A stretch of DNA of 64,000 nt. Source: Mangrovibacterium sp. Its GTDB lineage: Bacteria > Bacteroidota > Bacteroidia > Bacteroidales > Prolixibacteraceae. Under the pieces are notes generated by a model that was not told the DNA's origin, did not search any database, and saw only the letters and a program-made list of their open reading frames with translations. The position numbers and the translations under genes are program-made. The stretch is from assembly GCF_041596335.1 (NCBI RefSeq), contig NZ_JBFHIT010000009.1, positions 29,458 through 93,457 on the forward strand, in the 5' to 3' direction. Below are positions 1-64,000 of the stretch, piece after piece. Within the stretch, counting starts at the first letter, position 1. Every line of letters begins with the position of its first letter.

Positions 1-1
1 A

Positions 2-1396
2 CGTGGTGAAATTACTCGGGTAAAAATGCCTGAGATGGATGCCACGAAACGGGTCTGCTTTCAAGACAAAGAAGTCAATTTGGGGCTGGACAACACGAGT
101 GCGGTTCGTGAAGCGCAACGCTGTATGGATTGTGCGAACCCAACCTGTATTGATGGCTGTCCGGTTAGTATTAACATCCCCAAGTTCATCAAGAATATTG
201 AGCGGGGTGAGTTTATCGAAGCAGCAAAAACGTTGAAAGAAACCTCAGCGCTACCGGCTGTTTGTGGTCGGGTTTGTCCGCAGGAAAAACAGTGCGAGGC
301 TAGTTGTTTCTATACCTTAAAGTTGAAGAAAGATCCTGTTGCCATTGGCTATTTGGAACGCTTTGCTGCCGATTATGAGCGCGAGAGCGGGCAGGTAACC
401 GTTCCGCCAATTGCTCCTAAAAATGGCATAAAAGTGGCGGCTATTGGTTCGGGACCGGCTTCGTTGTCGTTTGCCGGCGACATGATAAAATTGGGATATG
501 ATGTTACTGTTTTCGAAGCTTTGCACGAAATTGGCGGTGTGTTGAAATATGGAATCCCCGAGTTTAGGCTACCCAATAGAGTGGTGGATGTGGAACTGCA
601 GAGTCTCGAGAAAATGGGGGTTCAATTCGAACGCAACTTTATTGTTGGACGAACGGCAACTTTTGACGATTTGAAAGACGAAGGTTATCAGGCATTTTTT
701 GTTGCCAGCGGTGCCGGATTGCCTCGTTTTATGAACGTTCCGGGTGAAAACTATAACGGAATTTTATCTTCAAATGAGTATCTGACACGGGTGAACTTAA
801 TGAATGCGGCAGACGGAAGCTTCGATACTCCGGTTTTGAAAGGTCAGAATGTCGCGGTAATCGGCGGCGGAAACACGGCAATGGATTCTGTTCGAACAGC
901 AAAGCGACTTGGAGCCGAACGGGCCATGATTGTTTATCGCCGTTCACGGGAGGAAATGCCGGCGCGGGTCGAAGAAATTCACCACGCTGAAGAAGAAGGG
1001 ATCGAGTTTATTAATCTGGCGAATCCGGTAGAATATTTTGCCGACGAGAAAGGCCGGGTGAAAAGCATGCGAATTCAACGGATGGAATTGGCCGAACCGG
1101 ATGCCTCTGGTCGGCGTCGCCCGGTCGTGATTGAAGGATCGGAATATGACATACCGGTTGATGTGGTCGTTGTTGCTATTGGCGTTTCACCAAACCCATT
1201 GGTGCCTTCCGAGCTGCCTGAACTGAAAGTAAGCCGATGGGGAACTATCGAAGTTGATCCGGAAACGATGCAAAGTTCCTTGCCTGAGTTGTTTGCCGGT
1301 GGCGATATCGTACGCGGCGGTGCAACGGTTATTTTGGCAATGGGCGATGGTCGCCGGGCTGCATCCGGTATGCACAAATATCTGATGGGAAATTAA
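2..1396 (+). CDS. gltA: NADPH-dependent glutamate synthase small subunit-like / NfnB (SudA) oxidoreductase, 5'-truncated by the window
   Basis: CxxCxxPxCxxxCP and CGRVCPQEKQCE Fe-S motifs; GSGPA and GGGNTAMD dinucleotide-binding motifs; frame is open from base 2 (RGEITRVKM...). Confidence 0.9.
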   Translation, partial: RGEITRVKMPEMDATKRVCFQDKEVNLGLDNTSAVREAQRCMDCANPTCIDGCPVSINIPKFIKNIERGEFIEAAKTLKETSALPAVCGRVCPQEKQCEASCFYTLKLKKDPVAIGYLERFAADYERESGQVTVPPIAPKNGIKVAAIGSGPASLSFAGDMIKLGYDVTVFEALHEIGGVLKYGIPEFRLPNRVVDVELQSLEKMGVQFERNFIVGRTATFDDLKDEGYQAFFVASGAGLPRFMNVPGENYNGILSSNEYLTRVNLMNAADGSFDTPVLKGQNVAVIGGGNTAMDSVRTAKRLGAERAMIVYRRSREEMPARVEEIHHAEEEGIEFINLANPVEYFADEKGRVKSMRIQRMELAEPDASGRRRPVVIEGSEYDIPVDVVVVAIGVSPNPLVPSELPELKVSRWGTIEVDPETMQSSLPELFAGGDIVRGGATVILAMGDGRRAASGMHKYLMGN

Positions 1397-1462
1397 TTTT
1401 ACGGCAGGACATTTGTTCTGCAATCAATTTAAAATTGACTAAATATCACAACTAGAAATAAT

Positions 1463-2449
1463 ATGGCGAATTTATCAACCCGTTTTTTTGGATTGGATTT
1501 GAAAAGCCCAATTATTGCCGGAAGCAGCAGTTTAACGGCTAGTGTTGATCAGATTGAGAAAATAGCAAAAGCCGGGGCTGGCGCGGTGGTGTTGAAATCG
1601 CTGTTTGAAGAAGAAATTCAATTGCAGTTTGACGCGGAATTACTCGATCGGAAAGCCCTCGCACCAGATCCGGAATATTTGGACTATTTCGACTATGTAA
1701 TTAAGGATGAAAGCTTAACTCGATACATTCACTTAGTTGCAGATGCGAAAAAAGCGGTGCAAATCCCGGTTGTTGCCAGCATTAGTTGCACAACTTCTTC
1801 GGATTGGACACAGTTTGCCCGAAAAATTGAGGATGCCGGAGCTGATGCGCTGGAGCTAAACCTGTTCATCATTCCGTCGAACGAAAATCGGAGCCATTCG
1901 CTCAACGAGCAGTTCTATTTCGATACAGTTAAAAAGGTGCTCGAGGTCGTTTCTATTCCGGTTACTGTTAAAATAAGCCATTATTTTTCCAATTTAGCCA
2001 AAGTGGTCAGCGAGTTATCGCAAACCGGAATTGCCGGCATTACGTTATTCAACCGTTTTTACACCCCCGATATTGACATCGAACTGGAAGAAGTCGGGAA
2101 TGCTGAAATTCTGAGCAATGGAACTGAATACCTACTTCCTCTAAGGTGGACTGGCATTTTAAGTTCAAAATCTGCTTGTCCGTTGGCAGGCACAAGCGGA
2201 ATTATGAGCCCCGATACAGCTATAAAATTCTTATTAGCCGGAGCAAATGCTGTTCAGGTAGCTTCGGTTTTGTACCAGGAAGGTGCGGAAGTAATTGAAG
2301 AATTTAATCGTTCGATTTCGAAATGGATGGACGGTAAAGGATATCGTTCCATCGATGAATTTAAAGGGAAACTGTGCCTAAAGACCAAGCAAATTGATGC
2401 TTGGGAAAGAACTCAATTTATGAACTATTTTGGTGGTTTAAGCTTTTAA
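1463..2449 (+). CDS. Dihydroorotate dehydrogenase-like flavoprotein
   Basis: SPIIAGSS, AGAVVLKSLF, ADALELN, IPVTVKIS, ANAVQVAS: FMN TIM-barrel DHODH motifs. Confidence 0.85.
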   Translation: MANLSTRFFGLDLKSPIIAGSSSLTASVDQIEKIAKAGAGAVVLKSLFEEEIQLQFDAELLDRKALAPDPEYLDYFDYVIKDESLTRYIHLVADAKKAVQIPVVASISCTTSSDWTQFARKIEDAGADALELNLFIIPSNENRSHSLNEQFYFDTVKKVLEVVSIPVTVKISHYFSNLAKVVSELSQTGIAGITLFNRFYTPDIDIELEEVGNAEILSNGTEYLLPLRWTGILSSKSACPLAGTSGIMSPDTAIKFLLAGANAVQVASVLYQEGAEVIEEFNRSISKWMDGKGYRSIDEFKGKLCLKTKQIDAWERTQFMNYFGGLSF

Positions 2450-2525
2450 TACAAGTGTTTACTTGAATCGCTTTTGCTTAAATCGGGTTTTTTTTATTGA
2501 AAAATGTATACTCAACGCGTTAATC

Positions 2526-4895
2526 ATGTTTAGAAAATATTTCATTCTTCAGATCGTTTGTGTGTTTATCTTTCAGCTTGGATTGGCTCAGCCACCGGCA
2601 AATGATAAACAGTTTGTAAGCTACAAAGTGAAATCGGGCGAAACCATTTACTCGATTAGTCGCGCGTTTGGTATTGAAGGGGAAGTATTGCTCAATGAGA
2701 ACCCGCAACTGGTTTCCGGGCTGAAAGCGGGGCAAGAACTTCGTATTCCGATACCAGGCGGGGAGAACTTGCAACAAGAAGAGTTACCTTCATTTTTGAC
2801 TTATCGAGTTAGGCGGGGGAATACCTTGCACTATATTGCCAAACGATTTGGAATAACAGTTGAAGACATTGTGCACTATAATCCACAAGCTGAAAGCGGC
2901 ATAAAGAGGGGAGATCGACTTCGTATTCCGGATAAAGATGATTTAGCACGGATTAAAGAAAAAGCCGCAAAGGCAAAAGAGGTGGAGAGCTCAGGTTTAC
3001 AAATTCACATCGTGAAAACAGGAGAAACGCTTTATTCGATATCGAAGAAATACAATTGCTCGGTTGTCGATATTCTGAAGGTAAATCCTAATGCAGGACA
3101 GAATTTAGCCATTGGAATGAAACTTCAGATTCCTTCAACGCAGGTTGAAAGTGATTCACAAAACCAAACAAACGAATCGACTGATCAATCGGTTCGGTCA
3201 GATTCTTTTTTTATTCATTTGGTTGAAAGCGGTGAAACATTCTGGAGTCTGGAGCAAAAATATCACACAACAAAAGCCGAATTAATCGACTATAATCCGG
3301 TTTTGCGTGAAGGATTGAAAGTCGGATTTCGAATTCGGATTCCTAATAAAAATGTCCCATCGATAGAAGTTGTACCAACTGACGAAAGCGCTTTTACAAA
3401 GTATGAAGTTAAACGGGGAGAAACGGTTTATGGGTTGGCAAAACGTTTTAACCGGACAGTTGCGGAACTTAAACGGGTGAATCCGGTGTTGGATTACCGG
3501 GGATTAGTTGAAGGGGAAACTATTTTAATCCCTAACGAACTAAAAACAGATGTGGTTGCGCAAACACCGGGATCTGATTCGGATCGGGAAGTCGAAAGTT
3601 CGCTGGATTATCTGTCCTCTGTTGAATTTCGGTTGGAAGATGTACCGGAAAATTGCCGGCCTAATCCGCTTGCCCGGTTTGAGCATTACAATGTCGCCTT
3701 GTTGTTACCGCTTTATCTTTCGGCCAACGATACGATTAATCGTGAACGTGTATTGCCTGATCCGAATAGCCCGACGTACGAGGATGATTTGTTGTTTTTG
3801 GCCGATTCGTTCCGGGTGCGCGAAAACCGGATTGTTTATCCACACTCCGAAAGCTTTGTCCAGTTTTACGAAGGTGTACTTTTGGCAGTCGATAGCTTAA
3901 AACGTGCGGGAATGAATGTCAAACTGCATGTTTTCGATACCGACAAAAAGGCCTCCGCAATCCAATCTATTCTTTATCGTCCTGAGTTCCGGGATGTCGA
4001 TTTAATTATTGGACCGGTATTCCCCGAATTGCAGGGACCGGTTGCTGAGTTTGCCCGTCAACACGAAATCCCCATGGTGTCGCCACTTTCTTCGTCAGGA
4101 AATTTGGAGCAGACTAATCCGTATTATTTTAAAATAAGCCCGAGTAAAGAGTATCTAATTCGTCAAACAGCATCGTACATTGCTGATGAGTATTTTGATA
4201 AGAATTTAATTGTTTTGCCGATGGGGGAATACAAACACTTGCCTGAAGCAGAACTGGTGAATTTATCCCGTGAGAAATTTTTCATATCACCCTATCGAAA
4301 ACAAACAGATCAGATACTTTTTCATGAATATAATTTAGCACAAGAAGGAGCACTGGGCTTGTCCCGAATTTTATTGAAAGACCAGGAAAATGTGTTCATT
4401 ATTCCAACTGAAACCGAAGCACAACTGAGCGTGGCGGTGACTAATTTGAATGCTATTGCAGAGAATTATCCGGTAACCTTGGTTGGTTTATCCAATTTTC
4501 AACGGTATAAAAGTATTCAAACGGAATACTACCATCATACGAACCTGAATCTGTTAAGTCCTTATCATATCGATTACAAGGCGCCATTAGTTAATCAGTT
4601 TTTGTATCAATTCCGTAAGAATTTTTGTGCCGAACCGAATCAGTTTAGTTTTCAGGGATATGACATTGCCTATTACTTTATGTCGGCTATGTTTAGCTAT
4701 GGCAAAGATTTCATAAGGTGCTTGCCCTATCACCAAGTGGAACTTACTCAAGCTGAATTTCATTTTGAGAAAGTCAATCGGGATGGCGGATACATAAATC
4801 AAGGGCTATTTATTTTGGAGTATGAGCCTGATTACAGCATCCGACTGAAAGGAATAAGCGGAAAACCGATGTATCACCTAAGTGAAACAAAGTAG
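2526..4895 (+). CDS. Secreted protein with 5 LysM domains and a C-terminal periplasmic-binding-protein type 1 domain
   Basis: Five Y/HxVxxGET...NP...G..L.IP repeats; NVALLLPL, FYEGVLLAVDSL, DLIIGP; signal peptide from MFRKY (start chosen at 2526, the track starts at 2463). Confidence 0.85.
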   Translation: MFRKYFILQIVCVFIFQLGLAQPPANDKQFVSYKVKSGETIYSISRAFGIEGEVLLNENPQLVSGLKAGQELRIPIPGGENLQQEELPSFLTYRVRRGNTLHYIAKRFGITVEDIVHYNPQAESGIKRGDRLRIPDKDDLARIKEKAAKAKEVESSGLQIHIVKTGETLYSISKKYNCSVVDILKVNPNAGQNLAIGMKLQIPSTQVESDSQNQTNESTDQSVRSDSFFIHLVESGETFWSLEQKYHTTKAELIDYNPVLREGLKVGFRIRIPNKNVPSIEVVPTDESAFTKYEVKRGETVYGLAKRFNRTVAELKRVNPVLDYRGLVEGETILIPNELKTDVVAQTPGSDSDREVESSLDYLSSVEFRLEDVPENCRPNPLARFEHYNVALLLPLYLSANDTINRERVLPDPNSPTYEDDLLFLADSFRVRENRIVYPHSESFVQFYEGVLLAVDSLKRAGMNVKLHVFDTDKKASAIQSILYRPEFRDVDLIIGPVFPELQGPVAEFARQHEIPMVSPLSSSGNLEQTNPYYFKISPSKEYLIRQTASYIADEYFDKNLIVLPMGEYKHLPEAELVNLSREKFFISPYRKQTDQILFHEYNLAQEGALGLSRILLKDQENVFIIPTETEAQLSVAVTNLNAIAENYPVTLVGLSNFQRYKSIQTEYYHHTNLNLLSPYHIDYKAPLVNQFLYQFRKNFCAEPNQFSFQGYDIAYYFMSAMFSYGKDFIRCLPYHQVELTQAEFHFEKVNRDGGYINQGLFILEYEPDYSIRLKGISGKPMYHLSETK

Positions 4896-4898
4896 AAC

Positions 4899-4935
4899 AA
4901 GAACGGGGAAATGTAGCAATCATTTCCCCGTTCTT
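4899..4935. terminator. Bidirectional intrinsic terminator between convergent genes
   Basis: 15-bp stem AAGAACGGGGAAATG / CATTTCCCCGTTCTT. Confidence 0.85.
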
Positions 4936-4955
4936 ATTTTGTTTGAAGCTGAAGG

Positions 4956-6176
4956 TCATTCTAATTCTGCAAATGTTTTCTTAATTCGTTTAATCGCATC
5001 TAGCATTTCATCCTGAGTGATAATCAGTGGAGGAGTAAACCGAATAATATTCTCGTGTGTTGGTTTCGCGAGAATTCCATTTTCTTTCATTGCCAGACAA
5101 ACGTCCCATGCGGTTTTGCCTTTTGTTGGTTTAATCACAATCGCATTCAACAAGCCTTTCCCACGAACCTGCTGAATTAACTCTGATTTTACTGCGCTCA
5201 TCTCGGAACGGAACAATTCACCTATTTTGGTCGCATTATCAGCCAGTTTTTCCTCTTGTAAAACCTCGAGTGCCCTAATCGCTACTTTGGCTGCAATCGG
5301 GTTTCCTCCATAGGTTGAACCATGCTCGCCGGGTTTTATTGTCAGCATTATTTTGTCATCGGCCAATACACATGAAACCGGGTAAAGCCCTCCTGAAATT
5401 GCCTTGCCTAGTATTAAAATGTCAGGGCGTACATTCTCATGGTCGCAGGCAAGCATTTTCCCGGTACGGGCAAGACCTGTTTGTACTTCGTCGGCAACAA
5501 ACAGGGCGTTGTGTTTTTTGCATAAGTCCGCCGCTTTTTTCAAATAGCCGTCTTCGGGCAAATAAACTCCTGCTTCAGCCTGTATAGGTTCTACTAAAAA
5601 TCCAGCGACATCAGGTTGTTTTAGCGCGTTTTCCAGTGCTTCCAGGTCGTTGTAAGGTGTGTTAATAAATCCTGGAGTAAAGGGGCCATAATCCGAATAG
5701 GCATCAGGATCGGATGACATGGATACGATTGTGATGGTACGGCCATGAAAATTGCCATTGCAAACCACTATTTTCGCCTGATTTTGGGGGATTCCTTTTA
5801 CTTTATAGGCCCATTTTCGGGTTAGTTTTAGAGCTGTTTCTACTGCCTCGGCTCCTGAGTTCATGGGAAGCATTTTGTCGTAACCAAATAACCTGGTCGT
5901 ATATTCTTCCCATTCGCCCAAAACATTATTGTAGTATGCTCTGGAGGTGAGTGCCAGTTTCTGAGCTTGCTCAATCAGCGCATTCACGATTTTTGGATGG
6001 CAATGACCTTGGTTAACAGCCGAGTAGGCTGCAAGGAAATCGTAATATTTTTTTCCTTCTACATCCCAAACAAAAACACCTTGTCCACGCTCGAGCACAA
6101 CTGGTAGCGGATGATAGTTGTGCGCGCCAAACCGGTCTTCCCGGTTCATGTAATAAGTTGAATCTTTTGTTTGCAT
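4956..6176 (-). CDS. rocD: Ornithine--oxo-acid aminotransferase
   Basis: [55 protein letters not shown] lysine; start at MQTK chosen. Confidence 0.92.
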
Positions 6177-6327
6177 AAAAATAGCTTTACCAAATTGTTT
6201 ATGCAGATTTAACAATTATTCGGCTGATAACAAAACAGATGGAACTGTTCGAAAATATGGACAAGCATGAATATTGTAATTGTTTTCGACCCTGAAATTC
6301 AGTATATAAACGAGATCAGAGAGTTGG

Positions 6328-8382
6328 CTATTTCCAAAAACGGATGACCAGCATTTCGGTCAGGGCAAAAAGCAATGCGAGCAACAGCGCAAATTTCCAT
6401 AATTCAATCACATTCGCATTGCTACTGTTTTGCTCAAGCCAACTGCCGTTGTCCCGCTTAAAAATCTGACAATTCACTCCCGAGCTCTTAGCAATGTTTT
6501 CTAATTCGTCGGAAGAGTAAAAACTCAAATCAGATTCCAATCGGCTGTAGTTGAAAGCTAAAGGAATTTCGACTCCTTCAGCCGATGACAGGTTGTAAAA
6601 GCCCGCTTCGTGGATCATGTCACCGGTTGAAAAGCGATAGTCGGTGTAACGATCGTTTAAATTGGGCACCTGAACCGGATTATCCTCTCCGGGTCTTTTT
6701 AGAAACAAGTTTTCAGATTGGTTGATTTGTTGGCCTAATTTGAGACTTATAATCTGATTGTTTTGCACCGGGTATTCGATTGTTTGCGGGAAATAGCTGT
6801 GAAGCGCAATATTGTAGATGACCGGAACAAAAAGAGCATGGCGGTAGAAATCGGACGCGTTAACTGATAGTGGAAAGGTAAATTGATACAGCCTTCCTTG
6901 TTCAAACGGAAACTCGGATAATGCCGCGCTGCCATTGTTGTTGGTCATAATGGTCGTTCCAACAGTTTGTACTTTTTGTTTCAGCGGAAAATAGATCTGG
7001 ATTGAGGGGAGTTTAACCCGATCGTAATCGCGGGTGAAGACATCGTGAAAAAGATGATGCTGCAGATTCAGACGATCTATTTTTAAGGGCGATGTGACAT
7101 TGTTGTCGAACTGTAAGGCGTTTAGTTGGCTGAACAACTCATTGTATGAGGTTTGATCGATTGTTTCGCCTGGAAAAACAGCGACACTTCCTCCGTCCTT
7201 AATAAAACTGACGAGTGCCGTTTGTAGTCCTTTGGAAAGAGTAGGCAAGTTGACCAAAAAAATGCATTGGTACTCTGCAAAGCGACTTATTTGTAGTCGG
7301 TTGTCTGACATTTTTTGCAGCCTGACTTGCTCGTCCTGATAAAACAATTTTTCAATCCATTGATTGGCCGGATCGTTTTCGGGACTGATTAAAAGAGTCG
7401 AAACATGCGGATCAACGCGATAACTGAAATAGTAGGAATTGTCGTAGCTTATCGGATAATCATCCAATTCCAGTTTGCAGTAGTGGTTCCCCTGTTTTCG
7501 ATTTTGGTAGCTTATTTCGGCTTCAATCGTTTCGCCAGCTTTCAAATTAATTGTTTGCATCGATCTCAACGAGTCATTCAACAAAAAGCGCAACGGAATA
7601 TTATTGAACGATTTGGTGGAACGATTCGTAATTCTGGCTTTCAATACTTCGAGCTGCCCCTGTAATCGGCCTGGAGAATGAAGCCAGCACGTGTCAATAA
7701 CCAAATTGTTGACCTCTGGTTGTGCCATTGGTATCAAGTAAATCTGGGTCTTATCATCAACTTCAACCTGATTTAAATCGGTCACGTTTCGTTGGAAGTC
7801 TGACAGCAAATAAATGTTTTTGTCGAGCTTTGGGTGATTAGATTCAAGCTGTTTAGTTAGAATTGCGACAACCTTGCTCAACGGCATGTTGGCAGCAGAG
7901 CTTTTAATTTTTCCAATTTCGCTGATGAGTTCCTCTTTTGTGAGGCTGAGCCGTTGTTGCGATGTCGCATCATTGGTTAAAAGCATAAAATGTGTGCCGG
8001 GCAGAAAGCTATTAGCCAGTTCAATTGATTTTATTTTAGCCTCTTCCAATAGCGTTCCGTTCCCCGAAATTCCATTCATCGAAAACGAATTGTCGATGTA
8101 GATGCCGATTGAATTTTCGGAATTAGGTGCACTGGAGCTCCCCAGTGGAATATAAGGCTGAGCAAATGCCAGTACAATAAAGGCGACAATAAGAATACGG
8201 CAAGCCAAAATCACCAGTTGTTTCAGATTCTGCTTCTTTTTCGATTCGTCGTAAAGTATTTTTAAAAAGTCAACCTGACTGAAATAAACCGTCTTATAGC
8301 GTTTGAATTGCAGAATGTGAATCAGTATTGGTAGGCACACCAGACTAAGCGCAAAAAGAAAATTAGGGTCGGCAAATTTCAT
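6328..8382 (-). CDS. BatA N-terminal double-transmembrane domain protein (vWA-associated)
   Basis: MKFADPNFLFAL...PILIH...FSQVDFL N-terminus; YIDNSFSM vWA-like motif; C-terminal TM segment ending IRFWK. Confidence 0.8.
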   Translation of the reverse strand: MKFADPNFLFALSLVCLPILIHILQFKRYKTVYFSQVDFLKILYDESKKKQNLKQLVILACRILIVAFIVLAFAQPYIPLGSSSAPNSENSIGIYIDNSFSMNGISGNGTLLEEAKIKSIELANSFLPGTHFMLLTNDATSQQRLSLTKEELISEIGKIKSSAANMPLSKVVAILTKQLESNHPKLDKNIYLLSDFQRNVTDLNQVEVDDKTQIYLIPMAQPEVNNLVIDTCWLHSPGRLQGQLEVLKARITNRSTKSFNNIPLRFLLNDSLRSMQTINLKAGETIEAEISYQNRKQGNHYCKLELDDYPISYDNSYYFSYRVDPHVSTLLISPENDPANQWIEKLFYQDEQVRLQKMSDNRLQISRFAEYQCIFLVNLPTLSKGLQTALVSFIKDGGSVAVFPGETIDQTSYNELFSQLNALQFDNNVTSPLKIDRLNLQHHLFHDVFTRDYDRVKLPSIQIYFPLKQKVQTVGTTIMTNNNGSAALSEFPFEQGRLYQFTFPLSVNASDFYRHALFVPVIYNIALHSYFPQTIEYPVQNNQIISLKLGQQINQSENLFLKRPGEDNPVQVPNLNDRYTDYRFSTGDMIHEAGFYNLSSAEGVEIPLAFNYSRLESDLSFYSSDELENIAKSSGVNCQIFKRDNGSWLEQNSSNANVIELWKFALLLALLFALTEMLVIRFWK

Positions 8383-8706
8383 TACTATGGTTTTGGAATT
8401 CTAAATTGGGCTAGATCACCCTATATTTTTTAGTAGAAAATCAACCGCATAATTATTGAAAATTTTCGATGATCTTCGATTATAGAATGCAATAATATCC
8501 AAAAATAAGCGAATACCGGGTAATTTGCCGGCAATTTCATGGATTGATTCATGAATTTGCATGTACTTGTGTTTGTTTAGTATTTTTATGGAATTATAAA
8601 ACAAAAACAGCACGAGATATGTTAATTCTTTAGTTTGTTTTCTATTTTGCAGAGAAATGCATGATAACTGGTTTTTGACAAAAAGCACTGATAAAAGACA
8701 CGGAAT

Positions 8707-9591
8707 ATGAATTACTATACGATTAAAGATCTTGAAACACTTTCCGGCATTAAGGCACATACCATCAGGATTTGGGAAAAACGCTATGGTTTGCTGGTTC
8801 CTGAACGAACGACTACGAACATTCGATTTTATACCGATGATGAATTGAAGCACATGCTAAACGTTGCTGCACTAGTGAAGCGTGGCCATAAAATATCTAA
8901 AGTTTCAGCTTACAGCAACGACCAAATTCATGAAGAGGTGCTGAAACTGAATATAAAGTCGAGTTCAATGGATGATTATTTAGATCAGCTAGTTATCCAT
9001 ATTGTTGATTTTGATACTCTTAAATTTGAATCCTTGCTGGACGAACTTCAAACGCGATTTGGTTTTGAAAAATTTATTGTAGAGCTTGTTTTTCCCTTGT
9101 TCCATAAAATTGGTGTTTATTGGCAAATCGGAAGCATGTTTCCTGCCCAGGAGCATCTGATTTCAAACTTGATTCGCAAACGGTTAATAATTGAAAGCTC
9201 GAAATTTAAACCAGCAGCAAATCCACAAACGGCTTTGTTTTTCCTTCCCGAGGGTGAATTGCATGAGTTGGGTTTGTTGTTTGTCCAATATTTGGTTGTT
9301 AAACATCATTTTAAACCAATTTATCTGGGGCAGAATGTGCCTTTTGAAGACTTGAAAAATATGGCGGGTAACACGAGTTTTGATCTTGTCGTGACCTCTT
9401 TTGTAAATGTCAAAGAGAAAGCTGAAATGGAAGAATATTTGAATGAATTGAGTGCTGTTTTTAATTCAAGTCGGATATTGATTAGTGGACAACAAGTTCG
9501 AATTCAGCAGCCTGAATTGCCTGCGAATGTCCATTTCATAAGCCATTCGCAGGACGTGGGAGACCTAATTGCTCAAATAAAAAGGCGCTAG
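8707..9591 (+). CDS. MerR-family regulator with cobalamin-binding domain (CarH/LitR-like)
   Basis: YTIKDLETLSGIKAHTIRIWEKRY MerR HTH; W-x9-EH (WQIGSMFPAQEH) and ExHxxG (ELHELG) B12 motifs. Confidence 0.85.
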   Translation: MNYYTIKDLETLSGIKAHTIRIWEKRYGLLVPERTTTNIRFYTDDELKHMLNVAALVKRGHKISKVSAYSNDQIHEEVLKLNIKSSSMDDYLDQLVIHIVDFDTLKFESLLDELQTRFGFEKFIVELVFPLFHKIGVYWQIGSMFPAQEHLISNLIRKRLIIESSKFKPAANPQTALFFLPEGELHELGLLFVQYLVVKHHFKPIYLGQNVPFEDLKNMAGNTSFDLVVTSFVNVKEKAEMEEYLNELSAVFNSSRILISGQQVRIQQPELPANVHFISHSQDVGDLIAQIKRR

Positions 9592-9628
9592 CCAGTGCGG
9601 AATTAAACGCTGGGGCGCGAAATGAAAT

Positions 9629-10027
9629 TCAGGGTAGTTTAGTCCCTTTTGCACCCCACCAATAAAAAGCCTGCATTTTTAGGCGGTTGGTTTTTACAGC
9701 CGGGTCTTCAGCCTCCATTTTTATCGCTTCCTCCAGACTGTCGACATCAAAAATCAGCAGTCCGCGAAATTCACCGCCGTTTTCAAACGGGCCAGCCATT
9801 ACCAGCTTACCCGATTCAGCCATCTTATTAAGATGAGCTAGATGCAGTTCTTGCATTTTTGCTGCCTCCAGCGAATCTTTACTGCGTTCGGTACCGCTCA
9901 AAAGGTGCATAAAAACATACCGCTTCATAATGTACGTTGTGTCACCTTCTGTCATTGCAAATTCGCGTTGTGCGATCGTCGTTAAACTTATCCATAGCAA
10001 TGCGAACGTTAAAATAGTCTTGATCAT
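9629..10027 (-). CDS. YciI-family protein with signal peptide
   Basis: HLAHLNKM...LVMAGPF...GLLIFDV...DPAV. Confidence 0.75.
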   Translation of the reverse strand: MIKTILTFALLWISLTTIAQREFAMTEGDTTYIMKRYVFMHLLSGTERSKDSLEAAKMQELHLAHLNKMAESGKLVMAGPFENGGEFRGLLIFDVDSLEEAIKMEAEDPAVKTNRLKMQAFYWWGAKGTKLP

Positions 10028-10045
10028 GTTGCTGATTTTTATGAA

Positions 10046-10612
10046 TTACTTTACGCTACTCTTCAACCGGTCTTTAAAAACATCTCGGAATTTTTCCAGT
10101 TTGGGAATGATCACAAATTGGCAATAACCTTGCGACGGATTATTCTGAAGGTAGTCCTGATGATATTCTTCAGCCGGGAAAAAATTAGTCCAGGGAGATA
10201 CTTCGGTAACCACTTTCGTACCAAAAATTTGACCGGAGTTTAACTGCGTAATCACGGCCTCTGCTATTTGTTTCTGACGGTCGTTGTGATAAAATATTAC
10301 CGATCGGTATTGGGTTCCGGTGTCTCCACCTTGTCGGTTTAAGGTAGTAGGGTCGTGGGTCGCGAAAAAGACTTCGAGTATTTCAACGAAACTTAAAACT
10401 TCAGGATTGAATTCGATTTCAACAGCTTCGGCATGTCCGGTTCGGCCACTACAAACTTCTCGGTACGACGGATTTATGATTTCGCCTCCAGAGTATCCTG
10501 ATGTAACTGAAATGACACCTTTTAGCTCTTTATAAATTGCTTCGGTGCACCAAAAGCAGCCACCACCTAGTGTCGCAATTTCTGTTGTAATCGTTTTCTC
10601 GTTTGTCATCAT
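10046..10612 (-). CDS. msrA: Peptide-methionine (S)-S-oxide reductase
   Basis: GGGCFWCTEA, GHAEAV, RQGGDTGTQYRS, AEEYHQDY. Confidence 0.95.
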   Translation of the reverse strand: MMTNEKTITTEIATLGGGCFWCTEAIYKELKGVISVTSGYSGGEIINPSYREVCSGRTGHAEAVEIEFNPEVLSFVEILEVFFATHDPTTLNRQGGDTGTQYRSVIFYHNDRQKQIAEAVITQLNSGQIFGTKVVTEVSPWTNFFPAEEYHQDYLQNNPSQGYCQFVIIPKLEKFRDVFKDRLKSSVK

Positions 10613-11012
10613 ATAAAAGTTTAGAAAGATGATCGTCAGTAGTTATTTCATTCTTTCGTGTTCTTATTTCAGGTCGATTCCGAATCGTCTGGCAAATTCG
10701 AATTGTCGCGTCATGTGAACAAGAACAAGCAGGTTGATTGAAAAGTCGGAGCATTATGCGCCGACATAAAAGGGTATTTTAAAATACCTTTTTAGCTGAT
10801 CAATGTTGTGCTCCTATCGATTGAGTAGACAAAACAACAAAGAACAGTTGTCGGTTCGAGCTAACCCGCTTGTATTTCACCAAATTACGATGCAAAGAAA
10901 TGTGTCAAAAGTCAACAAGCTTGTGTCCGTAATAGGATCGATTTCTTGCCACAGAGGCTGAATTTAACACAGATCGGCTGATCAGAATAAACAAAGGAAT
11001 CTGAATTTAGTT

Positions 11013-11621
11013 TTAAAACTGGTGACTTTGAAAAATGATGAAGCCATAAATTAAGAAGCGAAGAATCCGGAAAAGAGCAAAATAGGTGAACCGTTTCAAT
11101 GGGTACTCGGTTGTGCCAACCAGCATACTAATAAGCGCCCAGGGTAACGGAGTAAGTGCCGCAGCTACAATTAGCGCCGAACCAAATTTTCGAAAAAGCG
11201 GCCAATACTTGCTGAAGAACTTCCGGCTCATGTATCGAAAAAAGATCATTCGTTGTAAATACCGACCTATCAGGAAGGAGACATAACCGGCAGTATAGGA
11301 TACTCCGGCAAAAAAGGACAGATTTAACAGGTAGTGAATAAAATCACCTTTGTTAAACGCCCATAACATGAAAAATTCAGGCGGGAAAAGCCCGAAAATA
11401 AACTCTGATCCAATGTAAATGAGGTAAATTAATGTGGCATTATCGTAGAATTTCCTGAGCCAAACCTGTTGGTTCTCAGTCACGATGAATTCCTTGAAAA
11501 GGTAATAAGCCGCAGCAATTATGGCTGCATAAATTAAGGTGCGGCCCATATTCTGTAGTAAAAATCCAATTTTACTTTGGTTGGTCGAAGGTTGATTTTC
11601 TGTATTCATTTTCTTTGTCAT
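11013..11621 (-). CDS. VTT/YqaA-like membrane protein
   Basis: Multiple hydrophobic segments, AALTPLPW motif; start uncertain (11609-11621). Confidence 0.6.
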   Translation of the reverse strand: MTKKMNTENQPSTNQSKIGFLLQNMGRTLIYAAIIAAAYYLFKEFIVTENQQVWLRKFYDNATLIYLIYIGSEFIFGLFPPEFFMLWAFNKGDFIHYLLNLSFFAGVSYTAGYVSFLIGRYLQRMIFFRYMSRKFFSKYWPLFRKFGSALIVAAALTPLPWALISMLVGTTEYPLKRFTYFALFRILRFLIYGFIIFQSHQF

Positions 11622-11631
11622 CTGTAAACTA

Positions 11632-12207
11632 TCATCCTGCAATTCGTTCGAGCAACCAAGCGATGTTTTCGCCAAGTGTTTTTATGGTCTGAATGCCTTC
11701 GTCGTCTTTTAACACGTCCCCTTCGGCTTTGCCAAACGCGAAATTCCAATACGATGAGCCAGGGACAATCATTTGACTTATCAGGAAAAAATTGTTAATC
11801 GTTTCAAAGGTATGTAGTTGCCCGCCTCTTCGAACTGAAATAACGGCAGCTCCTATTTTACGCTTCAAAAGGTGTCCATTTCCCCGCGTAACATAGCCTG
11901 CAACATCAATTAAAGCCTTTATTTCGGTTGTCACATCTGCAAAATAAACCGGCGACCCGATAATAATAGCATCAGCAGCAAGCATTTTGGCGATGCATTC
12001 GTTAATAGCAACGTTTTTAATATGGCATTGTTTGTTTTTAATCTCCCGACATTTGCCACAGGCGGTACAGCCGTGCACCTGCTTTCCACCCAGCTGAAAT
12101 ATTTCAGTCTGGTATCCGGCATTTTTTAAAGGCTCCAGCGCTGTGTCAAGCAAGATGCGGGTATTGCCATTTTTTCGCGGGCTTCCGTTAATTCCCAATA
12201 CTTTCAT
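11632..12207 (-). CDS. Flavodoxin-family iron-sulfur flavoprotein (NADPH-dependent FMN reductase)
   Basis: INGSPRKNGNT, CxxCxxC...C, GSPVYF. Confidence 0.88.
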   Translation of the reverse strand: MKVLGINGSPRKNGNTRILLDTALEPLKNAGYQTEIFQLGGKQVHGCTACGKCREIKNKQCHIKNVAINECIAKMLAADAIIIGSPVYFADVTTEIKALIDVAGYVTRGNGHLLKRKIGAAVISVRRGGQLHTFETINNFFLISQMIVPGSSYWNFAFGKAEGDVLKDDEGIQTIKTLGENIAWLLERIAG

Positions 12208-12220
12208 GTCGAATTAAAAT

Positions 12221-12877
12221 TTAGTTGCTGAAAACATATGAAACAATGTTTGCTCCCATTTTTAGAGCCTTTTCCCGTACGACTGGACTGTCGCCATGAA
12301 CTGCAGGATCTTCCCAGCCATCGCTGATATCTGATTCGTAGGTGTACAAACACACCAGCCGGTTTTCAATAAAAAGGCCAAAAGCTTGAGGTCGTTTCCC
12401 GTCGTGTTCGTGTATTTTGGGGAGTCCATTCGGAAACTCGAATTTCTGATGGAAAATTGGATGGTCGGTTGGAAGTTCAACAAAATCCTGATCGGCAAAA
12501 ATCTTTCTCATTTCGCGACGAATGAAGGCATCGAGGCCATAATTGTCGTCGATGTATAAGAAGCCACCTGCTTCGAAATATAATTTCAGGTTTCTGCATT
12601 CTTCCGGAGAGAATACAATATTTCCGTGGCCGGTAAGGTGTAAAATAGGGTAGTTGAAAATTTCGGTGCTTCCGGGTTCTACAGTTCCTGGATCAGCGGA
12701 GAAATTCGTATTTAATTCCCGGTTACAAAAGCTCATTAAATTTGGTAAAGCGGTTGGGTCGGCATACCAATCGCCACCTCCCCGGTACTTCACAAGACCG
12801 ATTTTTAGATCGGAAGGCTGAGCCCACCCCGGTTGGTTAGCCAAAATTAAAAATGAGATAATGAGCAAGATTTTCAT
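12221..12877 (-). CDS. DUF4159 domain protein
   Basis: VKYRGGGDWY, HLTGHG, GGFLYIDDNYGLD, DISDGWED. Confidence 0.8.
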   Translation of the reverse strand: MKILLIISFLILANQPGWAQPSDLKIGLVKYRGGGDWYADPTALPNLMSFCNRELNTNFSADPGTVEPGSTEIFNYPILHLTGHGNIVFSPEECRNLKLYFEAGGFLYIDDNYGLDAFIRREMRKIFADQDFVELPTDHPIFHQKFEFPNGLPKIHEHDGKRPQAFGLFIENRLVCLYTYESDISDGWEDPAVHGDSPVVREKALKMGANIVSYVFSN

Positions 12878-13063
12878 AATTCAATTGCTAGGATTCAAAG
12901 ATAGTAAGAATGAAATAGTTTTGAAGATTTTTATGAATTTGACAGGTAATATAGCAAACAGAAAAACTTATTGAGGAGAATGCTGTTATTTTTGCCAATG
13001 AATACCCGTGGCAGCATTCGTTTGTTCGAAGTGAATCGAATTCGTTGTCATTAAAAATTTAGA

Positions 13064-14302
13064 TTGATGGAAAGAAGTTTTACCACCCGTTCGCTAAATA
13101 TTCCTTTTCCTAAAGACGATCCGCATCGATCGCTGGATATGCCTGTTTATGAGTCTGTTGCTTTCGAGTTTGCAACATCGGAAGATATTGCCGCAAACTT
13201 TAGAGGTGAACTGCCCGCGCATGTATACTCGCGCACCAGCAACCCAACAGTGGAGTATTTCGAGCGAAAGATGAAAAGCCTCACAATGGCGCATCAGGTA
13301 TTGGCTTTGGCATCTGGTATGGCAGCAATAACGAATACTATTTTGTCGCTTTGTAAGGCTGGCGATAACATTATTTCCGGTAATCACTTGTTCGGTCACA
13401 GTTATGCTCTGTTTAAACAGAGTTTGTCGAATTACGGATTGGAAACCCGATTTGTGGATACAACCAAGCCGGCAGAAGTTGAACGGCTGATTGATGAAAA
13501 TACCCGTTTAATTTATTTTGAAACCGTCACAAATCCTCAGTTAGAAATCGCCGATATTCGGGCTCTGTCCGAATTAGCCAACAAATATAATCTGGTATTG
13601 GTTGCGGATAGTACACTCACTCCGCCGGTTGTTTTTAACTCAAAATCATTGGGGGTTCATGTCGAAGTGATGTCTACCACCAAGTACATTTCAGGCGGTG
13701 CAACTTCGTTTGGCGGAGTGATTCTGGATAACGGTATATTTGAATGGGCAAAAAACCCAAACACGAAAACATTTAGCGAGAAATTTGGGAAAGACGCTTT
13801 CATTGCCCGCTTGCGAAAAAATTATTACCGAAATACCGGTGCAGCAATGACAGCCCATACTGCTCACTACCAAATACTGGGACTGGATATTCTCGAACTA
13901 CGTTTAGAGCGAAGCTATGGTAGTTGTTTGTCCTTGTGCGAGTTCCTTTTCAATAACCAGAAAGTAAAAAAAGTAACCTATCCCGGATTGAAATTCTCTG
14001 CAGATTATGGCTTGGCTATGAGTCAGTTCAATGGCAAACCGGGAACTATTTTAACCTTCGATTTGGAATCGCAAGCTGCCTGTTTCTCTTTTATGAATCG
14101 ATTGCAGATTATTCGCAGAGCAACCAACCTGAATGATAATAAGTCGCTGATTATTCACCCATTTTCAACGATTTACGCAGAATTCACGGAGTCCGACAGG
14201 CAGGAAATGTGCATTCGCGATACCATGATGCGATTGTCGGTTGGGATTGAGGCACCGGCAGATCTAATTTCGGATATTGACCAGGCCTTGGCTGCTATTT
14301 AA
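13064..14302 (+). CDS. O-acyl-homoserine sulfhydrylase family PLP enzyme (MetZ/MetY-like)
   Basis: YSRTSNPTV, ASGMAAI, ETVTNPQL, STTKYISG, NLNDNKSLIIHP, RLSVGIE. Confidence 0.85.
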   Translation: MMERSFTTRSLNIPFPKDDPHRSLDMPVYESVAFEFATSEDIAANFRGELPAHVYSRTSNPTVEYFERKMKSLTMAHQVLALASGMAAITNTILSLCKAGDNIISGNHLFGHSYALFKQSLSNYGLETRFVDTTKPAEVERLIDENTRLIYFETVTNPQLEIADIRALSELANKYNLVLVADSTLTPPVVFNSKSLGVHVEVMSTTKYISGGATSFGGVILDNGIFEWAKNPNTKTFSEKFGKDAFIARLRKNYYRNTGAAMTAHTAHYQILGLDILELRLERSYGSCLSLCEFLFNNQKVKKVTYPGLKFSADYGLAMSQFNGKPGTILTFDLESQAACFSFMNRLQIIRRATNLNDNKSLIIHPFSTIYAEFTESDRQEMCIRDTMMRLSVGIEAPADLISDIDQALAAI

Positions 14303-14307
14303 TGAAA

Positions 14308-15012
14308 TCAGTCTTCGAGCAATAAGTTGCAGGTATGACAGGCTGCCAGTGCTGCGGTTTCGGTGCGCAGGCGACTGCTTCCCAAACTCACAGGGATGAA
14401 ATTGTTTTGCAATGCTGTTGTAAGCTCTTGTTCCGAAAAATCACCTTCCGGGCCGATTAGGATTAAATTCGATAAACTACCCGGAATTTCATTTTTCAAC
14501 TGTCGTTTGTCCAACTCGTGGCAATGGGCAATAAACTTTTTGCCCCGAAATTCGCTTTGCAACAATTCATTCAACGGAGTTAGCGGGTTTAGCCGGGGCA
14601 AATAGGCTTTCAATGACTGCTTCATGGCTGAAACGATTACTTTTTCGAGACGATCGTCTTTAATAACTTTTCGTTCCGAATGTTCACAGAGCACGGGAGT
14701 GATTTCGTCAATCCCAATTTCGGTCGCTTTCTCTAAAAACCACTCCAGCCGATCAATATTTTTGGTTGGAGCAACTGCTATATGGAGGTATGAATTTCGT
14801 TTGCCAAATTCCCGTTCCTGTGCTTGAACAACTATTTGGCAGCGCTTCGGATTGGCATCCGTTATTTGTGCTGTGTAAAGCGAACCTTTACCATCGATTA
14901 GCTGGATTGAATCACCGGGATTCAGTCGGAGGACCCGAATCGCGTGTTTTGACTCAATTTCATTTAACGTATATGATTTGCCTTGAATATCGGGTGTGTA
15001 GAAAAGCTGCAT
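14308..15012 (-). CDS. rsmE: 16S rRNA m3U1498 methyltransferase
   Basis: HAIRVLRL, EKATEIG, IGPEGDFS, LGSSRLRTETAA. Confidence 0.93.
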   Translation of the reverse strand: MQLFYTPDIQGKSYTLNEIESKHAIRVLRLNPGDSIQLIDGKGSLYTAQITDANPKRCQIVVQAQEREFGKRNSYLHIAVAPTKNIDRLEWFLEKATEIGIDEITPVLCEHSERKVIKDDRLEKVIVSAMKQSLKAYLPRLNPLTPLNELLQSEFRGKKFIAHCHELDKRQLKNEIPGSLSNLILIGPEGDFSEQELTTALQNNFIPVSLGSSRLRTETAALAACHTCNLLLED

Positions 15013-15033
15013 GTTGATCGACGTATTTATGAA

Positions 15034-15528
15034 TTAGCGATAGGTGCGTGGTTTTAGGTGATGAACCAGATCACCCTCTCTGGAAGCAATCGCGCTCCAA
15101 TGCTCGACATTAAAATCGATTACGGCGGTTGAGCATGTTGGAGTATCGCTGTTGAAAAAGCGAACCAGATTATTGATCAAATAATGAATGGTCGGGTTAT
15201 GTCCAAAAACAAAAACAGTTTCAACCTTGTCTTTCAATGTCTGAAGTATGTCAATAAAATCCTGTGTGGTCATTCCATCATACAGGTCTTCTTCCTTCTG
15301 TATTTTATCTTTATCGTATTGGAACGTATTCGCGTAGATTTTGGCCGTGCTAAAAGCCCGCTTTGCCGGACTGGAAATAATTAACCCTGGAGAAATACCC
15401 AGATTTTTCAATTCCAAACTTACTATCTCAGCGTCCTCTCGGCCACTTGGTCTCAGTTTACGATTAAAATCATCTTCGTAGCCATACGGAATTGCTTTAG
15501 CATGCCTAACAATTACTACTCTTTTCAT
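15034..15528 (-). CDS. SixA-type histidine phosphatase
   Basis: RHAKA, SSPAKRA, GHNPT. Confidence 0.85.
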   Translation of the reverse strand: MKRVVIVRHAKAIPYGYEDDFNRKLRPSGREDAEIVSLELKNLGISPGLIISSPAKRAFSTAKIYANTFQYDKDKIQKEEDLYDGMTTQDFIDILQTLKDKVETVFVFGHNPTIHYLINNLVRFFNSDTPTCSTAVIDFNVEHWSAIASREGDLVHHLKPRTYR

Positions 15529-15591
15529 TGGTGCGAATTTTAGAGCTAAATTAAACTAATTTTGGGCGATCGAAACAAGGAATAAGTAAAA

Positions 15592-16092
15592 ATGAAAAGA
15601 ATAGGTTTACTATCAGACACCCATGGCGCAATAAGTTCTAAAACCTTACACTTCTTCGAGAATGTTGATGAAATATGGCATGCCGGAGATATTGGAACGG
15701 TAGAGCTAGCCGATCAACTGATCGCTTTTAAGCCCATCAAGGCAGTCTATGGCAATATTGATAATCACATTGTTCGGAAGATGTTCCCCGAAAAACTTCG
15801 ATTCTTTTGCGAGGAAGTCGATGTGCTGATGACTCACATCGGCGGCTATCCCGGAAAATATCAGCCAACAGTCAGAAACGAGTTCAACCTAAAATCACCA
15901 CGACTCTTTATTTGCGGGCATTCGCACATTTTGAAGGTCGTATTCGATCAAAAATATAACTGCCTACATATCAATCCGGGAGCGGCAGGAAACAAGGGGT
16001 TTCACAATGTTTGTACGGCAATCCGTTTTGTAATTGATGGTACGGAAATTAAGGACCTAGAAGTTCATGAATTTGAAAGAGCTAATTTTTGA
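15592..16092 (+). CDS. YfcE-family metallophosphoesterase
   Basis: SDTH, HAGDIG, GNID, GHSH, NPGAAG. Confidence 0.88.
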   Translation: MKRIGLLSDTHGAISSKTLHFFENVDEIWHAGDIGTVELADQLIAFKPIKAVYGNIDNHIVRKMFPEKLRFFCEEVDVLMTHIGGYPGKYQPTVRNEFNLKSPRLFICGHSHILKVVFDQKYNCLHINPGAAGNKGFHNVCTAIRFVIDGTEIKDLEVHEFERANF

Positions 16093-16174
16093 TATAGATT
16101 AAATGATGAAAGATTATTCAATATAGATTAATTGATCTATATTGTTGATATATAGAATTTATTATCTATATTTG
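16092..16174 (+). promoter_or_regulatory. Three 29-bp-period operator-like repeats overlapping a Bacteroidota -7 promoter element
   Basis: ATATAGA starts at 16092, 16121 and 16150; the second and third copies are 22-bp inverted repeats ATATAGA-N8-TCTATAT; TATATTTG (TAnnTTTG) at 16167-16174. Confidence 0.7.
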
Positions 16175-16178
16175 AGAG

Positions 16179-16829
16179 GTGAAAAAGATAGCAGTTATAT
16201 CAGCAGATGTAATTAATTCGTCGATTTATGACGAAGTTGAATATATTTCTTCGATTGATCAGCTGGAACAACCAGCAGTTAATTTTCTGAAGAAATCAGG
16301 AGATTTAATGCTTTCCAGTAGGGGAGATAGTTTTCAGGTTATGCTTCTTGATTGGCAGGACGCTTTTTTGAAAACGATTTACCTAAAATCATACTTCAAA
16401 AAAAAGACAGCTCGCCTGAAGCACAATACCACTCGAAAAGCAATAGATGTACGTATTTCATTATCTGTTGGTTATGTAGGTTCAATACCGCTGGATATTG
16501 GAAAAGCAATGGATGAACCATTTGTTCTTTCCGGAAGAGCATTGGACCAAATGAAGTCCAAAGATCAATCCTTCATTATAACAACGAACAATGATGCAAT
16601 AAACAAAGAGCTGGCTTTAAATTGCGCTTTTTTGCAACATATTTTAGACGGCTGGACTGTCGCGCAAGCGGAGGTAATTTACTATCTTGTACAAGGTTAC
16701 AAACAAGTAGAAATCGCTGAAAAGCTCGAATTATCACAGCCTTCGGTAAGTAACCGGATTCAGCTTTCAAACTGGGTTTTGATTGAAAAAATGAACAACC
16801 GATTTGTCGAATTAATGGACAGCTTATGA
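16179..16829 (+). CDS. SatD-family protein (nucleotide cyclase-like palm) with C-terminal HTH
   Basis: ISADVINSS and SRGDSFQ motifs, FVLSGRALD; C-terminal KQVEIAEKLELSQPSVSNR HTH. Confidence 0.75.
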   Translation: MKKIAVISADVINSSIYDEVEYISSIDQLEQPAVNFLKKSGDLMLSSRGDSFQVMLLDWQDAFLKTIYLKSYFKKKTARLKHNTTRKAIDVRISLSVGYVGSIPLDIGKAMDEPFVLSGRALDQMKSKDQSFIITTNNDAINKELALNCAFLQHILDGWTVAQAEVIYYLVQGYKQVEIAEKLELSQPSVSNRIQLSNWVLIEKMNNRFVELMDSL

Positions 16830-17554
16830 TCCTTTTTCTTCGCTTATTAATGGCACATCTTCTGGCCGATTTTCTGTTTCAACCAAATTCGTGGGTAGCC
16901 GATAAACAGAAGCGAAAAATCAAGTCTGCCAAATTGTTCTATCACATTATTGTTGTGACAGCGCTTTCCGCTCTTTTTACGATTGATTTATTTGAGTGGC
17001 AGATTCTACTTTATATTTTCATTTTTCACTATATCATCGATTTAGCGAAAATTTATTTAAAGCCTAAATCATTATCCGATCTTTCGTGGTTTCTGATTGA
17101 TCAGTTTTTTCATTTTGTATTGTTGTTTTTGATTTGCCTTATATTCGATCGAAACCTGTTTCAATTTGCAGAAAATCAGATTGATGTCCTTTTTAGCCGC
17201 AATTCGTTTATACTGCTTATTGCCTATTTTATAATCATTTCGCCATCAGGAATAATTATAAATTTAGCGACCAGAAACTGGCAAGACCAGATTAATCAAG
17301 GTGATGAGCCAAATTTGAGGAATGCCGGTAAATGGATTGGAGTGCTGGAGCGGGTATTGGTATTAACTTTTTTGTTGGCCGGCCAATTTCAGGCAATCGG
17401 ATTCCTGATTGCAGCAAAATCGATCTTGAGGTTTTCAGTGAAAAGTGAAGTCAATGCGCGAATTATGTCTGAATATGTGCTGGTGGGGACTCTGATTAGT
17501 TTTACAATCGCCGTTTTTGTTGGAATTGCCACAAGGTCGTTGCTCGGTCTTTAG
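16826..17554 (+). CDS. DUF3307-family membrane protein
   Basis: AHLLADFLFQ, HYIIDL, IDQFFH, AGKWIGVLER, AAKSILRF, EYVLVGTLISF; ATGA overlap with satD. Confidence 0.8.
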   Translation: MILFLRLLMAHLLADFLFQPNSWVADKQKRKIKSAKLFYHIIVVTALSALFTIDLFEWQILLYIFIFHYIIDLAKIYLKPKSLSDLSWFLIDQFFHFVLLFLICLIFDRNLFQFAENQIDVLFSRNSFILLIAYFIIISPSGIIINLATRNWQDQINQGDEPNLRNAGKWIGVLERVLVLTFLLAGQFQAIGFLIAAKSILRFSVKSEVNARIMSEYVLVGTLISFTIAVFVGIATRSLLGL

Positions 17555-17711
17555 CCCGAAATCCGAGTAAAAAGCTCTCTCATCGATTCAATATTCAAAC
17601 TAAAAAGGATCGCGCAATCCGTGAAAACGAAAGGATGAAGTTGGGAGCAATAAATTGATTTTGTATCCAACTGCATTCAATCGTTCTCATTGTTGTCACC
17701 GGAGATCAGCT

Positions 17712-18377
17712 TTATAAGTCAAACATTTCTTTCCAGAGTCGGTCAAATTCTTCCTGGTATTGCTCGATAAGGGCATATTTTGAGGTAATGAGCAAATTTT
17801 CGTTGTTGTGCTTGGAAGCAGTATAGGTCCAATTGAAGCTGCCGGTGAAAGCAAATCGCTGGTCAATGATGCCAAATTTATGGTGCATATGATATTGCGA
17901 ATGATCAATTTTGACCGGAATCCCTGCGTTACGCAAGGCAAAACCTTCAGAACCCCGGTCGAATATCTTTCGATCGTCGGTAATGAGCCGAATTTTCACG
18001 TTACGCTTCATCGCTTGCAGAATTTTGTTCGTCAAACGAGAATCTGTAATTGTAAAAACGCATAAATCAATGGTCGATTTAGATTGATCAATCAAATCGC
18101 CCATTACCTCTAAGATATCGTTGCCCGGGCTAAAATAAACTTTATGGAAACGGAAAGTGTGCTCTTCAAGCAGGGCGAGACAGTATTCAAGCCAGGCGAT
18201 TGATTGTCCGTCGTGGTTTTTCTGTTCCAGAATTCTGGCTTCGTGGAAAAGGCGACTTTTCAGCTCTTTCCTGTCCGAAAGCGAAAGTTGTTGAATCTCA
18301 GACGCTATCTCTACACCATTTGCAGTTGAATAAGCTTTCCCATATTGATCTTTTAGATATTGAATAACCTTTTGCAT
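17712..18377 (-). CDS. Phospholipase D-like (single HKD) nuclease-family protein
   Basis: HHKFGIID...GSFNWT...NNEN; IDLCVFTIT. Confidence 0.85.
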   Translation of the reverse strand: MQKVIQYLKDQYGKAYSTANGVEIASEIQQLSLSDRKELKSRLFHEARILEQKNHDGQSIAWLEYCLALLEEHTFRFHKVYFSPGNDILEVMGDLIDQSKSTIDLCVFTITDSRLTNKILQAMKRNVKIRLITDDRKIFDRGSEGFALRNAGIPVKIDHSQYHMHHKFGIIDQRFAFTGSFNWTYTASKHNNENLLITSKYALIEQYQEEFDRLWKEMFDL

Positions 18378-18382
18378 GAGCC

Positions 18383-19213
18383 TTATTTTTCAAATGAACA
18401 GGCAATCCAGTTGTTCTTTTCTTTAATGGTCAATTTGCGTAAATACAATTCAGAAGCTTTTCCGATAATGTCCTCCAGATCATCTCGATAAAAACCGCTA
18501 ACGATCAAAACACCGTCTTCATTCAATACGCTGACATATTTTTCAATATCCTGCAGGATGATGTTTTTTTGGATATTGGCGAAGATAAGGTCGAATTTTT
18601 TTTGTCCAAGCAAGCTCGCGTCACCAATCATGGCCTCCATATTGGAGATCTTATTTAGTCGGCAATTTTCGACTACGCTTTCAAACGCCCAACTATCAAT
18701 GTCAATTCCGGTAACTTCCTTGCAGCCTCTCATTGCAGCAAAAATACCGAGTATGCCGGTGCCACAACCCATGTCCAAAACTGTCTGACCATCAAGATTT
18801 AATTCGCTGATGTGTTCAATCATTAGCGAGGTGGTTTCGTGGTTTCCGGTTCCAAAAGCCATGTTTGGTTCAATAATAATTTCATACTTGGCTTTGGGAT
18901 ATTCCTTGTGGAATGGAGCACGAATTAAACACTCCTGACCAATCAATAATGGTTTAAAATAGTTTTTTTCCCATTCTTCGTTCCAGTTTATATCCGGCAT
19001 TTCTTCTTGTTGAAAAGAAACTTCAAAAGGAATATTGGACAAGATGCCTTGGATGTCGACTGTTGACACTTTCTCTTTTGGATAAAAGGCATTGAGCGAA
19101 GTTTCGCTTTCATCGAAGCTTTCAAAATCCAGTTCTGACAGATAGGCAGTCAGGATTTCCCGATTAATTTCATTATCGGGAGTTAGTTTAAAAATAACCT
19201 TTGTGTATTGCAT
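18383..19213 (-). CDS. prmA: Ribosomal protein L11 methyltransferase
   Basis: NWNEEWEK, IEPNMAFGTGNHETT, VLDMGCGTGIL. Confidence 0.93.
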   Translation of the reverse strand: MQYTKVIFKLTPDNEINREILTAYLSELDFESFDESETSLNAFYPKEKVSTVDIQGILSNIPFEVSFQQEEMPDINWNEEWEKNYFKPLLIGQECLIRAPFHKEYPKAKYEIIIEPNMAFGTGNHETTSLMIEHISELNLDGQTVLDMGCGTGILGIFAAMRGCKEVTGIDIDSWAFESVVENCRLNKISNMEAMIGDASLLGQKKFDLIFANIQKNIILQDIEKYVSVLNEDGVLIVSGFYRDDLEDIIGKASELYLRKLTIKEKNNWIACSFEK

Positions 19214-19237
19214 TTATTTCTTCCGCCGTTAACAAAC

Positions 19238-19966
19238 CTAAACCAGGTTTCGTTCTTTTTTTAATTGTTCGTACGCTTCGTTTACCTTTTGGAATTTCTC
19301 TTTGGCAGCATTCTGAAAATCGTCGCCCAGATAGCTAACCTTATCGGGATGGTATTTCATGGCCATTTTACGATAAGCTTTTTTAATTTCTTCGTTCGTT
19401 GCCGAAGGATCAATCTCCAATATTTTATATGCAGCATCGGTATTGGCAATGAACATCGATTTGATTGACTCAAAATCTTTGGCCGTAATTCCCATGCTTT
19501 TTGCAATATGATCGATTAACTGGAGTTCAACTACATCAATTTGCCCATCGGCTTGAGCTATTCCAAATAGAAAATGAAGCAGCTGAAGACGCGACGAATA
19601 GTCCATGTTCTTCTGAATTTGATGGCAAACATCAGAAACCGGAATGTTTTGGTTCAATAAATCGCGGAGTAGTGTCAGTGCCTCTTGCGCCGATTCTGCT
19701 CCAAATGTGCGAACAAAGAAATCCTTCACATAGTTAAGTTCCGACTTTAATACTTTACCATCCGATTTCATCACCGCAGCCACCAACACGAGCAAACTCA
19801 TCACATATCCTCCTGTGGTGGTGGATTTGCTCTGACCATTGGTTTGAGTTTGCGGGTATTGATTGTTTTCGAACATCGATCCGACAACAAATCCTATAAT
19901 TCCTCCTATTGGGCCCAGAAATGCCCATCCTAATCCTCCTGCTATCCATTTAGCAAATTTACCCAT
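19238..19966 (-). CDS. TerB-domain / DnaJ-domain co-chaperone (DjlA-like)
   Basis: AAVMKSDG TerB region; AYKILEI...[16 protein letters not shown]-domain. Confidence 0.85.
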
Positions 19967-20546
19967 GACTTCTAATTTGTTTATCTAATTCAATTAATTG
20001 GGGAACAACTAGTTCCCTGTTATCGTTTTTAATAATAAAATTGGCTAGTTTACTTTTTTGTTCATCCGTCCATTGTCGCTCAATCCGCGATCGAACATTT
20101 TCAGCAGTGGTATTTTCACGCTCCATAACGCGTTTAATCCGGTCTGCTTCGGGAGCGGTTACCAAAACGGTGTAATCCATCATTTTGTAGAAACCGCTTT
20201 CGAACATGATCGCAGCCTCGTGAATGATGTATGGCGAATTTTGTTGGTTCGCCCATTTCTCGAAATGATTGCGCACTTCAGGATGAATAATCCCGTTAAC
20301 TTTTTCGAGTAAAGGTGGCGAATTAAAGATCAGTTCGGCTAATTTTTTTCGGTCAATGTGCTGATTTGGCAGGTAAATGTCGCTTCCGAATTCAGCGATC
20401 AGTTGATTCTTTATGGCGACTGAACTATTGATTAGTTTCTTGGCTTCTGTGTCGGCTTCGAATACGGGAATTCCAATACTTTTAAAAAATTGACAGATAG
20501 TAGACTTTCCGCTACCGATTCCACCTGTGATTCCAACTTTAATCAT
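19959..20546 (-). CDS. coaE: Dephospho-CoA kinase
   Basis: [18 protein letters not shown]. Confidence 0.93.
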
Positions 20547-21546
20547 CCTGTTTTTTCTCGATTAGATATTCAACTTGTTCAGGTACGAATGACACCGAAC
20601 GAATATTTTGGGCGTTTGCCTCCAGGCTTATCGGAAGCATTTCCTTTTTTTCTGCTATATCGGAGTAGGAGACCGTAAACCGAAAATCCTTCGCCGTAAT
20701 TTCTGAAAAATGACTCAATCCAACCATAAAACTCACTTTAACTTTGTCAGGAAAGGGTTTAATCAGAAGGCTATCGGGTACATCAACTATTCTCACCGGC
20801 ACAATTAACTGTTTTTCAGTGAATTCTTCGAGTGGTATTTTTAGAATGACACGTTTAGGAGTTATACTCGAATTTACATAGACTTCGAGTTGAACATTGC
20901 GTTGAATGTTTTTGTCTAAGTCGGTATAATGTTGAAATTTGGTATACACATATTGCAAGGTGTCCAGAAGTGACTGTGCGCCGGCTACAACAACTGAATC
21001 GGGGTCGGTTGTAATTTCACCACTAACGTAGTATTGCTTTTTTAATTCGTAGGTTATGTTGGGTTTTACTTTGACTTTTCGTTTTACAATTCGATCAAAT
21101 TCGAAATAAAGCGAATCAGGCTGAATTTCGATTATTTGCAGTTCGTTACTAACCTGACTCGAGATGCGGTTAATGAATTGCCGGGTACCAATGCGGAATT
21201 TTGCATTGTCCGATTCTTCCATTTTTCGACCGGTATAGTCGTTCACATTGAAAACAAGCGGTGAAAATGCCATACTTAATTTATGCCTCAGAATTGAAAA
21301 CCCAAATGAGTTCACTTTCAGAACAAAGTGATCGGGAGGCGAGTTGGCTAAAATTTTATTTTTCGGGAGATTCGTGTACTTAACCGGGAAGGCTAGGTCT
21401 ACCGTATATTGCTTATTTAAAGCATTTAGAAACCAAAAAACGGTTGCTATACCAAGACAAATCAGGAAGACAACCAGCCTGGAGTTGTCTTTCAATCGTA
21501 GTGCTTTATAAAGCGCTTGAATTTTATCGAACCAATTTTTTTCCAC
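20539..21546 (-). CDS. YbbR/CdaR-like domain protein
   Basis: N-terminal TM; YTNLPK, PDSVVVAG; conserved position between yajC and coaE. Confidence 0.75.
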   Translation of the reverse strand: MEKNWFDKIQALYKALRLKDNSRLVVFLICLGIATVFWFLNALNKQYTVDLAFPVKYTNLPKNKILANSPPDHFVLKVNSFGFSILRHKLSMAFSPLVFNVNDYTGRKMEESDNAKFRIGTRQFINRISSQVSNELQIIEIQPDSLYFEFDRIVKRKVKVKPNITYELKKQYYVSGEITTDPDSVVVAGAQSLLDTLQYVYTKFQHYTDLDKNIQRNVQLEVYVNSSITPKRVILKIPLEEFTEKQLIVPVRIVDVPDSLLIKPFPDKVKVSFMVGLSHFSEITAKDFRFTVSYSDIAEKKEMLPISLEANAQNIRSVSFVPEQVEYLIEKKQDD

Positions 21547-21610
21547 GAAACCAAAGATAAAAAAAAGGGCAGACTATTATGCCCGCCCTTTTGTATTTCT
21601 GATAGCCAAA

Positions 21611-21925
21611 TTATTTTTGTTGCGGAAGATCCGAGATATCCTTAACAACAGCTGATTTGTCGACACGAAGTTTTACGTTGTCATCAACCTGAAGAAGAAG
21701 GTAGTTTTCTTTAATTTCAACTACTTTTCCATAGATACCGCCAGTAGTAACTACTTTGTCGCCTTTTGCCAGACTTTCGCGGAATGTTTTCAGCTCTTTT
21801 TGCCGCTTCATTTGAGGTCTGATCATGAAAAAGTAGAATACCACGATAATCAAAATCATGGGTAAAAAGGTCATGATCGGATTTGCATCAGTTCCCTGTT
21901 GGGGAGCCATTAATAAGTAATTCAT
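21611..21925 (-). CDS. yajC: Preprotein translocase subunit YajC
   Basis: FYFFMIRPQMKRQK, GDKVVTTGGIYG. Confidence 0.95.
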   Translation of the reverse strand: MNYLLMAPQQGTDANPIMTFLPMILIIVVFYFFMIRPQMKRQKELKTFRESLAKGDKVVTTGGIYGKVVEIKENYLLLQVDDNVKLRVDKSAVVKDISDLPQQK

Positions 21926-21937
21926 TGTTTCTTTTAT

Positions 21938-22363
21938 TTAATTATATATGTTTATCAAATCATTTTGCACTTCGGCAACAATTATTAAAGTTACGGGGTC
22001 GTTACCGGCGTTGGTCGAAATTTGAATTTGCTTCAACACCCGACCAACTTCTCCCGACGTATTAAACAACACTTCGATGTAATTGTGATCTCCGGGTTTA
22101 ACCGGCTCGTCCGGAAATTCAACATTCAAACATCCACAATCAACATCCGCGTTCCGGATTACTAAATCCCCGTCTCCTTTATTGGTAAACCGAAAACTAA
22201 ACGACACCATTTCGCCGGCTTGAACGGTTCCAAAATTATGGAATTCTTCCTGAATCGCAAATTCCGGATTCCCTTTTGGATTTTTATTGTCGTTTTTGGG
22301 TTTCGATGAACTGTGGCAGCTGGTTAAAGTAATGACTGTCAGTATTAAAAGACAAATTTTCAT
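21938..22363 (-). CDS. DUF1573 domain lipoprotein
   Basis: Lipobox LTSC; HNFGTV, F.FTNKG, CGC, PVKPG. Confidence 0.8.
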   Translation of the reverse strand: MKICLLILTVITLTSCHSSSKPKNDNKNPKGNPEFAIQEEFHNFGTVQAGEMVSFSFRFTNKGDGDLVIRNADVDCGCLNVEFPDEPVKPGDHNYIEVLFNTSGEVGRVLKQIQISTNAGNDPVTLIIVAEVQNDLINIYN

Positions 22364-23322
22364 TCACCAGGTGTTTCTTCGCCAATTAAACCACGACCTG
22401 CTTTCACGATAAGGTTTTCCTTTTTCATCGCTTTCACTGCTTTATCCAGAATTCCGTTGATAAAGTTGCGGCTTTTTTGTGTGCTGTAATATTTCGATAG
22501 CTCTATGTATTCGTTCAGGGTTACCTTTGTTGGAATTGACGGGAAATGCAAAAACTCGGCAATGGCCATTTCCATGATCAGGTTATCGATGAATGCAATA
22601 CGCTCGACATCCCAGTTTTCGGTGTATTGTCCTACAACTTTTGTCAAATCATCATGATTGAGGACACATTTCCGAAAAAGACTTTTCACAAAATCGCTGT
22701 CCTCTTCATCCTTAAACATGGGCATTAGTGAAGAGTTTTCATTAGAGAACTCTTTGAATTTTTTAATGGTTTTTATGATCATACTGACAACGAAGTCAAT
22801 ATCATCGTTCCAATAAATGCTTTCTTCCTCCAAAATCGAGTTCAGTTCTTCCGACTGTAGAATAATTTCGGCGAAGAGCAATTCAATCACTTTTTTATCA
22901 TCCTGATAATTGCGGTCGCCTTTAGTCATGTACTCAGCGTAAAAGTCTGAATTAATCAGGCTTGTGTAAAGCTTTTTAATCAACTCCGGCTCATTGCTCC
23001 AACTGAGCTTCGATTGTTCCAATTGTTTCAGAAGCGCTTTGTTGTTGCGAATCTGTTGAATAAACTGGTTACCCACAAAACGGGTATTTGGATTTAAGTC
23101 GTCGGCGGTTGGGAAGTGTTTTTTCTTGCGAAGCTCGATGATCGAGTTGGCATGATCAGCAATTTCGACCACTAACTGAAATAAGTGGTGGTAAAGATCA
23201 TAAGTCTTCTGAATACTGAAAAATAGTTCTTTTTCAGAGTTGTTGATCGACTTTTCCGTTGAGCTGTAGTGGGCGTAAAGTACCTGCAATACTTTAATTC
23301 GGATAATTCTTCTGCTAATCAT
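22360..23322 (-). CDS. nusB: Transcription antitermination factor NusB (long Bacteroidota form)
   Basis: MISRRIIRIKVLQVLYA; NWDVERIA, VTLNEYIELSKYYST, FINGILD. Confidence 0.92.
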   Translation of the reverse strand: MISRRIIRIKVLQVLYAHYSSTEKSINNSEKELFFSIQKTYDLYHHLFQLVVEIADHANSIIELRKKKHFPTADDLNPNTRFVGNQFIQQIRNNKALLKQLEQSKLSWSNEPELIKKLYTSLINSDFYAEYMTKGDRNYQDDKKVIELLFAEIILQSEELNSILEEESIYWNDDIDFVVSMIIKTIKKFKEFSNENSSLMPMFKDEEDSDFVKSLFRKCVLNHDDLTKVVGQYTENWDVERIAFIDNLIMEMAIAEFLHFPSIPTKVTLNEYIELSKYYSTQKSRNFINGILDKAVKAMKKENLIVKAGRGLIGEETPGE

Positions 23323-23401
23323 ATTTTATAGAACTTGTTACTTTTTTGAGGGCACAAAGGTATAAAATTTATTTTCAGGTGTTCATTCGAAAACCGCTTT
23401 T

Positions 23402-24133
23402 TTAAATATCTTCTTTCGTTTCTGTTTGTTCCTGATTTTGATTTGATCTCGGGTCTCCAATATCAGTTGGAATCATGAAATTGTCGTTTTCTTCGTTGTC
23501 ATCTTCTTGTTCCCATTCGAAAACGCTGCGCTGTGGACCTTGTCTTCGGTAGAAGATACTTAGAATGAATCCGCTTGCTGCTCCCCATAAATGACTTTCC
23601 CACGAAACTCCTTTTTCAATCGGAAACATTCCCCAAAACATTCCTCCATATAAAAAGACGACAATGATGGAGATGGTTAACAGCTTGACATCGTTGCGAA
23701 GTATGCCGCTGAAAAACAGGAAGGATCCAAGGCCATAGATCAATCCACTGGCTCCGATGTGCCAGGCTTCGCGAGCTCCAACCCAAACGCAAATTCCTGA
23801 AAATAAATAGATCAGAAGGAAGATGTGCCAGGCTAACTTCCGGTAGAAATAAAATAACGCAACGGCTAAAACAAAGAATGGAACTGAATTGGCGAAAAGG
23901 TGCATTAAATCTCCGTGGATAAACGGAGAAGATAGAATGCCAATGAGTCCGTTGAGTGTGCGCGGATAGATACCGAATTGAGCGAACGAGAGATTCAGTA
24001 CTTTTTCAACAATAAAAACCAGCCAAAATCCAAAAAGGAAGAGAGCTGGAAAGACCATACTGTATCGGAAAATTTTCTTTTCCAATTGGTCGTCGAGCTG
24101 ACTTTTATTTGGATAATAGTTGAATAGTGGCAT
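23402..24133 (-). CDS. Rhomboid-family intramembrane serine protease
   Basis: HGDLMHLFAN, GASG, SWESHLWG. Confidence 0.88.
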   Translation of the reverse strand: MPLFNYYPNKSQLDDQLEKKIFRYSMVFPALFLFGFWLVFIVEKVLNLSFAQFGIYPRTLNGLIGILSSPFIHGDLMHLFANSVPFFVLAVALFYFYRKLAWHIFLLIYLFSGICVWVGAREAWHIGASGLIYGLGSFLFFSGILRNDVKLLTISIIVVFLYGGMFWGMFPIEKGVSWESHLWGAASGFILSIFYRRQGPQRSVFEWEQEDDNEENDNFMIPTDIGDPRSNQNQEQTETKEDI

Positions 24134-25159
24134 CTATAATAAATCTTTGAGCGCTTTTATAAACCCGAAAATGTCTTCTTCGGTCGTGTCGAACGAAGTC
24201 ATCCATCGTACCTCGGAGCGTGATTCATCCCAAATGTAAAAAAAATACTGAGCCTGAAGAGGTTCGATAATTGACGGTGGAATAATTGCGAAGACCCCAT
24301 TGGCCTGAGTTTTTTGAGTGAGTTTTATGCCTTTAATATTGGCAACTTCTTGTTCCAGTAAAAGGGCCATTTTGTTCGCGTGAAGCGCATTTTTTTTCCA
24401 TAGATCATTTTCGAAATAAGCCAAAAACTGGGCGCTTACAAAGCGCATTTTCGAAAACAATTGCATGCTTTGCTTTCGAATGTACTTTGTAAACCGGGCT
24501 TGTTCCGGATGAAAGAAAATAACTGCTTCTCCCATCATCATGCCGTTTTTTGTTCCACCGAATGAGAGTACATCCACACCCGCGTCACGAGTGAACGAGC
24601 GAAACGGTAAATCCAGTGCTGCCGCGGCATTCGCAATTCTGGCACCATCCATGTGAACCCAAAGTCCATATTGATGAGCGAGTGTAGTAATCGCTTTGAT
24701 TTCTTCAATCGAGTAGATCGTTCCCAGTTCAGTTACCTGTGAAATTGAAACGACTCCGGGCTGGGCGTGGTGTTCAAAATCGAAGCCGTGAAGGTGTTTT
24801 TTTAGTTCGTCGGGGCGAATTTTGCCTTGTTCCGATTTGACTGGGATTAATTTGCATCCGGTAAATTTCTCGGGTGCACCACACTCATCAACCTGAATGT
24901 GAGCTGTATCGGCACATAACACGGAGTTGAAACTTTGAGTCAGGCTGGCTAGTGAAAGCACATTGGCTCCGGTTCCATTAAATACGAAGAAGACTTCAAT
25001 GTCGGCGCCAAATTCTTGTTTAAACCGATCAATGGCTGTTTCGGTCACCGGGTCGCCGCCATAGCCTACCATGTGTCCGTCGTTTACTTTAGCTATAGCT
25101 TCCAAGATGTCCGGATGAATTCCGGCGTTGTTGTCACTTGCAAATCCGCGTTTTATCAT
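24134..25159 (-). CDS. Low-specificity L-threonine aldolase
   Basis: FASDNNAG, FNGTGAN, HMDGARIANA, SFGGTKNG. Confidence 0.88.
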   Translation of the reverse strand: MIKRGFASDNNAGIHPDILEAIAKVNDGHMVGYGGDPVTETAIDRFKQEFGADIEVFFVFNGTGANVLSLASLTQSFNSVLCADTAHIQVDECGAPEKFTGCKLIPVKSEQGKIRPDELKKHLHGFDFEHHAQPGVVSISQVTELGTIYSIEEIKAITTLAHQYGLWVHMDGARIANAAAALDLPFRSFTRDAGVDVLSFGGTKNGMMMGEAVIFFHPEQARFTKYIRKQSMQLFSKMRFVSAQFLAYFENDLWKKNALHANKMALLLEQEVANIKGIKLTQKTQANGVFAIIPPSIIEPLQAQYFFYIWDESRSEVRWMTSFDTTEEDIFGFIKALKDLL

Positions 25160-25380
25160 TTCCAGGGGTTGTAATTTCGATTTAATCCTTCAATTTCGAT
25201 GTCCAAACTTATAAAAAATGTATGCAAAGTAGCCTGGAATTTCGCCCTATTTTGCGAAAAAGTCAGGGGAGCTTTTAATTCTAAAAGTTCGTTGTAACTT
25301 ACCGGGAATGATGATGCAATACAACTTTTGCTGATTGAACGTGTTATGAGCTTACACTTAATTCAAACTGAACCCTGCGA

Positions 25381-26688
25381 ATGAAAAAACAAAAGATCGT
25401 TGTTTTCTGGTTTCGTCGCGATTTGCGGATGAACGATAATCATGGTTTTTATCAGGCACTTAAATCCGGTTTTCCGGTATTGCCGGTGTTTATTTTTGAC
25501 AAAAATATTTTGAGTGATCTTGAACAGACCGATTCTCGGGTAACGTTTATTCTTCATGAGGCTCAAAAGCTGCAAGATGAATTCGAAAAGCGAGGCAGTA
25601 CATTTTGGATCTACCATGGTACGCCGCAGGACGCTTTTAACCGCTTGCTGTCCGAGTTTGATGTGGCCGAGGTATTCACGAATCAGGATTATGAACCCTA
25701 TGCCCGGGAAAGGGATAAAGCGATCTATGAGTTGCTGGAGGATGAGGGGATCCGGCTACGAGCATTCAAAGACCAGCTTATTTTTCACAAAAATGAAATT
25801 GTGAAGGCAGATGGCTCTCCTTATACTGTTTTCACTCCCTATAGCAAAAAGTGGCTTTCGGCAATGACCGAAAAAGACTATCAAGCGTATCCATCGGAGA
25901 ATTTGTTGGAGAACCTGGTGAAGCTTGCTCCCTTGCGCAAATATCATCACGTTGATTTGGGATTTAAGAAAGGGGAGTACAAAATTCCCCCGTTGGAATT
26001 GAACACTTCTGTTATGAACAGCTATGCAGATACGCGCGATTTTCCTGCATTGGCGGGCACTTCGCGGTTGGGAGTTCATTTGCGCTTCGGAACAGTTAGC
26101 ATTCGGCAGGTGACAGAAGTGGCTGTTCAAACTTCGGCGACTTTCTTAAACGAATTGATTTGGCGAAATTTCTATATGGATATCTTGTGGCATTTTCCTC
26201 ATGTTGTTCGTAAGTCATTCAGGCCTGCTTACGATTTTATTCGCTGGCAAAATTCGGAGAAAGATTTTGCACGCTGGTGTGCCGGTACAACAGGCTATCC
26301 GATGGTTGATGCAGGAATGCGCGAGCTGAATGCTACGGGCTACATGCACAATCGGGTTCGTATGGTGACCGCAAGTTTTTTATGCAAGCATTTGTTGATT
26401 GATTGGCGCTGGGGAGAGGCTTATTTCGCCGAAAAACTGCTCGACTTTGAACTGGCGTCAAATAATGGCGGGTGGCAGTGGGCCGCGGGCTCAGGCTGCG
26501 ATGCTGCTCCATATTTTCGGGTGTTCAATCCCGAACTGCAACAGAAAAAGTTTGATTCGAATTTTGAATACATCAAAAAGTGGGTTCCTGAGTTTGGTAC
26601 TTCGGCTTATCCTGAGCCCATGGTTGATCATAAAATGGCTCGCCAGCGTGCTATTAGCACATATAAAGAGGGGTTGAGAGATCGGTAG
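25381..26688 (+). CDS. Deoxyribodipyrimidine photolyase / cryptochrome family
   Basis: WFRRDLR, TSRLGVHLRFG, GYPMVDAGMREL, MHNRVRM, NNGGWQW, YFRVFNP. Confidence 0.9.
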   Translation: MKKQKIVVFWFRRDLRMNDNHGFYQALKSGFPVLPVFIFDKNILSDLEQTDSRVTFILHEAQKLQDEFEKRGSTFWIYHGTPQDAFNRLLSEFDVAEVFTNQDYEPYARERDKAIYELLEDEGIRLRAFKDQLIFHKNEIVKADGSPYTVFTPYSKKWLSAMTEKDYQAYPSENLLENLVKLAPLRKYHHVDLGFKKGEYKIPPLELNTSVMNSYADTRDFPALAGTSRLGVHLRFGTVSIRQVTEVAVQTSATFLNELIWRNFYMDILWHFPHVVRKSFRPAYDFIRWQNSEKDFARWCAGTTGYPMVDAGMRELNATGYMHNRVRMVTASFLCKHLLIDWRWGEAYFAEKLLDFELASNNGGWQWAAGSGCDAAPYFRVFNPELQQKKFDSNFEYIKKWVPEFGTSAYPEPMVDHKMARQRAISTYKEGLRDR

Positions 26689-26902
26689 TTTCTTCGGGAT
26701 AGCGCAACTACTAACCCGGATAGCTGAGGAACAGATTATTTTGATGTGATATGTCGCTTATCGAACAGACTACCGGAAAGCATTTCGGATAATAGCTGGG
26801 AGAGGAATGACAGACTCCTTTTTCAGCCTCCGGAAATTAAAAGCGGATCTGTGCCTAACCGGTACAGATCCGCTTTTTTATACAGAAATTAATTCACAAC
26901 CT

Positions 26903-27451
26903 TTATTTTCCTTCAATCCAATTAATAATTTTCGGATCGTTGGGCTTGGTTTTCGGACTAGCCATGTCAACCAGATTCCCATTCTCATCAATCAGGTATT
27001 TTTGAAAATTCCACGCGACCGACGAGTCCATTTTTCCGTTTTGCGATTTTTCGGTCAGCCAATGGTATATTGGAGCTATATTGTCGCCTTTGACCGAAAT
27101 TTTCGACATCATTGGGAATGTAACGCCATAGTTCTTTTGGCAGAATTCCTCAATTTCAGTGTTCGATCCCGGTTCCTGTCCAAGAAAATTATTGGCTGGG
27201 AATCCGATAATCACGAATTTTTCACTTCCATATTTCGAATATAGCGCCTGTAGGTCTTTGTATTGCGGGGTCAATCCGCATTTGGAAGCTGTGTTCACCA
27301 CCAATACTTTTTTACCTTTTAGATTGGCCATGCTGAAGTCACTTCCTTCGATGTCTTTCACCGTAAAATCGTGAAACGAATTTTGGCCGAAGCTCAACAG
27401 AGCTGCGAAGACAAAGATGATGACTAATTCAAATTTTTTCATGGGTTTCAA
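26903..27451 (-). CDS. Glutathione peroxidase (with signal peptide)
   Basis: [27 protein letters not shown]. Confidence 0.92.
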   Translation of the reverse strand: MKPMKKFELVIIFVFAALLSFGQNSFHDFTVKDIEGSDFSMANLKGKKVLVVNTASKCGLTPQYKDLQALYSKYGSEKFVIIGFPANNFLGQEPGSNTEIEEFCQKNYGVTFPMMSKISVKGDNIAPIYHWLTEKSQNGKMDSSVAWNFQKYLIDENGNLVDMASPKTKPNDPKIINWIEGK

Positions 27452-27621
27452 TTTAAATGAATACTTTGTTCCGATATGAATGAAACTTTTTGTACCGGAA
27501 CAATCTCGTTCAATAGCATCAAGCTAAAACAGTCTCTTCGCGAAAAAGTTTAGACTGAATAGGTTACAAAAAGCGAGCCGCACTGTTAATAAATTCCATC
27601 CCGAAAATAGGCTAAAATGTT

Positions 27622-27629
27622 TATCTTTG
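27622..27629 (+). promoter_or_regulatory. Bacteroidota sigma70 -7 element for dnaX
   Basis: TATCTTTG matches TAnnTTTG, about 20 nt before the ATG. Confidence 0.55.
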
Positions 27630-27648
27630 GCATTTCACAAGAAAAAAT

Positions 27649-28752
27649 ATGGAGAATTTTATTGTTTCTGCACGCAAATATCGCCCCGACACGTTTCATT
27701 CGGTAGTGGGGCAGGCATCAATTACATCGACTCTAAAAAATGCAATTAAGAATCGCCAACTGGCTCATGCTTATTTATTTTGTGGACCACGTGGGGTAGG
27801 AAAAACTACTTGTGCCCGGATTTTTGCCAAGACAATTAATTGTCAAAACCTGACAGCAGAAACAGAACCATGTAACACTTGCGAGTCGTGCCAGGCTTTT
27901 AATTCCAGCCGTTCGTATAACATACACGAGCTTGATGCTGCCTCCAATAACTCGGTTGAAGATATTCGTACGTTAACTGATCAGGTTCGGATTCCACCAC
28001 AGATCGGGAAGTACAGCATTTATATCATTGACGAGGTTCATATGTTGTCGCAATCGGCATTTAATGCGTTTCTAAAAACGCTGGAGGAACCGCCCAAACA
28101 TGCATTGTTTATTCTGGCAACCACCGAAAAACATAAGATTATTCCAACTATTTTGTCGCGTTGCCAGATTTTCGACTTTAATCGGATTAAAATATCTGAT
28201 ATTGCCGGACACTTGGGCTACGTAGCGAAAAGCGAATCGGTTGATATTGAGTCGGAAGCATTGAATGTGATTGCACAGAAAGCGGATGGCGCCATGCGTG
28301 ATGCTCTGTCAATCTTCGACCAGATTGTTAGCTTTTCAGGCAAAACCATCACCTATAAAAATGTTATTTCCAACTTAAATGTGTTGGATTATGATTTTTA
28401 CTTCCGTTTAATCGACCAATTTCTAAAGAGCGATGTTTCGGGAGCATTGATGCTCTTCAACGAAGTATTGGATCATGGTTTTGACGGTCATCATTTTATT
28501 ACCGGATTAAGCAGTCATATCCGCGATTTATTGGTTTGCAAAGATCCGATTACGGTTCAACTGCTCGAAGTTGGTGGCGAAATTAAAGATAAATACAAAC
28601 AGCAAGCAGCTGGTTGTCAGCAGGATTTACTTTTCGAAGCCTTGAAAGTCAGTAATGAATGTGATCTGCAGTACAAGCAAAGTCAAAATAAACGCTTGTT
28701 GGTTGAACTGGCTTTAATTAAAATGGCACAGCTTTCCGAAAAAAAAAAATAG
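27649..28752 (+). CDS. dnaX: DNA polymerase III gamma subunit (unshifted dnaX product)
   Basis: ARKYRP, GPRGVGKTT, IDEVHML, KTLEEPP, SRCQ; ends GAA AAA AAA AAA TAG. Confidence 0.95.
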   Translation: MENFIVSARKYRPDTFHSVVGQASITSTLKNAIKNRQLAHAYLFCGPRGVGKTTCARIFAKTINCQNLTAETEPCNTCESCQAFNSSRSYNIHELDAASNNSVEDIRTLTDQVRIPPQIGKYSIYIIDEVHMLSQSAFNAFLKTLEEPPKHALFILATTEKHKIIPTILSRCQIFDFNRIKISDIAGHLGYVAKSESVDIESEALNVIAQKADGAMRDALSIFDQIVSFSGKTITYKNVISNLNVLDYDFYFRLIDQFLKSDVSGALMLFNEVLDHGFDGHHFITGLSSHIRDLLVCKDPITVQLLEVGGEIKDKYKQQAAGCQQDLLFEALKVSNECDLQYKQSQNKRLLVELALIKMAQLSEKKK

Positions 28753-29414
28753 CTGACGAGTCGAAATCGGAGGAACTTGAGCCTATTTTTCAGAAACAGG
28801 CCGGTTCGTCGCCAGCCAACGGTTCTCAGGAAACCGCAAACATTCCGCAATCAAAAAAATCTGTCCAACCCGGTGCTTCAGAAGAAAATGAAGTAAAGGA
28901 ACCACGAGTTTCGTCCAAAAGAGTCATTCGACGTTCGGGGCGGGGATTTACACCTTCTATAAAGGATGCGATGTCGGGCAAGTTTGCCGACGACGCGAAT
29001 GCTGACGATGCGAAAGAGAAAATGAAGTATTATTCCGGTGAAGAACTTCATGAACCTTTTACAAAAGAAGCTTTCGAGGCTAAATGGGCTGAATATTTAG
29101 AACGATTAAACGATCGTCCGAATTTGAAGGCAACCCTGACTCGCGTTCCCCGGATTGTTGATTCCTGTAAATTGAATTTACCAATTGATAACGATTTTCA
29201 GGAAACCGAGATTTCAAAGATTAAGCCTGATTTGGTATCGTGGTTGCGCAAGGAACTTCGCAACACCGGAATTGAACTGATTACCGAAATTGTGGAGATG
29301 GAGGGAAGTTCGTCGCGCCCCCTTTCGGATATGGAACGACTGATTGAAATGGTAAAAAAGAATCCAAATGTTAATTTATTGAAGCAAACCTTTTCGCTCG
29401 ATTTTAACGAATAA
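28749..29414 (+). CDS. dnaX: C-terminal part of DnaX tau subunit, reached by a -1 shift or +1 A at the A11 run
   Basis: Open frame from 28749 (IADESKSEELEPIFQKQ...) continuing into the track ORF 28971-29414 with the tau-like end KNPNVNLLKQTFSLDF. Confidence 0.8.
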   Translation: MADESKSEELEPIFQKQAGSSPANGSQETANIPQSKKSVQPGASEENEVKEPRVSSKRVIRRSGRGFTPSIKDAMSGKFADDANADDAKEKMKYYSGEELHEPFTKEAFEAKWAEYLERLNDRPNLKATLTRVPRIVDSCKLNLPIDNDFQETEISKIKPDLVSWLRKELRNTGIELITEIVEMEGSSSRPLSDMERLIEMVKKNPNVNLLKQTFSLDFNE

Positions 29415-29492
29415 AATTTGAATACTGTCTTAAATTGGGTTAAAAAACTGAACTTTCAGCGACCTGATTTTACAAAAACCGTTCTTATTTTC

Positions 29493-29500
29493 TATATTTG
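29493..29500 (+). promoter_or_regulatory. -7 promoter element for ferritin
   Basis: TATATTTG. Confidence 0.5.
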
Positions 29501-29523
29501 AAAAAAACATAAAAAAACTGATT

Positions 29524-30036
29524 ATGCTCAAGGAGACTGTAGAGAAAGCATTAAATGCACAAATAAATGCTGAGATTCATTCAGCATATTTATACCTGTC
29601 CATGTCAGCTTGGTTTCAAGCTAAAGGATTGTCGGGATTTGCCAACTGGATGAAAATTCAGTACCAGGAAGAATTGACTCATGCCATGAAGTTTTTCGAT
29701 TTCGTTCATGAACGTAATGGCCGGGTTCTGTTGGAACCGATCGCTAGTGTTGATCAGGAATTTGACAGCGTGATTGATGCGTTCGAAAAAACACTTGCGC
29801 ACGAGCAGTTAGTGACCAGTTTGATCAATGGTTTGGTTGATACCGCCATTGCTGCAAGCGACCACGCAACACAAAGCTTCCTTACCTGGTTTGTTGATGA
29901 ACAAGTGGAAGAAGAGGCAACAGTTAGCGGAATTTTGGATGACCTTCGTTTGATCGGTGGTCAGGGAAATGGTTTGTTCATGTTGAATCGTGAATTGGCT
30001 TCCCGCTCATTTGTTGATTCTACATCGGCAGAATAA
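29524..30036 (+). CDS. ftnA: Non-heme ferritin
   Basis: QINAEIHSAYLYLSMS, EELTHAMK, WFVDEQVEEE. Confidence 0.92.
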   Translation: MLKETVEKALNAQINAEIHSAYLYLSMSAWFQAKGLSGFANWMKIQYQEELTHAMKFFDFVHERNGRVLLEPIASVDQEFDSVIDAFEKTLAHEQLVTSLINGLVDTAIAASDHATQSFLTWFVDEQVEEEATVSGILDDLRLIGGQGNGLFMLNRELASRSFVDSTSAE

Positions 30037-30054
30037 TGTGATAAAAGTATTACA

Positions 30055-30084
30055 AAAAGGCTGCCTATATGGTAGCCTTTTTTT
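30055..30084 (+). terminator. Intrinsic terminator after ferritin
   Basis: AAAAGGCTGCC-TATAT-GGTAGCCTTTT followed by a T run. Confidence 0.75.
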
Positions 30085-30114
30085 ATGTTGAAGCACCACA
30101 AACGACGAAAACAG

Positions 30115-32304
30115 ATGGATAAAAGAATAGAAAAAGCTTGGGGCGCTTTACTCGAAGCATGTCGCGTAAACTTAAACCACAAGGAGTTAGAGCAAGTTAC
30201 GCGGGCATTTGAATACGCATACGATATTTTGGGTGAACGTACGTGGTCATCAGGCGAAGTAATTATTGTTCACTCGCTGGAAGTCGCGCAGGTGGTGGCG
30301 GAAGAAATCGGGCTTGGCGTCGATTCAGTAACTGCGGGTTTACTGCATAATGTTCCATATGAAGATGTTCCCCGACGTCCGGGAATAAAAGAGATTGAGA
30401 CCCGTTTCGGGCCGTTTGTTGGCGGAATCCTGGAAGGGATGGCAAAAATTAATGCCTTGGGAACAGACACTGTTGATTTGCACTCGGAGAATTACCGAAA
30501 ACTAATGCTGGCTCTGGCTGGCGATGTTCGGGTAATTCTGGTCAAAATCGCGGATCGCTTGCACGTTATGAGACATCTGGACAACTATCCTGCGGATGTG
30601 CAATCCAAAATTTCAGTTGAAACGTCCCACCTGTATGCGCCACTGGCTCACCGGTTAGGGTTGTATTACGTCAACTCTGAGCTGCTGGATTTATGCTTGA
30701 AATACATTACTCCGGAGGCTTATTATCACGTTTCAGAACGCTTGCAGGAGTCGGAACTTGAACGAAAGAATTTTGTTGCTGAATTTGTCAAACCGATTGA
30801 AGAAAAGCTGAAAGCAAAAGGCTTCAAGTTTGAAATGAAAGCACGTACTAAAGCCATTAATTCCATCTGGAATAAAATGAGCAAACAGGCTGTGGCTTTT
30901 GATGAAGTCTTTGACATATTTGCAATTCGGGTGATTCTCGATTCAAATAAGGAAACAGAGAAATCGGATTGTTGGCAGGTCTATTCAATTGTAACGGAAG
31001 AGTATCAGGCTAATCCTGAGCGAATGCGCGATTGGATTACTGTTCCCAAGTCAAATGGGTACGAAAGTTTACACGCCACCGTGTTGGGACCGCATAAAAA
31101 GTGGGTTGAAATTCAGATTCGAACTCGCCGAATGGATGAGATTGCAGAGAAAGGGTTAGCCGCGCACTGGAAATATAAAGGTGGATCTGCTTCCATGGAA
31201 ATGGAGAAATGGTTGGCTAGTGTTCGTGAAATTCTCGAAAATCCGGAGTTAAACGTTGTGGATTTTATCGACGAATTCAATACCAATATTTATAATGAAG
31301 AAATTTTTGTTTTTACGCCCAAAGGCGATTTGAGAAGGCTTCCGGCAGGAGCGACTTTGCTTGACTTTGCCTACGAAATTCATTCGGTTGTTGGAGATCA
31401 CTGTGTTGGTGGTATGGTCGATGGCAAAAAAGTTACGCTTAAGTACAAACTGAAGAATGGCGAACAAATTTCAATTGACACTTCGAATAATCAAAAACCA
31501 AAATTAGATTGGTTAGATATTGCCATTACTAGTAAGGCTAAGAACCGGATTAAATCCAGTTTGAACGAAGAGCGTAAACGCGAGGCCGAAAACGGCAAGG
31601 AAATTTTAACGCGAAAGTTGAAAAACTGGAAAATCGATTACAACGATGAACTCATTCGCATCTTGCTAAAACACTACCAGTTAAAGCTAGCCCAGGATTT
31701 TTATTATAATATCTCGACCGGAAAAATTGATACGCTCGATATCAAAGAAGTAATAACAGCTAAGGATGAGGCCGATCACTCGGTCAAGCATAAGTTGGAA
31801 GATTCTTTGCCAAACGAGCAGGTCAAGGAATTGGAATTTACCGGAGGCGACGATTATCTGATTATCGACAATAATCTTAAAAACGTCAACCATAAACTGG
31901 CACAGTGTTGTAATCCTATTTTTGGTGACGACATTTTCGGTTTTGTTACAATTAGTGAGGGCATCAAAATTCATCGGCGTACTTGCCCAAATGCCCGTCA
32001 GATGTTCGAGCGGTATCCGTATCGAATTATACCGGCAAAATGGCGGGAGTCTGATAAACGATCATCATTTCAGGCAACAATCCGGTTGTCGGGAACGGAC
32101 GACGTTGGAATCGTGGCGCAAATTTCGCATGTTATCTCGAAAGATATTGGCGTCTCGATGCGTTCAATCAATATTGATTCCCTGAATGGCGAATTTGAAG
32201 GAACTTTGCGCGTGTATGTGAACAACCTCGATCACTTGGACTTCCTGATGCGTAAACTTCAACATATCAAAGGAATTCAGCACGTTTCGCGCGCCGATAC
32301 CTAA
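30115..32304 (+). CDS. RelA/SpoT (p)ppGpp synthetase/hydrolase
   Basis: LLHNV (HD-like), KIADRLHVMR, DIFAIRVI, PKSNGYESLH, EIQIRT, TGS (VFTPKGD) and ACT domains; start uncertain (30085 or 30115). Confidence 0.92.
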   Translation: MDKRIEKAWGALLEACRVNLNHKELEQVTRAFEYAYDILGERTWSSGEVIIVHSLEVAQVVAEEIGLGVDSVTAGLLHNVPYEDVPRRPGIKEIETRFGPFVGGILEGMAKINALGTDTVDLHSENYRKLMLALAGDVRVILVKIADRLHVMRHLDNYPADVQSKISVETSHLYAPLAHRLGLYYVNSELLDLCLKYITPEAYYHVSERLQESELERKNFVAEFVKPIEEKLKAKGFKFEMKARTKAINSIWNKMSKQAVAFDEVFDIFAIRVILDSNKETEKSDCWQVYSIVTEEYQANPERMRDWITVPKSNGYESLHATVLGPHKKWVEIQIRTRRMDEIAEKGLAAHWKYKGGSASMEMEKWLASVREILENPELNVVDFIDEFNTNIYNEEIFVFTPKGDLRRLPAGATLLDFAYEIHSVVGDHCVGGMVDGKKVTLKYKLKNGEQISIDTSNNQKPKLDWLDIAITSKAKNRIKSSLNEERKREAENGKEILTRKLKNWKIDYNDELIRILLKHYQLKLAQDFYYNISTGKIDTLDIKEVITAKDEADHSVKHKLEDSLPNEQVKELEFTGGDDYLIIDNNLKNVNHKLAQCCNPIFGDDIFGFVTISEGIKIHRRTCPNARQMFERYPYRIIPAKWRESDKRSSFQATIRLSGTDDVGIVAQISHVISKDIGVSMRSINIDSLNGEFEGTLRVYVNNLDHLDFLMRKLQHIKGIQHVSRADT

Positions 32305-32367
32305 AAGTTTAAACCGCTATTTTAACAATTGTTCCGGGGAGGGCAGTTGTTAAAAGGTGTTAATGTG

Positions 32368-32412
32368 TATCGTGCACGATATAATATTTGTGTGTTTGTA
32401 TCGCGAACGATA
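32368..32412 (+). promoter_or_regulatory. Two tandem palindromic operators (probable OhrR/MarR boxes) upstream of ohr
   Basis: TATCGTGCACGATA (32368-32381, perfect palindrome) and TATCGCGAACGATA (32399-32412). Confidence 0.7.
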
Positions 32413-32427
32413 TAAAATAATGAAGAT

Positions 32428-32859
32428 ATGTATTCAACAAAAGTAAAAGCAACAGGCGGCCGTAATGGCGAGGTTAAAAGTGAAGATGGTGTGCTCGACC
32501 TGACGATCAGGATACCGAAAGAAATGGGAGGGCCGGGAGGATCGCACACGAATCCGGAACAGTTATTTGCCGCGGGCTACGCTGCATGTTTCGACAGTGC
32601 GCTTCAGTTAATGATTTTGAAAGAAGGATTGAAACGAAAAGAATCGTCGGTCGTAGCAACGGTAGACCTCAATCGGAACGGACAAGATTTTGATTTAAGT
32701 GTGAAATTATCGGTTGAGATTAAAGATGTTGATTTTGAAACAGCCAGAATGTTGGTCGCCAAGGCTCATGCTACCTGTCCATACTCGAAGGCAACAAAAG
32801 GAAATATCCCGGTTGAAATAACCGTAGTAGAAAATTCGATGACAGAAATAGGATCATAA
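32428..32859 (+). CDS. ohr: Organic hydroperoxide resistance protein
   Basis: GGRNG, TNPEQLFAAGYAACF, AHATCPYSKAT. Confidence 0.93.
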   Translation: MYSTKVKATGGRNGEVKSEDGVLDLTIRIPKEMGGPGGSHTNPEQLFAAGYAACFDSALQLMILKEGLKRKESSVVATVDLNRNGQDFDLSVKLSVEIKDVDFETARMLVAKAHATCPYSKATKGNIPVEITVVENSMTEIGS

Positions 32860-32883
32860 ACGGCACTTAAAAACAGGATTTGT

Positions 32884-33360
32884 ATGGAAACAATTTATGA
32901 GTTTAGCGCAAAATCTCTTCAAGGTAAGGAGGTTGATTTTAGCGAATTTAAAGGGAAAGTGGTCGTGGTGGTAAACACCGCCAGCAAGTGCGGCTTTACG
33001 CCACAATATGCTTCCTTGGAACAGTTATATCAGAAATACAAAGAGCAGGGATTGGTGATTTTGGGATTTCCATGCAATCAGTTTGGTAATCAGGAGCCTG
33101 GTTCGTCAAAAGATATTGAAAAGGGTTGTGCCATAAATTATGGCGTTTCTTTCCGGATGTTCGAGAAAATTGATGTGAATGGTAAAAATCAGCATCCGCT
33201 GTATCGCTTTCTAAAAGATAAACAATCCGGCCTGTTGGGCAGTAGAATCAAGTGGAATTTTACCAAGTTTCTGATCGATCGGAACGGCATTCCGGTAAAG
33301 CGATTCGCGCCGATTACTAATCCCTCTAAAATGGAACAGGATATTCTGGAATTGCTTTAA
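32884..33360 (+). CDS. Glutathione peroxidase
   Basis: [35 protein letters not shown]. Confidence 0.93.
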
Positions 33361-33413
33361 AAAAGAATTAATATTGCAGGTAGTACAACTAACTACCTGC
33401 TAATTTTCGTTTC

Positions 33414-33836
33414 ATGGAACAACTAAAGCTCGACAATCAATTGTGTTTCCCGTTTTATTCACTTTCGCGACTGATTGTTCGCAAATATCAGCCGTATTTG
33501 GACGAATTGGAAATTACTTACCCGCAATATCTTGTGTTGTTGGTTCTGTGGGAGTCTGATGCAATGCCGGTGAACGATATTGCCAAAAGATTGATTTTAC
33601 AAACGAACACGGTTACACCTTTGTTGAAACGAATGGAATCGCAGGGCATTGTTGTTCGTGACAAATCGGAAGACGACGAGCGAAAAGTAATCGTTAAACT
33701 CACCGAAAAAGGGAAAAAAATGGAGCTTGTAGCAGCCGAAATTCCAGCGAAAATGGCTGGTGGGATGAACATGAGCGCCGATGAGCTAAAAAATCTGCAC
33801 AGCACCCTTTACCGTTTAATCGATCAGTTGAAATAG
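33414..33836 (+). CDS. ohrR: MarR-family regulator, OhrR-like
   Basis: LKLDNQLCFPFY with redox Cys, ITYPQYLVL, DERKV. Confidence 0.85.
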   Translation: MEQLKLDNQLCFPFYSLSRLIVRKYQPYLDELEITYPQYLVLLVLWESDAMPVNDIAKRLILQTNTVTPLLKRMESQGIVVRDKSEDDERKVIVKLTEKGKKMELVAAEIPAKMAGGMNMSADELKNLHSTLYRLIDQLK

Positions 33837-33914
33837 TCGCAGTGATTTGTATTCACCACCTCATTTTTTAATCGAGTACCGCTATTTTGCCATTTTCGTT
33901 TGCCTTTTAGTGTG

Positions 33915-34511
33915 CTACTCCCGAAACCATTCCGTTTTATCTTCTGCCGGGATTCGCATTCGTGGCGGGCGTTTGAAATTCTCATCTGCTTCACCCAAAA
34001 TGAAAAAACCAACTGGTTCGTCTTCGGGCTCCAATCCCAGAAAAATACGTGTTTGCATGGAGTAACAGATCGCACCGGTGCTCAGGTAACCGGCAATTCC
34101 GTAAGCTTCCAGGCTCAGGTAAATATTTTCGACAGCACAAGCGACCGATGCTAAATCTTCTTGCTTTGGAAAGCGTTTATACGGATCGCGTTTGGCGATT
34201 ACCGCGATTATGTGCGAAACCCGCTTGTGTTTTTCAGAATAAGCGTCATATTTAAGATCAGCGAACTTCTCAGCCGGCGTTATTTCCTTATAAACACGTT
34301 GCTGAAACGCAAAAAAACGTTTTACGGCATCGCTGGCAAAAACCTTAAAATGCCAGGCTTGAACCAACCCATGCGATGGTGCCCAACTGGCATTTACAAG
34401 CAATTTTTCGATCACAGAATCATCAATCAAACTTCCTTCTTTCAGTCCATTTACAAAGGTCGATTTTCTGTTTCTAATCCACTTCTCAATATTTTCCGCC
34501 GTTGTCTCCAT
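33915..34511 (-). CDS. Nitroreductase family protein
   Basis: IRNRKS, ASWAPSH, AVENIYL. Confidence 0.82.
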   Translation of the reverse strand: METTAENIEKWIRNRKSTFVNGLKEGSLIDDSVIEKLLVNASWAPSHGLVQAWHFKVFASDAVKRFFAFQQRVYKEITPAEKFADLKYDAYSEKHKRVSHIIAVIAKRDPYKRFPKQEDLASVACAVENIYLSLEAYGIAGYLSTGAICYSMQTRIFLGLEPEDEPVGFFILGEADENFKRPPRMRIPAEDKTEWFRE

Positions 34512-34617
34512 TGTTTTATAGTTTTGAATTTAGAGGAAGGAACAAAGTATAAAGCGATTAGTTTGTATCTTCGTCAATAGTTTTTTTTGAACCAGAAAAA
34601 TACAACCACGTTTTCCA

Positions 34618-34905
34618 ATGACAGAGATGAAACCGCAGATTGATAAGATTCGAGATCTGATAACAGAAAACCAATTGGCAGAAGCTACCTGTATTATTCA
34701 GGATGGTCTGGCGACGAGGGCAGACGATGCTGATCTTCATTTTTTGCTGGGGCAAATTAATGTAAAGCAGGAAAAATGGGGAAGTGCGATCAACCAGTTC
34801 AATCGGGTTCTGGAGATTGATCCGGATTATCCGGCAGCTCAATCCCGTATCGAGATGGCCCGGTCAATTCTTGGTTATTTCAATCCAGATCTGCTAAATC
34901 CATGA
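34618..34905 (+). CDS. Small TPR protein
   Basis: HFLLGQI...WGSAINQFNRVLEIDPD. Confidence 0.75.
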   Translation: MTEMKPQIDKIRDLITENQLAEATCIIQDGLATRADDADLHFLLGQINVKQEKWGSAINQFNRVLEIDPDYPAAQSRIEMARSILGYFNPDLLNP

Positions 34906-35985
34906 TTATTTCAAAACAAACCGGTAGGTGATTGTTCCGGTTTGGAATGCTGGCGCATTGGGATCGGCGTTAAACGTTGCTTTAAGTGCTGCTTGTCGGG
35001 CAGCTTCCAGCATCTTGGCATTGTAGGTATTCGTACCTTGTACTCCGGGCTTTGCATTACTAACCTTACCGTATTTATCAACCGTGATACTCACGACAAC
35101 AACACCTTCTTCATTTCCGGGATAAGTAGGTTTGGGCAAGCCTGTTGCATTTCGTCCTTCAAGGCTGAAAGATGGGCCCGTGCCAGAGGCTCCGTTGCCT
35201 GTTCCGCCATTTCCGTTATTGGTTGAGTTGCCGCCTGTCGGACTTCCCTGGTTGCCTCCCGGATAGCTGGTGCCCTGTCCGGTGCTTTTTGAGCTGCTAC
35301 TTCCGGCTCCCGAGCCTGAACCAAAGGCATTGGCCGCGCGGTTATTAATTTGAGCTAACTTTTGTGCTTCGGCTTCCTTGCGTAAACGCTCTTCCTCTGC
35401 AGCCTTGCGCTGGCGTTCCAGTTCTGCTTGCTTTTGACGTTCAATTTCGGCCAAGCGCTGTTTCTCCGCTTCTATTTGTTTTTGCTTTTCCAATTCAGCC
35501 TGCCGCTTTTTTTCGGCTTCAGCAGCCAGCTTTTGTTGTTGAACAGCCTCCGCTTTCTTTTTCTGGTCGGCGATCTGTTGCTGACGGTTCAGCTCTTCCT
35601 GCTGCTTTTTTGCTTCTTCTGCTTTTTTCTTCTTTGCGGCTTCCAAAGCTACAGTCTTTTCATAATCCTGCGTCATCAATTCCTCTTTCGCCTGGGTTGA
35701 AGGAACTGAGGCTGCTGCCGATGCTGGAGGGGGCGGCGGTGTACTGGCCTGCACTACCGGAGCTTTTTCTTCCTTAACCACAACAGGAGGACTTTGCTTT
35801 TGAGCCGGGGCTGGTTCTTCTTCTCCCGCACCTTGCTCGCTATCGCCGAAATTCACCAGAATTCCTTCCTCGCCGGGCAAGGGGAGCGGTGTGAAAAAAC
35901 CAAAAAGCAGCAGCAATATCAGAATGATGACATGCACGACAATGGTTCCCCAAAATCCTTCTTTATGTTTTTGAATGTAGCTCAT
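34906..35985 (-). CDS. TonB/TolA-family energy transducer
   Basis: N-terminal TM, Pro-rich and K/A/E/Q coiled segment, C-terminal TonB_C (GVVVVSITVDKYGKV). Confidence 0.85.
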   Translation of the reverse strand: MSYIQKHKEGFWGTIVVHVIILILLLLFGFFTPLPLPGEEGILVNFGDSEQGAGEEEPAPAQKQSPPVVVKEEKAPVVQASTPPPPPASAAASVPSTQAKEELMTQDYEKTVALEAAKKKKAEEAKKQQEELNRQQQIADQKKKAEAVQQQKLAAEAEKKRQAELEKQKQIEAEKQRLAEIERQKQAELERQRKAAEEERLRKEAEAQKLAQINNRAANAFGSGSGAGSSSSKSTGQGTSYPGGNQGSPTGGNSTNNGNGGTGNGASGTGPSFSLEGRNATGLPKPTYPGNEEGVVVVSITVDKYGKVSNAKPGVQGTNTYNAKMLEAARQAALKATFNADPNAPAFQTGTITYRFVLK

Positions 35986-36392
35986 TAATGTTCCGGTGCG
36001 GTAGCTAATATCAGTTTGTATTTGTTACGTTTGGCGATATTCATAATTTTTACAACTTGCTCAACCGGAACCGATTTGTCGGCGTGCAGCGAAACATAGG
36101 CATCCGGATTATCACCAATACTACGTTGCAGGGCAGGCTCAATTTCATAGAACTTTACTTTGCGGCTATTACCATCGGTGTTAACCGAATATGTTAGGTC
36201 GGCTGTAATTGAGACAGTTGTAATTGGTTTTGCAGCCGTTTGGTTATTGCTTTCAGGTAACATTAACTTTAGCGCGTTTGGCGCAATTAAAGTTGACGTG
36301 ACCATGAAAAAGATCAACAGCAAAAACACAATGTCGGTCATTGACGACATGCTGAAGCTGGCATCTACTTTATTTCTTCGTTTTAAAGCCAT
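35985..36392 (-). CDS. exbD: Biopolymer transporter ExbD
   Basis: SSMTDIVFLLLIFFM, LHADKSV. Confidence 0.9.
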   Translation of the reverse strand: MALKRRNKVDASFSMSSMTDIVFLLLIFFMVTSTLIAPNALKLMLPESNNQTAAKPITTVSITADLTYSVNTDGNSRKVKFYEIEPALQRSIGDNPDAYVSLHADKSVPVEQVVKIMNIAKRNKYKLILATAPEH

Positions 36393-36397
36393 GCTGG

Positions 36398-37102
36398 TTA
36401 TTTTGCAGGTTCATTTAATAAATCCAAAAAATCAGATGTGGCTGCTTCCATTTTAAAAATCACCTTTTCGACATTCGACACCAAAATATTGTAGGCGAAA
36501 TAGGCGATAATCCCCACCGTTAATCCGGCAACAGTAGTTACCATAGCTTGATAAATACCGGATGAAAGCAGTGTAACATCGATATTATTTCCGGCATTTG
36601 CCATATCATAGAAAGCCTGAATCATACCAATAACTGTACCAAGGAAACCAATCATAGGAGCTCCACCGGCTACACTGGCCAATACGGGCAGTCCTTTTTC
36701 CAATTTCGAAATTTCCAGGTTTCCGACCATTTCAATCGCTGAATTTACATCCGACATTGGGCGACCAATGCGTGTAATCCCTTTTTCAATCATTCGGGCA
36801 GTTGGAGTATCCTGAGAACGGGCCAAGGTTAGGGCTGCATCGATTTTTCCTTGAAGAATATAATCTTTTACCCGTTCGAGCATCGAGTTGTCAACCTTTC
36901 CGGCCTTTTTAACAGCTAAATAACGATCGATGAAGATGAAAACTGCAATGAGCGATAAAGCCAGGATCGGAATCATGATCCATCCGCCCTTCAAGGCCAG
37001 ATCGAAAAAGCGGGTTACAATACCATCTTGTTGCGCAGCTTGAGCGACCATGTCAGCACCCTCGGTGGATGTGCTCACCTGTAATAAAAAGAAGTTCAGC
37101 AT
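36398..37102 (-). CDS. exbB: MotA/TolQ/ExbB proton channel
   Basis: GGAPMIGFLGTVIGMI, GIYQAMVTTVAGL; start at MLNFF chosen. Confidence 0.9.
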   Translation of the reverse strand: MLNFFLLQVSTSTEGADMVAQAAQQDGIVTRFFDLALKGGWIMIPILALSLIAVFIFIDRYLAVKKAGKVDNSMLERVKDYILQGKIDAALTLARSQDTPTARMIEKGITRIGRPMSDVNSAIEMVGNLEISKLEKGLPVLASVAGGAPMIGFLGTVIGMIQAFYDMANAGNNIDVTLLSSGIYQAMVTTVAGLTVGIIAYFAYNILVSNVEKVIFKMEAATSDFLDLLNEPAK

Positions 37103-37477
37103 ATAGTTTTCTGTTTTTTTGTAGTCATGTAAATGTAAAACGAGGCACACTTCAGAAAAGTATGCTGCGCAAAAATAACAATATTTTCAAGCTGACCTTA
37201 CAGCATAAACTCAATATAATAGAAAGCGGCAGCTACTAAATAACCAACCAATTCCAATCCGGATGTTTTTATTTCCGATACCGGATGAAACCGATCTTAT
37301 AAAGAGCAATGGCGGTCAATTCGTCTGTTGATCCTGAAGCGACTAATACCACTCGCTTAACCTGGGAGTAATATCGTTTTCGTCGGTATACAGCTTCCTG
37401 TCGTTAACAATTATCGTTCCAGATAAAACATTGACTACTCAAAAAAAAACTACCGATTTCAAATCCCGAATAAAAAA

Positions 37478-40400
37478 CTAGTTTGCTCTTTTGCGCTTTC
37501 GAAACAAGTTTATAAACTTCTGCCATAGTTCACCGAAGGTATCATAGCTCTCGCGGTAGCTAATACCAATCCCTTGCTTATAGGGCGAGGTCTCATAGAT
37601 CAGACTGTTATTGGATTGATTGTATGCCTTGAATTGGAGTTTTCCATTATTCGTGAGTTTCACCGTGACATCAAAATCACCGACAAAATCGGCGCTATTA
37701 TTGTTTATAGTCGATCCTGTTTGGTTGACATTATTACTGATGTTTCCATTTATGGTCACGCGGTCGTTAAAAAATTGGGTGCTAAGAGCTAATTCAATTT
37801 CATCGTCCGAAATCTGATTCCCCGGACGGTAATTAACGCCAATGTCGAAATCGTTGCTGATTTGTGAAAGCCAGTTGCTCAATTGGTTTGAAAACAGCTC
37901 GCTGGCAGTGGTTCCAACTAAATTCGAATTTTGCGACTCGTAACTTCCGCGCAAATACTCAGGGGTGTAAAAACGTCCCATCACGAGAAGCGAAAGAATT
38001 TGCTTGTTCATGTCTTCCTCTGTACTCAGATATTGCAATACTTCGTCCTTGATCCGGTCTTCGGCCGTTGGAAACTCAATATCGAACCCAATGGTAGGGT
38101 TGCTAAGCTGATCCTTTAGCGCTATTTTACAGTTAACCGGAATGCGTTGTGAGTAGTTAACGTTTTCGGTTGAGTTGGCGAATAATTCACTTAACGATGC
38201 TTTCAGCCGATAGATGGCGTTGACATTGATTGTCGCATCATATGGATCACCGTTCCACTGAATTGTTCCCAGGCTTTCAATCTCAAATTTCTTATTAATT
38301 ACATTCTGTAGTGTAAACAGATAATCTCCTCGATCGATCGTGTATTCGCCAAACATTTCAATATTGTAGTTCGGATCGATTTTTAACTGAATGTTTCCGG
38401 TTCCCTGAGCCCGAATCATATCGCCGACCTGAGAATTGTATACGAGTTGAAAGCGTGCTTCAGGCGTTAGCTGAATATTGAAATTCATGAACACAACGGA
38501 CTGATCTGTCGAGGTCCTGATTCTCATGTTTTTGTCTTCCAGTTTGCTGTGATCGACAAATTTTATAAAATCATATTCCTGTGCTTCTTCTTCGTAATCT
38601 AAGGCGATGTTCAATGCGGTGTGATTCAATGTCCGGGCATTTCCATCGATAAAAATCTCTCGTCCGTGCCCGGTAATTTTAACCACTCCTGCAGCGTAAG
38701 CTTTCCCGTAAAAGCGCTCGTTGATAGCCGGAGTTGTATTAATAACCTGCAGGTTTTTCGAATTAACAGACAGGTTGTAGTCCATATTCGAGAAATTATC
38801 GTGCCTGATCGATCCGTTAAAAACACCTGAGTTACCTTCTGAATCGTTGATGGTAATATGGTCAAAGATGATTGAGTCGCCTCTGAATTTCACCTTGTTT
38901 GTAAATTTATAGCCTACTTGAAGATAGCTTAGAGCCAGACCGGCATTGTTTGCCATCACATCGCCATACATCATTATTTTGTCGTGTTTGCCGGTAATTT
39001 TCACTTCTCCTGTCGCTTCGCCACGAATATCCTGAAAACTACCTTCCAGAAATGGCTCCAGCAAGCTCAGCGAGAGTGCTTCAGTGTTGATCGTGAAGTC
39101 GAGGCTGTCCTGTGTTGGGAAATAGCTCCCGTATCCGTAAAGGTTCTGCTGTTGTTTGTTCGAAACGATTAGCTCAGATTGAATCGCGTTCGAGGGCGTG
39201 TCCCATTTACTTAGCACACTAACGTTGCCGACTTTCGTATCGTTGTACTTAAAGTCATTCAATTTTACATCAGAGAGGAACAAGGCCCGATTGTAAAGGT
39301 CAACCAAACTGATGGTTCCATCCAATATCCCAGTGAGTTTATTGTTTTCACCGGTAATCAGATTAAAATTATCAAGTTTGAAGTTATTGATTCGTACCGC
39401 GAGCTCATCGGTTTGTTCTTTCGAAATCACACCGTTTAGCGAGATAAACTGGTTGCGGTTCGAAATCATAAAATTATCCACTTCGACCCGGCTCGAATCT
39501 ATCGTCACATAAGACGGATTGATCTGCCATAAGGTATCCGCGACATAAATCTTGCTGGGCTCGATTTTAAGATCAACGTGTGCTCTATTATTCTCGCGCA
39601 TGGTGAATTTCATAAATCCCTCAAGCTCACCGCTGTATGTCAAAACATCGTAGTTGTTCCAAAGCAGCTTGGTGCTCATTTCATCGTCCTTGGCCGAGGC
39701 AAGTACCGCGATGTTGTAGAGGTGCTGATTTTCGCTGATTTCCAGCTCTTCAATACGGCTTTTAAATTCAAGTTTATCGGTTGAGTGGAGCGATAGCGAA
39801 TAGCCTTTTATGTAGAGTCCATTGAGTTGGATATCAGAGATTTCGGTGTAAAGATTAATTTGGTTTTTTGTTTCATCAATTACGCCGGTAATGTAACCCG
39901 GACTTAAGGTCAATCGCGGGTAAAATGTACGTAGAATCGGTGCGGTATCTTTAATTTCAGCATTCAAACTAAACCGGTTCAATCCGGGTGTTTTACTGAT
40001 TTTTGCACCGCTTGACGGCATGTAATGGGCGATAAGGTTTTCAATACTCCGGCTCAGGCTTATAAACTGGTAGCTACCCTCGATTTCAGCATCGAGGAAA
40101 TCAGAGTTTAGTTCAAGTTTGTTGTTTTCTCCCGAGGAAGTTGTTAAGGACAAACTATTCAACAGGATCGAATTGTTCTCGTTCGTATATTTCCCACCTT
40201 CGAATTGAACAATTCCTTTTAAATCGTCGATTGTGCTTCCGGTAAAATTTGCGTTAATGTGCATCGATAATTCCGATTTTTGGTGCACTTTGTCAATTTT
40301 CAGAGCAACAAGGTCGGCTTTATGCAACAGCAATTTAAAATCGAATAACGATGAATCCGGGTTCACATTCACTTTCCCATTGAACGTGCACTTCAGGTTT

Positions 40401-41875
40401 TCATCGTCGATCACCAAATCGCCTTCAAACTTCTGATTCTGGATCAGCCCGTCGAGAATAATGTTTTTGTACATGTAGTCGCTAACCATGATGCTGTCAG
40501 CTGTTCCTTCAACTTTAGCGTCCAAAACGTTCGTAATCTGGTTAAAACGACCATCAATGCGGCCGGTAAAGGTCAGTTTCCCGAGTTTGCTGGTTTGTGT
40601 TAATTTTCCAAGTTTGAAATTAACGGTTTTTAAATGTCCGCTCACGTCCAGGTTTTCTTGTTCTCCAGGTTTAAACGACAGGTCGGTGTCAATACGACCA
40701 AAGTTCGAATTAATGGTACCGTAGGCGACAAAATCGCTTAAAAATCCGGTGAAATTGCCGTTGTACCGGATTAGTCCGGCTTCGTAAAGCGTATTCGATA
40801 TTTTTGGGTATCGGGTAGGCGAGCGATCCGGAAGACGTATCTCTGCCAGATCTTTAAAATCAAGCGTCGAGTTATTTAAGTCAAGTTGAATGAAGGCACG
40901 ATTAATTTCCGGCAATCCGTTGATGTAAAAGTCGCAATTAATTGTTGTTGATTTTCCGGTTTTTATCTGAAGTTTTCTAGCTTTTAACTCATTGATTTTA
41001 CCGTAGATATGCCCCGACAGTTGAAGCTTTTGATCCATTCCCTTGATGTCGGGAACCACGGTTGCAAGATCGCGTAAATCGAGCTCCGAATCATCCAACA
41101 TCAGATCAATGTAACTTTCGGTAATGTCGGCTCCGTCATCAAGCTTAGTCTGATCGAAAATGATTGTTGCATTCCGTACTTCCGATTGTCCGGTCGATAA
41201 ATTTAGCTGGCTTAATTTCGCGTATTTCTTGCGGGAGACAAAATCGCCGGTCAGGTTTTTCAGCTGAAAGCTTTTGTGGTCATCAAGCTGCATTTTGTTG
41301 ATTCGGAAATACACAGAGTCTTCATCAAATTCGAAATCGGAAACATCCATTTTAATGTTCTGGATATCAATTAAGTGGAGGTTTTCTTGTTCGAAATACG
41401 CATATCCCACCTGAGCCTGGTCGAACGAAAAAGTTTCGCATGAGATGGTCCAGCTTTGTGGATCTTTTTTCTTCGATGAATTTCGTAATCCGTCAATCAG
41501 GAAACTATAGTTTGGCAGGTGTTGCTCATCCATTGAAACATGAATCTTAGCGCGAACGAATTCAACAGAAGAAAGTTTGAGTTCTTGCTTTTTAAAATTC
41601 AAATGCGAAACCGATGCAATTAAATTGTCAATGTAGAGCAGCGTATCATGCTTTTGGTCTTCAATATATACCTGCTTTAAGACGAGTTTGTTGAAAAATG
41701 AGATGTCAACCCGTTTAACGCTGATTGTCGTTTGGAACTTTTTGCTCAAGTTATCAGTGATCTTGCTTACAACATAAGTTTGAACAACACTAATCTGAAA
41801 CGCCAGATAGATCGAGAGCAGAAGTAGCACGAATACTCCTGTAAACCAAACTGCTATTTTGAATGTTTTTTTAAT
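37478..41875 (-). CDS. tamB: Translocation and assembly module TamB
   Basis: About 1460 aa beta-rich protein with a DUF490-like C-terminus; proposed ATT start at 41875 giving MKKTFKIAVWFTGVFVLLLL (the track starts at GTG 41830). Confidence 0.85.
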   Translation of the reverse strand: MKKTFKIAVWFTGVFVLLLLSIYLAFQISVVQTYVVSKITDNLSKKFQTTISVKRVDISFFNKLVLKQVYIEDQKHDTLLYIDNLIASVSHLNFKKQELKLSSVEFVRAKIHVSMDEQHLPNYSFLIDGLRNSSKKKDPQSWTISCETFSFDQAQVGYAYFEQENLHLIDIQNIKMDVSDFEFDEDSVYFRINKMQLDDHKSFQLKNLTGDFVSRKKYAKLSQLNLSTGQSEVRNATIIFDQTKLDDGADITESYIDLMLDDSELDLRDLATVVPDIKGMDQKLQLSGHIYGKINELKARKLQIKTGKSTTINCDFYINGLPEINRAFIQLDLNNSTLDFKDLAEIRLPDRSPTRYPKISNTLYEAGLIRYNGNFTGFLSDFVAYGTINSNFGRIDTDLSFKPGEQENLDVSGHLKTVNFKLGKLTQTSKLGKLTFTGRIDGRFNQITNVLDAKVEGTADSIMVSDYMYKNIILDGLIQNQKFEGDLVIDDENLKCTFNGKVNVNPDSSLFDFKLLLHKADLVALKIDKVHQKSELSMHINANFTGSTIDDLKGIVQFEGGKYTNENNSILLNSLSLTTSSGENNKLELNSDFLDAEIEGSYQFISLSRSIENLIAHYMPSSGAKISKTPGLNRFSLNAEIKDTAPILRTFYPRLTLSPGYITGVIDETKNQINLYTEISDIQLNGLYIKGYSLSLHSTDKLEFKSRIEELEISENQHLYNIAVLASAKDDEMSTKLLWNNYDVLTYSGELEGFMKFTMRENNRAHVDLKIEPSKIYVADTLWQINPSYVTIDSSRVEVDNFMISNRNQFISLNGVISKEQTDELAVRINNFKLDNFNLITGENNKLTGILDGTISLVDLYNRALFLSDVKLNDFKYNDTKVGNVSVLSKWDTPSNAIQSELIVSNKQQQNLYGYGSYFPTQDSLDFTINTEALSLSLLEPFLEGSFQDIRGEATGEVKITGKHDKIMMYGDVMANNAGLALSYLQVGYKFTNKVKFRGDSIIFDHITINDSEGNSGVFNGSIRHDNFSNMDYNLSVNSKNLQVINTTPAINERFYGKAYAAGVVKITGHGREIFIDGNARTLNHTALNIALDYEEEAQEYDFIKFVDHSKLEDKNMRIRTSTDQSVVFMNFNIQLTPEARFQLVYNSQVGDMIRAQGTGNIQLKIDPNYNIEMFGEYTIDRGDYLFTLQNVINKKFEIESLGTIQWNGDPYDATINVNAIYRLKASLSELFANSTENVNYSQRIPVNCKIALKDQLSNPTIGFDIEFPTAEDRIKDEVLQYLSTEEDMNKQILSLLVMGRFYTPEYLRGSYESQNSNLVGTTASELFSNQLSNWLSQISNDFDIGVNYRPGNQISDDEIELALSTQFFNDRVTINGNISNNVNQTGSTINNNSADFVGDFDVTVKLTNNGKLQFKAYNQSNNSLIYETSPYKQGIGISYRESYDTFGELWQKFINLFRKRKRAN

Positions 41876-41972
41876 ATTTTTGTCCCCTTAATTAGTCGCA
41901 AATTAAACGAAATTCGATGGATTTCTTTTGTAGTTCGATAAAGTTTTTGGGCTAAAACCAACAGATAGAAAC

Positions 41973-43010
41973 ATGGAACAGGGAAAGGATATTGTTATAC
42001 TCGCTATTGAATCATCGTGTGATGATACTTCGGCAGCAGTGTTGAAAAATGGGTATTTGTTGTCAAATATAATAGCCAGTCAGAAAGTGCACGAAGCATA
42101 TGGGGGAGTAGTCCCCGAGTTGGCTTCGCGGGCACATCAGCAAAACATTGTTCCGGTTGTCGATCAGGCCATAAAACAGGCCGGCATCAGCCGCAAGGAT
42201 GTTTCAGCCATTGCCTTCACCCGTGGCCCCGGATTGTTGGGATCGCTGTTGGTAGGTACTTCGTTCGCCAAAGGTTTTGCATTGGCTTCAGGCATTCCGA
42301 TGATTGAAATAAACCACCTGCAAGGGCATGTACTGGCTCATTTTTTAAAGGAAGAAGGAGCTGAAAACCGTTCGCCTAAGTTTCCGCACCTGTGTTTGCT
42401 GGTTAGCGGGGGTAATTCGCAGATTATTTTAGTGAAAGACCATCTGGAGATGGAAGTGATTGGGCAAACGATTGACGATGCTGCCGGTGAAGCATTTGAT
42501 AAATGCGCTAAAGTAATGGGCATGCCGTACCCTGGTGGTCCATTGGTTGACCGATTGGCTAAGGAAGGAAACCCGGATGCTTTTCAGTTTGCAAAGCCCC
42601 GCATAAAAGATCTGAATTATAGTTTTAGCGGATTAAAAACCAGCTTCCTGTATTTTCTTCGCGACCGGTTGAAGGAAAATGAAAACTTCATTGAGGAAAA
42701 CAAAGCTGACCTTTGCGCATCGTTGCAGAAAACGATTATTGCCATTTTGATGGACAAACTTGTGAAAGCCTGCAAACAAACCGGAATCCGCGAAGTGACC
42801 GTCGCTGGTGGGGTTTCAGCTAATTCGGGATTGCAAAATGCCTTGCGCGCTGAAGCCGAAAAACGCCATTGGAATTTGTTTATTCCAAAGTTTGCTTTCA
42901 CGATGGACAATGCTGCGATGATTGCAATGACTGCTCATTACAAGTATTTGAAAGGCGAATTCGCAGCAATGGATGCCATACCTTTTGCCCGCATGAATAT
43001 TCAGGAATAG
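41973..43010 (+). CDS. tsaD: tRNA N6-threonylcarbamoyladenosine transferase TsaD
   Basis: LAIESSCDDT, GGVVPELASRAH, GPGLLGSL, DDAAGEAFDK, GGVSAN, DNAAMIA. Confidence 0.96.
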   Translation: MEQGKDIVILAIESSCDDTSAAVLKNGYLLSNIIASQKVHEAYGGVVPELASRAHQQNIVPVVDQAIKQAGISRKDVSAIAFTRGPGLLGSLLVGTSFAKGFALASGIPMIEINHLQGHVLAHFLKEEGAENRSPKFPHLCLLVSGGNSQIILVKDHLEMEVIGQTIDDAAGEAFDKCAKVMGMPYPGGPLVDRLAKEGNPDAFQFAKPRIKDLNYSFSGLKTSFLYFLRDRLKENENFIEENKADLCASLQKTIIAILMDKLVKACKQTGIREVTVAGGVSANSGLQNALRAEAEKRHWNLFIPKFAFTMDNAAMIAMTAHYKYLKGEFAAMDAIPFARMNIQE

Positions 43011-43056
43011 AACCCGATTATCGGGTGCTCAATTCAGCAAGGCATGTTTAAACTTC

Positions 43057-44034
43057 ATGATAAAAATGCAGAATAGTAAAAAGATACAGGTCGTATTGGT
43101 GACCGGTTTTTTGGGAGCCGGCAAGACGACTTTTATCAACGAAGTCATTAAAAATCACCAACATCTAAAGCTGGCTTTGGTGGAAAATGAGTTTGGCGAA
43201 AAATCGATTGATCAGGATTTGATTATCGGAATGAGAGCTGAAAACATTTTCGACCTGAGCAATGGTTGCATTTGCTGTACAATTTCGAACGAATTTTCAC
43301 TCACACTTCTCGATTTGGCAGATAAAGCCGGCGAGCTCGATTTCCTATTGATCGAAACCACTGGAATTGCTGACCTGTCTAATGTAATCCGTCCGTTTTA
43401 CGATGAGGAAGATTTGAAAGCCCGATTTGAACTACAGGGTAGCATTTGTTTGGTTGACGCGCTCAATTTTGAAGATCAACTGGCCGGGAACGAACAACAG
43501 ATGCAGGTCATTTTGAGTGATCTGCTGATTGTCAATAAAACAAGCGGTATTGATGCGAAGGCCTTGTCATTACTGGAAAGACAGCTGTTGGCTTACAACG
43601 GCTCGGCATTGATTGAATGGACAAATTTCGGACTTTTGAAGGAATTTTCACTCGCAGAATTCAGCGATAAAGTTCGAGGCCAACTGGAGCAGAAATTACA
43701 GCAACCAGTGATGTTCCGACTGGTTGAGTCGAAAAAATACAGCACATTTACTCATCAGTTTCCTGGTTTTATCAATTTAGACCGTTTTAAATACTGGTTT
43801 AACTACTATGCAGCCATTAACCGGAGCGAAATTTATCGTATTAAGGGAATTTTGAATGCCGACGGCTCACCATTTAAAACAATCGTGCAGTCGGTTGGCG
43901 GTGCCGTTTCATATACCGATGGTTCATTTGTTGAGCCTGGCGAAGAGCCCGTAAATACACTGGTTTTTATAGGAAGGGATATTGACCATGAACGTGTGGT
44001 TCACGAGTTGATGCACTATCTGGAACGTAAGTAG
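43057..44034 (+). CDS. CobW/COG0523-family GTPase metallochaperone
   Basis: TGFLGAGKTT, ENEFGE, GCICC, IETTGIA, NKT, RIKG. Confidence 0.9.
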   Translation: MIKMQNSKKIQVVLVTGFLGAGKTTFINEVIKNHQHLKLALVENEFGEKSIDQDLIIGMRAENIFDLSNGCICCTISNEFSLTLLDLADKAGELDFLLIETTGIADLSNVIRPFYDEEDLKARFELQGSICLVDALNFEDQLAGNEQQMQVILSDLLIVNKTSGIDAKALSLLERQLLAYNGSALIEWTNFGLLKEFSLAEFSDKVRGQLEQKLQQPVMFRLVESKKYSTFTHQFPGFINLDRFKYWFNYYAAINRSEIYRIKGILNADGSPFKTIVQSVGGAVSYTDGSFVEPGEEPVNTLVFIGRDIDHERVVHELMHYLERK

Positions 44035-44116
44035 GACGGCAAAAAATAAAGCATATTTGTACCCAAACAGTTGGACTTAATCCATCCGCCGGTGCTAACT
44101 TTTGAATTTTCCAATG

Positions 44117-44812
44117 TCAGTACCATCCCATTAGTTGCATCAATATTACCACCAAAACCGTAGTTAAAGCGGCAACACCAATTGCCAGGCTACTCATAGC
44201 AGCTTCAGTTTCGCCCATTTCAATTGCCTTTGTGGTTCCCAGTGCGTGCGACGATGTGCCTATGCTTATTCCTTTGGCCACAGGATGTTTAACGCGAAGA
44301 AATTTCAACATTAATGGTGCAATTGAAGCTCCCAGTATTCCCGTAATAATAATGGAAATGATCGTGATCCCTTCAGTTGCACCGAGCATTTTACTGACAC
44401 TGATACCAATTGGAGTGGTTACGGAGTGGCCGATGAGTGATTTTTCCAGCATTTCGTTCAACCCAAATAACCTGCTAAGGGCAATAACAGAAGTCACGGC
44501 CGAAAGTACTCCGGCAACAATGCCTCCGAGGATTGAATATTTATGCTGAACCAATAATTTTCGTTGGCGGTACAAGGGGAGAGCCAGTACTACCGTAACA
44601 GGCCCCAAAAAAGCATGAATTACACTGCCTCCTTTTTGATAGTGCTCGTACGGAATACCGCTAAGCAGAAGAAAACAGATAATGATGACAACCGAATATA
44701 GCAGCGGGTTCAGCCAGTTTTGGCGACTACGGTTTTTCGCCAATGTAATCAGATAAAAGCATCCAACTGTAAGCAGGATCCCAAACAAATGGGTATTAGT
44801 CAGGCTTTGCAT
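44117..44812 (-). CDS. lrgB: LrgB-family membrane protein
   Basis: LGPVTVVLALPLY, SVTTPIG, GTSSHALGT. Confidence 0.88.
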   Translation of the reverse strand: MQSLTNTHLFGILLTVGCFYLITLAKNRSRQNWLNPLLYSVVIIICFLLLSGIPYEHYQKGGSVIHAFLGPVTVVLALPLYRQRKLLVQHKYSILGGIVAGVLSAVTSVIALSRLFGLNEMLEKSLIGHSVTTPIGISVSKMLGATEGITIISIIITGILGASIAPLMLKFLRVKHPVAKGISIGTSSHALGTTKAIEMGETEAAMSSLAIGVAALTTVLVVILMQLMGWY

Positions 44813-45164
44813 CTTTTTTTTCTTTGAATTTAATCAACAAATCAGTTGAAAGGGCTGTGGCTGCAAAAACAATTAAGGTTGAAAGGATCACGACAACGAC
44901 GGTCTCAAAATAAAAACCATCGAGCGTATGGTATGAAATCATAACGCTCACGCCGGCCGGAATGAAAAAGAAACCCATATTTTGGATCATAAAATCGGCT
45001 GTATCACGAATGTGATGATCCTTAACAACTCCGGTCAACAGCAGGATAAGTAAGAGTATCATTCCGGTAATACTTCCGGGAAGAGGTAAATGAAAATATT
45101 CACTCAAAAGCTCGCCGGCTAGATTTACTCCCAATATAATAAGTAGCTGCTTGAATATTTTCAT
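44796..45164 (-). CDS. CidA/LrgA-family holin-like protein
   Basis: LPGSITGMILL, FFFIPAGV. Confidence 0.85.
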   Translation of the reverse strand: MKIFKQLLIILGVNLAGELLSEYFHLPLPGSITGMILLLILLLTGVVKDHHIRDTADFMIQNMGFFFIPAGVSVMISYHTLDGFYFETVVVVILSTLIVFAATALSTDLLIKFKEKKDAKPD

Positions 45165-45185
45165 TCCACAGTGACTCTCGTATGT

Positions 45186-45794
45186 TTAGCTTTCCTGGCT
45201 AAAGTTCTCGTAGGTAAACGGACGGACATCAATTAGAAACATTCCCGCTGTCTTTGCTGCTTCCATGCCCAGGATACCATCTTCTAAAACCTGGCATTTT
45301 TCAGCTTTCACACCGATTAGTTCAGCGCACTTTAAAAAGGTTTCGGGTTCCGGCTTATGGCGGGTAACATCGTCAGCTGTTACAATAGCGTCGAAATATC
45401 TGGTTAAGCCTAATTTCTCAAGTTGAACTTCTGCACTTCGGCGACTCGCTCCTGTTCCCACGGCCAGTGGTATTTTGCCATGGTATTTATACACAAGGTC
45501 AACAACCGAGCTGTGCGGTTTCAACAGTTCCGCATGGTCCCAAAAGGTTTCCTGTTTTAGCTGCACCATTTCGTGCGGATCGACGCCTTCCAGTTTATTC
45601 TCGGCAATAACCCGATTGGCAAAGCTAATCGTTGGCATACCGGTCATTTCTTCAATAATCTTTTCGTTAAACGTGCAGTTGTAGTGCGCGCATACTTTGT
45701 GCCAGGTAGCAATATGAACCGGGAGCGAATCCGACAGAGTTCCATCCAGATCAAAAATTAACGCTTCTGCTTGCGGGTGTTTATCAAGTGCCAT
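45186..45794 (-). CDS. HAD-superfamily phosphatase (YqaB/beta-PGM-like)
   Basis: FDLDGTL, KPEPETFL, EDGILG. Confidence 0.88.
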   Translation of the reverse strand: MALDKHPQAEALIFDLDGTLSDSLPVHIATWHKVCAHYNCTFNEKIIEEMTGMPTISFANRVIAENKLEGVDPHEMVQLKQETFWDHAELLKPHSSVVDLVYKYHGKIPLAVGTGASRRSAEVQLEKLGLTRYFDAIVTADDVTRHKPEPETFLKCAELIGVKAEKCQVLEDGILGMEAAKTAGMFLIDVRPFTYENFSQES

Positions 45795-45951
45795 AATTCA
45801 AATTTGAGTGGCAAATGTACTAAACTTATTTCGGAGGTTTTCAATTCCGGCTCTCAGAGAGCGGAATCGTATAAATTCTTAAAATTCCCTTTAAACAGAG
45901 CTAGTAGGCTTTGTTTTAGTCGAAAACGTTTGTTAAGAATAAAAATATTCC

Positions 45952-45959
45952 TAATTTTG
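45952..45959 (+). promoter_or_regulatory. -7 promoter element of the rpsF operon
   Basis: TAATTTTG. Confidence 0.55.
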
Positions 45960-46011
45960 CGCCACCTAAAATATAGGTAGAATTTTTAATGTTTAATAAA
46001 TTAGATGTTTT

Positions 46012-46365
46012 ATGAAAAACCAGTATGAAACCGTTTTCATTGCAACTCCCGTTTTATCTGACGTTCAGATAAAGGAAGCGGTAAGTAAATTCAAGGGCAT
46101 CATCACCGAAAACGGTGGCGAAATTGTCAATGAAGAGAACTGGGGTTTACGCAAGTTAGCTTATCCCATTCAGAAAAAAAGCACTGGCTTCTATCATTTG
46201 TTCGAGTTCAAAGCTGAACCAGAACTGATTGCAAAGCTAGAGCTGCAGTACCGTCGCGACGAACGTATCATTCGATTCCTGACTTTCAAACAGGATAAAT
46301 ATGCTACTGAGTACAGCGCAAAAAGAATCAATAATTTGAAAGCTAAAACTGTAAAGGAGAACTAA
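46012..46365 (+). CDS. rpsF: 30S ribosomal protein bS6
   Basis: [21 protein letters not shown]; C-terminus ...KTVKEN. Confidence 0.97.
46353..46359 (+). promoter_or_regulatory. Shine-Dalgarno sequence for rpsR, embedded in the last rpsF codons
   Basis: AAAGGAG 9 nt upstream of ATG 46369; no such motif before rpsF or rplI. Confidence 0.6.
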
Positions 46366-46368
46366 GCT

Positions 46369-46638
46369 ATGGCAAGTAATCAAGGTGAAATCCGTTACCT
46401 GACCCCCCCGTCGGTTGAAATTAAAAAGAAAAAGTATTGCCGCTTTAAAAAGAACAAGATCAAGTTTGTGGATTATAAAGATCCTGAGTTCTTGAAGAAA
46501 TTCCTGAACGAACAAGGTCGTATTCTTCCACGTCGTATTACAGGTACTTCATTGAAGTATCAACGTAAAGTGGCTAAAGCAGTAAAAAGAGCCCGTCATT
46601 TGGCTTTGCTGCCCTTCGTAACTGATATGTTGAAATAA
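46369..46638 (+). CDS. rpsR: 30S ribosomal protein bS18
   Basis: [28 protein letters not shown]. Confidence 0.97.
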
Positions 46639-46653
46639 GAAAAAGAAAGAACA

Positions 46654-47100
46654 ATGGAAATTATTTTATTACAAGATATTAATAACTTGGGGAGCAAAGA
46701 CGATATCGTTAAAGTTAAAGATGGTTACGGACGTAACTACCTTATTCCTCAAAAACTGGCTATTGTAGCCAACTCAAGTACCAAGAAAGTTCTTGCTGAA
46801 AACATTAAGCAACGTGCACACAAAGAAGCTAAACTGAAAGAAGTAGCTATGGCGTTGGCCGCTCAATTGGAAGGCAAAGAAGTTGTTATCGGTGCAAAAA
46901 CAAGTACTTCAGGTAAAATCTTCGGTTCGGTTAATACCATTCAATTGGCAGAAGCTATCAACAAATTGGGCTTCGAAATCGATCGCAAACAAATCCGTTT
47001 GTCAGAAGACACGATCAAAGAAGTTGGTAAATACACCGCAAAAATCAAACTTCACAAAGAAGTATTGGTTGACTTCAACTTCGAAGTCGTTTCTGAATAA
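46654..47100 (+). CDS. rplI: 50S ribosomal protein bL9
   Basis: VKVKDGYGRNYLIP, GKIFGSV. Confidence 0.97.
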   Translation: MEIILLQDINNLGSKDDIVKVKDGYGRNYLIPQKLAIVANSSTKKVLAENIKQRAHKEAKLKEVAMALAAQLEGKEVVIGAKTSTSGKIFGSVNTIQLAEAINKLGFEIDRKQIRLSEDTIKEVGKYTAKIKLHKEVLVDFNFEVVSE

Positions 47101-47158
47101 TTAATTTATTTTTTCAAACACACACACACAGAATTCAAACGTTTTTTTTCAAACAATA

Positions 47159-47196
47159 AAAGCCGTCAGCTTCACACACTGACGGCTTTCTTATTT
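47159..47196 (+). terminator. Intrinsic terminator of rpsF-rpsR-rplI, also the integration target
   Basis: 11-bp stem AAAGCCGTCAG / CTGACGGCTTT, loop CTTCACACA, then CTTATTT. Confidence 0.88.
47168..47196 (+). repeat. attL core direct repeat
   Basis: AGCTTCACACACTGACGGCTTTCTTATTT (29 bp), identical to 56323-56351. Confidence 0.93.
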
Positions 47197-47264
47197 ATAT
47201 ATGACTACATACTTCTGATTATCAAAGACTTGTAGCCTTTTGTTTCTTAAATCGAATGATCAGA

Positions 47265-47305
47265 TATAACCACTGTATATACACGGCGTGAATTTTGTGG
47301 TTATA
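47265..47305. repeat. Probable integrase arm-type sites, left arm
   Basis: TATAACCAC at 47265-47273 and inverted GTGGTTATA at 47297-47305. Confidence 0.65.
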
Positions 47306-47538
47306 GGTTTTGAGTGTTAATAACATATTGGCTCGTGTCGAGGATGTTATTTAGAATCTGTTTAATTAATTTTCGTTTTCTCATATGTAAAATTAATAAA
47401 GAACTACAGGACAGCATGTTAGTGTGTAAAAAGTCAATTATCTTTCCATTTTATCCTCTACACACCCCGCACCGCCCTGTAGACTAATTGTGCGCACAAA
47501 ATAGAGATGTTGTGTTATATGCCTAAATATCAGACAAT

Positions 47539-47781
47539 TTAAACACTCTTATCTTTCATCATCAGGTACCCAGAATTTTTAAGAATTGATTTATATACTT
47601 TTACCAACTGTTCTGGAGTAAAAGATCTGGCCCTTAATAGCCTGTAAAAATGAGAAGTAGATATTTCTGTCTCTTTGACAATTTTCGAAACTGGCACCTG
47701 TGATAGATCCAGTAACTCGGAAAGATCCCGTTGAAGCCTTGCAAGCTTTTTAGAGTCACTACAAATACAGCTCATAATCAT
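47539..47781 (-). CDS. Small HTH (XRE-like) DNA-binding protein, 80 aa
   Basis: VSKIVKETEISTSHFYRLLR HTH; ATG overlaps the RimK-like stop (TAATG). Confidence 0.6.
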   Translation of the reverse strand: MIMSCICSDSKKLARLQRDLSELLDLSQVPVSKIVKETEISTSHFYRLLRARSFTPEQLVKVYKSILKNSGYLMMKDKSV

Positions 47782-48899
47782 TAAACTAAGCGAATGGTTA
47801 AACTTTGACGGATACACATTTTGTCTATTTCAGTCTTATTCCGGTGATACTCGCGTTCTGAGAGTACAACTTTTGATAGACCTTCACCAAAGAGAATATG
47901 AACAGGGCGGCCAACCAATGAAGACAATTCCGCACTTAGAGGATTTGAAAAACCGGATGCTTTCATGTCTGTTGTGTTATTGCTCATGTTGCCGTCCTTG
48001 TGATTGCGCTCACAGTATTCAATTAATGGTGTTGATATGTCAACACCTGTAACCTGCTGAATATGATACCCGTAGTTGCCATTGACTTCTATCACAAAGG
48101 TTTTCCCTTTTTTATCCTTCATAATGTCAACCCCGGCAACCTCAAGACCGCAAACCCTGGCAGCATCAACGCAAATGGTTTTATCTTCTTCTGATAGCTC
48201 AACTTTCCTCCCGGTTCCTCCCTGGCTAATGTTTGCCCGGAGTTCCCCCTCTCTGGCTGTTCGCTCCATTGCTACGATTACTTTTCCGTCAATCACAATG
48301 GCTCTAATATCCTTTGCTCCTGAATCAATAAAATTCTGAAGCAATAGATTTTCTTTTCGATCTGAGAAATTTTTCAAAAACACATTGGTTTGATACTCAT
48401 CATTCAGCGGAAAAACTGTTTTCCCTTGGCTCCCGGTTAAGCCTTTGGCAATTGCAGGCAATCCACCAACCTGCTCAATCATCCATGCCGGATGAATAGC
48501 TCTATCCCCTAGAACCGTTTGAGGAACTCGAATTTTAGCCTGGCTAATCTTCTGCTGAGAGATTAACTTGTCGGCTGCTGTCTTAATTCCGTTGGATGTT
48601 TGGGTACTGAAAATCTTAAGGTTCCTGTTTAGGTGCTCTAATACAGAGCACCCATAAGCTAAATTTATTCCGATACGGGGAATAATCGCATCGTATCCCT
48701 TTGCGTTTAGCCGGATAGGGCGGTCTTCTTGCCCGTATCCATCATAAACACGGTCGTAACCAGCTACTTTATCGGATATCAGTAGATACAAGAAAGCTGG
48801 ATCTTTAACAATCATCTCGTGCCCTCTTTTTTGTCCTTTTAAAACAATATCACGAGTTGCATAACTGCCCGGAGCGGCTGAAAGAATAAGAATTTTCAT
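47781..48899 (-). CDS. RimK-family ATP-grasp (alpha-L-glutamate ligase-like) with a ~72-aa C-terminal extension
   Basis: MKILILS, DAIIPRIG, DKL, VGGLPAIAK, GSQG, LLQNFI, DIRAIV, RANISQGG, VAGVDI, IEVN, TGVDI. Confidence 0.88.
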   Translation of the reverse strand: MKILILSAAPGSYATRDIVLKGQKRGHEMIVKDPAFLYLLISDKVAGYDRVYDGYGQEDRPIRLNAKGYDAIIPRIGINLAYGCSVLEHLNRNLKIFSTQTSNGIKTAADKLISQQKISQAKIRVPQTVLGDRAIHPAWMIEQVGGLPAIAKGLTGSQGKTVFPLNDEYQTNVFLKNFSDRKENLLLQNFIDSGAKDIRAIVIDGKVIVAMERTAREGELRANISQGGTGRKVELSEEDKTICVDAARVCGLEVAGVDIMKDKKGKTFVIEVNGNYGYHIQQVTGVDISTPLIEYCERNHKDGNMSNNTTDMKASGFSNPLSAELSSLVGRPVHILFGEGLSKVVLSEREYHRNKTEIDKMCIRQSLTIRLV

Positions 48900-48902
48900 G
48901 AA

Positions 48903-49661
48903 TTAAAATTTTAATTGTAAAACTTTGGATTGTTCGTCGCTTAGATAACTGATCATACTTACAACTCCTGAATTTGAATTTCTGAACATGCAGTATGCCG
49001 GTTTGTAGTTCGTTATGAAGTAGTTTGGATTCCCGGTAGATTTAGGTAGATCACTGTATTTCCTTTCAGTTCTATACGGGATCATAAGCTGAGAGAACGA
49101 AGCCGGAAAGTCTTCTTTGCAAAAATTACACCCAATATTATTGAGTGAATTAATGGTCGCGCAAAACTTTTGAATGAGAATCAAAACCGTATTTTCCTGC
49201 TCGTTTCTCGTGTAATGAGAATTTGAGTCTACAATCTGGGAAACTAACTCGGACGTAGCTTCAAACGATTCTCCATTAAAAATTGACTTAAATTGATTCT
49301 GCCATCCTGGGAGATGAATAGTTGTTTCTTGAAATGCCTGAACTGCCATTATGATATTTGTGAAATCTGGCAATTCAACCATTTCAATAAGCTTATCAAT
49401 TTTCACGCTGAGAGAATTCATAAAATCAGAATACCGCTCATCCTGTTCAATGTGGAGAACCTGGAAGAAACGCAACAAATCTCTAGTTGCTGCCAGTGTC
49501 GATAAGTCTTTCAATTCAATAGGACTTTTAAACCTCTTTTGCCATTCAGAAGAGAGATGATTTAAAGCTTCAATCAATTCATCCCAACGATTAAGCTCTG
49601 TTTTGATTCTCTCTTCATCTTTCCCGATTAACATCGGTGTAAATTCACTTTTCATTTTCAT
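48903..49661 (-). CDS. Hypothetical protein, 252 aa, mostly helical
   Basis: Long ORF tightly coupled to its neighbours; no recognised motif. Confidence 0.6.
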   Translation of the reverse strand: MKMKSEFTPMLIGKDEERIKTELNRWDELIEALNHLSSEWQKRFKSPIELKDLSTLAATRDLLRFFQVLHIEQDERYSDFMNSLSVKIDKLIEMVELPDFTNIIMAVQAFQETTIHLPGWQNQFKSIFNGESFEATSELVSQIVDSNSHYTRNEQENTVLILIQKFCATINSLNNIGCNFCKEDFPASFSQLMIPYRTERKYSDLPKSTGNPNYFITNYKPAYCMFRNSNSGVVSMISYLSDEQSKVLQLKF

Positions 49662-49815
49662 TACTTTTTGTTGTTAATAAAATATTCTTAAGCCTTCTGT
49701 ATAGAAAGTCGCTTTTGGTTGTATTGAGCATCTTTGTTAGTTGCTCAAAATTTCGCTTCTCTTCCCTTGTCAACCGAAAAGAAACTACTTCGCTCTTTGG
49801 GAATTTTATTGTCAT
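49645..49815 (-). CDS. Ribbon-helix-helix (MobC/CopG-like) small protein
   Basis: MTIKFPKSEVVSFRLTREEKRNFEQLTKMLNTTKSDFL: beta strand followed by two helices. Confidence 0.6.
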   Translation of the reverse strand: MTIKFPKSEVVSFRLTREEKRNFEQLTKMLNTTKSDFLYRRLKNILLTTKSNENEK

Positions 49816-50074
49816 GTTTTTTATTTCCAATGTGAGCAAATAGAGTCAAAACCAAAAGGACAACTTGAAAAATGACTTTTTCACGAATGGCTAAACTGTT
49901 GATTATCAGCGTGTCAAATATTATTGATAAATAGAACAGGAAATTATTTAGAAAGATTCTAATAAAAAGAGGGAGAAGATCTCCCATAATGAAAAAAGCA
50001 CCCTTTTAACAAGAGTGCTTTGATGGATTTTAAAATTTTGAATTATCATGATAATATCTTTCAAAAATCCACTT

Positions 50075-50089
50075 AAAAAAGCGGGGGAC
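50075..50089 (-). terminator. Probable terminator of the replication operon
   Basis: Minus strand AGCG-TCCCC-CGCT followed by TTTTTT, just after the stop at 50094; the stem is short. Confidence 0.5.
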
Positions 50090-50093
50090 GCTG

Positions 50094-50306
50094 TTATTTT
50101 GCGTTGCTCAATTTCTCAAGATCAATCTCAATGAAGGGGAGGTTTTCCTTTAAATTCACCAGATCCATTTCTAGGCCTGCTAATGTTGCTAAATGAGTCA
50201 ATGTTTCCTCACCAGCGTTATTAAAAATTAAGAAATCTTTGGTTTTGCGAATCTCTTCGATATAGATTGCAATAGTTTCTTCTAATAGTAAATCTGATCG
50301 CATCAT
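50094..50306 (-). CDS. Hypothetical protein, 70 aa
   Basis: Directly follows the primase on the same strand. Confidence 0.5.
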   Translation of the reverse strand: MMRSDLLLEETIAIYIEEIRKTKDFLIFNNAGEETLTHLATLAGLEMDLVNLKENLPFIEIDLEKLSNAK

Positions 50307-50310
50307 AATT

Positions 50311-51150
50311 CTAAATTTTATTGATTAATAATTCGTTGAAATCTTTATAATTTGGATATATCATTTCTGCCTGGTTGATCGTGTTCGGGTGTGCGTTTAT
50401 AATTCGTTGAGCGGCTTCTTTACCGGCTGGATCTGTGTCCAGGTAGAGGTTAACCCGGTTGTACTTTTGAAGATCCACCAATAGGGCTTCGTTTATATTG
50501 TTGAGTGAATTGAGAACAATTGTATTGTTTTTTGCTTCGAGAGATCTAAAGTATTCGAGAGCAGATAGGAAGTCCGGCCAACCTTCAAACAGGTTTACCG
50601 ACTTTGTAACTCCTGGAATTGTTGTGATTGCTTTGGGAGAACTGCCACCTTTGAAATATTTATTTCGAAGTTCAAACCCGCCTTTGTCGTTTTTGAATGC
50701 CAGGGCGAAATAATTTTTATCGTTGGCTCGATAATAGGCTTCCTTCAGGTACTTTTCGGCAATTGTGGCCGAAATCTTCCGGGAATTCAGGTATTGAATT
50801 AATGCCCGGTTTTGCAGCGGTTGGAGGTGCTTAATCTCAATTCCAGGATCAACAGGCTGGTCAAAAGAAAAAGATTCGACTGGTGCAGGGGAGAAGCCCG
50901 ATAGGATCAGCAACGCGCCGGCAACCGATACCCCAGACAGGTAGCAAACCAGATCCACCGGGCGGCCACCTTTGCCCGATCCGAAATCATACCAGACATT
51001 TTTAACCCGGTCAATTTTCAAACTCGCTTGGCTCTCGTTGCGGTTTGGTGACTTAAACCAAATATCATGTTTCCTGACTTCTCCACTTTGGTTATAGTGC
51101 AGGGTCAGAATGTGGGTGCACGGGATATTATTTGCTTCGTTGCAATTCAT
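50311..51150 (-). CDS. DNA primase (N-terminal zinc-binding-like domain plus Toprim)
   Basis: WFKSPNRNESQASLK, WYDFGSGKGG, GGFELRN, LFEGWPDFLS, LYLDTDPAG, YKDFNE. Confidence 0.88.
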   Translation of the reverse strand: MNCNEANNIPCTHILTLHYNQSGEVRKHDIWFKSPNRNESQASLKIDRVKNVWYDFGSGKGGRPVDLVCYLSGVSVAGALLILSGFSPAPVESFSFDQPVDPGIEIKHLQPLQNRALIQYLNSRKISATIAEKYLKEAYYRANDKNYFALAFKNDKGGFELRNKYFKGGSSPKAITTIPGVTKSVNLFEGWPDFLSALEYFRSLEAKNNTIVLNSLNNINEALLVDLQKYNRVNLYLDTDPAGKEAAQRIINAHPNTINQAEMIYPNYKDFNELLINKI

Positions 51151-51188
51151 GTTCTTTTCTTTTTTGACTAGCAATTCTGTTTAGTGCT

Positions 51189-51482
51189 CGGACAACTATT
51201 AACGCTCCTCTGTCCGGTTCCATTCCCGGACGGACAGAATAGATAGCCTTGTCCGTCCGATTATCTTACCGGACAACTCTGTCCAGTCTTATTTTTAATT
51301 TATATATATAATAATGATATGTAGCAAGTTACGGCTGTCCGGTTTTGTCCGGGAAGGCAGTTAAGCCTTGACTGCGGCAAATGGCTGTCCGATATGTCCA
51401 GCATGTCCGGGCAGTCCGGGCTGTCCATTATCTGAATATTTGTCCGGTAAAGTCCGCATGTCCGGTTTGTCCGGCTTGTCCA
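51189..51482. repeat. Iteron-like TGTCCG cluster around an AT-rich core (putative replication origin)
   Basis: About 20 (T/A)GTCC(G/A) motifs, many at ~9-bp spacing (e.g. 51386, 51395, 51404, 51413, 51422), with inverted copies at 51189, 51231 and 51269; AT-rich stretch 51289-51320. Confidence 0.7.
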
Positions 51483-52464
51483 GTTCTTCTTTTATAGAAT
51501 TTCCCCAGTGAGGGCTATCCTTTAGCCAATCCGCAACGGTGGACTTTGATTTTCCAACTTTGGCGGCTATTTCTCTAATCGTTAATTGTGGGTTTTGATT
51601 TTTTAGGGAGAATGCCATGATCTTGGGATCATCGGTCGAAATGCTCAGATTGTCAGATTCTGAGCTGGTGCCAATCTCAAAGAACTGGAGAAAATCTCCG
51701 TCTTTATCAATCCCAAATTCTAAAACATTACCGGAGTGATAGACCGGCTCACAGCTTCTTGACGGCTTAACTTGTTTTAAATATCGGTTTGATGATCCTT
51801 TCGAGCTTTTACCGATTGCAAAAACTGAATCGGCAAAGTTTGAGAGATGTTTAGATCCTGAAAGATCGGAAATAGTAATAGGTGAGTTTTCAGCTCTTTT
51901 GGGGGTGTGGGCTAAAACTAAAACACTCAATTCATGCTCTCGTTTTAGTTCAATAAGCTTTCTCATTATATCTAAAGAGGCTTGCTGATCCTGTGTGGTC
52001 TGAGTATTAAGGAAAGTGATATTATCAATAATTAGGATTTTAGCCCTTGTCTCAATAATATCATTTTTGAACTTATGAAAAATCGATTCTAGAAAGCTCA
52101 GTTTTGGATCTTTGTCAAATAGCTCAATGAAATCTATGTTATCGATAAAAAAGTTATCTGAGAATTCATGGATTTTCCCGGTTTTATCATCCTGGTATCT
52201 TTTTTGGAATTGTTTGTCAGATAGCTCAAAGTCATAATAGAGCACTATTTGTGGTTCACATTCATTTAGTAATGAATCAGTAACATTTACACCTTTGCTT
52301 AGGCCATCTCCAGTCTGTATGCTAAATATTGATTTTCCGACTCCAGTATCTGCAAACAATATTGCAACTTCTCCACTGTGCCAAATTGGACCTAATAGAG
52401 AAAGAATATCCGGCTGCTTTTGAGCGTCCTCAATTCTTTGATTTGCGGTTCTTATTCTTTTCAT
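51361..52464 (-). CDS. AAA-family ATPase/helicase (AAA_25-like) with C-terminal HTH
   Basis: Walker A FADTGVGKS, YYDFEL, Walker B IIDNIT, LAHTPK, GSKHLSNFADSVF; TIREIAAKVGKSKSTVADWLK HTH. Confidence 0.85.
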   Translation of the reverse strand: MKRIRTANQRIEDAQKQPDILSLLGPIWHSGEVAILFADTGVGKSIFSIQTGDGLSKGVNVTDSLLNECEPQIVLYYDFELSDKQFQKRYQDDKTGKIHEFSDNFFIDNIDFIELFDKDPKLSFLESIFHKFKNDIIETRAKILIIDNITFLNTQTTQDQQASLDIMRKLIELKREHELSVLVLAHTPKRAENSPITISDLSGSKHLSNFADSVFAIGKSSKGSSNRYLKQVKPSRSCEPVYHSGNVLEFGIDKDGDFLQFFEIGTSSESDNLSISTDDPKIMAFSLKNQNPQLTIREIAAKVGKSKSTVADWLKDSPHWGNSIKEELDKPDKPDMRTLPDKYSDNGQPGLPGHAGHIGQPFAAVKA

Positions 52465-52481
52465 TCGTCCCCCTTACAAGT

Positions 52482-52619
52482 TCATTTATTCTTATTCTGG
52501 TTTCTCTCCCGGATTACCTTCTGAAGCCAGAGTATTCGCTCAGCTCGTTCCTGGCTAATTTCTACCTTGCCGATTCCGGGAAAAGCGGCGGTGTATTTTT
52601 TCTTTTTTTCTGCGCTCAT
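52482..52619 (-). CDS. Unlisted 45-aa basic protein
   Basis: Own translation: MSAEKKKKYTAAFPGIGKVEISQERAERILWLQKVIRERNQNKNK*; fills the gap between xis and the AAA gene. Confidence 0.5.
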   Translation of the reverse strand: MSAEKKKKYTAAFPGIGKVEISQERAERILWLQKVIRERNQNKNK

Positions 52620-52621
52620 GA

Positions 52622-52939
52622 TTATTTGTTTAGAAACGAATAGTCCTGCGGCTGATCCTTTGCAATCACTTTGATTGATTGTATCCAGGCGGCAACCTCT
52701 CCGCGTTTTACGAATAACCTCCGTCCGGGCTGGTAGTATGAAAGTTCGTTGTTGTTGATGGCCTTACGTAGCATGTAGTCTTTGCAGCCAAACTCTTTTT
52801 CAGCCGTTTGCAGGGTTATAAACTGCTCAGGATCTTTAAGAGCTGAGGCGGGTTCTTTACTTAGTGCCTGGTTAATGCACTTTTCTACTATTGGCTTTAC
52901 AAAGGCCTCCAGAGCTTCAAGTATTTTTTCTTCTTTCAT
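52622..52939 (-). CDS. Excisionase-like helix-turn-helix protein
   Basis: FITLQTAEKEFG...LRKAINNNELSYYQPGRRLFVKRGEVAAWI. Confidence 0.75.
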   Translation of the reverse strand: MKEEKILEALEAFVKPIVEKCINQALSKEPASALKDPEQFITLQTAEKEFGCKDYMLRKAINNNELSYYQPGRRLFVKRGEVAAWIQSIKVIAKDQPQDYSFLNK

Positions 52940-52949
52940 GAGCAGGATT

Positions 52950-53111
52950 TTAAAAGTTGGGGATTACTAATCGAATGGCAAAGCGGATTAACTCACTCTG
53001 GCTAACCTGTTCTTTTTCGCAGAACTGTTTTAGCTTCTTTACCTCTTCGGGTGAAGCTTTAAAACCCAAAAGCTTTGTTTTATGGGTCTTCTTTGGGATC
53101 TTGAATGTCAT
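52950..53111 (-). CDS. Unlisted 53-aa ribbon-helix-helix protein
   Basis: Own translation: MTFKIPKKTHKTKLLGFKASPEEVKKLKQFCEKEQVSQSELIRFAIRLVIPNF*. Confidence 0.6.
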   Translation of the reverse strand: MTFKIPKKTHKTKLLGFKASPEEVKKLKQFCEKEQVSQSELIRFAIRLVIPNF

Positions 53112-53186
53112 GATAATGAGTGTTTTAACTTTTATTACTAATAACGTTAAACAAAGGTCATTAACTCAAAAAACGAAATAAAGGAC

Positions 53187-53215
53187 AAAATACAATTTGT
53201 AACAATTTGTATTTT
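53187..53215. promoter_or_regulatory. Near-palindromic operator with tandem ACAATTTGT sites
   Basis: AAAATACAATTTGTAACAATTTGTATTTT; ACAATTTGT at 53192 and 53202. Confidence 0.5.
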
Positions 53216-53307
53216 AGCATTTTGTGGATTTACTATTTTCCTTGACTTTAGTTAAGGATCTATAAGACAGGAATATAAATTCGTTTCAGAAAATGACAAG
53301 ATGTAGG

Positions 53308-54213
53308 TTATTTTTTTAATAGCCAGTCAAAAAAAGTATCGTGATACCTGTTAATATCGTGATATAACGCAATTACTTTTGGGTTCTTACAAACTCTGGC
53401 AATTGTGGTTTTAGAGTGATTGTATTTGGCTGCTAGTTGGGAGTAGGATATATCATTTTGAATGTGGTCTTGATATATTTCAACCAGTTCTTTATCCCAT
53501 ATTCTTTTATGTAGGTGTCTTTCTTCAAACAGATCTCTACTTCTCAACCGGTGATCCTCCCGTGAACTATGTAATTTTCGTTTGAGAGTCGCTGTTTTGA
53601 TATGAGATTCATTAATCCCGGTAATTGCCTTTACCTCTTCTATTGCAGCATCAATAGTTTTGTGATAGAAGCATTTTGAATTGATGTAATCGTAGAAAAA
53701 ACTGTTTAGGGATTCATTGATCGAGCGAATCCTTTTAGCGTACGTATTCAGGAAAATAGAAGAGTTATAGTCTCCAGTTTTTCTTTTGTACTTATTTACT
53801 CGTTTTATAGGAAAGGTGATTTTTACGAGGGAATATCCGGTCAATACAAACTGTTTCAGCTCTGGCGGTAAGTTTTTTCTGCTTTTGTACCACTCAATAG
53901 TTAAATCATCATAATCATTAACTAGCGGCTCAATGCCATCAAGTAACATCATGAAATACATATCTATGATATGACAGATACGGTCTTCTCTCATACTTTC
54001 ATCGGAGTAGATTCTTTCAAACTTGTACTTGCCTAGTTTTCTGGCATTAGATAATGATTTGATGTATTTCTCTGTTTCTTCCCGGGGAATCAGTGGCCAA
54101 ATACGATCCCAATCCACTTTTATAAACTTTGCCAAGTGTGGCTTAAGCGGTAAAATGACAAACCTGGTAGGCCGTTTTTGCGGTTTGTCGGGTAATTTGT
54201 TAATTTTGTCCAT
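53308..54213 (-). CDS. Hypothetical 301-aa protein with C-terminal HTH
   Basis: ISYSQLAAKYNHSKTTIARV HTH at the C-terminus. Confidence 0.6.
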   Translation of the reverse strand: MDKINKLPDKPQKRPTRFVILPLKPHLAKFIKVDWDRIWPLIPREETEKYIKSLSNARKLGKYKFERIYSDESMREDRICHIIDMYFMMLLDGIEPLVNDYDDLTIEWYKSRKNLPPELKQFVLTGYSLVKITFPIKRVNKYKRKTGDYNSSIFLNTYAKRIRSINESLNSFFYDYINSKCFYHKTIDAAIEEVKAITGINESHIKTATLKRKLHSSREDHRLRSRDLFEERHLHKRIWDKELVEIYQDHIQNDISYSQLAAKYNHSKTTIARVCKNPKVIALYHDINRYHDTFFDWLLKK

Positions 54214-54295
54214 GTCTAAATTTTATTTTAGGTGAGAGGCTTGTGATACTTTGGTCGGTGCACAGGCCTTTCTTTATTATTGCAGATTACAATTT

Positions 54296-54646
54296 TTAAT
54301 CAACTTCGTTTTCTTCGTGCAGTTCCCGCTTTAGAGCGTGTTTTACCAGTTGATTTAGGGTAATGCCCTTGGCGGCTGCTACTTGAGCGGCTTTCCGGTG
54401 GAGGTCAACACTAAGCCGAACATTAAAACTCCCTTTGTACGATTTTTCTACCGGCTTTCCTTCTCTTTTGCAGTCCTCAATATGCAGATCCACCATTTCC
54501 TCAAAGGCGGCCTCCAGTTCGTCAACGGTCGTTCCTTCAAAAGTTACCAGGTCGTTTATCCCTTCAACTTTACCAAAGAAAACCCGGTCGTCGGCACTGT
54601 AATTAACTGTGCCCATAAAACCTTTGTACTCCATTACATTTTTCAT
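54296..54646 (-). CDS. hicB: HicB antitoxin
   Basis: MEYKGFMGTVNYS, FFGKVEGINDLVTFEG, YKGSFNVRL RHH. Confidence 0.9.
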   Translation of the reverse strand: MKNVMEYKGFMGTVNYSADDRVFFGKVEGINDLVTFEGTTVDELEAAFEEMVDLHIEDCKREGKPVEKSYKGSFNVRLSVDLHRKAAQVAAAKGITLNQLVKHALKRELHEENEVD

Positions 54647-54891
54647 AGTGCATTCATGTTTTTTAGTTCCTGTTCAATTTGATCCAGCTGGTAGCGTTTT
54701 AAGATGTTGCCCGGATGTGGCTTGTGCAGTTTCATTTTGTGCCCGTTTTCTTCTTTGGCAAAAACAACTCTTGATCCGGCTCCCTGGGCTTGTTTGTAAC
54801 CAAAGTGGGACAACAGGGTAAGCAGCTCGTTGTAAGTAAAATCTTTGGGTTTGCTCTTAAACCGGCTAATCAGCTTTTCAATTTTGCTCAT
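54643..54891 (-). CDS. hicA: HicA toxin
   Basis: DFTYNEL, GAGSRVVF, LHKPHPGNILKRYQ; overlaps the hicB start. Confidence 0.88.
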   Translation of the reverse strand: MSKIEKLISRFKSKPKDFTYNELLTLLSHFGYKQAQGAGSRVVFAKEENGHKMKLHKPHPGNILKRYQLDQIEQELKNMNAL

Positions 54892-54938
54892 AGTACAAAT
54901 ATATAAAAATGCAACTAAATAACAGTCGCAAAAGGTTG

Positions 54939-56174
54939 CTATAATAGTTTTCTGTTCATTTCGTCCAGGTAGCTATCCTCAAAGCTTTTGAGGTAGATTG
55001 TCGTTGTCTTTTCGTTGGTGTGTCCCATTCCTTCCGATATAGCAGCCACCGGAGAACCCAATTGTTTTTGGATAGTTGCCCAACTGTGCCGGGCTACATA
55101 AGTAGTCAACGGCTCAATCCCTAACTCATTCGATAAGTCTTTTAGTTTCCGGTTGGTTTGACGTAGTACAGTTTTAATCCGTTCCTTTTGCTCCTTGGGT
55201 GTTTTATAAATCTTGTCGTTTAATATTGGTAGCAAGTAGTTACCGGCGTAAGGATGTTTTGAAAAATACTTTAGCATATCGCTAACTGGTTCCATAATCT
55301 CAATCGAAAACCGCTGTTTGTTCCGGGTCTTGATCCTGGAATAGATGATCCGGTTTCCGGATAGGTTGTCTTTGGTGAGGTAGGCCATGTCCGTAAAGTT
55401 CATACCACGGGTGTAAAAGCTGAACAGGAAATAAAGCCGGGCATCGTGTAAAGAGGACAGGGGCTTTGTTTCGGCATTCTCAACCAGTCTGATCGTGTCC
55501 AGGCTTACAGCCCGTTTCCTGGTGACGGTTTCCAGCGCGCTTATTTTGTACCCGTTTGGTTTTGTGTTGTTGTGGAACGGATACAGATCGGCTGGTGTAA
55601 TGTCGGCGGCAATGGCTTTATTGTATGTCGCCCGGAGTGTACGCATATACAAAACCATCCCGTTTCCCTTCATTCCCTTCTGGGTGAGGTGTGTCTCATA
55701 ATCTTCCAGAAATGAAAGATCGATGTCGGTAAAGCGAAGTCCGGACACCGGTTTAAAATTCCACAGTGAGTTTTTCACCGTCTTATAAATCCCGGCGTTG
55801 CCGATCTTGTTTTTCTTTTCAAGGCCTTTGATCAACTGGTCAAAAAAAGGATAGACGTAGTTTTGATCTTTGATCTTGAAAAAATACTTTTTGAAGGTCT
55901 CCAGGGTTACCGGAATGTTTCTTTTTTCAAGATCCAGTAAAACACTGTGTGCCTCGGCTTCCCGCTGAATTACAAAAGCATTGATCTGCTTGTACTGCTT
56001 TACTCCGGATGCTGGTTTTATTTGCCCATCGGTGAAATGATCCGGAAAAAACCGTTCGTTAATCTTTAAGTCGATGTAATATTTCACCCGGTGCATGGTT
56101 AAGCGGAGAACAATTTTTCTTTTTCCTCTCGCATCTTTATTAATCGGGTGAAGCATGATTTTTAGTGTTGCCAT
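54939..56174 (-). CDS. int: Site-specific tyrosine integrase (Bacteroidota Arm-DNA-bind / SAM-like / catalytic domains)
   Basis: FLFSFYTRGMNFTDM (R substituted by N), YSRIKT, TTYVARHSWAT, EGMGH, TTIY catalytic Tyr. Confidence 0.93.
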   Translation of the reverse strand: MATLKIMLHPINKDARGKRKIVLRLTMHRVKYYIDLKINERFFPDHFTDGQIKPASGVKQYKQINAFVIQREAEAHSVLLDLEKRNIPVTLETFKKYFFKIKDQNYVYPFFDQLIKGLEKKNKIGNAGIYKTVKNSLWNFKPVSGLRFTDIDLSFLEDYETHLTQKGMKGNGMVLYMRTLRATYNKAIAADITPADLYPFHNNTKPNGYKISALETVTRKRAVSLDTIRLVENAETKPLSSLHDARLYFLFSFYTRGMNFTDMAYLTKDNLSGNRIIYSRIKTRNKQRFSIEIMEPVSDMLKYFSKHPYAGNYLLPILNDKIYKTPKEQKERIKTVLRQTNRKLKDLSNELGIEPLTTYVARHSWATIQKQLGSPVAAISEGMGHTNEKTTTIYLKSFEDSYLDEMNRKLL

Positions 56175-56175
56175 A

Positions 56176-56218
56176 TTATAACCACGTTATAACCACAAAG
56201 GTAAAAAGGTGGTTATAA
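56176..56218. repeat. Probable integrase arm-type sites, right arm, overlapping the int promoter
   Basis: TTATAACCAC at 56176 and 56187, inverted GTGGTTATAA at 56209; minus-strand TACCTTTG (-7 element) at 56196-56203. Confidence 0.7.
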
Positions 56219-56322
56219 TTTGCAATAGTAAACCCTAAAAAATATTGCTGTAAGTATCGTAAAAACAGACTTTTAGTTGTTAATAACTTTTGACCCTTAA
56301 ATGGGTTTTGACCTGTCGTTCT

Positions 56323-56351
56323 AGCTTCACACACTGACGGCTTTCTTATTT
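56323..56351 (+). repeat. attR core direct repeat
   Basis: Identical to 47168-47196 but lacks the 5' arm of the terminator stem. Confidence 0.93.
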
Positions 56352-56451
56352 TCCATTCCTCCCTTAATTCATTTTCGCTAAGTAAACTCTTTGCTTACCT
56401 TATTCCGAAACTAACCGGGCTTTTGTATCTTCGCCTTTAAACACGAATAGT

Positions 56452-57498
56452 ATGAGCCGAACAATACGAACAGCCCTCGCTTCTTTTGGAATGTCTGGGA
56501 TGGTTTTTCACGGACCATCGTTAAAAGTCAATCCTAATTTTCAGATCAGCAAGATTCTGGAGCGCTCTAAAAATTTGTCAGAGCCCAACTATCCCGAAGC
56601 AACTGTTGTTCGCGATTTCGATGAGCTTATAAGCGATTCGGCGATTGATTTGGTGCTGATTAACACGCCGGATTATCTTCATTACACAATGTGTAAACAG
56701 GCTCTTGAGGCCGGCAAGCATGTGGTCGTTGAGAAACCCTTTACCCAAACCATGGAACAAGCCAACGACTTAATTGAATTGGCAAAGAAAAAAGGGTTGG
56801 TGCTCACTGTTTATCAGAACAGGCGTTGGGATGGCGATTTTATGACTGTGAAAAAAATCTTGGAGGAAAAACAATTGGGGCGTCTGGTTGAGTTCGAGTC
56901 ACATTTCGACCGTTATCGCAATTTCATACAACCAAATACATGGAAAGAAGAAGGGATTGACCGGGTAGGGGTATTGTACAACCTGGGGTCGCACATGGTC
57001 GATCAGGTGCTGAATTTGTTTGGAATGCCCGGTGAGGTGACGGCGCACCTGGCGAAACTGCGAACGGGTGGTGTGGTGCCCGATTATTATGACATTCGCC
57101 TACAGTACAATGGTTTTGCGGCCTTGCTTAAAAGCTCGTACCTGGTTCGGGAGCCGGGCCCACGGTATTCATTGCATGGTACGCTGGGGTCTTTTCAGAA
57201 ATGGGGAATCGATCCGCAGGAAGAAGCTCTAAAGGCCGGGAAACTGCCAAATGAGTTTGGCTGGGGTGAAGAACCCGAAGAAGCATGGGGATTTTTACAT
57301 ACAGAGAACGAAGGTCAGCTTGTTCAAAAGCGACTGAAAACGATCGCTGGTAATTATGCCGTTTTTTACGAAAATGTCTATGACGCGATTGTGAATGGCG
57401 CTGATTTGTGGGTTAAGCCTGAAGAAAGTCGTGATTGTTTGAAAGTTCTCGAAGCTTGTTTGCTGAGTAATGCCGAAAAGCGAACGATTAAATTGTAG
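56452..57498 (+). CDS. Gfo/Idh/MocA-family oxidoreductase (YdgJ-like)
   Basis: FGMSG, KHVVVEKPF, YQNRRWDGDF, YNLGSHMVDQ. Confidence 0.9.
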   Translation: MSRTIRTALASFGMSGMVFHGPSLKVNPNFQISKILERSKNLSEPNYPEATVVRDFDELISDSAIDLVLINTPDYLHYTMCKQALEAGKHVVVEKPFTQTMEQANDLIELAKKKGLVLTVYQNRRWDGDFMTVKKILEEKQLGRLVEFESHFDRYRNFIQPNTWKEEGIDRVGVLYNLGSHMVDQVLNLFGMPGEVTAHLAKLRTGGVVPDYYDIRLQYNGFAALLKSSYLVREPGPRYSLHGTLGSFQKWGIDPQEEALKAGKLPNEFGWGEEPEEAWGFLHTENEGQLVQKRLKTIAGNYAVFYENVYDAIVNGADLWVKPEESRDCLKVLEACLLSNAEKRTIKL

Positions 57499-57499
57499 A

Positions 57500-58435
57500 T
57501 CAGTTTTGCCGGTCGTCAAGCTCAACTTCTTTCCGAATCTTCCGTTCTTTTATTTTTCCATGATACAATACCACACTGTATTTCAGTGTCAGTGGAACAT
57601 CTTTCTCGAGTAATATTGGTGAGCGTCCCGGGAAAACAGCATTTTGCATACTGGCTTTCTTACGTAGGATCCAGCTGTTGGCAGGCTGTGGGTTGGTTGG
57701 TGCGGCATATAAAATGATCCCTCCTTCACTTTTCCCGTTTTTTGCTATTGAGCCCCTTATGTGGATATAATCGCCGGCAGTTACCGGTAAATTTTGTGGT
57801 TCAATAAGGCCTTGATTCGATTTAAACTGCACATCATCAGTTAATTTTATCCGGGCAGAAAATCCTCCGTAGCCTTTATCGTTATCGGCTCCACCTAGCT
57901 GCAGGCTGTCAACCAGCGAAGTTAAACCGATGGTAAAATGAATAATTCGGAAGTTTCCTTTTTGTTGATGAAAAGTAAACGAGGTTGTTTCTTTGAGATA
58001 GGCTTCTTTACCTTCTTTGTACTTCGGCGAACTCCAAAAGGCGGTTGTGTGAACCTCCCCGTCGCCATTTTTCAGGCGACTGAATTCAATGGTCTTTACA
58101 TCAATCGAGAAATCGATCAAATCCCAACCGTCGCTAATCTTTTTGTTGTCGATTAAAATCTGATGCCAGGCCCAAAATATACCACGATGATGGGGATGAT
58201 CGTCCGGCGCATTTTCGGTGATGGTTGTGCCGTCAGGAAGCATCAGTGGATGAAGGAAATTGTTCCTTTTTTCGGACTGATTGATTCCCATTGGCTCTTT
58301 TTGGTAAAAGGCAACGTTTTTGCCTCCGTCGGTAATCCAAATTCCACCTTGTTCTTTTTTAATACTAATTTGCGCCGATGTTGTTCCGGCTCCCAACAGC
58401 AGAACAAATAGCACAATATTTAATTTTCTTATCAT
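57500..58435 (-). CDS. PmoA / DUF6807-family secreted protein
   Basis: FLHPL, DDHPHHRGIFWAWH, KGYGGF; signal peptide. Confidence 0.7.
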   Translation of the reverse strand: MIRKLNIVLFVLLLGAGTTSAQISIKKEQGGIWITDGGKNVAFYQKEPMGINQSEKRNNFLHPLMLPDGTTITENAPDDHPHHRGIFWAWHQILIDNKKISDGWDLIDFSIDVKTIEFSRLKNGDGEVHTTAFWSSPKYKEGKEAYLKETTSFTFHQQKGNFRIIHFTIGLTSLVDSLQLGGADNDKGYGGFSARIKLTDDVQFKSNQGLIEPQNLPVTAGDYIHIRGSIAKNGKSEGGIILYAAPTNPQPANSWILRKKASMQNAVFPGRSPILLEKDVPLTLKYSVVLYHGKIKERKIRKEVELDDRQN

Positions 58436-58535
58436 GGAGGTTTTAAGTCGATGGTTCTTGTTAGTCAGGCTTCTAAGTTAGAAAAATGAAAAAGAGATTG
58501 CATAATGATTACGCAATTATTGCAGAAAATGGGTA

Positions 58536-60524
58536 TTACTGTAATCCTTTTTTAAAATTGAAAATGGTTGATGGTTGAATTGTTTCCCCGGAACGGTACC
58601 CCAGAAAAAGCTTCTTAATCCATTTGGGATTGGGAGCCTGATGTTTCAGATCGATTAAATAACGGCTGAAGCCGCTTTTTACTAACTGCTTTTTATACTG
58701 AAACAGATTGACAGGCCGATCCGGAATGACGATGGTGATTCCATCTGAAATCTGCTTGCGGTAAGTTTTATTGAATTCATCTTTAAACTGATGATTTTCG
58801 TTCTCAACTTTCACGGGCATACGCGAATAAAACAGCTCCGGAATGCTGTGCAACAACACAATACCCTGCCTGTTCTGCAGATTATTCAGGTTTTCGAAAT
58901 CATTTTCGAGCGAGTAGCAAAAGTTTAGGGCATTTTGACTGTTAATGAATTTCGATGCCGCATCGTTGTAAACGTAAACTTGCTCGTTACAGCTCATCCG
59001 GCAGTTATTCGGCAGTAAGTTTTTCTGCGACAAATGACTGACAAAAAAATGATTGATACCATTCGATTCCGCTGTCGCAATCAGTTTTCGCCATTGATCG
59101 AGCTGCCCTTCAGCAATAAATTTGGGTAGTTCGATGGCTATTTTAGTCTTGTTTTTTCGAATGAAACTTTGGTCCCAGCTTAGTTCATTCAACTGTTGCC
59201 GGCTAAGCGACAGAATAATGCAATCCACCTCTTCAGCCCGAATAAACGGAAACCAACCGGTATCGTCAATACGCAAAAACAGACTTTGGTTCGGGCTCGG
59301 TTTTGTTGCGATGTTCTGTTGGCTGATCATTTGACTTTTCTTCTGAAAGTTCAGCTGAACCCGTGGAGCCTGAACTTTAGGGAGGCGGGAAGGGAAGGAT
59401 TGCTCGCGGCGACCAATCCAGTAAACTTCGTCACCCGAATTTACGGTCTCTTCGCTTCGGTTCGGAAAACTATATCGGCCGTTTTCTTCCCATACGTCTT
59501 CCAGCTTTAAACTGGTTGTTTTATTCGTTTTCGCATGCTGAATTCGAATACGGTCGTTGTTTTTAAGCTCCTGAGTACTAAAAATAGTAATCTCCGATTT
59601 GGTGGCGCGAATCACTTGCCCCAACGGAATGCCGGTATTCGAATTGTCCGCAATGGCTTCTGAAACATCGCTGGCCAGAAAGTAGCCCGTTTTGGCCCGT
59701 CCAAAATCTAACCGAAGCATTTCTTCTGCCTCCGCTTTGCGATCCGGATGATCGAGCACTAAACGGTAAGCCGATGCGACCTGGTAAACATAGTCGGCCG
59801 ACTTCATCCGTCCTTCAACTTTCAACGAATGGATGCCAGCGCTGTTCAGCTTTTCAATGTTTGCCAGTTGTTGATTATCCTTTAGGTTGAACAGGTATTT
59901 CTGTTGATTATCATCGTTGTATACCATGCGGCACGGCTGACTGCACATTCCGCGGTTGGCGCCCCGGCCACCAATGTAGCTGCTAAAAAAGCACTGTCCC
60001 GAAAACGAATAACAGAGTGCTCCGTGAATAAAAACTTCGAGTTCGCAGGCCGGATTTTTCGAGATCGTCTCAATCTCTGTCGCGGTTAGTTCACGTGCCA
60101 AAACAACTCGTTTAATTCCAAGTCGAGCGGCAAACTCTACGCCAACCGAATTGTGCGTTCCCATTTGGGTGCTGGCATGCACGATAAGCTTAGGGAAAAA
60201 CTGTTTGGCTAGTGCAAATACTCCCCAATCCTGAACAATAATGGCATCGACTCCAACTTTCTCCAGATAGGCTAAAAAGTCGAGCAACTTGGGAAGCTCT
60301 TTATTTTTGATCACGGTATTGAGGGTGATATACACCTTTACCCCGTGGTTTCGGGCTTCCTGCATGATCGCCGGTAATTGGTCTTCGCTGAAGTTGTTGG
60401 CACGAACCCGCGCATTAAACTGTTTCAAGCCCAGATAAACCGCATCGGCACCACCTCGGGTGGCCGCCCGAAACGAATCTACACTCCCGGCCGGAACCAG
60501 TAATTCCGCTTTGTTTTTCCCCAT
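58536..60524 (-). CDS. U32 peptidase-family protein, long form (RlhA-like RNA hydroxylase)
   Basis: ELLVPAG, GADAVYLG, HASTQM, RVVLAREL, HGALCYSFSGQC, NRGMCSQPCR, SLKVEGRMK; start uncertain (60524-60551). Confidence 0.85.
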   Translation of the reverse strand: MGKNKAELLVPAGSVDSFRAATRGGADAVYLGLKQFNARVRANNFSEDQLPAIMQEARNHGVKVYITLNTVIKNKELPKLLDFLAYLEKVGVDAIIVQDWGVFALAKQFFPKLIVHASTQMGTHNSVGVEFAARLGIKRVVLARELTATEIETISKNPACELEVFIHGALCYSFSGQCFFSSYIGGRGANRGMCSQPCRMVYNDDNQQKYLFNLKDNQQLANIEKLNSAGIHSLKVEGRMKSADYVYQVASAYRLVLDHPDRKAEAEEMLRLDFGRAKTGYFLASDVSEAIADNSNTGIPLGQVIRATKSEITIFSTQELKNNDRIRIQHAKTNKTTSLKLEDVWEENGRYSFPNRSEETVNSGDEVYWIGRREQSFPSRLPKVQAPRVQLNFQKKSQMISQQNIATKPSPNQSLFLRIDDTGWFPFIRAEEVDCIILSLSRQQLNELSWDQSFIRKNKTKIAIELPKFIAEGQLDQWRKLIATAESNGINHFFVSHLSQKNLLPNNCRMSCNEQVYVYNDAASKFINSQNALNFCYSLENDFENLNNLQNRQGIVLLHSIPELFYSRMPVKVENENHQFKDEFNKTYRKQISDGITIVIPDRPVNLFQYKKQLVKSGFSRYLIDLKHQAPNPKWIKKLFLGYRSGETIQPSTIFNFKKGLQ

Positions 60525-60821
60525 TATTGACATTTTTGGCAAAAATAGCATTAAAATTTCAAGTACCTACGATCTAAAATCCGACTTAAGTGTAAAGCAA
60601 TTTTTACAATCATTATTCGCTCATCGGCCAGAATTCAGCTTTCATCCCACGAAAGCATTCGTTCATGAAATTACGTTCGAAAAACTTACTGTGGTCATAA
60701 TAAAAATATAAATTGGAAGTCTGTTTTTACGCGTAGGGAGAAAGCCGCTTTGGATTGAAGAGAAAGAGTACTTTGAGGAAACACAGTTTAACTGGCAGCA
60801 TTCCGAAACCAACCGCCTGAA

Positions 60822-60935
60822 AATAAAAACTCCCACCGAAGCGGGAGTATAGGTTTTAACACCTTCGGCATATAGCCTTATTGTGATAAGATGTAAAATG
60901 ATTCAATTTTATGTCTGCTAAAGTAAAGAATTGAT
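60822..60935 (-). ncRNA. Probable tracrRNA, divergent from cas9
   Basis: Minus strand ...CATCTTATCACAATAAGGCTATATGCCGAAGGTGTTAAAACCTATACTCCCGC-TTCG-GTGGGAGTTTTT: anti-repeat end, GGC/GCC nexus, AGGT/ACCT hairpin, C(UUCG)G terminator; 5' end approximate. Confidence 0.72.
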
Positions 60936-60972
60936 AAATACAAAACAATAGATAATATAAAAAAATAAACTT

Positions 60973-63900
60973 ATGGCTAAAATACTGGGACTTGACTTAG
61001 GCACCAACAGCATCGGCTGGGCAGTGGTGGACGCTACAATGAAAGATGGACAGGTTGAACGTTACTTATCGATTTCTGATTCAGGAGTTCGGATTTTTCC
61101 CGAAGGCGTTGAACCAAACACAATCGGGCAAGGCGATAAAGAACAGTCGAAAAATGCAACAAGGAGAGAACATCGACAAATGCGTCGTCAGTTTTATCGC
61201 AAGAAGTTGAGAAAAGTGAAATTGCTTGAGGCTCTGGTTAAACTGAAAATGTGTCCCTTGTCTGTCGATGGCCTTAAGGGATGGAGTAAATGGGAAAAGT
61301 CTCAGAAAACCAATGGGCAACAATTTCCATCGGAGCCGGATTTTGTTGAATGGCTTAAACTTAATCCATACGAGTTACGTGCCAAAGCGTTAGATGAACA
61401 GCTTAGTATGCAGGAACTAGGCCGCATTTTTTATCATTTCATACAACGCCGAGGATTTTTAAGTAGTCGAAAGGGGAGCGATGATGGAGCGATATACAAA
61501 GGCAAGGAAAATATGTCGGGGATTGATAGTACCCGTGTGCTGATGGACGGACAAACACTTGGAAAAGCGCTACATGACATATCATATAAGCCTGGTGAAA
61601 AATACCACAACAAAATAGACAAAGATGGGAAAGCCTTGAGGTTGCGTGCCCGATATACCCAACGGGACATGTATATTGACGAATTTCAGAGAATTTGGGA
61701 AAAACAAGCCGCTCGATTAGACCTAGACCGGAGAGTAATGCCTGTGCGGAAAATCCGATTTCTGAAAGGTAGTTTGGAAAGTCCCCGCAACCAGCATAAG
61801 CTGGAAAAGTACAAGGAAAAATATGGCGAGAATAACCTCTTTATCGAGGACAATAAAGTGACAAGTATTGCTGAAATTCCTTTGAAAAAATATTTTGCCG
61901 GTGAAATTGAAGAGTTGGATGGACAATTGAAGTTTAAAAGTAACGAGAGTTTGTTGTTTTGGCAACGGCCACTTCGATCTCAGAAGAACTTGCTGGACAA
62001 CTGTCGTTTCGAGAACAACCGGCCTGTGCTAATGACAAACGGACAATACCGGATGAAAAATGGGGAATTGGTGCTCCGTAGCAAAAAGCCTTGCCCTTTG
62101 TCTCACCCCGAGTTTGAACTGTTCAGGGCCTATCAGTTCATTAATAACATCCGGTACGGAAAAGGACAGAAGCTGACCTTGGAACAGCGACAACAAGTAT
62201 TGGAACTGATGAACGGCAGAGATGGTAATTTCAATTTTGAAGAAATACCGAAGGCATTGAAGTTGACTTATGAGAAGTTCAACTACGACAATGACCAGAA
62301 AATAGCAGGGAACACTACAATAAAAAAACTAACTCCGCTTTTTCCCGCTAGCATTTGGGAACGCAACTATGAGGTTATTTGGCATTGCTTCTATTTTTAT
62401 GATGATAATGAGCGATTGTTTGCAAAACTGAAAAAGGATTTTCAATTAAAAGTTGACGACCCTGATAAAATTTCGAAAATCCGATTGAAAGACGGTTATT
62501 CGAATGTTTCGTTGAAAGCAATCCGCAATATCAATCCGTTTTTGGAAAAAGGCTATTTGTACGCTGACTCTGTTGTATTAGGGGGCGTAAAAAACGCTTT
62601 TGGATATCGTTGGGGAAATTTTGAAATGTACCAGGATGAAATTGAGCGGGCTGTATGTCAGATATTGCGGGAAGACAATAAAGAAGGTGAAGGCATCGAA
62701 AAAATAAAAGAATGGTTAGCCTCTCCGGTGAATAGTTACGGTTTCTCGAAAAAAGATCCGGCGTTTTCGCAATTATATCATCACAGTCAGGAAATTTTGA
62801 AGAAAGAACGCCTGGCTTTAGTGCCTGAGCTGGAAAATTTACGGAACCCGATTGTTCAACAAGCACTACAGGAGATGCGCCGTTTAGTGAATTCGTTGTT
62901 GAAAAAATATCGGGAAAAAGAGCCTGACTTTTCGTTTGACCGGATTCATGTGGAAATGGGGCGCGACCTAAAAAACAACAAAACTAAGCGCCAAGATTTA
63001 ACGCGTAAGATCAGGGATAATGAGAAAAAGAATGATGAGGCCCGGAAGCGACTGGAAGAATTTGGATTGCGACCGACTCGGGATAACTTATTGCGCTATT
63101 TACTGTACGATGAAATTCAAATGCATGTGTCTGGGCCCGTTCTCTGCCCTTATACCGGCAAGGTGATTAGCATGGCCGACCTAATTGGCGGAGGCAATAC
63201 CGTACAAATTGAACACATGGTTCCTTACAGCGTATCGCTCGACGATAGTTTCGGAAACAAAACTCTTTGTGAAGCCAACTTTAATCGGATGAAAGGCGAG
63301 AAAACCCCTTATGAGTTTTACCTGACTAACCCGGATTATAAACTTTGGGGCATCAATAAATATCCAGATTTGGAGGATGGCTGGAAAGAAATTTCGGAAC
63401 GGGCTTTCAAGGTGTTACCCTACCCAAAAGCTAAACGTTTTACTGTGAAGAAGAAGATTGAAAAAACTGATTTTATTGAACGCCAGCTAAACGACACACG
63501 ATACATTAGTCGCAAAGCGGTTGAATCATTATCGGCCATCTGTAGCGATGTGCGCATGTTGCCAGGACAGGTAACCGCCGAGTTGCGTCACCTCTGGGGA
63601 ATCAACAATATTCTGAACCCTGTTCTGGGAATTGAAAACTTTAAAGCCGAAGTGAGGGGTGACGAACGGTTGACCTATTATGTGGTTACTGATGAAGATA
63701 ACCGGGTATTGGCAATGCAGCGAAAATCAAACGACCGTCCGGAAACTGGCGCTGAACAACTGGTGCTGACCGGAGCTGTAAATAAGGGAGCTTTTTCGTC
63801 GAAATATTTACGTATGAAAATAGATGCACCTAATTTGAAAGATGGTGAATACTGGGCTGTGGTGAATGTTTCGGCACCACATTCATTTCAATCGGTATTT

Positions 63901-64000
63901 GCTGAAAAACCCGATGGGGATGAGCAGCGGCTTGTATTTAAAGGTCGGGTTGAAAAACAGTTTTTTACAAACGATACGGTTGGCAAACGGATTAAGGCAG
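60973..64000 (+). CDS. cas9: Type II-C CRISPR nuclease Cas9, 3'-truncated by the window (1009 aa visible)
   Basis: Own translation, no stop: MAKILGLDLGTNSIGWAVV (RuvC-I), Arg-rich bridge helix, LRNPIV, IHVEMGRD (RuvC-II), CPYTG...IEHMVP...NKTLC...N..KG (HNH), RQLNDTRYI, TAELRHLWG. Confidence 0.96.
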   Translation, partial: MAKILGLDLGTNSIGWAVVDATMKDGQVERYLSISDSGVRIFPEGVEPNTIGQGDKEQSKNATRREHRQMRRQFYRKKLRKVKLLEALVKLKMCPLSVDGLKGWSKWEKSQKTNGQQFPSEPDFVEWLKLNPYELRAKALDEQLSMQELGRIFYHFIQRRGFLSSRKGSDDGAIYKGKENMSGIDSTRVLMDGQTLGKALHDISYKPGEKYHNKIDKDGKALRLRARYTQRDMYIDEFQRIWEKQAARLDLDRRVMPVRKIRFLKGSLESPRNQHKLEKYKEKYGENNLFIEDNKVTSIAEIPLKKYFAGEIEELDGQLKFKSNESLLFWQRPLRSQKNLLDNCRFENNRPVLMTNGQYRMKNGELVLRSKKPCPLSHPEFELFRAYQFINNIRYGKGQKLTLEQRQQVLELMNGRDGNFNFEEIPKALKLTYEKFNYDNDQKIAGNTTIKKLTPLFPASIWERNYEVIWHCFYFYDDNERLFAKLKKDFQLKVDDPDKISKIRLKDGYSNVSLKAIRNINPFLEKGYLYADSVVLGGVKNAFGYRWGNFEMYQDEIERAVCQILREDNKEGEGIEKIKEWLASPVNSYGFSKKDPAFSQLYHHSQEILKKERLALVPELENLRNPIVQQALQEMRRLVNSLLKKYREKEPDFSFDRIHVEMGRDLKNNKTKRQDLTRKIRDNEKKNDEARKRLEEFGLRPTRDNLLRYLLYDEIQMHVSGPVLCPYTGKVISMADLIGGGNTVQIEHMVPYSVSLDDSFGNKTLCEANFNRMKGEKTPYEFYLTNPDYKLWGINKYPDLEDGWKEISERAFKVLPYPKAKRFTVKKKIEKTDFIERQLNDTRYISRKAVESLSAICSDVRMLPGQVTAELRHLWGINNILNPVLGIENFKAEVRGDERLTYYVVTDEDNRVLAMQRKSNDRPETGAEQLVLTGAVNKGAFSSKYLRMKIDAPNLKDGEYWAVVNVSAPHSFQSVFAEKPDGDEQRLVFKGRVEKQFFTNDTVGKRIKA

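Follow-up and report, generated by a model that had tools for sequence, protein, structure and literature searches.

A relaxase-less, probably self-replicating integrative element of Mangrovibacterium sp. with a possible phage-satellite lifestyle

Introduction

The stretch of Mangrovibacterium sp. DNA analyzed here (64,000 nt, GCF_041596335.1 NZ_JBFHIT010000009.1:29458-93457; hereinafter, the window, with positions counted from its first letter) contains a compact integrative element and raises the question of how such an element moves between cells. The original prediction had left two answers, a PICI-like phage satellite or an element mobilized in trans. Phage satellites, to our knowledge, are hardly described in Bacteroidota.

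Results

Borders and integration site

A repeat search recovered both the perfect 29-bp att repeats and the 9,155-bp span that had been claimed for the element. Two direct 29-nt repeats, AGCTTCACACACTGACGGCTTTCTTATTT, border it (Table 1), the length being their start-to-start spacing, and the chance of encountering a perfect 29-mer pair within an 11.5-kb stretch is negligible. Directly 3' of rplI, a terminator hairpin is formed at attL by GCCGTCAG...CTGACGGC, followed by TTTCTTATTT. This anatomy suggests that the tyrosine integrase put the element into a 29-bp attB overlapping the terminator of the rpsF-rpsR-rplI operon; the attL copy rebuilds this terminator. A search of the JGI metagenomes with the att core gave no match, so that neither the empty site nor the circle junction was found there.

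Both arms contain copies of TATAACCAC, which are probably arm-type sites used by the integrase: all five matches in the 64-kb window are located at the element ends, with 0.25 expected by chance, and the attR-side arm is kept upstream of a 77%-identical integrase in the Maribellus element L014 (related loci are denoted by L and a number). All genes of the element are intact and reside on the minus strand.

Table 1. Features of the element and its immediate surroundings (window positions).
Feature	Position	Strand	Evidence and remarks
rplI	46654-47100		host gene before attL
attL core, 29 bp	47168..47196		3' half of rplI operon terminator hairpin and T-run
Two inverted arm-type sites TATAACCAC, attL arm	47265-47273 (+), 47297-47305 (-)		span 47265..47305
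92-aa protein	47539..47817	-	last cassette gene; weak HTH; homologues in L001 (65%), L008
Four-gene cassette	47566..49866	-	shared as DNA with L001
RimK-family ATP-grasp alpha-L-glutamate ligase, 372 aa	47781..48899	-	RimK 6e-37, Rimk_N 1.5e-12
252-aa protein	48903..49661	-	small family (35 representatives) without known fold
64-aa RHH protein	49645..49839	-	cassette gene 1; weak NikA-like match, 2e-3
70-aa ORF	50094..50306	-	
Toprim_2 DNA primase	50311..51174	-	Toprim_2 8e-12; phrog_47 primase
Predicted replication origin	about 51205..51490		two TGTCCGG-type iteron blocks, largely in 9-bp phase
AAA_25/DnaB_C-type ATPase, 367 aa, putative initiator-helicase	51361..52464	-	AAA_25 1.3e-16, DnaB_C 4e-7; C-terminal HTH (HTH_23/24)
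45-aa ORF	52482..52619	-	
105-aa HTH_17 protein, excisionase/AlpA-like	52622..52939	-	HTH_17 2e-4; TIGR01764 'excise' 1.6e-4
53-aa RHH protein	52950..53111	-	RHH_1 2e-5; CopG/Arc-like repressor PHROGs
301-aa protein, candidate regulator	53308..54213	-	C-terminal HTH; linked to this integrase lineage
hicB antitoxin	54296-54646	-	HicB 1e-16
hicA toxin	54643-54891	-	HicA_toxin 7e-9
Tyrosine integrase int, 411 aa	54939..56174	-	Phage_int_SAM_5 1.1e-20, Phage_integrase 9e-10, weak Arm-DNA-bind_5; phrog_1 integrase 1e-20
Three arm-type sites TATAACCAC, between int start and attR	56177 (+), 56188 (+), 56209 (-)		span 56177..56217
attR core, 29 bp	56323..56351		perfect repeat
Gfo/Idh/MocA oxidoreductase	56452-57498		host gene next to attR

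Integrase-proximal genes and small regulators

Domain searches bore out the gene order that had been predicted (int, hicAB, HTH regulator, RHH, xis, small ORF, AAA helicase, ori, primase, cargo). The hicAB pair, which also matches phrog_8887 and phrog_9151, sits in an integrase-proximal accessory slot (54296..54891) that in relatives holds SocA/Panacea, Xre-RES, or RhuM. The 301-aa protein has only two homologues and also adjoins int in L014; its structure model is moderate (pLDDT 67.8), and matches to DeoR/SorC-type DNA-binding domains are confined to the C-terminal HTH, so that the label of HTH regulator reaches no further than this weak domain.

The 105-aa protein, predicted to be xis, does have excisionase-like matches, but both the HTH_17 and TIGR01764 scores fall under the curated cut-offs; an HTH_17 gene is found at the equivalent position in L004, L008, L010, and L013, and excision probably would require this Xis/AlpA-like protein. 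Homologues of the 53-aa RHH protein are encoded just upstream of the helicase gene in L008 and L013, and the 45-aa ORF has no family match in Pfam and PHROGs profile searches. A regulatory role is likely for the small RHH proteins and for the 301-aa HTH protein. The window copy has no divergent repressor gene, whereas divergently transcribed cI-like HTH_3 repressors are present in L003, L004, L008, L013, and L180.

Replication module

The putative initiator-helicase matches the DnaB-like helicase phrog_19 and has more than 4,700 homologues. The predicted origin overlaps the 3' end of its gene and consists of iteron blocks flanking an AT-rich spacer (about 51285-51330); eight of the 17 exact TGTCCGG copies in the 64-kb window are found inside a stretch of 264 bp. 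Phased iterons occur at the equivalent position in L003, L008, and L013, and the origin region is 78.5% identical to that of L002. The primase probably starts with the ATG at 51150, because its homologues align from residue 9. After the 70-aa ORF, a strong intrinsic-terminator-like hairpin (50021-49995) closes the replication unit.

The element thus has its own replication module, comprising the helicase, the primase, and the adjoining iteron origin, with the function of each suggested by domains and repeats. Replication of the 9,155-bp circle would begin at this origin and rely on the AAA_25/DnaB-like ATPase and the Toprim primase, the iterons probably being read by the C-terminal HTH of the ATPase. 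The confinement of arm-type sites to the ends, the dense iteron origin, and the terminator rebuilt by the att core support a working element.

The post-primase cassette

The region downstream of the primase had been described as cargo. Additional genes are indeed present in this place; however, they are not a random set, but a conserved four-gene cassette recurring in relatives and sharing 82.5% DNA identity over 2,305 bp with L001. In L001, the cassette is directly followed by a tape-measure gene (L001 3213-4973, matching phrog_37298 at 5e-83 and tape-measure PHROGs), and the similarity ends at 47566, just short of the start point of this gene.

Homologues of the 64-aa RHH protein are found in L001 (75%), L002, and L008; in L021/L181, RimK comes immediately after an RHH gene, whereas in L226 an 81-aa ORF lies between the two. 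In L008, a 32%-identical homologue of the 252-aa protein is encoded after the primase and a 60-aa ORF. The RimK ligase scores 172 bits against TIGR00768, exceeding the cut-off of 143.4, and RimK genes are located downstream of the primase also in L002, L021, L180, L181, L189, L221, and L226. One might guess that the cassette serves to glutamylate a protein of the helper or the host.

Transfer and virion functions

In line with the predicted absence of recognizable relaxase, T4SS, capsid, terminase, and tail genes, Pfam, NCBIfam, and PHROGs profiles produced no match in the element to any of these five functions or to a coupling protein, and the PADLOC search likewise yielded none of the five. 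The Mob_Pre, Relaxase, and MobA profiles had no match in the element, and BLAST with three Mob proteins had none in the window locus. For the 252-aa protein, the model is confident (pLDDT 93.6) and has no structural match in PDB or BFVD, and its family contains no conserved His/Tyr motif; thus, in the models of two of the four ORFs that the original prediction had named as places for a relaxase fold, the 252-aa and 301-aa proteins, no such fold is apparent. No oriT was identified in the element, and neither conjugative genes nor a helper phage were seen in the 64-kb window.

Searches of Pfam, NCBIfam, and PHROGs gave no match in the element to terS, ppi, cpm, rpp, or cfPICI-type capsid genes. 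No terminase small subunit, capsid-remodelling or helper-interference gene, or packaging site of the cos or pac type was recognized in the element, the sole trace of a packaging or interference function there being a weak TerS-like match of the helicase HTH (1.3e-3). The window copy contains no portal, tail, lysis, capsid, or terminase genes or remnants of them.

Backbone and relatives

A circular, Tn4555-like cfxA element carrying a 'mobilization protein' has a helicase with 38.6% identity to the one encoded here, and the primase shows 37-38% identity to primases whose genes are separated by 118-211 bp from a downstream Mob_Pre relaxase gene, in loci ordered int-VapE-primase-Mob_Pre. By these comparisons, the family backbone, that is, the helicase and the primase, is related to Bacteroides Tn4555-like and NBU-like mobilizable elements, and the slot occupied there by the Mob relaxase after the primase contains, in this family, small ORFs together with an RHH gene and a RimK-type ligase gene. 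The occurrence of relatives of the helicase and the primase in conjugatively moved elements speaks against a satellite, as does the weak match of both RHH proteins to a NikA-like family of relaxosome accessory proteins.

The clade of the element lies within the Prolixibacteraceae, with helicases 47-93% identical. Four relatives have a siphophage-type tape-measure gene in the post-primase slot, and this is the only structural gene there. L002, with a 93%-identical helicase and approximately 11 kb between the terminal repeats, ends with RimK and an 881-aa PF10145 (tape-measure) protein; in L013, from Draconibacterium halophilum, repeats at tRNA-Arg enclose 14.9 kb and the tape-measure gene encodes 811 aa, and the tape-measure gene of L008 encodes 951 aa. 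All three are homologous to tape-measure genes of Bacteroidota siphophages, with the identity of 48-70% among element copies compared to at most 39% to deposited phages, and neither a capsid nor a terminase gene turned up in the three loci. Among close loci, defined by a primase identity of at least 40% and sufficient downstream sequence (n = 9), Mob is absent, RimK is present in four, and the tape-measure gene in three; the respective counts for more distant loci (n = 36) are six, one, and zero.

Variants that end in RimK and lack a tape-measure gene are seen again in L180, L021/L181, and L226, and so the window copy is not a one-off deletion; by gene content, it is a RimK-terminal family member without a tape-measure gene. 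It seems very improbable that the locus is the decaying relic of a prophage or a larger element that has lost its mobility. Such decay could account for the missing structural genes and for the lack of a tape-measure gene that closer relatives possess, with the L001 similarity ending at 47566, but the 29-bp repeats are perfect, each end has its paired arm sites, all ORFs are intact, and the RimK-terminal variants lacking a tape-measure gene have recurred independently. Moreover, the same compact architecture (7-15 kb) is repeated in many genomes, where it is combined with other integrases and other att sites.

When IMG/VR was queried with the helicase and primase of the window copy, with the tape-measure protein of L002, and with the att core, no close relative was found; a scan of helicase alignments yielded only 36-43% identical relatives, many of which belong to phage contigs 40-70 kb long.

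Discussion

Mode of transfer

We interpret the locus as an intact integrative, self-replicating, helper-dependent element and favor a phage-satellite lifestyle, to which we give about an even chance. This reading is the most likely one because the closest relatives carry a phage tail-length (tape-measure) gene; as the relatives suggest, the element would most likely be transferred by hijacking a tailed phage of the siphovirus type as its helper. Of the two answers given originally, the tape-measure genes of relatives, their cI-like repressors, and the lack of Mob favor the phage link. The choice is narrowed rather than settled, since packaging genes, close IMG/VR relatives, and a tail gene in the window copy are all absent.

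An unlikely alternative, still deserving attention, is a relaxase-less integrative mobilizable element of the MGI type, for which a host conjugative element (CTn type, MPF_B) would act in trans, supplying the relaxase, the coupling protein, and the pore; the oriT would have escaped recognition, and one RHH protein may be a relaxosome accessory factor. The kinship of the helicase with that of the cfxA element and of the primase with those next to Mob_Pre fits this scheme, but Mob is found in none of the nine clade loci with enough downstream DNA, and several clade loci instead encode a phage tape-measure protein along with cI-like repressors. Similarly, both RHH proteins have NikA-like matches (about 2e-3), but these are under the gathering score, and phage repressor PHROGs match the same proteins better. 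Finally, although relaxase-less IMEs are known in other phyla, the review describing them reports none for Bacteroidota (PMC5704250), and the element and the window contain no identified oriT and no conjugative genes, respectively.

Spread without a dedicated helper, via vesicles, generalized transduction, or natural uptake, as proposed for tycheposons, or mainly vertical inheritance stabilized by hicAB, appears quite unlikely. The self-contained integration and replication modules, the toxin–antitoxin pair, and the lack of a recognizable helper-specific gene in the window copy agree with such an integrative replicon, as does the finding of VEIME-like concatemers also in seawater vesicle fractions (10.1101/2022.07.26.501625). 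However, the tape-measure gene of the relatives is conserved and has diverged along with the backbone, which speaks for a specific phage interaction in the family, and the regulators resemble those of temperate phages.

Returning to the phage-satellite reading, we tentatively suggest, as a possibility falling somewhat short of probable, that the element belongs to an undescribed Prolixibacteraceae phage-satellite family on an NBU/Tn4555-like backbone, in which the Mob module has been swapped for phage-interaction genes, namely, the RimK-type ligase cassette and, in many members, their own tape-measure protein. If true, this would record a helper switch from a conjugative element to a tailed phage and provide a second, independent case of tape-measure-encoding satellites.

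Comparison with known systems

The likeness in layout to NBU-type elements and PICIs, noted in the original prediction, holds. As in PICIs (SaPIs, Gram-negative PICIs), the integrase is at one end, with accessory/toxin–antitoxin genes beside it, and is accompanied by small regulators, an Xis/AlpA-like HTH protein, and an initiator-helicase and a primase with an iteron origin around an AT-rich spacer; the SaPI origin likewise consists of iterons flanking an AT-rich spacer. Att borders are present, structural genes are absent, and the size is close to 10 kb, 9,155 bp being slightly small for islands of about 10-15 kb. The differences from PICIs are the lack of terS, ppi, cpm, and rpp type genes, the order helicase–ori–primase with replication proteins of the AAA_25 and Toprim_2 types, a host from Bacteroidota, and the tape-measure gene in relatives, which PICIs do not have.

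Relaxase-less IMEs, the MGIs of Vibrio and Firmicutes (PMC5704250), similarly combine an integrase and an RDF with the absence of a relaxase and the need for a helper; in contrast, they carry an oriT mimicking that of the helper ICE and usually have no helicase–primase–origin module of their own. [quoted passage not shown] EPIP satellites of Mycolicibacterium encode a tape-measure protein, which is otherwise almost unknown in satellites according to the preprint (PMC12822802), and in this respect parallel L002, L008, and L013, but not the window copy; unlike our element, they possess, besides a serine integrase, genes for a terminase small subunit, head–tail adaptors, a scaffold, and a capsid, and infect Actinobacteria.

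With Tn4555 and NBU1/NBU2, the element shares a tyrosine integrase, an excisionase-like HTH protein, the homologous AAA_25 ATPase and Toprim_2 primase, a similar size, and site-specific integration at gene 3' ends. It differs in having no resistance cargo and no identified oriT, and, where these elements have a Mob relaxase directly after the primase-like gene, it has no Mob and carries instead the RHH gene, the gene for the 252-aa protein, RimK, and the gene for the 92-aa protein.

Element ends and integration site

The element is intact and integrated, with its own recombination sites. The perfect 29-bp att repeats of the original prediction were confirmed as two copies lying 9,155 bp apart (table below). 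Together with the six bases preceding it, the left repeat makes a hairpin (GCCGTCAG/CTGACGGC) with a T-run behind it, so integration rebuilds the terminator of the ribosomal operon. A Gfo/Idh/MocA oxidoreductase gene comes after the right repeat, and there are no tRNA genes in the 64-kb window. Five copies of the nonamer TATAACCAC are present in the window against 0.25 expected by chance: an inverted pair lies 70-110 bp inward of attL, and the other three lie between attR and the start of the integrase gene. These copies look like arm-type sites and support a functional att/int system.

The exact 29-mer att core had no match in IMG/VR or the JGI metagenomes, and thus neither an empty attB nor an attP junction can be demonstrated. 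Exact-protein look-up of L9 yielded no other contig with the identical protein, and the host proteins were singletons in the cluster look-up.

Features of the element, its left flank and the tape-measure genes of related loci (L001, L002, L008, L013); positions are those of the window or of the named locus
Feature	Positions	Strand	Description
S6-S18-L9 operon	46012-47100
rplI	46654-47100		L9 domains; last gene of the operon; left repeat comes next
Left repeat (attL)	47168-47196		29 nt
Tyrosine integrase		minus
HicA + HicB		minus
301-aa protein		minus	weak C-terminal HTH
53-aa protein		minus	RHH
105-aa protein		minus	HTH_17/excisionase-like; scores under curated cut-offs
45-aa ORF		minus
367-aa helicase		minus	AAA_25/DnaB_C ATPase; C-terminal HTH
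Primase		minus	Toprim_2
70-aa ORF		minus
Terminator-like hairpin	50021-49995		strong
64-aa protein		minus	RHH
252-aa protein		minus
RimK-family ligase	47781-48899	minus	TIGR00768, 172 bits vs 143 cut-off
92-aa protein		minus
Right repeat (attR)	56323-56351		29 nt
Tape-measure gene, L001	3213-4973
Tape-measure gene, L002	7949-10594		881-aa PF10145 protein; follows RimK at the end of the element
Tape-measure gene, L008	14009-16864		951 aa
Tape-measure gene, L013 (D. halophilum)	13410-15845		811 aa

Gene content

All ORFs of the element lie on the minus strand and are intact; an immobile remnant is very improbable. Between the helicase and primase genes, overlapping the helicase 3' end, TGTCCGG-type repeats form two blocks around an AT-rich spacer, with eight of the 17 exact TGTCCGG matches of the window falling within 264 bp, and this iteron region is a plausible candidate origin. 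The terminator-like hairpin lies between the replication unit and the four final genes. The last ~40 codons of the helicase gene (51361-51480) are the iterons themselves, and the low-complexity C-terminal tail of the protein (DKPDKPD...GQPGLPGHAGHIGQP) varies among relatives along with their iterons.

The element's own clade

Sequence comparison places the element in a recurrent family of 7-15 kb elements. Loci of its own clade, from Sunxiuqinia, Draconibacterium and Mariniphaga genomes and from metagenome contigs, encode helicases 47-93% and primases 43-74% identical to those of the window. They share the gene order int, accessory slot (HicAB, SocA/Panacea, Xre-RES or RhuM), regulator (often a divergently transcribed cI-like HTH_3 gene), HTH_17 gene, helicase, phased iterons, primase and several small ORFs, and none of them contains Mob, the relaxase of Bacteroides NBU/Tn4555-type elements. 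For a census, loci with 2.5 kb or more of downstream sequence were split at 40% primase identity to the window. Among nine loci at or above this threshold, none had Mob, four had RimK and three a tape-measure gene; among 36 loci below it, the respective counts were six, one and zero. Tn4555-like Mob was recognized via annotated plasmid homologues and a Mob_Pre match on a relative of 27-28% identity. When 90 ORFs lying after the helicase in 80 genome loci were scanned with Pfam, no relaxase family was among the matches listed, but this is weak evidence, since Pfam misses Tn4555-like Mob.

A locus from Maribellus sediminis (L014, WXUA01000002.1, 8716-14024) has an integrase 77% identical to that of the window, a homologue of the 301-aa protein, a conserved attR arm and, where the window has its RHH and xis genes, 53-aa and 104-aa ORFs that match these by position. 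Its replication protein is of the VapE/DUF5906 type, replacing AAA_25 and Toprim, and no relaxase was found in it; this arrangement shows modules shuffled between integration and replication units. Locus L004 (2038-13625) has two consecutive integrase-bearing units at tRNA-Leu(caa), flanked by 16-nt repeats at a distance of 11.76 kb, which suggests that related elements accreted in tandem at a single att site. L003 occupies the same tRNA-Leu/ECF-sigma locus, and in L180 only the same ECF-sigma/FecR flank is seen, the tRNA not being visible.

Distant backbone relatives

The helicase family has more than 4,700 matches, mostly in Bacteroidota, and its distant members occur in relaxase-bearing Bacteroides elements. 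One such element is a circular B. fragilis "plasmid" of 10,057 bp (L095, CP103138.1), whose genes include cfxA, int, xis, an AAA ATPase with 38.6% identity to that of the window, a primase-like gene of the DUF6371 type and a gene annotated as "mobilization protein." By this content it is a Tn4555-like element, and it may be an excised circle that was deposited as a plasmid; MOB-suite typed it as non-mobilizable, and its gene set is that of a Tn4555-like cfxA mobilizable transposon. Gut metagenome loci have int, a VapE-like gene and a Toprim_2 primase (37-38% identical to that of the window) in this order, with a Mob_Pre relaxase 118-211 bp downstream of the primase. The helicase core is present also in 40-70 kb phage contigs of IMG/VR. 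The replication module alone is therefore no guide to lifestyle. Single-protein scans of IMG/VR with the helicase and with the primase found no relative.

Two UNVERIFIED GenBank records of "Bacteriophage sp." from human feces (L006 and L007; MT836838.1 and MT839118.1) have a Tn4555-like xis-AAA-DUF6371 backbone, to which the former adds Mob and the cargo of a type I restriction-modification system. No phage genes were found in either, and both are probably mislabelled as phage.

Tape-measure genes and the RimK cassette

The only structural gene recognizable in att-bounded Prolixibacteraceae elements of 11-15 kb is a full-length tape-measure gene of the siphophage type, which shares an operon with RimK or with small ORFs; no others were detected in the tape-measure loci. 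L002 spans 11 kb between 16-nt terminal repeats resembling a tRNA T-arm; this terminal overlap does not prove a circle, since it is equally well explained by an att repeat exceeding the k-mer length of the assembler. L013, from the complete genome of Draconibacterium halophilum (CP048409.1, about 341,037-355,918), measures 14.9 kb between repeats at tRNA-Arg and has two small unknown genes beside the tape-measure gene. The encoded proteins are homologous to those of Bacteroidota siphophages at no more than 39% identity and are 48-70% identical among the elements, except that of L008 (33-40% to others, no BLAST match to that of L002). Given these identity levels among the element copies, the gene is a resident of long standing in the family. 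PHROGs gave no match for ten proteins of L008 and L013 that are small or encoded after the tape-measure gene, and Pfam gave nothing useful on further family proteins.

The genes after the primase, originally read as cargo, are indeed there, and they are not a random assortment. Positions 47566-49866 are 82.5% identical at the DNA level to a Logan contig (L001) with the same four genes (64-aa RHH, 252-aa, RimK, 92-aa), followed by a tape-measure gene with overlapping stop and start. Homologues of the 252-, 64- and 92-aa proteins sit between the primase and tape-measure genes in L008, and RimK lies downstream of the primase also in L002, L021, L180, L181, L189, L221 and L226. Because these genes recur in relatives, we take the cassette to be family equipment. 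Like the window copy, L180, L021/L181 and L226 end in RimK without a tape-measure gene; a remnant of one was looked for in the window's attL arm, and none was present.

The element that contains the RimK-family gene is inserted immediately after the S6-S18-L9 operon, and S6 is the ribosomal protein that the E. coli member of the RimK family modifies by glutamylation. The adjacency is probably a coincidence, as the C-terminus of the host S6 reads ...KTVKEN and lacks the terminal Glu-Glu.

Search for transfer and structural genes

As originally predicted, no transfer gene (relaxase, coupling protein or T4SS) and no capsid, terminase or tail gene was found in the element. The 252-aa protein had seemed orphan cargo in a word-indexed homologue search, which a full HMMER scan of 1.84 billion sequences ruled out with 35 representative relatives (223-320 aa, except one of 489 aa, one 77-aa fragment and one of 1,480 aa matching over 25 residues). 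No His or Tyr motif is conserved in their alignment, and exact-protein look-up of the 250-aa form matched no other contig. The AlphaFold model of this protein is of very high confidence, and Foldseek gave nothing significant in PDB (best E 1.5) or BFVD (best E 0.57). The 301-aa protein has two homologues and a model of middling confidence, with nothing significant in PDB. Its description as an HTH regulator stands for a weak C-terminal HTH resembling DeoR/SorC DNA-binding domains, nothing else in the model being matched. Thus, the suggested structural comparison revealed no relaxase fold in either model.

No helper prophage or conjugative cluster is apparent elsewhere in the window, which looks like housekeeping DNA outside the element. 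An ORF running off the window end (60973-64000) starts MAKILGLDLGTNSIGWAVV, which resembles the RuvC motif found at the N-terminus of a Cas9. A type II CRISPR system may therefore be present in the host, and its spacers could help to identify helper phages.

Lifestyle of the element

We infer that the element would excise, replicate as a 9,155-bp circle and need a helper. The Mob slot of the family is taken by phage-related genes, and the regulators are of phage type, so we favor a tailed phage as the helper, i.e., a phage-satellite lifestyle, as an evenly balanced judgment. Several observations count against a satellite: no packaging gene or packaging site was recognized in the element, searches of IMG/VR and JGI metagenomes gave no virome or junction match, the window copy has no tape-measure gene, and the backbone is related to conjugatively mobilized elements. 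Mobilization in trans through an unrecognized oriT, to which this last relationship would be congenial, is rather unlikely given what fills the Mob slot; helper-independent or vesicle-mediated spread is less likely still.

Significance and comparison with known systems

Bacteroidota phages and mobilizable elements shape gut and marine communities. Phage satellites are well characterized in Proteobacteria and Firmicutes and, to our knowledge, almost unknown in Bacteroidota. If the family is phage-borne, a single int-xis-helicase-primase chassis would serve conjugative mobilization and phage piracy alike, the RimK ligase, which recurs in the family, would become a new effector candidate in the conflicts among satellite, helper and host, and a clade of satellites keeping the tape measure as their only structural gene would be added, which points to manipulation of the helper at the level of the tail rather than the capsid. 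With a tape-measure-bearing member in D. halophilum, whose genome presumably comes from a cultured strain, the question is directly testable if the culture exists.

The family of Bacteroidota elements seen here was not described in the literature that we searched. According to a 2025 preprint on Mycolicibacterium EPIP satellites (PMC12822802), hardly any other satellites are known to have tape-measure genes. Some marine VEIMEs are integrated in Flavobacteria (10.1101/2022.07.26.501625). Relaxase-less IMEs have been described for Firmicutes and Proteobacteria (PMC5704250); if mobilized in trans, the present elements would, going by that review, be the first reported in Bacteroidota. Tn4555 and NBU elements carry relaxases, which that review classes as MobP (PMC5704250), whereas none was found in the window element. 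With neither the packaging genes of PICIs nor the relaxase of NBU/Tn4555 recognized in it, the element belongs to neither family, and it would work like a PICI-type satellite.

Follow-up and report, generated by a model that had tools for sequence, protein, structure and literature searches.

A RimK-family ATP-grasp ligase is a constant gene of small mobile replicons in Bacteroidota

A four-gene cluster built around a RimK-family ATP-grasp ligase was analysed in a stretch of 64,000 nucleotides (the window), where it lies at one end of an integrated element; a family of small selfish Bacteroidota replicons has this cluster as its signature module. It is very probable that the ligase is a hallmark of the element family with a specificity other than that of RimK, whereas the proposal that it tags a protein of the host or of a rival is tentative and falls short of even chances. 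Roughly blended, the two parts give a reading in which we place modest confidence. The protein is most likely an active carboxylate-amine ligase that has a non-RimK acceptor and serves the replicon; its target and benefit are what we infer below.

Structure of the integrated element

The element is 9.15 kb long and is flanked by 29-bp direct repeats, AGCTTCACACACTGACGGCTTTCTTATTT, the left copy (47168..47196) and the right copy (56323..56351) being exact matches of each other. The earlier note had placed the insertion in the terminator behind rpsF, rpsR and rplI, and the repeats bear this out: the left copy consists of the 3' arm and the T-tract of the rplI terminator hairpin, the arms of which are at 47159-47169 and 47179-47189. 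The left attachment site is followed by a non-coding element end of 342 bp (47197..47538), which reaches to the last gene, has no homology-supported ORF and contains short imperfect repeats only; it might serve as an origin, a transfer site or a packaging site. Operator-like repeats were sought in this terminal region and upstream of the RHH gene of the cluster, and none was convincing.

All of the genes described here are on the minus strand. Next to the right attachment site is a tyrosine integrase of 411 aa (54939..56174; NCBIfam Xer/integrase; PHROG 1 integrase, 1e-20). It is followed by a putative HicA/HicB-like gene pair encoding 82 and 116 aa (54643-54891 and 54296-54646), which was recognised by reading the sequence alone; the two genes overlap by 4 nt, and the 116-aa protein has a weak NCBIfam match to YlcI/YnfO. 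A 301-aa protein without assigned function (53308-54213) clusters solely with a 275-aa protein of the related locus L006. Integrase-adjacent proteins of 245-322 aa are present in related elements, and a separate cluster holds that position in the Cytophagales-type elements. Pfam and PHROG scans then identify a second RHH protein (52950-53111) and an HTH_17 excisionase-like protein (52622-52939). The replication module (50094..52464; Pfam, PHROG), which includes a 70-aa ORF, contains an AAA_25/DnaB-like helicase (51361-52464; AAA_25 1.3e-16, DnaB_C 3.6e-7; PHROG DnaB-like helicase) and a Toprim primase (50311-51174; Pfam Toprim_2 8e-12; PHROG DNA primase).

The element thus has a tyrosine integrase, attachment-site repeats, and a primase and helicase of its own. 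No relaxase family was matched by the ten element proteins scanned against Pfam and PHROGs, so that the element does not class as an integrative mobilizable element; the NikA-like RHH matches are weak (18.6 bits against a Pfam cutoff of 27). Capsid, terminase and interference genes were not recognised in the element by Pfam or PHROG, and no tRNA gene or Rfam family was found in the window.

The four-gene cluster

The left end of the element carries four co-oriented ORFs, which the earlier note had described as a tightly coupled operon; the ORFs, overlaps and spacing are as it stated. The first gene (49645..49815, ATG at 49815) encodes a 56-aa RHH protein (CopG/NikA-like), and an alternative, longer ORF with a TTG start reaches 49839. 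It overlaps by 17 nt with the gene of a 252-aa orphan protein (48903..49661), which is followed after a gap of 3 nt by the gene of the RimK-family ATP-grasp carboxylate-amine ligase of 372 aa (47781..48899; Pfam RimK and Rimk_N). The stop codon of the latter overlaps the start codon of the gene for a small 80-aa protein (47539..47781) in the sequence TAATG. Because two terminator-like hairpins between the replication genes and the cluster (49971..50021; one at 50021-49995, the other at 49985-49971) precede the RHH gene, the cluster looks like a separate transcription unit.

Distribution of the ligase clade

The ligase belongs to a monophyletic clade of 464 protein clusters (E<1e-10; core identity 55-79%) that is limited to Bacteroidota. 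The earlier note had asked how the protein is placed relative to chromosomal RimK. In a simple neighbour-joining tree, which gave distance warnings for very divergent pairs, the clade is set apart from chromosomal, archaeal and phage RimK-like proteins, and the split was recovered in 57 of 60 bootstraps. Clade members are 33-39% identical to chromosomal RimK-like proteins.

The ligase had been taken for cargo of the element. However, over 77 non-redundant loci from small replicons the ligase is the gene that stays constant, and no other gene is present throughout the family; it is the replication modules (helicase/primase) that are swapped around it; the ligase is therefore very probably a hallmark gene rather than cargo. 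Elements from Prolixibacteraceae, Bacteroidales and Cytophagales repeatedly show the gene order Int - Xis - helicase - primase - (RHH) - ligase. An integrase and/or helicase/primase was found in 36 of the 38 non-redundant loci that have 6 kb or more of upstream sequence, and a helicase or primase in 33 of 38 related loci; the helicase/primase counts are lower bounds because gene families were defined by BLAST clustering. The helicases are of the AAA_25, VapE and DUF5906 types, and the primases of the Toprim, RepB_primase, BT4734+PriCT_2 and Zn_ribbon_DnaG types. Many of the clade contigs are short metagenome fragments.

Where direct repeats delimit an element, its length is 6.5-9.2 kb and the ligase is its last or second-to-last gene. 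Eight related loci have attachment-site repeats of 18-88 bp, two further loci have repeats of 17-19 bp, and the sites are tRNA 3' ends or other hairpins. In most elements with a convincing repeat, a spacer of 350-590 bp separates the ligase from the attachment site. Thus, the suggestion that such ligases lie repeatedly on integrative elements holds, but the suggestion that they do so at rplI does not: rpsF, rpsR or rplI was found within 10 kb in 0 of 42 comparison loci.

The ligase is also carried, without an integrase, by two circular Rep_1 plasmids of about 4 kb (contigs including L105 and L008). These circular contigs contain the ligase, a Rep_1 initiator and small RHH-like ORFs, with an RHH-family match of the latter for L105 only, and L008 has one more small ORF. 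Two clade loci are within IMG/VR viral contigs, and a terminal repeat of 46 bp on a contig of 8.2 kb (L103) is consistent with a circular form. Among sequenced phages and plasmids (50,697 phage records), no ligase homologue exceeds 37% identity. We found no literature on this ligase clade or these elements; a single remark places some rim genes near mobile elements (PMC11957791).

Family assignment and active site of the ligase

The ligase matches Pfam RimK (PF08443) with an E-value of 5.6e-37 and 127.6 bits against a cutoff of 21, and Rimk_N (PF18030) with 48.1 bits against 26.4. It belongs to the RimK family as defined by the NCBIfam subfamily model TIGR00768 (172.3 bits; cutoff 143.4), but not to RimK proper, since the score for the RimK equivalog NF007764 is 147.9 bits against a cutoff of 331. 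The other NCBIfam scores are also below their respective cutoffs: 99 against 276 for LysX, 133 bits for MptN and 45 bits for CofF. A graspetide/RiPP ATP-grasp maturase was considered and rejected, the scores being 21 bits against 350 (TIGR04187) and 17 against 425 (TIGR04185) and the adjacent small ORFs being non-conserved. By sequence, the ligase matches PDB 7qyr (E 2e-46). The AF2 model of the ligase (pLDDT 86) was matched by Foldseek to the same RimK structure with a TM score of 0.93 and an rmsd of 1.9 Å; sequence identity is 34-37% to Pseudomonas RimK and 29-31% to E. coli RimK.

The motifs DKL, AK, LQ, DIR, R.N, GVD and EVN are present, while EVNGNYG replaces EVN(A/S)SPG and LRAN replaces FRSN, exactly as had been listed from the sequence. 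All 43 of the 43 clade sequences compared have K111, K152, D258, E271, N273, R75 and R199. In the numbering of E. coli RimK, the ATP-binding, Mg-binding and catalytic residues of this set are K100, K141, D248, E260, N262 and R189, and the carboxylate-binding site (R64 and R189 in RimK numbering) is conserved in the clade. In contrast, four of the six belt arginines, defined as gripping the acidic or polyglutamate tail of RimK substrates (PMC10375531), are lost. Arginine is found at the position of R8 in 0 of 18 clade members, R96 in 0 of 43, R98 in 5 of 43 and R102 in 6 of 43, whereas 31-40 of 40 chromosomal RimK-like proteins retain it at these positions. This loss argues against RimK-style polyglutamylation. 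A shift in the net charge of the ligase core, which would hint at a basic acceptor, was not found (mean +3.7 versus +4.7 in chromosomal relatives). The clade has its own insert of about 11 aa in the N-domain (GYDR.YDG).

Variable tail and operon partners

The ligase is composed of a conserved core (residues 1 to about 305) and a hypervariable C-terminal tail of about 60-65 aa. The identity of the core is 63% and that of the tail 22%, compared with 20% for shuffled tails, so that the tail is essentially unalignable between close relatives; its AF2 confidence is moderate (64-89). At equal core identity (about 74%), tails sort into types. The type in the window co-occurs with the 252-aa gene in four related loci (the window, L096, L097 and L101), but strict coupling of the two was rejected, because L105 has a similar tail without the 252-aa gene and L104, a prophage-like element, has a 252-aa homologue without the ligase. 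Alternatively, weak constraint rather than diversification could account for the variability of the tail.

The cluster had been presented as a unit of four genes, and such a unit is not conserved, since the 252-aa gene is rare and RHH is confined to one subclade. The RHH protein of the window has a NikA-like Pfam match below the cutoff (E 0.002) and a match to PHROG 876, 'transcriptional repressor' (1.6e-4), and its homologues match RHH_1 and RepB-RCR_reg weakly; it is likely the transcriptional regulator of the operon. An RHH-profile match lies within 700 bp upstream of the ligase in 24 of 79 loci, all of one subclade, with a 4-nt overlap in seven; the homologues in L005, L006, L007, L105 and L106 overlap the ligase start in this way. 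RHH is absent from Cytophagales-type loci, and in the window the 252-aa gene separates it from the ligase.

The 252-aa protein has no family match in Pfam, NCBIfam, PADLOC or PHROG. Its homologues form 8 clusters when grouped at 90% identity, and an exhaustive profile search found 43 unnamed representatives at the 50% level; a 255-aa protein in the same position in L097 is 31% identical to it. The protein is mostly helical, with an AF2 pLDDT of 82 in one of five models only, and Foldseek searches with the model against PDB and BFVD returned nothing below E 0.5. The gene is a rare lineage-specific accessory insert. The 80-aa protein had been named as HTH, but it has no Pfam, NCBIfam, PHROG or PADLOC match, so that this label is a guess from the sequence; the protein is possibly DNA-binding. 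Homologues of 79-94 aa are in the same position in L005, L006, L096, L097, L101 and L127. More generally, many loci have a small ORF, not conserved, that overlaps the stop codon of the ligase gene.

Possible functions of the ligase

In the mechanism that we propose, the putative ATP-dependent ligase would join an amino acid to a carboxylate of a non-RimK acceptor, and the source of this acceptor would be the host cell or else a phage or element that competes with the replicon. Establishment, maintenance or spread of the replicon would profit from the reaction. The variable tail and the small neighbours (here the 252-aa and 80-aa proteins) may set the partner specificity or regulate the enzyme, and RHH may autoregulate the operon. 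Since the ligase accompanies replication proteins that are unrelated to one another, whether or not an integrase is present, the acceptor is probably not encoded by the element; this argument ignores the counterpoint that the poorly conserved small ORFs beside the ligase, or the ligase itself, could be an element-encoded substrate. A bolder form of the proposal, which we regard as doubtful, is that the RimK-derived clade is a host-handling enzyme shared by unrelated small plasmids and integrative elements, which secures their establishment or spread by extending a protein of the host or of a rival element at its C-terminus with an amino acid. Possible targets would be a hub protein of replication or defence, or the phylum-specific C-terminal helix that bS6 has at the anti-Shine-Dalgarno pocket, and the hypervariable tail would pick the partner.

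The reading offered by the earlier note, that one or more residues are added to the C-terminus of host bS6 or bL9, perturbing the anti-Shine-Dalgarno pocket and biasing translation, is quite unlikely. RimK extends bS6 ending in Glu-Glu, whereas the bS6 of the window (one host) ends in Asn (...AKTVKEN); bL9 ends in ...FEVVSE, both termini being as previously read. RimK is indeed the closest family by sequence and fold, the clade is Bacteroidota-restricted, and the C-terminal helix of Bacteroidota bS6, which is basic and specific to the phylum, touches the 3' end of the 16S rRNA (PMC7797042). Loss of the arginine belt would suit a basic rather than an acidic acceptor tail, and a single addition to this helix may be compatible with it. 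Nevertheless, the adjacency to rpsF-rpsR-rplI is seen at the window locus only, the equivalog score is less than half of the RimK cutoff, and a hypervariable tail sits poorly with a highly conserved ribosomal target. The suggested translation bias is not supported either, as Shine-Dalgarno enrichment is absent from the element genes, with a G-rich leader only at the helicase gene. There is no specific pointer to the ribosome as the target, and bS6 tagging is without specific support. A small-molecule product of the kind made by L-amino-acid ligases, MptN and CofF, such as a di- or oligopeptide or a glutamylated metabolite that would aid carriers as an antimicrobial, signal or cofactor tail, is very unlikely. 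The RimK family does include glutamate ligases for small molecules (MptN and CofF, scored above), RimK itself polymerises free glutamate (PMC10375531), and no conserved protein partner is encoded next to the ligase; but the 4-9-kb elements have no linked transporter, immunity or biosynthetic genes, and the variable, partly structured tail suggests macromolecular recognition. It is scarcely credible that an ordinary chromosomal rimK was newly captured by one element by chance, even though source annotations name clade members 'ribosomal protein S6--L-glutamate ligase'. The clade is deeply diverged (38-79% identity), distant from chromosomal RimK-like proteins and different from them in signature residues, so that recent capture is refuted by the tree, the residue table and the consistent mobile-element contexts.

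Two further explanations give the ligase a role in conflict. It might be a toxin, arresting growth and inactivating an essential protein of the host, that is restrained by its own tail and/or the coupled small proteins until element loss or phage infection releases it, in a CapRel-like logic. This is somewhat unlikely, although it would fit a conserved enzymatic core with a variable C-terminal region, the non-conserved small ORFs over the ligase stop, the RHH gene translationally coupled upstream in one subclade, the presence on minimal plasmids (a typical place for stability genes), and a position next to the attachment site like that of many prophage exclusion genes. However, a known anti-phage defence system was rejected, PADLOC-DB v2 giving no match for the four operon proteins and two other element proteins. 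Defence and toxin-antitoxin genes are, moreover, usually the variable part of an element, whereas the ligase is the constant part. RHH, at about 50-56 aa, has no room for a toxin-binding extension and is missing from the Cytophagales-type subclade, and the window element already has the HicAB-like pair. Alternatively, the ligase of a satellite might modify a helper protein of a phage or conjugative element and thereby redirect packaging or transfer, the tail tracking helper diversity. The small size, the Int - Xis - primase/helicase layout and the lack of capsid and relaxase genes resemble PICI, P4 and PICMI-type elements, and both the IMG/VR loci and the terminal repeat of L103 agree with this. 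We consider it unlikely all the same, as the same ligase is on Rep_1 plasmids without an integrase, the phage records contain no close homologue, and no helper candidate was identified.

Comparison with known systems

RimK (E. coli 4IWX/5ZCT; Pseudomonas 7QYR/7QYS) has the pre-ATP-grasp and ATP-grasp fold in common with the ligase, which keeps all of its nucleotide, Mg and catalytic residues together with R64 and R189. The ligase differs in lacking R8, R96, R98 and R102, in having G/S-N-P/Y in place of the SSP loop, and in its N-domain insert and tail. While rimK occurs alone or with rimA/rimB, the clade ligase is on small mobile replicons, here in a host whose bS6 has no acidic tail. The proteins of PHROG 2599, 'ribosomal protein S6 glutaminyl transferase' (cyanophages S-RIM8, S-RIM12 and S-RIM32), are likewise RimK-family ATP-grasp enzymes of mobile genomes that are presumed to act on host proteins. 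However, they are 31-33% identical over 61% of the protein, form a separate branch of the tree, and are accessory in large lytic phages rather than the hallmark of a family. LysX/ArgX, also of the RimK family, act on the C-terminal carboxylate of LysW, a small protein encoded nearby, which recalls the coupled small ORFs; the latter, in contrast, are non-conserved, have no common acidic C-terminus and are not part of a biosynthetic operon.

For ATP-grasp peptide ligases of the R2K clade, from phages and conflict systems, the predicted role is the modification of proteins of the host or of an invader (Burroughs, Zhang & Aravind 2015; PMC4431377). They too are mobile-element or phage enzymes without a linked substrate gene, but they belong to another ATP-grasp clade (CDC123/DUF4343-like) and were not presented as the hallmark gene of small replicons in Bacteroidota. 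PICI, P4-like elements, PICMI and marine VEIMEs have the same kit of integrase, excisionase-like HTH protein and primase/helicase in compact 6.5-9-kb elements with attachment-site repeats at tRNA or terminator sites. The family described here differs in having no packaging, capsid-remodelling or known interference genes, and in that its constant extra gene encodes an amide ligase; a ligase of this kind goes unmentioned in the paper on the VEIME satellites.

Significance

To our knowledge, what small plasmids and integrative islands normally have in common is replication, integration or transfer genes rather than an amide ligase. In this family a single enzyme is retained, and the replicons exchange every other function. 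Clade members are labelled 'S6--glutamate ligase' or 'RimK family alpha-L-glutamate ligase' in databases; the substrate given in the first label is probably wrong, and neither label conveys the mobile-element context. Because the ligase is small, soluble-looking and present on plasmids of about 4 kb that should lend themselves to manipulation, its activity, target and phenotype are directly testable. A constant enzyme that has kept its catalytic residues and lost most of the arginine belt suggests an unrecognised route by which mobile DNA manipulates the Bacteroidota cell. If the host-handling reading is true, no earlier family of mobile elements would have been defined by an enzyme for post-translational tagging.

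Neighbourhoods of the ligase

The RimK-family ATP-grasp protein of the window, hereafter the ligase, has 464 Bacteroidota relatives at E<1e-10 (counted as protein clusters), with cores 55-79% identical. Neighbourhoods were collected from 3 long genome contigs, 40 GTDB species genomes, 2 IMG/VR contigs and 39 metagenome contigs, which are designated below by locus handles (L005, L006 and so on) with their own coordinates. Among the isolates that carry an element are Spirosoma fluviale DSM 29961 (L024) and Dyadobacter koreensis DSM 19938 (L026). Of the 77 non-redundant loci, 38 include 6 kb or more of sequence upstream of the ligase, and 36 of these 38 have an integrase and/or a helicase/primase nearby. 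The recurrent order begins with the integrase, which a divergent cI-like HTH gene often follows, and continues with a small excisionase-like HTH gene, helicase, primase, one or more small ORFs, ligase and sometimes a further small ORF. The replication genes are non-homologous between elements: the helicase is of the AAA_25, VapE or DUF5906 type, and the primase is of the Toprim, RepB_primase, BT4734-like plus PriCT_2, or Zn_ribbon_DnaG type.

Convincing attachment-site repeats (18-88 bp) bound the element of the window and those of seven other loci, giving sizes of 6.5-9.2 kb. In these elements the ligase is the last gene, with at most one small ORF beyond it (in the window, also one doubtful opposite-strand ORF) and 350-590 bp to the repeat. 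At L040 and L024, repeats of 17 and 19 bp would imply elements of 11-12 kb with more genes past the ligase. The attachment sites are tRNA 3' ends (L006 and L014) or hairpins.

Two contigs are circular, namely L105 (3.8 kb, 30-bp terminal overlap) and L008 (4.0 kb, 124-bp terminal overlap). Both encode the ligase and small RHH-like proteins, together with a Rep_1 rolling-circle initiator that scores above the Pfam cutoff. A match to an RHH family, a weak one, was obtained only for the RHH-like proteins of L105; in L008 the ligase is followed by a 104-aa ORF. The 8.2-kb contig L103, which runs from integrase through ligase, has a 46-bp terminal repeat, which marks either a circle or an element with an attachment-site repeat on each side.

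Because the replication genes are exchanged while the ligase stays, circular plasmids included, the ligase is the single constant gene in a set of small selfish replicons that is polyphyletic. The earlier note had regarded it as cargo of an integrative element and had asked whether its clade is repeatedly found on such elements. Repeated occurrence and a recurrent gene order were indeed found; the survey identifies the ligase as a hallmark gene, however, and the cargo description has to be given up.

Several other arrangements were observed around these elements. At L097 (11871-15837), another integrase element of a different kind (Int, HTH_17, AAA_25) lies directly downstream of the ligase element, so that the two stand in tandem at one attachment site, and at L085 a further integrase is also present downstream. 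Next to the tRNA-type attachment site at L004/L014 (2113-3621), a 100-aa GIY-YIG gene occurs in four tandem copies with a 400-bp period; at L002/L006 one GIY-YIG gene flanks the element. In three short metagenome contigs the gene order is permuted or the integrase is absent: L135 has ligase sequence at both ends, L140 reads ligase, small ORF, VapE, Toprim, and L137 has helicase and ligase without integrase. Such contigs point to additional small forms of the replicon that are circular and do not integrate. In the host flank at L097 (253-1317) and L106 (1265-2329), a retropepsin-like aspartic protease (Asp_protease_2) is encoded one gene ahead of the element integrase. RimB, the partner of RimK in Pseudomonas, is a retropepsin-like protease. 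Since the insertion site is identical, these two loci are effectively one observation, which may be a coincidence.

The element and the gene cluster of the window

The element of the window is bounded by two copies of the 29-bp direct repeat AGCTTCACACACTGACGGCTTTCTTATTT (47168-47196 and 56323-56351), the left copy being the 3' arm and T-tract of the rplI terminator hairpin. The enclosed 9.15 kb has all its genes on the minus strand: a tyrosine integrase; an overlapping pair of 82 and 116 aa (54296-54891), without a family match, that reads like HicA/HicB from its sequence alone; a 301-aa protein (53308-54213), without a family match; a second ribbon-helix-helix (RHH) protein; an HTH_17 excisionase-like protein; an AAA_25/DnaB-like helicase; a Toprim primase; a 70-aa ORF; and then the ligase cluster (47539-49815). 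The element has no recognised relaxase, capsid or terminase gene, and the 64-kb window has no tRNA gene or Rfam family. The HicA/HicB-like pair adjoins the integrase, and if the assignment is correct, the element already owns a conventional addiction module. Many related elements have a 245-322-aa protein without a family match beside the integrase (for example L006 5762-6589 and L018 5933-6670); these fall into two BLAST clusters, with the window's 301-aa protein grouping with that of L006 alone, and homology across all the elements is not implied.

The tight four-gene cluster described in the earlier note was recovered as co-oriented minus-strand ORFs encoding, in order, a 56-aa RHH protein (49645-49815, ATG at 49815), a 252-aa protein (48903-49661), the 372-aa ligase (47781-48899; Pfam RimK 5.6e-37, with Rimk_N) and an 80-aa protein (47539-47781). 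The first two overlap by 17 nt, the second and third are separated by 3 nt, and the ligase and the 80-aa gene share a TAATG stop/start overlap. As two terminator-like hairpins (50021-49995 and 49985-49971) divide the cluster from the replication genes upstream, it looks like a transcription unit of its own.

Catalytic core and acceptor site

Score, fold and catalytic residues place the ligase in the RimK family. Against NCBIfam it scores above the RimK-family cutoff (172 vs 143 bits) and below that of the RimK equivalog (148 vs 331 bits). Residues 1-300 align end to end with the Pseudomonas and E. coli RimK structures, and an AF2 model (pLDDT 86) superposes on 7qyr with a TM-score of 0.93 and an rmsd of 1.9 A. 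The residues listed in the earlier note, EVNGNYG and LRAN included, are all present in the window protein.

Equivalents of E. coli K100, K141, D248, E260 and N262, and also of R64 and R189, are invariant in the clade. In RimK, R189 binds the C-terminal carboxylate of the acceptor, and the remaining arginines of the belt (R8, R96, R98 and R102) guide its polyglutamate or acidic tail (PMC10375531). Arginine occupies these four belt sites in 0/18, 0/43, 5/43 and 6/43 clade sequences, respectively, vs 31-40 of 40 chromosomal relatives; the E. coli numbering was transferred through the alignment of Pseudomonas RimK, which has Arg at the same positions. In addition, Ser at RimK position 264 is replaced by Asn in 41 of 43 members, and the clade has a specific insert, GYDR.YDG, at residues ~44-62. 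Because the catalytic residues are invariant but these four belt arginines are lost, our reading of the alignments is that catalysis is probably kept and the RimK-style grip on an acidic tail is not.

A neighbour-joining tree of the core region (92 sequences) places the Bacteroidota mobile-element clade apart from archaeal proteins, phage proteins and the chromosomal RimK-like proteins found in Proteobacteria and in other bacteria, the split appearing in 57 of 60 bootstraps. In this tree the ligase is not nested among chromosomal RimK, a possibility raised in the earlier note. It is 33-39% identical to chromosomal RimK-like proteins and 31-33% to the cyanophage 'S6 glutaminyl transferase' genes, and searches of the phage and plasmid collections gave no close homologue.

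Tail and neighbouring genes

The part of the ligase after residue ~305 (the tail, median 59 aa) shows 22% identity where cores show 63%; shuffled tails give 20%. Structure prediction gives it a partial fold of helices and a beta-hairpin (pLDDT 64-89). Since the 80-aa gene beyond it is usually better conserved between tail types (18-41% vs 16-20%), the tail looks like a local hotspot of variability and not the mere edge of homology.

Among homologues of equal core identity (~74%), one tail type is common to the window, L096, L097 and L101, all of which have a 252-aa homologue upstream; L005 and L006 share another tail type and lack that gene. The association is not a strict one. The plasmid L105 has a similar tail without the gene, and at L104 (3580-18771) a 268-aa homologue occurs without an ATP-grasp ligase, in a larger prophage-like element that encodes an 800-aa tape-measure protein besides an integrase, HTH_17 and a BT4734-like primase. 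The 252-aa family is tiny (8 clusters, 43 representatives), and searches for a family or fold match found none.

An RHH-profile match lies within 700 bp upstream of the ligase at 24 of 79 loci, all of the Bacteroidales/Prolixibacteraceae-type subclade, and in 7 of these the RHH gene overlaps the ligase start by 4 nt; the same search found none in Cytophagales-type elements. Other subclades have different small ORFs 5' or 3' of the ligase, several of them overlapping its stop codon. No common C-terminal motif was found among these small ORFs.

Possible acceptors and role

The earlier note proposed that the ligase may remodel the host ribosome, with bS6 as a candidate for tagging, or modify a partner or phage protein, and asked whether its clade is repeatedly sited at rplI. 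None of 42 comparison loci (L005-L044, L085 and L086) has rpsF, rpsR or rplI within 10 kb of the ligase, so no such association emerges; the position behind rplI reflects the site choice of the window integrase. The host C-termini are as the note gave them (...TVKEN for bS6, ...FEVVSE for bL9). Three features that define RimK proper are missing here: the ligase scores below the equivalog cutoff, it has lost the arginine belt, and the bS6 of its host is not an acidic acceptor. Tagging of bS6 is conceptually attractive because the basic C-terminal helix of bS6 in Bacteroidota is specific to the phylum and lies at the anti-Shine-Dalgarno pocket (PMC7797042), but the proposal has no locus-independent support, and we consider ribosomal tagging improbable.

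Two further observations concern the surrounding sequence. The rpsR start (46343-46371) has a strong Shine-Dalgarno-like AAGGAGA ~7-8 nt before the ATG, a motif absent from the other genes inspected there except for the G-rich leader of the helicase gene; this fits the bS18 autoregulation reported in Bacteroidia (PMC7797042). The GC-rich kilobase at 34906-35985 (GC 0.51, AT skew -0.33) is an ordinary low-complexity Pro/Ala/Glu/Lys linker of a TonB-like protein, followed by two genes that read like ExbD and ExbB, all three names coming from sequence reading.

What is established is a catalytically intact RimK fold with an altered acceptor surface and a variable tail, constant on replicons that are otherwise unrelated. 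In the mechanism that we propose, the ligase would join an amino acid to the carboxylate of an acceptor that is probably not element-encoded and would come from the host or from a rival phage or element, and this ligation would benefit the replicon. Specificity or activity would be tuned by the tail together with the variable small genes next to the ligase, and the RHH protein would autoregulate the operon; at ~50-56 aa it seems too short for a typical RHH antitoxin. An addiction or abortive-infection toxin with the tail as sensor is unlikely, and a satellite exploiting a helper through the ligase is more doubtful. Small-molecule synthesis is less probable even than ribosomal tagging.

Related ideas exist: RimK-like auxiliary genes of phages are already annotated (PHROG 2599), ATP-grasp ligases of another clade in phages have been predicted to modify host proteins (PMC4431377), and a passing remark places some rim genes near mobile elements (PMC11957791). 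The searchable literature yielded no account of this clade, none of its constancy across Rep_1 plasmids and small integrative elements of Bacteroidota, and none of the lost belt and the variable tail. The ~4-kb plasmids that carry the ligase offer a clear experimental route.

Follow-up and report, generated by a model that had tools for sequence, protein, structure and literature searches.

A four-unit, beta-rich domain predicted within the RuvC-III region of a large type II-C Cas9 from Bacteroidota

We describe a 1,528-residue Cas9 from Mangrovibacterium sp.—complete and apparently in working order—in which the RuvC-III region is, on alignment evidence, interrupted by an insertion of ~295 aa (residues ~882–1176, relative to GeoCas9, NmeCas9 and a sister clade of Cas9s of ~1,125 aa) made up of four homologous ~57-aa units and a flanking pair of hairpins. 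The REC and PI lobes are usually held responsible for differences in Cas9 size. In this protein one domain, without a Pfam family or solved homologue, makes up about three quarters of the additional residues (~295 of ~400 aa). The domain is not described in the literature consulted on CbCas9/PcrIIC1, Odoribacter laneus, Bacteroidetes RuvC-III insertions and the OB-fold or in the supplements to the Gasiunas catalogue, and we regard this putative four-barrel RuvC-III domain as previously undescribed. To our knowledge, no member of the insert-bearing clade has been characterised biochemically.

The window (the whole stretch of DNA that was analysed, 64,000 nucleotides in length) holds the N-terminal part of cas9, 1,009 of 1,528 codons, at 60973..64000 on the forward strand, as identified from the ORF listing, NCBIfam TIGR01865 and Pfam. 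In the whole genome the reading frame extends past the window edge by a further 519 aa, to position 95016 of contig C9 (the whole gene lies at 2431–7017 of locus L001), which disposes of the alternative that the ORF breaks soon after the window. The product matches the cas_Csn1 model TIGR01865 with 522.5 bits against a cut-off of 100 and contains the Pfam domains HNH_4 and RuvC_III, the latter split in two by the insert. Catalytic residues are intact in both RuvC (D8, E661, H1186/H1187 and D1190, with the HHAIDA motif at residues 1186–1191) and HNH (E747/H748 and N771), and are likewise kept in 65–67 of 69 aligned relatives.

Downstream of cas9 come, in order, cas1 and cas2 (both identified by Pfam matches) and a CRISPR array, which lies beyond the window and comprises at least 55 copies of a 36-nt repeat, GTTGTGGTTTGATGTAAAATGACCAAGACTTTCAAC. 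A tracrRNA anti-repeat, upstream of cas9 and divergent from it, was found on the reverse strand at 60881..60901 (forward-strand sequence TTGTGATAAGATGTAAAATGA), matching the start of the CRISPR repeat at 18 of 21 bases. The locus thus has the make-up of type II-C (cas1, cas2, array and tracrRNA present; no csn2 and no cas4), and the extra ORF that it carries is RayT-like. Gene content and conserved motifs together indicate that this is a complete type II-C cas9 with intact catalytic residues, set in a full locus.

The last ordinary RuvC-III strand ahead of the insert, TAELRHLWGINNIL (residues 868–881; 63574..63615, forward strand), aligns with GeoCas9 as far as residue 710 and with CbCas9 as far as about residue 986. 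The insertion site lies between LRHLWGINNIL and DPKKNRDDHRHHAIDA; residue 882 corresponds to window position 63616, so that 128 aa of the insert (residues 882–1009) fall inside the window. We conclude from the alignments that the segment is a true insertion into RuvC-III, because a single GeoCas9 position, residue 710, spans a jump from residue 878 to residue 1178 of our protein and because the Pfam RuvC_III match is likewise broken in two; the alternative that the segment aligns with the ordinary WED/RuvC region fails. Among 120 listed homologues, nearly all show the upstream anchor [LIVMF][RK]xxWG, and in the 118 that possess both flanking anchors these are mostly 313–320 aa apart (range 311–352) at identities down to 30%. 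An intein or mobile element was also considered and is argued against by the fixed length and single origin of the insert and by its intact flanking motifs.

The setting of the insert is close to the active site: on our reading it departs from the RuvC fold and rejoins it within 6–8 residues of two invariant residues, K1179 and R1181, and at a distance of about 10 from the catalytic H1186/H1187. These positions correspond roughly to K974, R976 and H983 of SpCas9. The hairpin that receives the insertion is the counterpart of the SpCas9 hairpin bearing the non-target-strand residues K974 and R976, which has a role in non-target-strand cleavage and nick position (PMC5680257, PMC12571883).

Alignments, repeat statistics and an AlphaFold2 model all bear out the sequence-only reading in so far as it proposed that RuvC-III of a type II-C Cas9 is interrupted by a large, beta-rich segment with internal repeats. 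The repeat that it placed at 63736 and 63907, 57 aa apart and with DGEYW after the first unit, holds at these coordinates; the repetition is real, and the two units visible in the window turn out to belong to a set of four. The insert starts with a linker and a ‘pre’ beta-hairpin (residues 882–921; 63616..63735, forward strand), with strands at residues 900–906 and 911–917 (E19–25 and E30–36 in DSSP of the AlphaFold2 model), which probably forms a stalk together with a ‘post’ hairpin at residues 1158–1177, beyond the window. Repeat unit A (residues 922–978; 63736..63906, forward strand) has about five strands, begins at residue 922 with RPETGAEQLVLTGAVNKGAF, carries DGEYW at residues 957–961 and is matched by the unit HMM over residues 922–982 with an E-value of 7.5e-19. 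Unit B (residues 979–1038) begins at residue 979 with KPDGDEQRLVFKGRVEKQFF and has the first 31 of its 60 residues in the window (63907..64000, forward strand), while units C (residues 1039–1094) and D (residues 1095–1153), together with the strand that leads back to DPKKNRDDHRHHAIDA, are outside it, at 5545–5979 of L001.

Homology between the units is well supported: Smith-Waterman comparison gave z = 12.3 for A–B and z = 10.8 for A–C, with none of 300 shuffles reaching the observed scores, and HHalign on profiles built from 118 homologues returned probabilities of 96–99% for all six pairs (E-values from 1e-9 to 5e-18). Exactly four units were detected by the unit HMM in 181 of 186 homologues longer than 1,400 aa; three proteins have five units and P0114 has an extra half unit. 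When the unit profiles were compared one by one, by HHalign, with the remainder of Cas9 (residues 1–881 and 1177–1528), no similarity was found, so nothing suggests that the unit derives from a different domain of the protein.

The insert is confidently predicted to fold as a domain, the AlphaFold2 model being all-beta (pLDDT 93.5, pTM 0.78) with about five strands per unit according to DSSP. Foldseek searches with the whole insert found no match in PDB or BFVD (best E-values 0.09 and 0.05, TM < 0.13). A two-unit model (A+B) matched, weakly (E ≥ 0.09), the C-terminal regulatory domains of four ABC ATPases—MsmX (6YIR, probability 0.94), ModC (3D31, 0.72), CysA (1Z47, 0.54) and PotA (8ZX1, 0.23)—with TM scores of 0.39–0.45 and RMSD of 6–7 Å, so that the resemblance to OB/TOBE folds stays under the usual thresholds (E 0.09, TM below 0.5). 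From the model we infer that the units may be small OB/TOBE-like barrels: the TOBE (transport-associated OB) domains of ABC ATPases, the sole fold matches to recur for the two-unit model, occur in tandem as small barrels of five beta-strands and about 60 aa, but there is no sequence-profile match and the likeness is a lead rather than evidence of membership. Pfam assigned no family to the query insert, with TOBE absent even at E-values up to 10, and a scan of 38 inserts gave scattered weak matches, among which CcmE, an OB-fold, recurred most (4/38, best E-value 1.8e-4).

Searches of sequence space point to a domain peculiar to Cas9. The whole insert, run with phmmer against 1.84e9 representative proteins, retrieved Cas9s only, and in its own genome the unit HMM matched cas9 and nothing else; giant Ig/fn3-repeat proteins (P0148, P0149) gave weak phmmer matches and are not matched by the unit HMM. 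The description of the segment as a stand-alone accessory domain without assigned function stands.

In a tree built with the insert masked, the insert-bearing Cas9s are monophyletic (support 0.997) and nested among Cas9s of ~1,125 aa that have 3–5 aa at the site. The phylogeny indicates that the domain has a single origin, in the common ancestor of one clade of Bacteroidota Cas9s, and has been kept at four units; its loss or shortening was never seen in > 180 sequences spanning about 30% identity. Distant Cas9s of ~1,460–1,570 aa (P0140–P0145) also carry the insert, with four or five units recognised by the unit HMM in P0140 and P0142–P0144 and one in P0145.

The nearest relatives, at 39–40% identity over the whole length, are type II-C Cas9s of ~1,125 aa from Flavobacteriia and Cytophagia, such as those of Flavobacterium facile (L035) and Cellulophaga baltica (L027). 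They agree with our protein in the order of domains, in catalytic motifs and in the LRxxWG...(E/D)DHRHHAxDA anchors but have 3–5 aa where it has ~295. This sister clade evidently functions without the domain. The Cas9 of Gracilimonas sp. (L044, 1,200 aa), which belongs to the group sister to the insert-bearing Cas9s, has a 59-aa insert at the same site, in which a DGEY-hairpin and a return hairpin resemble the stalk (YLAAIDAEDNVAGL vs YYVVTDEDNRVLAM) but repeat units are lacking (no unit HMM matches); the similarity in HHalign is weak (12%), and the insert could be an independent one.

Among solved structures, the best sequence match (E 1e-44) is CbCas9 of Chryseobacterium (PDB 8IYQ and related entries), which is, like ours, a type II-C enzyme of large size from Bacteroidota, with additions particular to its clade. 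CbCas9-like sequences (L066–L079) form a separate clade, however, with 0–9 aa at the site in the multiple alignment and their extra length elsewhere. The compact type II-C enzymes GeoCas9 and Nme1Cas9 (PDB 8UZA, 9AR4, 6JDV) have the nuclease core in common with our protein but not the insertion, the flanks being contiguous at GeoCas9 residue 710. The characterised Fp2Cas9 of F. psychrophilum (1,548 aa) has a reported HNH residue E868, as against E747 here, and its repeat, GUUGUGAAUUGCUUUCAAAAUUGUA, differs from the CRISPR repeat here; no array of that repeat was found in the fetched loci, where it had one isolated approximate match, in L043.

The insert is the least conserved and fastest-evolving region of Cas9 (40% identity, against 55% overall). 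Its conserved columns are almost all glycine, proline or aromatic; one aspartate, D1116, is the only conserved polar (catalytic-like) residue within it, and a conserved basic or aromatic surface patch could not be demonstrated. With dN far below dS, the insert is, on this codon-level evidence, under purifying selection; as dS is saturated in every available pair, the usable measures are this inequality and the insert-to-rest dN ratio, which ranges from 0.9 to 1.9. The mean net charge of the insert is −6 (pI 5.8), compared with +51 (pI 9.5) for the remainder of the protein, and the charge differs between units (A +1.9, B +3.6, C −1.9, D −5.8).

We tentatively favour, as a possibility that falls somewhat short of probable, the reading in which the insert serves as a non-catalytic module controlling access to the non-target-strand groove, whether by gating, holding or shielding it. 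Since it would leave and re-enter the RuvC fold beside K1179, R1181 and H1186/H1187, the four-barrel array should flank this groove, its orientation there being judged only by where the domain lies in the sequence. Units A and B, which are mildly basic, might hold or guide the displaced strand, and the acidic, fast-evolving outer units C and D might act as a steric shield or contact surface. Several observations count against a role at the groove: a net acidic insert argues against strong binding of the DNA backbone, conserved surface patches of basic or aromatic residues could not be demonstrated, the likeness to OB/TOBE folds is sub-threshold, and the sister clade evidently works without the domain. 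Bulk nucleic-acid binding, one of the functions that had been suggested for the segment, is disfavoured by the acidity of the insert in a protein otherwise so basic, the mildly basic character of units A and B notwithstanding.

An unlikely reading, yet one with something to be said for it, is that the insert serves as a platform for protein–protein docking, whether to recruit Cas1–Cas2 for PAM-linked spacer acquisition, to bind a host factor or to allow Cas9 to oligomerise. Type II-C systems lack Csn2, and an acidic, fast-evolving surface over a rigid scaffold would suit such a platform, as would the long arrays (at least 55 repeats here) and, by way of the weak fold matches, the fact that TOBE-type domains of ABC ATPases are regulatory modules that bind proteins and ligands. 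Another large Bacteroidota Cas9, CbCas9, does bind a partner, PcrIIC1, but through a C-terminal helix rather than through RuvC (PMC13153721), and the locus here has no PIN/PcrIIC1-like gene. A search for accessory genes beside cas1 and cas2, as the sequence-only reading had proposed, found none co-occurring with the insert in 19 insert-bearing loci: cas1 and cas2 are the sole conserved neighbours, and they are equally present beside the cas9 of insert-less relatives. Recruitment of a partner through a dedicated accessory gene is consequently not supported, and conserved residues at the surface were not seen.

Also unlikely is the view that the insert is a structurally tolerated passenger: a small beta unit that was inserted into a surface hairpin, was duplicated to four and has been kept through the integration of the folded array with RuvC while doing nothing specific for immunity. 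The low conservation of the insert, the largely structural nature of its conserved positions (glycine, proline, aromatics), the competence of the sister clade and the lack of associated genes all fit a passenger. Against this, the insert has never been lost or shortened across the > 180 sequences, four copies are fixed although duplications still occur (the three five-unit proteins and the half unit of P0114), dN is far below dS and the site is a functionally sensitive hairpin (PMC5680257, PMC12571883).

A stronger version of the favoured reading, which we think rather doubtful, makes the array a built-in non-target-strand handling or regulatory module that would grip displaced ssDNA or answer to a partner or ligand, and so gate cleavage by RuvC, determine where the nick falls or bring about trimming of the ends.

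Anti-CRISPR shielding had also been suggested, and the insert could in principle be an anti-anti-CRISPR shield or decoy, guarding the RuvC/PAM-proximal groove from phage inhibitors with an arms-race surface; we judge this quite improbable. Its surface changes fast on a constant scaffold (dN in the insert reaches about 1.9 times its value in the remainder of the gene), it adjoins the active site and its acidity could mimic or repel DNA-mimic inhibitors. The saturation of dS nevertheless limits any reading of positive selection, and the AcrIIC proteins so far known act for the most part on HNH, REC, the bridge helix or the PI domain and not on RuvC. Least likely is a ligand-sensing allosteric regulator in which TOBE-like barrels bind a small anion or metabolite to modulate RuvC activity: the weak structural likeness to regulatory domains that bind ligands in the ATPases ModC, CysA, MsmX and PotA is set against the lack of a conserved polar pocket (D1116 being the sole invariant polar residue of the insert) and of a Pfam TOBE match even at permissive E-values.

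Nature has supplied controls for these readings: a related clade with a 3–5-aa loop—in effect, a natural ‘deletion’ control—one sequence with a possible stalk alone and > 180 four-unit sequences. With these, a domain swap could test directly what an accessory domain does next to the RuvC site. The domain may also bear on efforts to engineer the position of the nick, the release of strands or resistance to inhibitors. Were the strand-handling reading true, our protein would be the first Cas9 in nature whose RuvC site is controlled by an accessory domain dedicated to it, and the domain would point to a module that could be transplanted into editors to tune where they nick; were the domain inert, it would still mark a well-defined permissive insertion site in RuvC-III.

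The RuvC-III domain is accompanied by another, smaller insertion particular to the clade, a stretch of 49 aa within the REC lobe (residues 254–302; 61732..61878, forward strand), which is missing from 32 sister-clade Cas9s of ~1,125 aa and present in the insert-bearing clade, save in its basal member L013.

The cas9 open reading frame starts at position 60973 of the window and is still open at the window edge. In the genome containing the window (4.98 Mb in 106 contigs; window at positions 29458–93457 of contig C9), it continues for 519 more codons to encode a protein of 1,528 residues; a break in the frame soon after the window would have told against the sequence-only reading. The product matches the NCBIfam Cas9 equivalog at 522 bits (cut-off 100) and keeps the full set of RuvC and HNH catalytic residues. 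That reading had described a large, internally repeated insertion in RuvC-III, and all its coordinates were borne out: TAELRHLWGINNIL spans residues 868–881, DGEYW residues 957–961, and of the two repeated 20-mers one begins at residue 922 (window 63736) and the other at residue 979 (63907). The displaced HHA motif, expected after only a short run, was found as HHAIDA at residues 1186–1191. GeoCas9 aligned to residues 610–878 and then to 1178–1237, ungapped on the GeoCas9 side at residue 710, and the Pfam RuvC_III match is broken into two parts; because the GeoCas9 flanks are contiguous and RuvC_III is split, the segment is, judged by these alignments, a true insertion, as had been claimed. 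The insert departs after LRHLWGINNIL and re-enters at ...GEIKYDPKKNRDDHRHHAIDA.

Within the insert, Smith-Waterman alignment against shuffled sequences gave z = 12.3 for units A and B and 10.8 for A and C, with no significant similarity for the fourth unit; profile–profile comparison across 118 homologues found all four ~57-residue units to be homologous (96–99% probability in six of six pairs). The units—A (residues 922–978), B (979–1038), C (1039–1094) and D (1095–1153)—share the pattern P-x(4-6)-h-h-h-x-G-x-h-x-x-G-x-F ... [DN]-G-x-Y-[WY]-h-x-h-x-h and are bracketed by hairpins at residues 900–917 and 1158–1177. An AlphaFold2 model of the insert, built on a 38-sequence alignment, is all-beta, with about five strands per unit (pLDDT 93.5, pTM 0.78). 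Conserved columns are nearly all glycine, proline or aromatic, plus one aspartate (D1116), a pattern that suggests nothing pointing to catalysis.

The whole insert found no structural match in PDB or BFVD and no family in Pfam, and its units show no similarity to other parts of Cas9. The only coherent fold matches of a two-unit model (pLDDT 83) were to four ABC-transporter ATPases, in their C-terminal regulatory domains of the TOBE (transport-associated OB) type (probability up to 0.94, TM 0.39–0.45, E ≥0.09), and among weak Pfam matches over 38 inserts the OB-fold domain CcmE recurs most; on both grounds we tentatively regard each unit as a small barrel of OB/TOBE-like type. Insert-bearing proteins are annotated in databases simply as Cas9, and we found no description of the domain in the literature, Pfam or structures. 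The only characterised Bacteroidota Cas9 of comparable size, Fp2Cas9 (1,548 residues; PMC12609912), probably falls outside the insert-bearing clade, since its HNH numbering and repeat are unlike those of our protein.

Homologues of the insert region form more than 120 protein clusters, all of them Cas9s of ~1,500–1,640 residues or their fragments; among the named sources are Prolixibacteraceae, Gaoshiqia, Carboxylicivirga, Draconibacterium, Mariniphaga, Kaistella, Halpernia, Gelidibacter, Bizionia, Flavobacterium orientale, F. marginilacus and a ‘Chlorobi’ MAG. A filter-free phmmer search of 1.84 billion representative proteins likewise confined insert matches to Cas9s, and a unit HMM found no match outside cas9 in the query genome. 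Spacing between flanking anchors is mostly 313–320 residues (range 311–352 in 118 homologues), and of 186 long proteins, 181 have exactly four units by the unit HMM and three have five. A further homologue, P0114 (1,562 residues), carries an additional half unit with a duplicated hairpin (KYWAKIKL / KYWTKIRL); these extra half and whole units imply that duplication is ongoing, despite which four units is, by these counts, the strongly preferred state.

Scanning one genome per species yielded 79 cas9 loci, bimodal in size at the insertion site: 292–312 residues in Cas9s of ~1,530 residues, 3–5 in a large group of ~1,125 residues from Flavobacteriia and Cytophagia, and 0–9 in the clade resembling Chryseobacterium CbCas9. 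With the insert masked, insert-bearing Cas9s formed a single clade (support 0.997) nested among short forms. In its sister group, a 1,200-residue Cas9 from a Gracilimonas sp. MAG (L044 8001–11579) has a 59-residue insertion at the same RuvC-III site that resembles, weakly, the two stalk hairpins alone with zero units, and so could be an evolutionary intermediate. A clade-specific 49-residue REC-lobe insertion (residues 254–302; window 61732–61878) is missing from the ~1,125-residue relatives and from L013, a basal insert-bearing member; because L013 has only the RuvC insert, this was the earlier gain. Insert-less sister clade, putative stalk-only form and fixed four-unit forms together make a clean natural experiment, so the function of the domain is directly testable. 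Four insert-bearing, Bacteroidota-type cas9 genes lie on short MAG contigs labelled Neomarinimicrobiota, Acidaminococcaceae, Thiohalospira and Eubacteriales (L004, L006, L014 and L021), for which mis-binning is a more likely explanation than lateral transfer.

Downstream of cas9 lie a 208-residue RayT-like ORF, cas1, cas2 and a CRISPR array (L001, the query locus, 9545–13205) of ~55 copies of the 36-nt repeat GTTGTGGTTTGATGTAAAATGACCAAGACTTTCAAC with 30-nt spacers, which reaches the contig end. On the strand opposite cas9, upstream of the gene, an anti-repeat matches the repeat start at 18 of 21 bases. The locus is an ordinary type II-C one, apparently active. The RayT-like ORF (L001 7413–8039; C9 95412–96038), just past the window between cas9 and cas1, contains the HUH-like motif GNHFHVLVR, and its match to the REP-associated tyrosine transposase NF047646 is weak and below the cut-off (E 4.9e-13); a homologue occupies the same interval in four of 19 insert-bearing loci, the query included. 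Three 33-nt palindromes (AGACCTTCAAGGTTTCGAA..CTTGAAGGTCT; L001 7625, 8031 and 8978) flank cas1.

We hold the statements on observation, locus, insert anatomy, distribution and history, taken together, with very high confidence, and more firmly than any functional reading. K1179 and R1181 are invariant and stand 6–8 residues ahead of the two catalytic histidines, an arrangement close to that of K974 and R976 before H982/H983 in SpCas9. In SpCas9, R976A and H982A relax the position of the non-target-strand nick and favour degradation of the ends (PMC12571883). The insert is therefore rooted at the element by which the non-target strand is positioned. Its net charge averages −6 (pI 5.8), mildly acidic against a strongly basic remainder of the protein (+51, pI 9.5), with charge running from +1.9 (A) and +3.6 (B) to −1.9 (C) and −5.8 (D). 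Our preferred but tentative reading, somewhat short of an even chance, has the insert flanking the non-target-strand groove as a module without catalysis of its own; units A and B would be candidates for contact with the displaced strand and the acidic, fast-evolving C and D would form an outer face serving as shield or contact surface.

That the insert is instead a platform for protein docking seems unlikely: cas1 and cas2 are the only conserved neighbours among the 19 insert-bearing loci (present in 15, the others having too little flanking sequence), no PcrIIC1-like gene occurs among them, and CbCas9 binds that partner through a C-terminal helix, without involving RuvC. Ranking next, and also unlikely, is a tolerated passenger domain; in its favour, the insert is the least conserved region of the protein (40% mean identity, 55% overall), and against it, dN lies far below a dS that is saturated. 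A shield against anti-CRISPR proteins is improbable, and a ligand sensor very improbable.

Two Cas9 homologues of ~1,126 residues from Bacteroidota MAGs in the insert-less sister clade (L062 8001–11336 and L068 8001–11342) have all eight RuvC/HNH catalytic positions replaced (HVEPIVYK for DEHHDEHN). At L068, no array of tandem repeats lies within 8 kb and, judged by ORF sizes, no cas1 or cas2 is obvious. From their sequences both look like natural nuclease-dead Cas9s, possibly repurposed. The Cas9 of Polaribacter sp. HL-MS24 (L045) shows partial degeneration.
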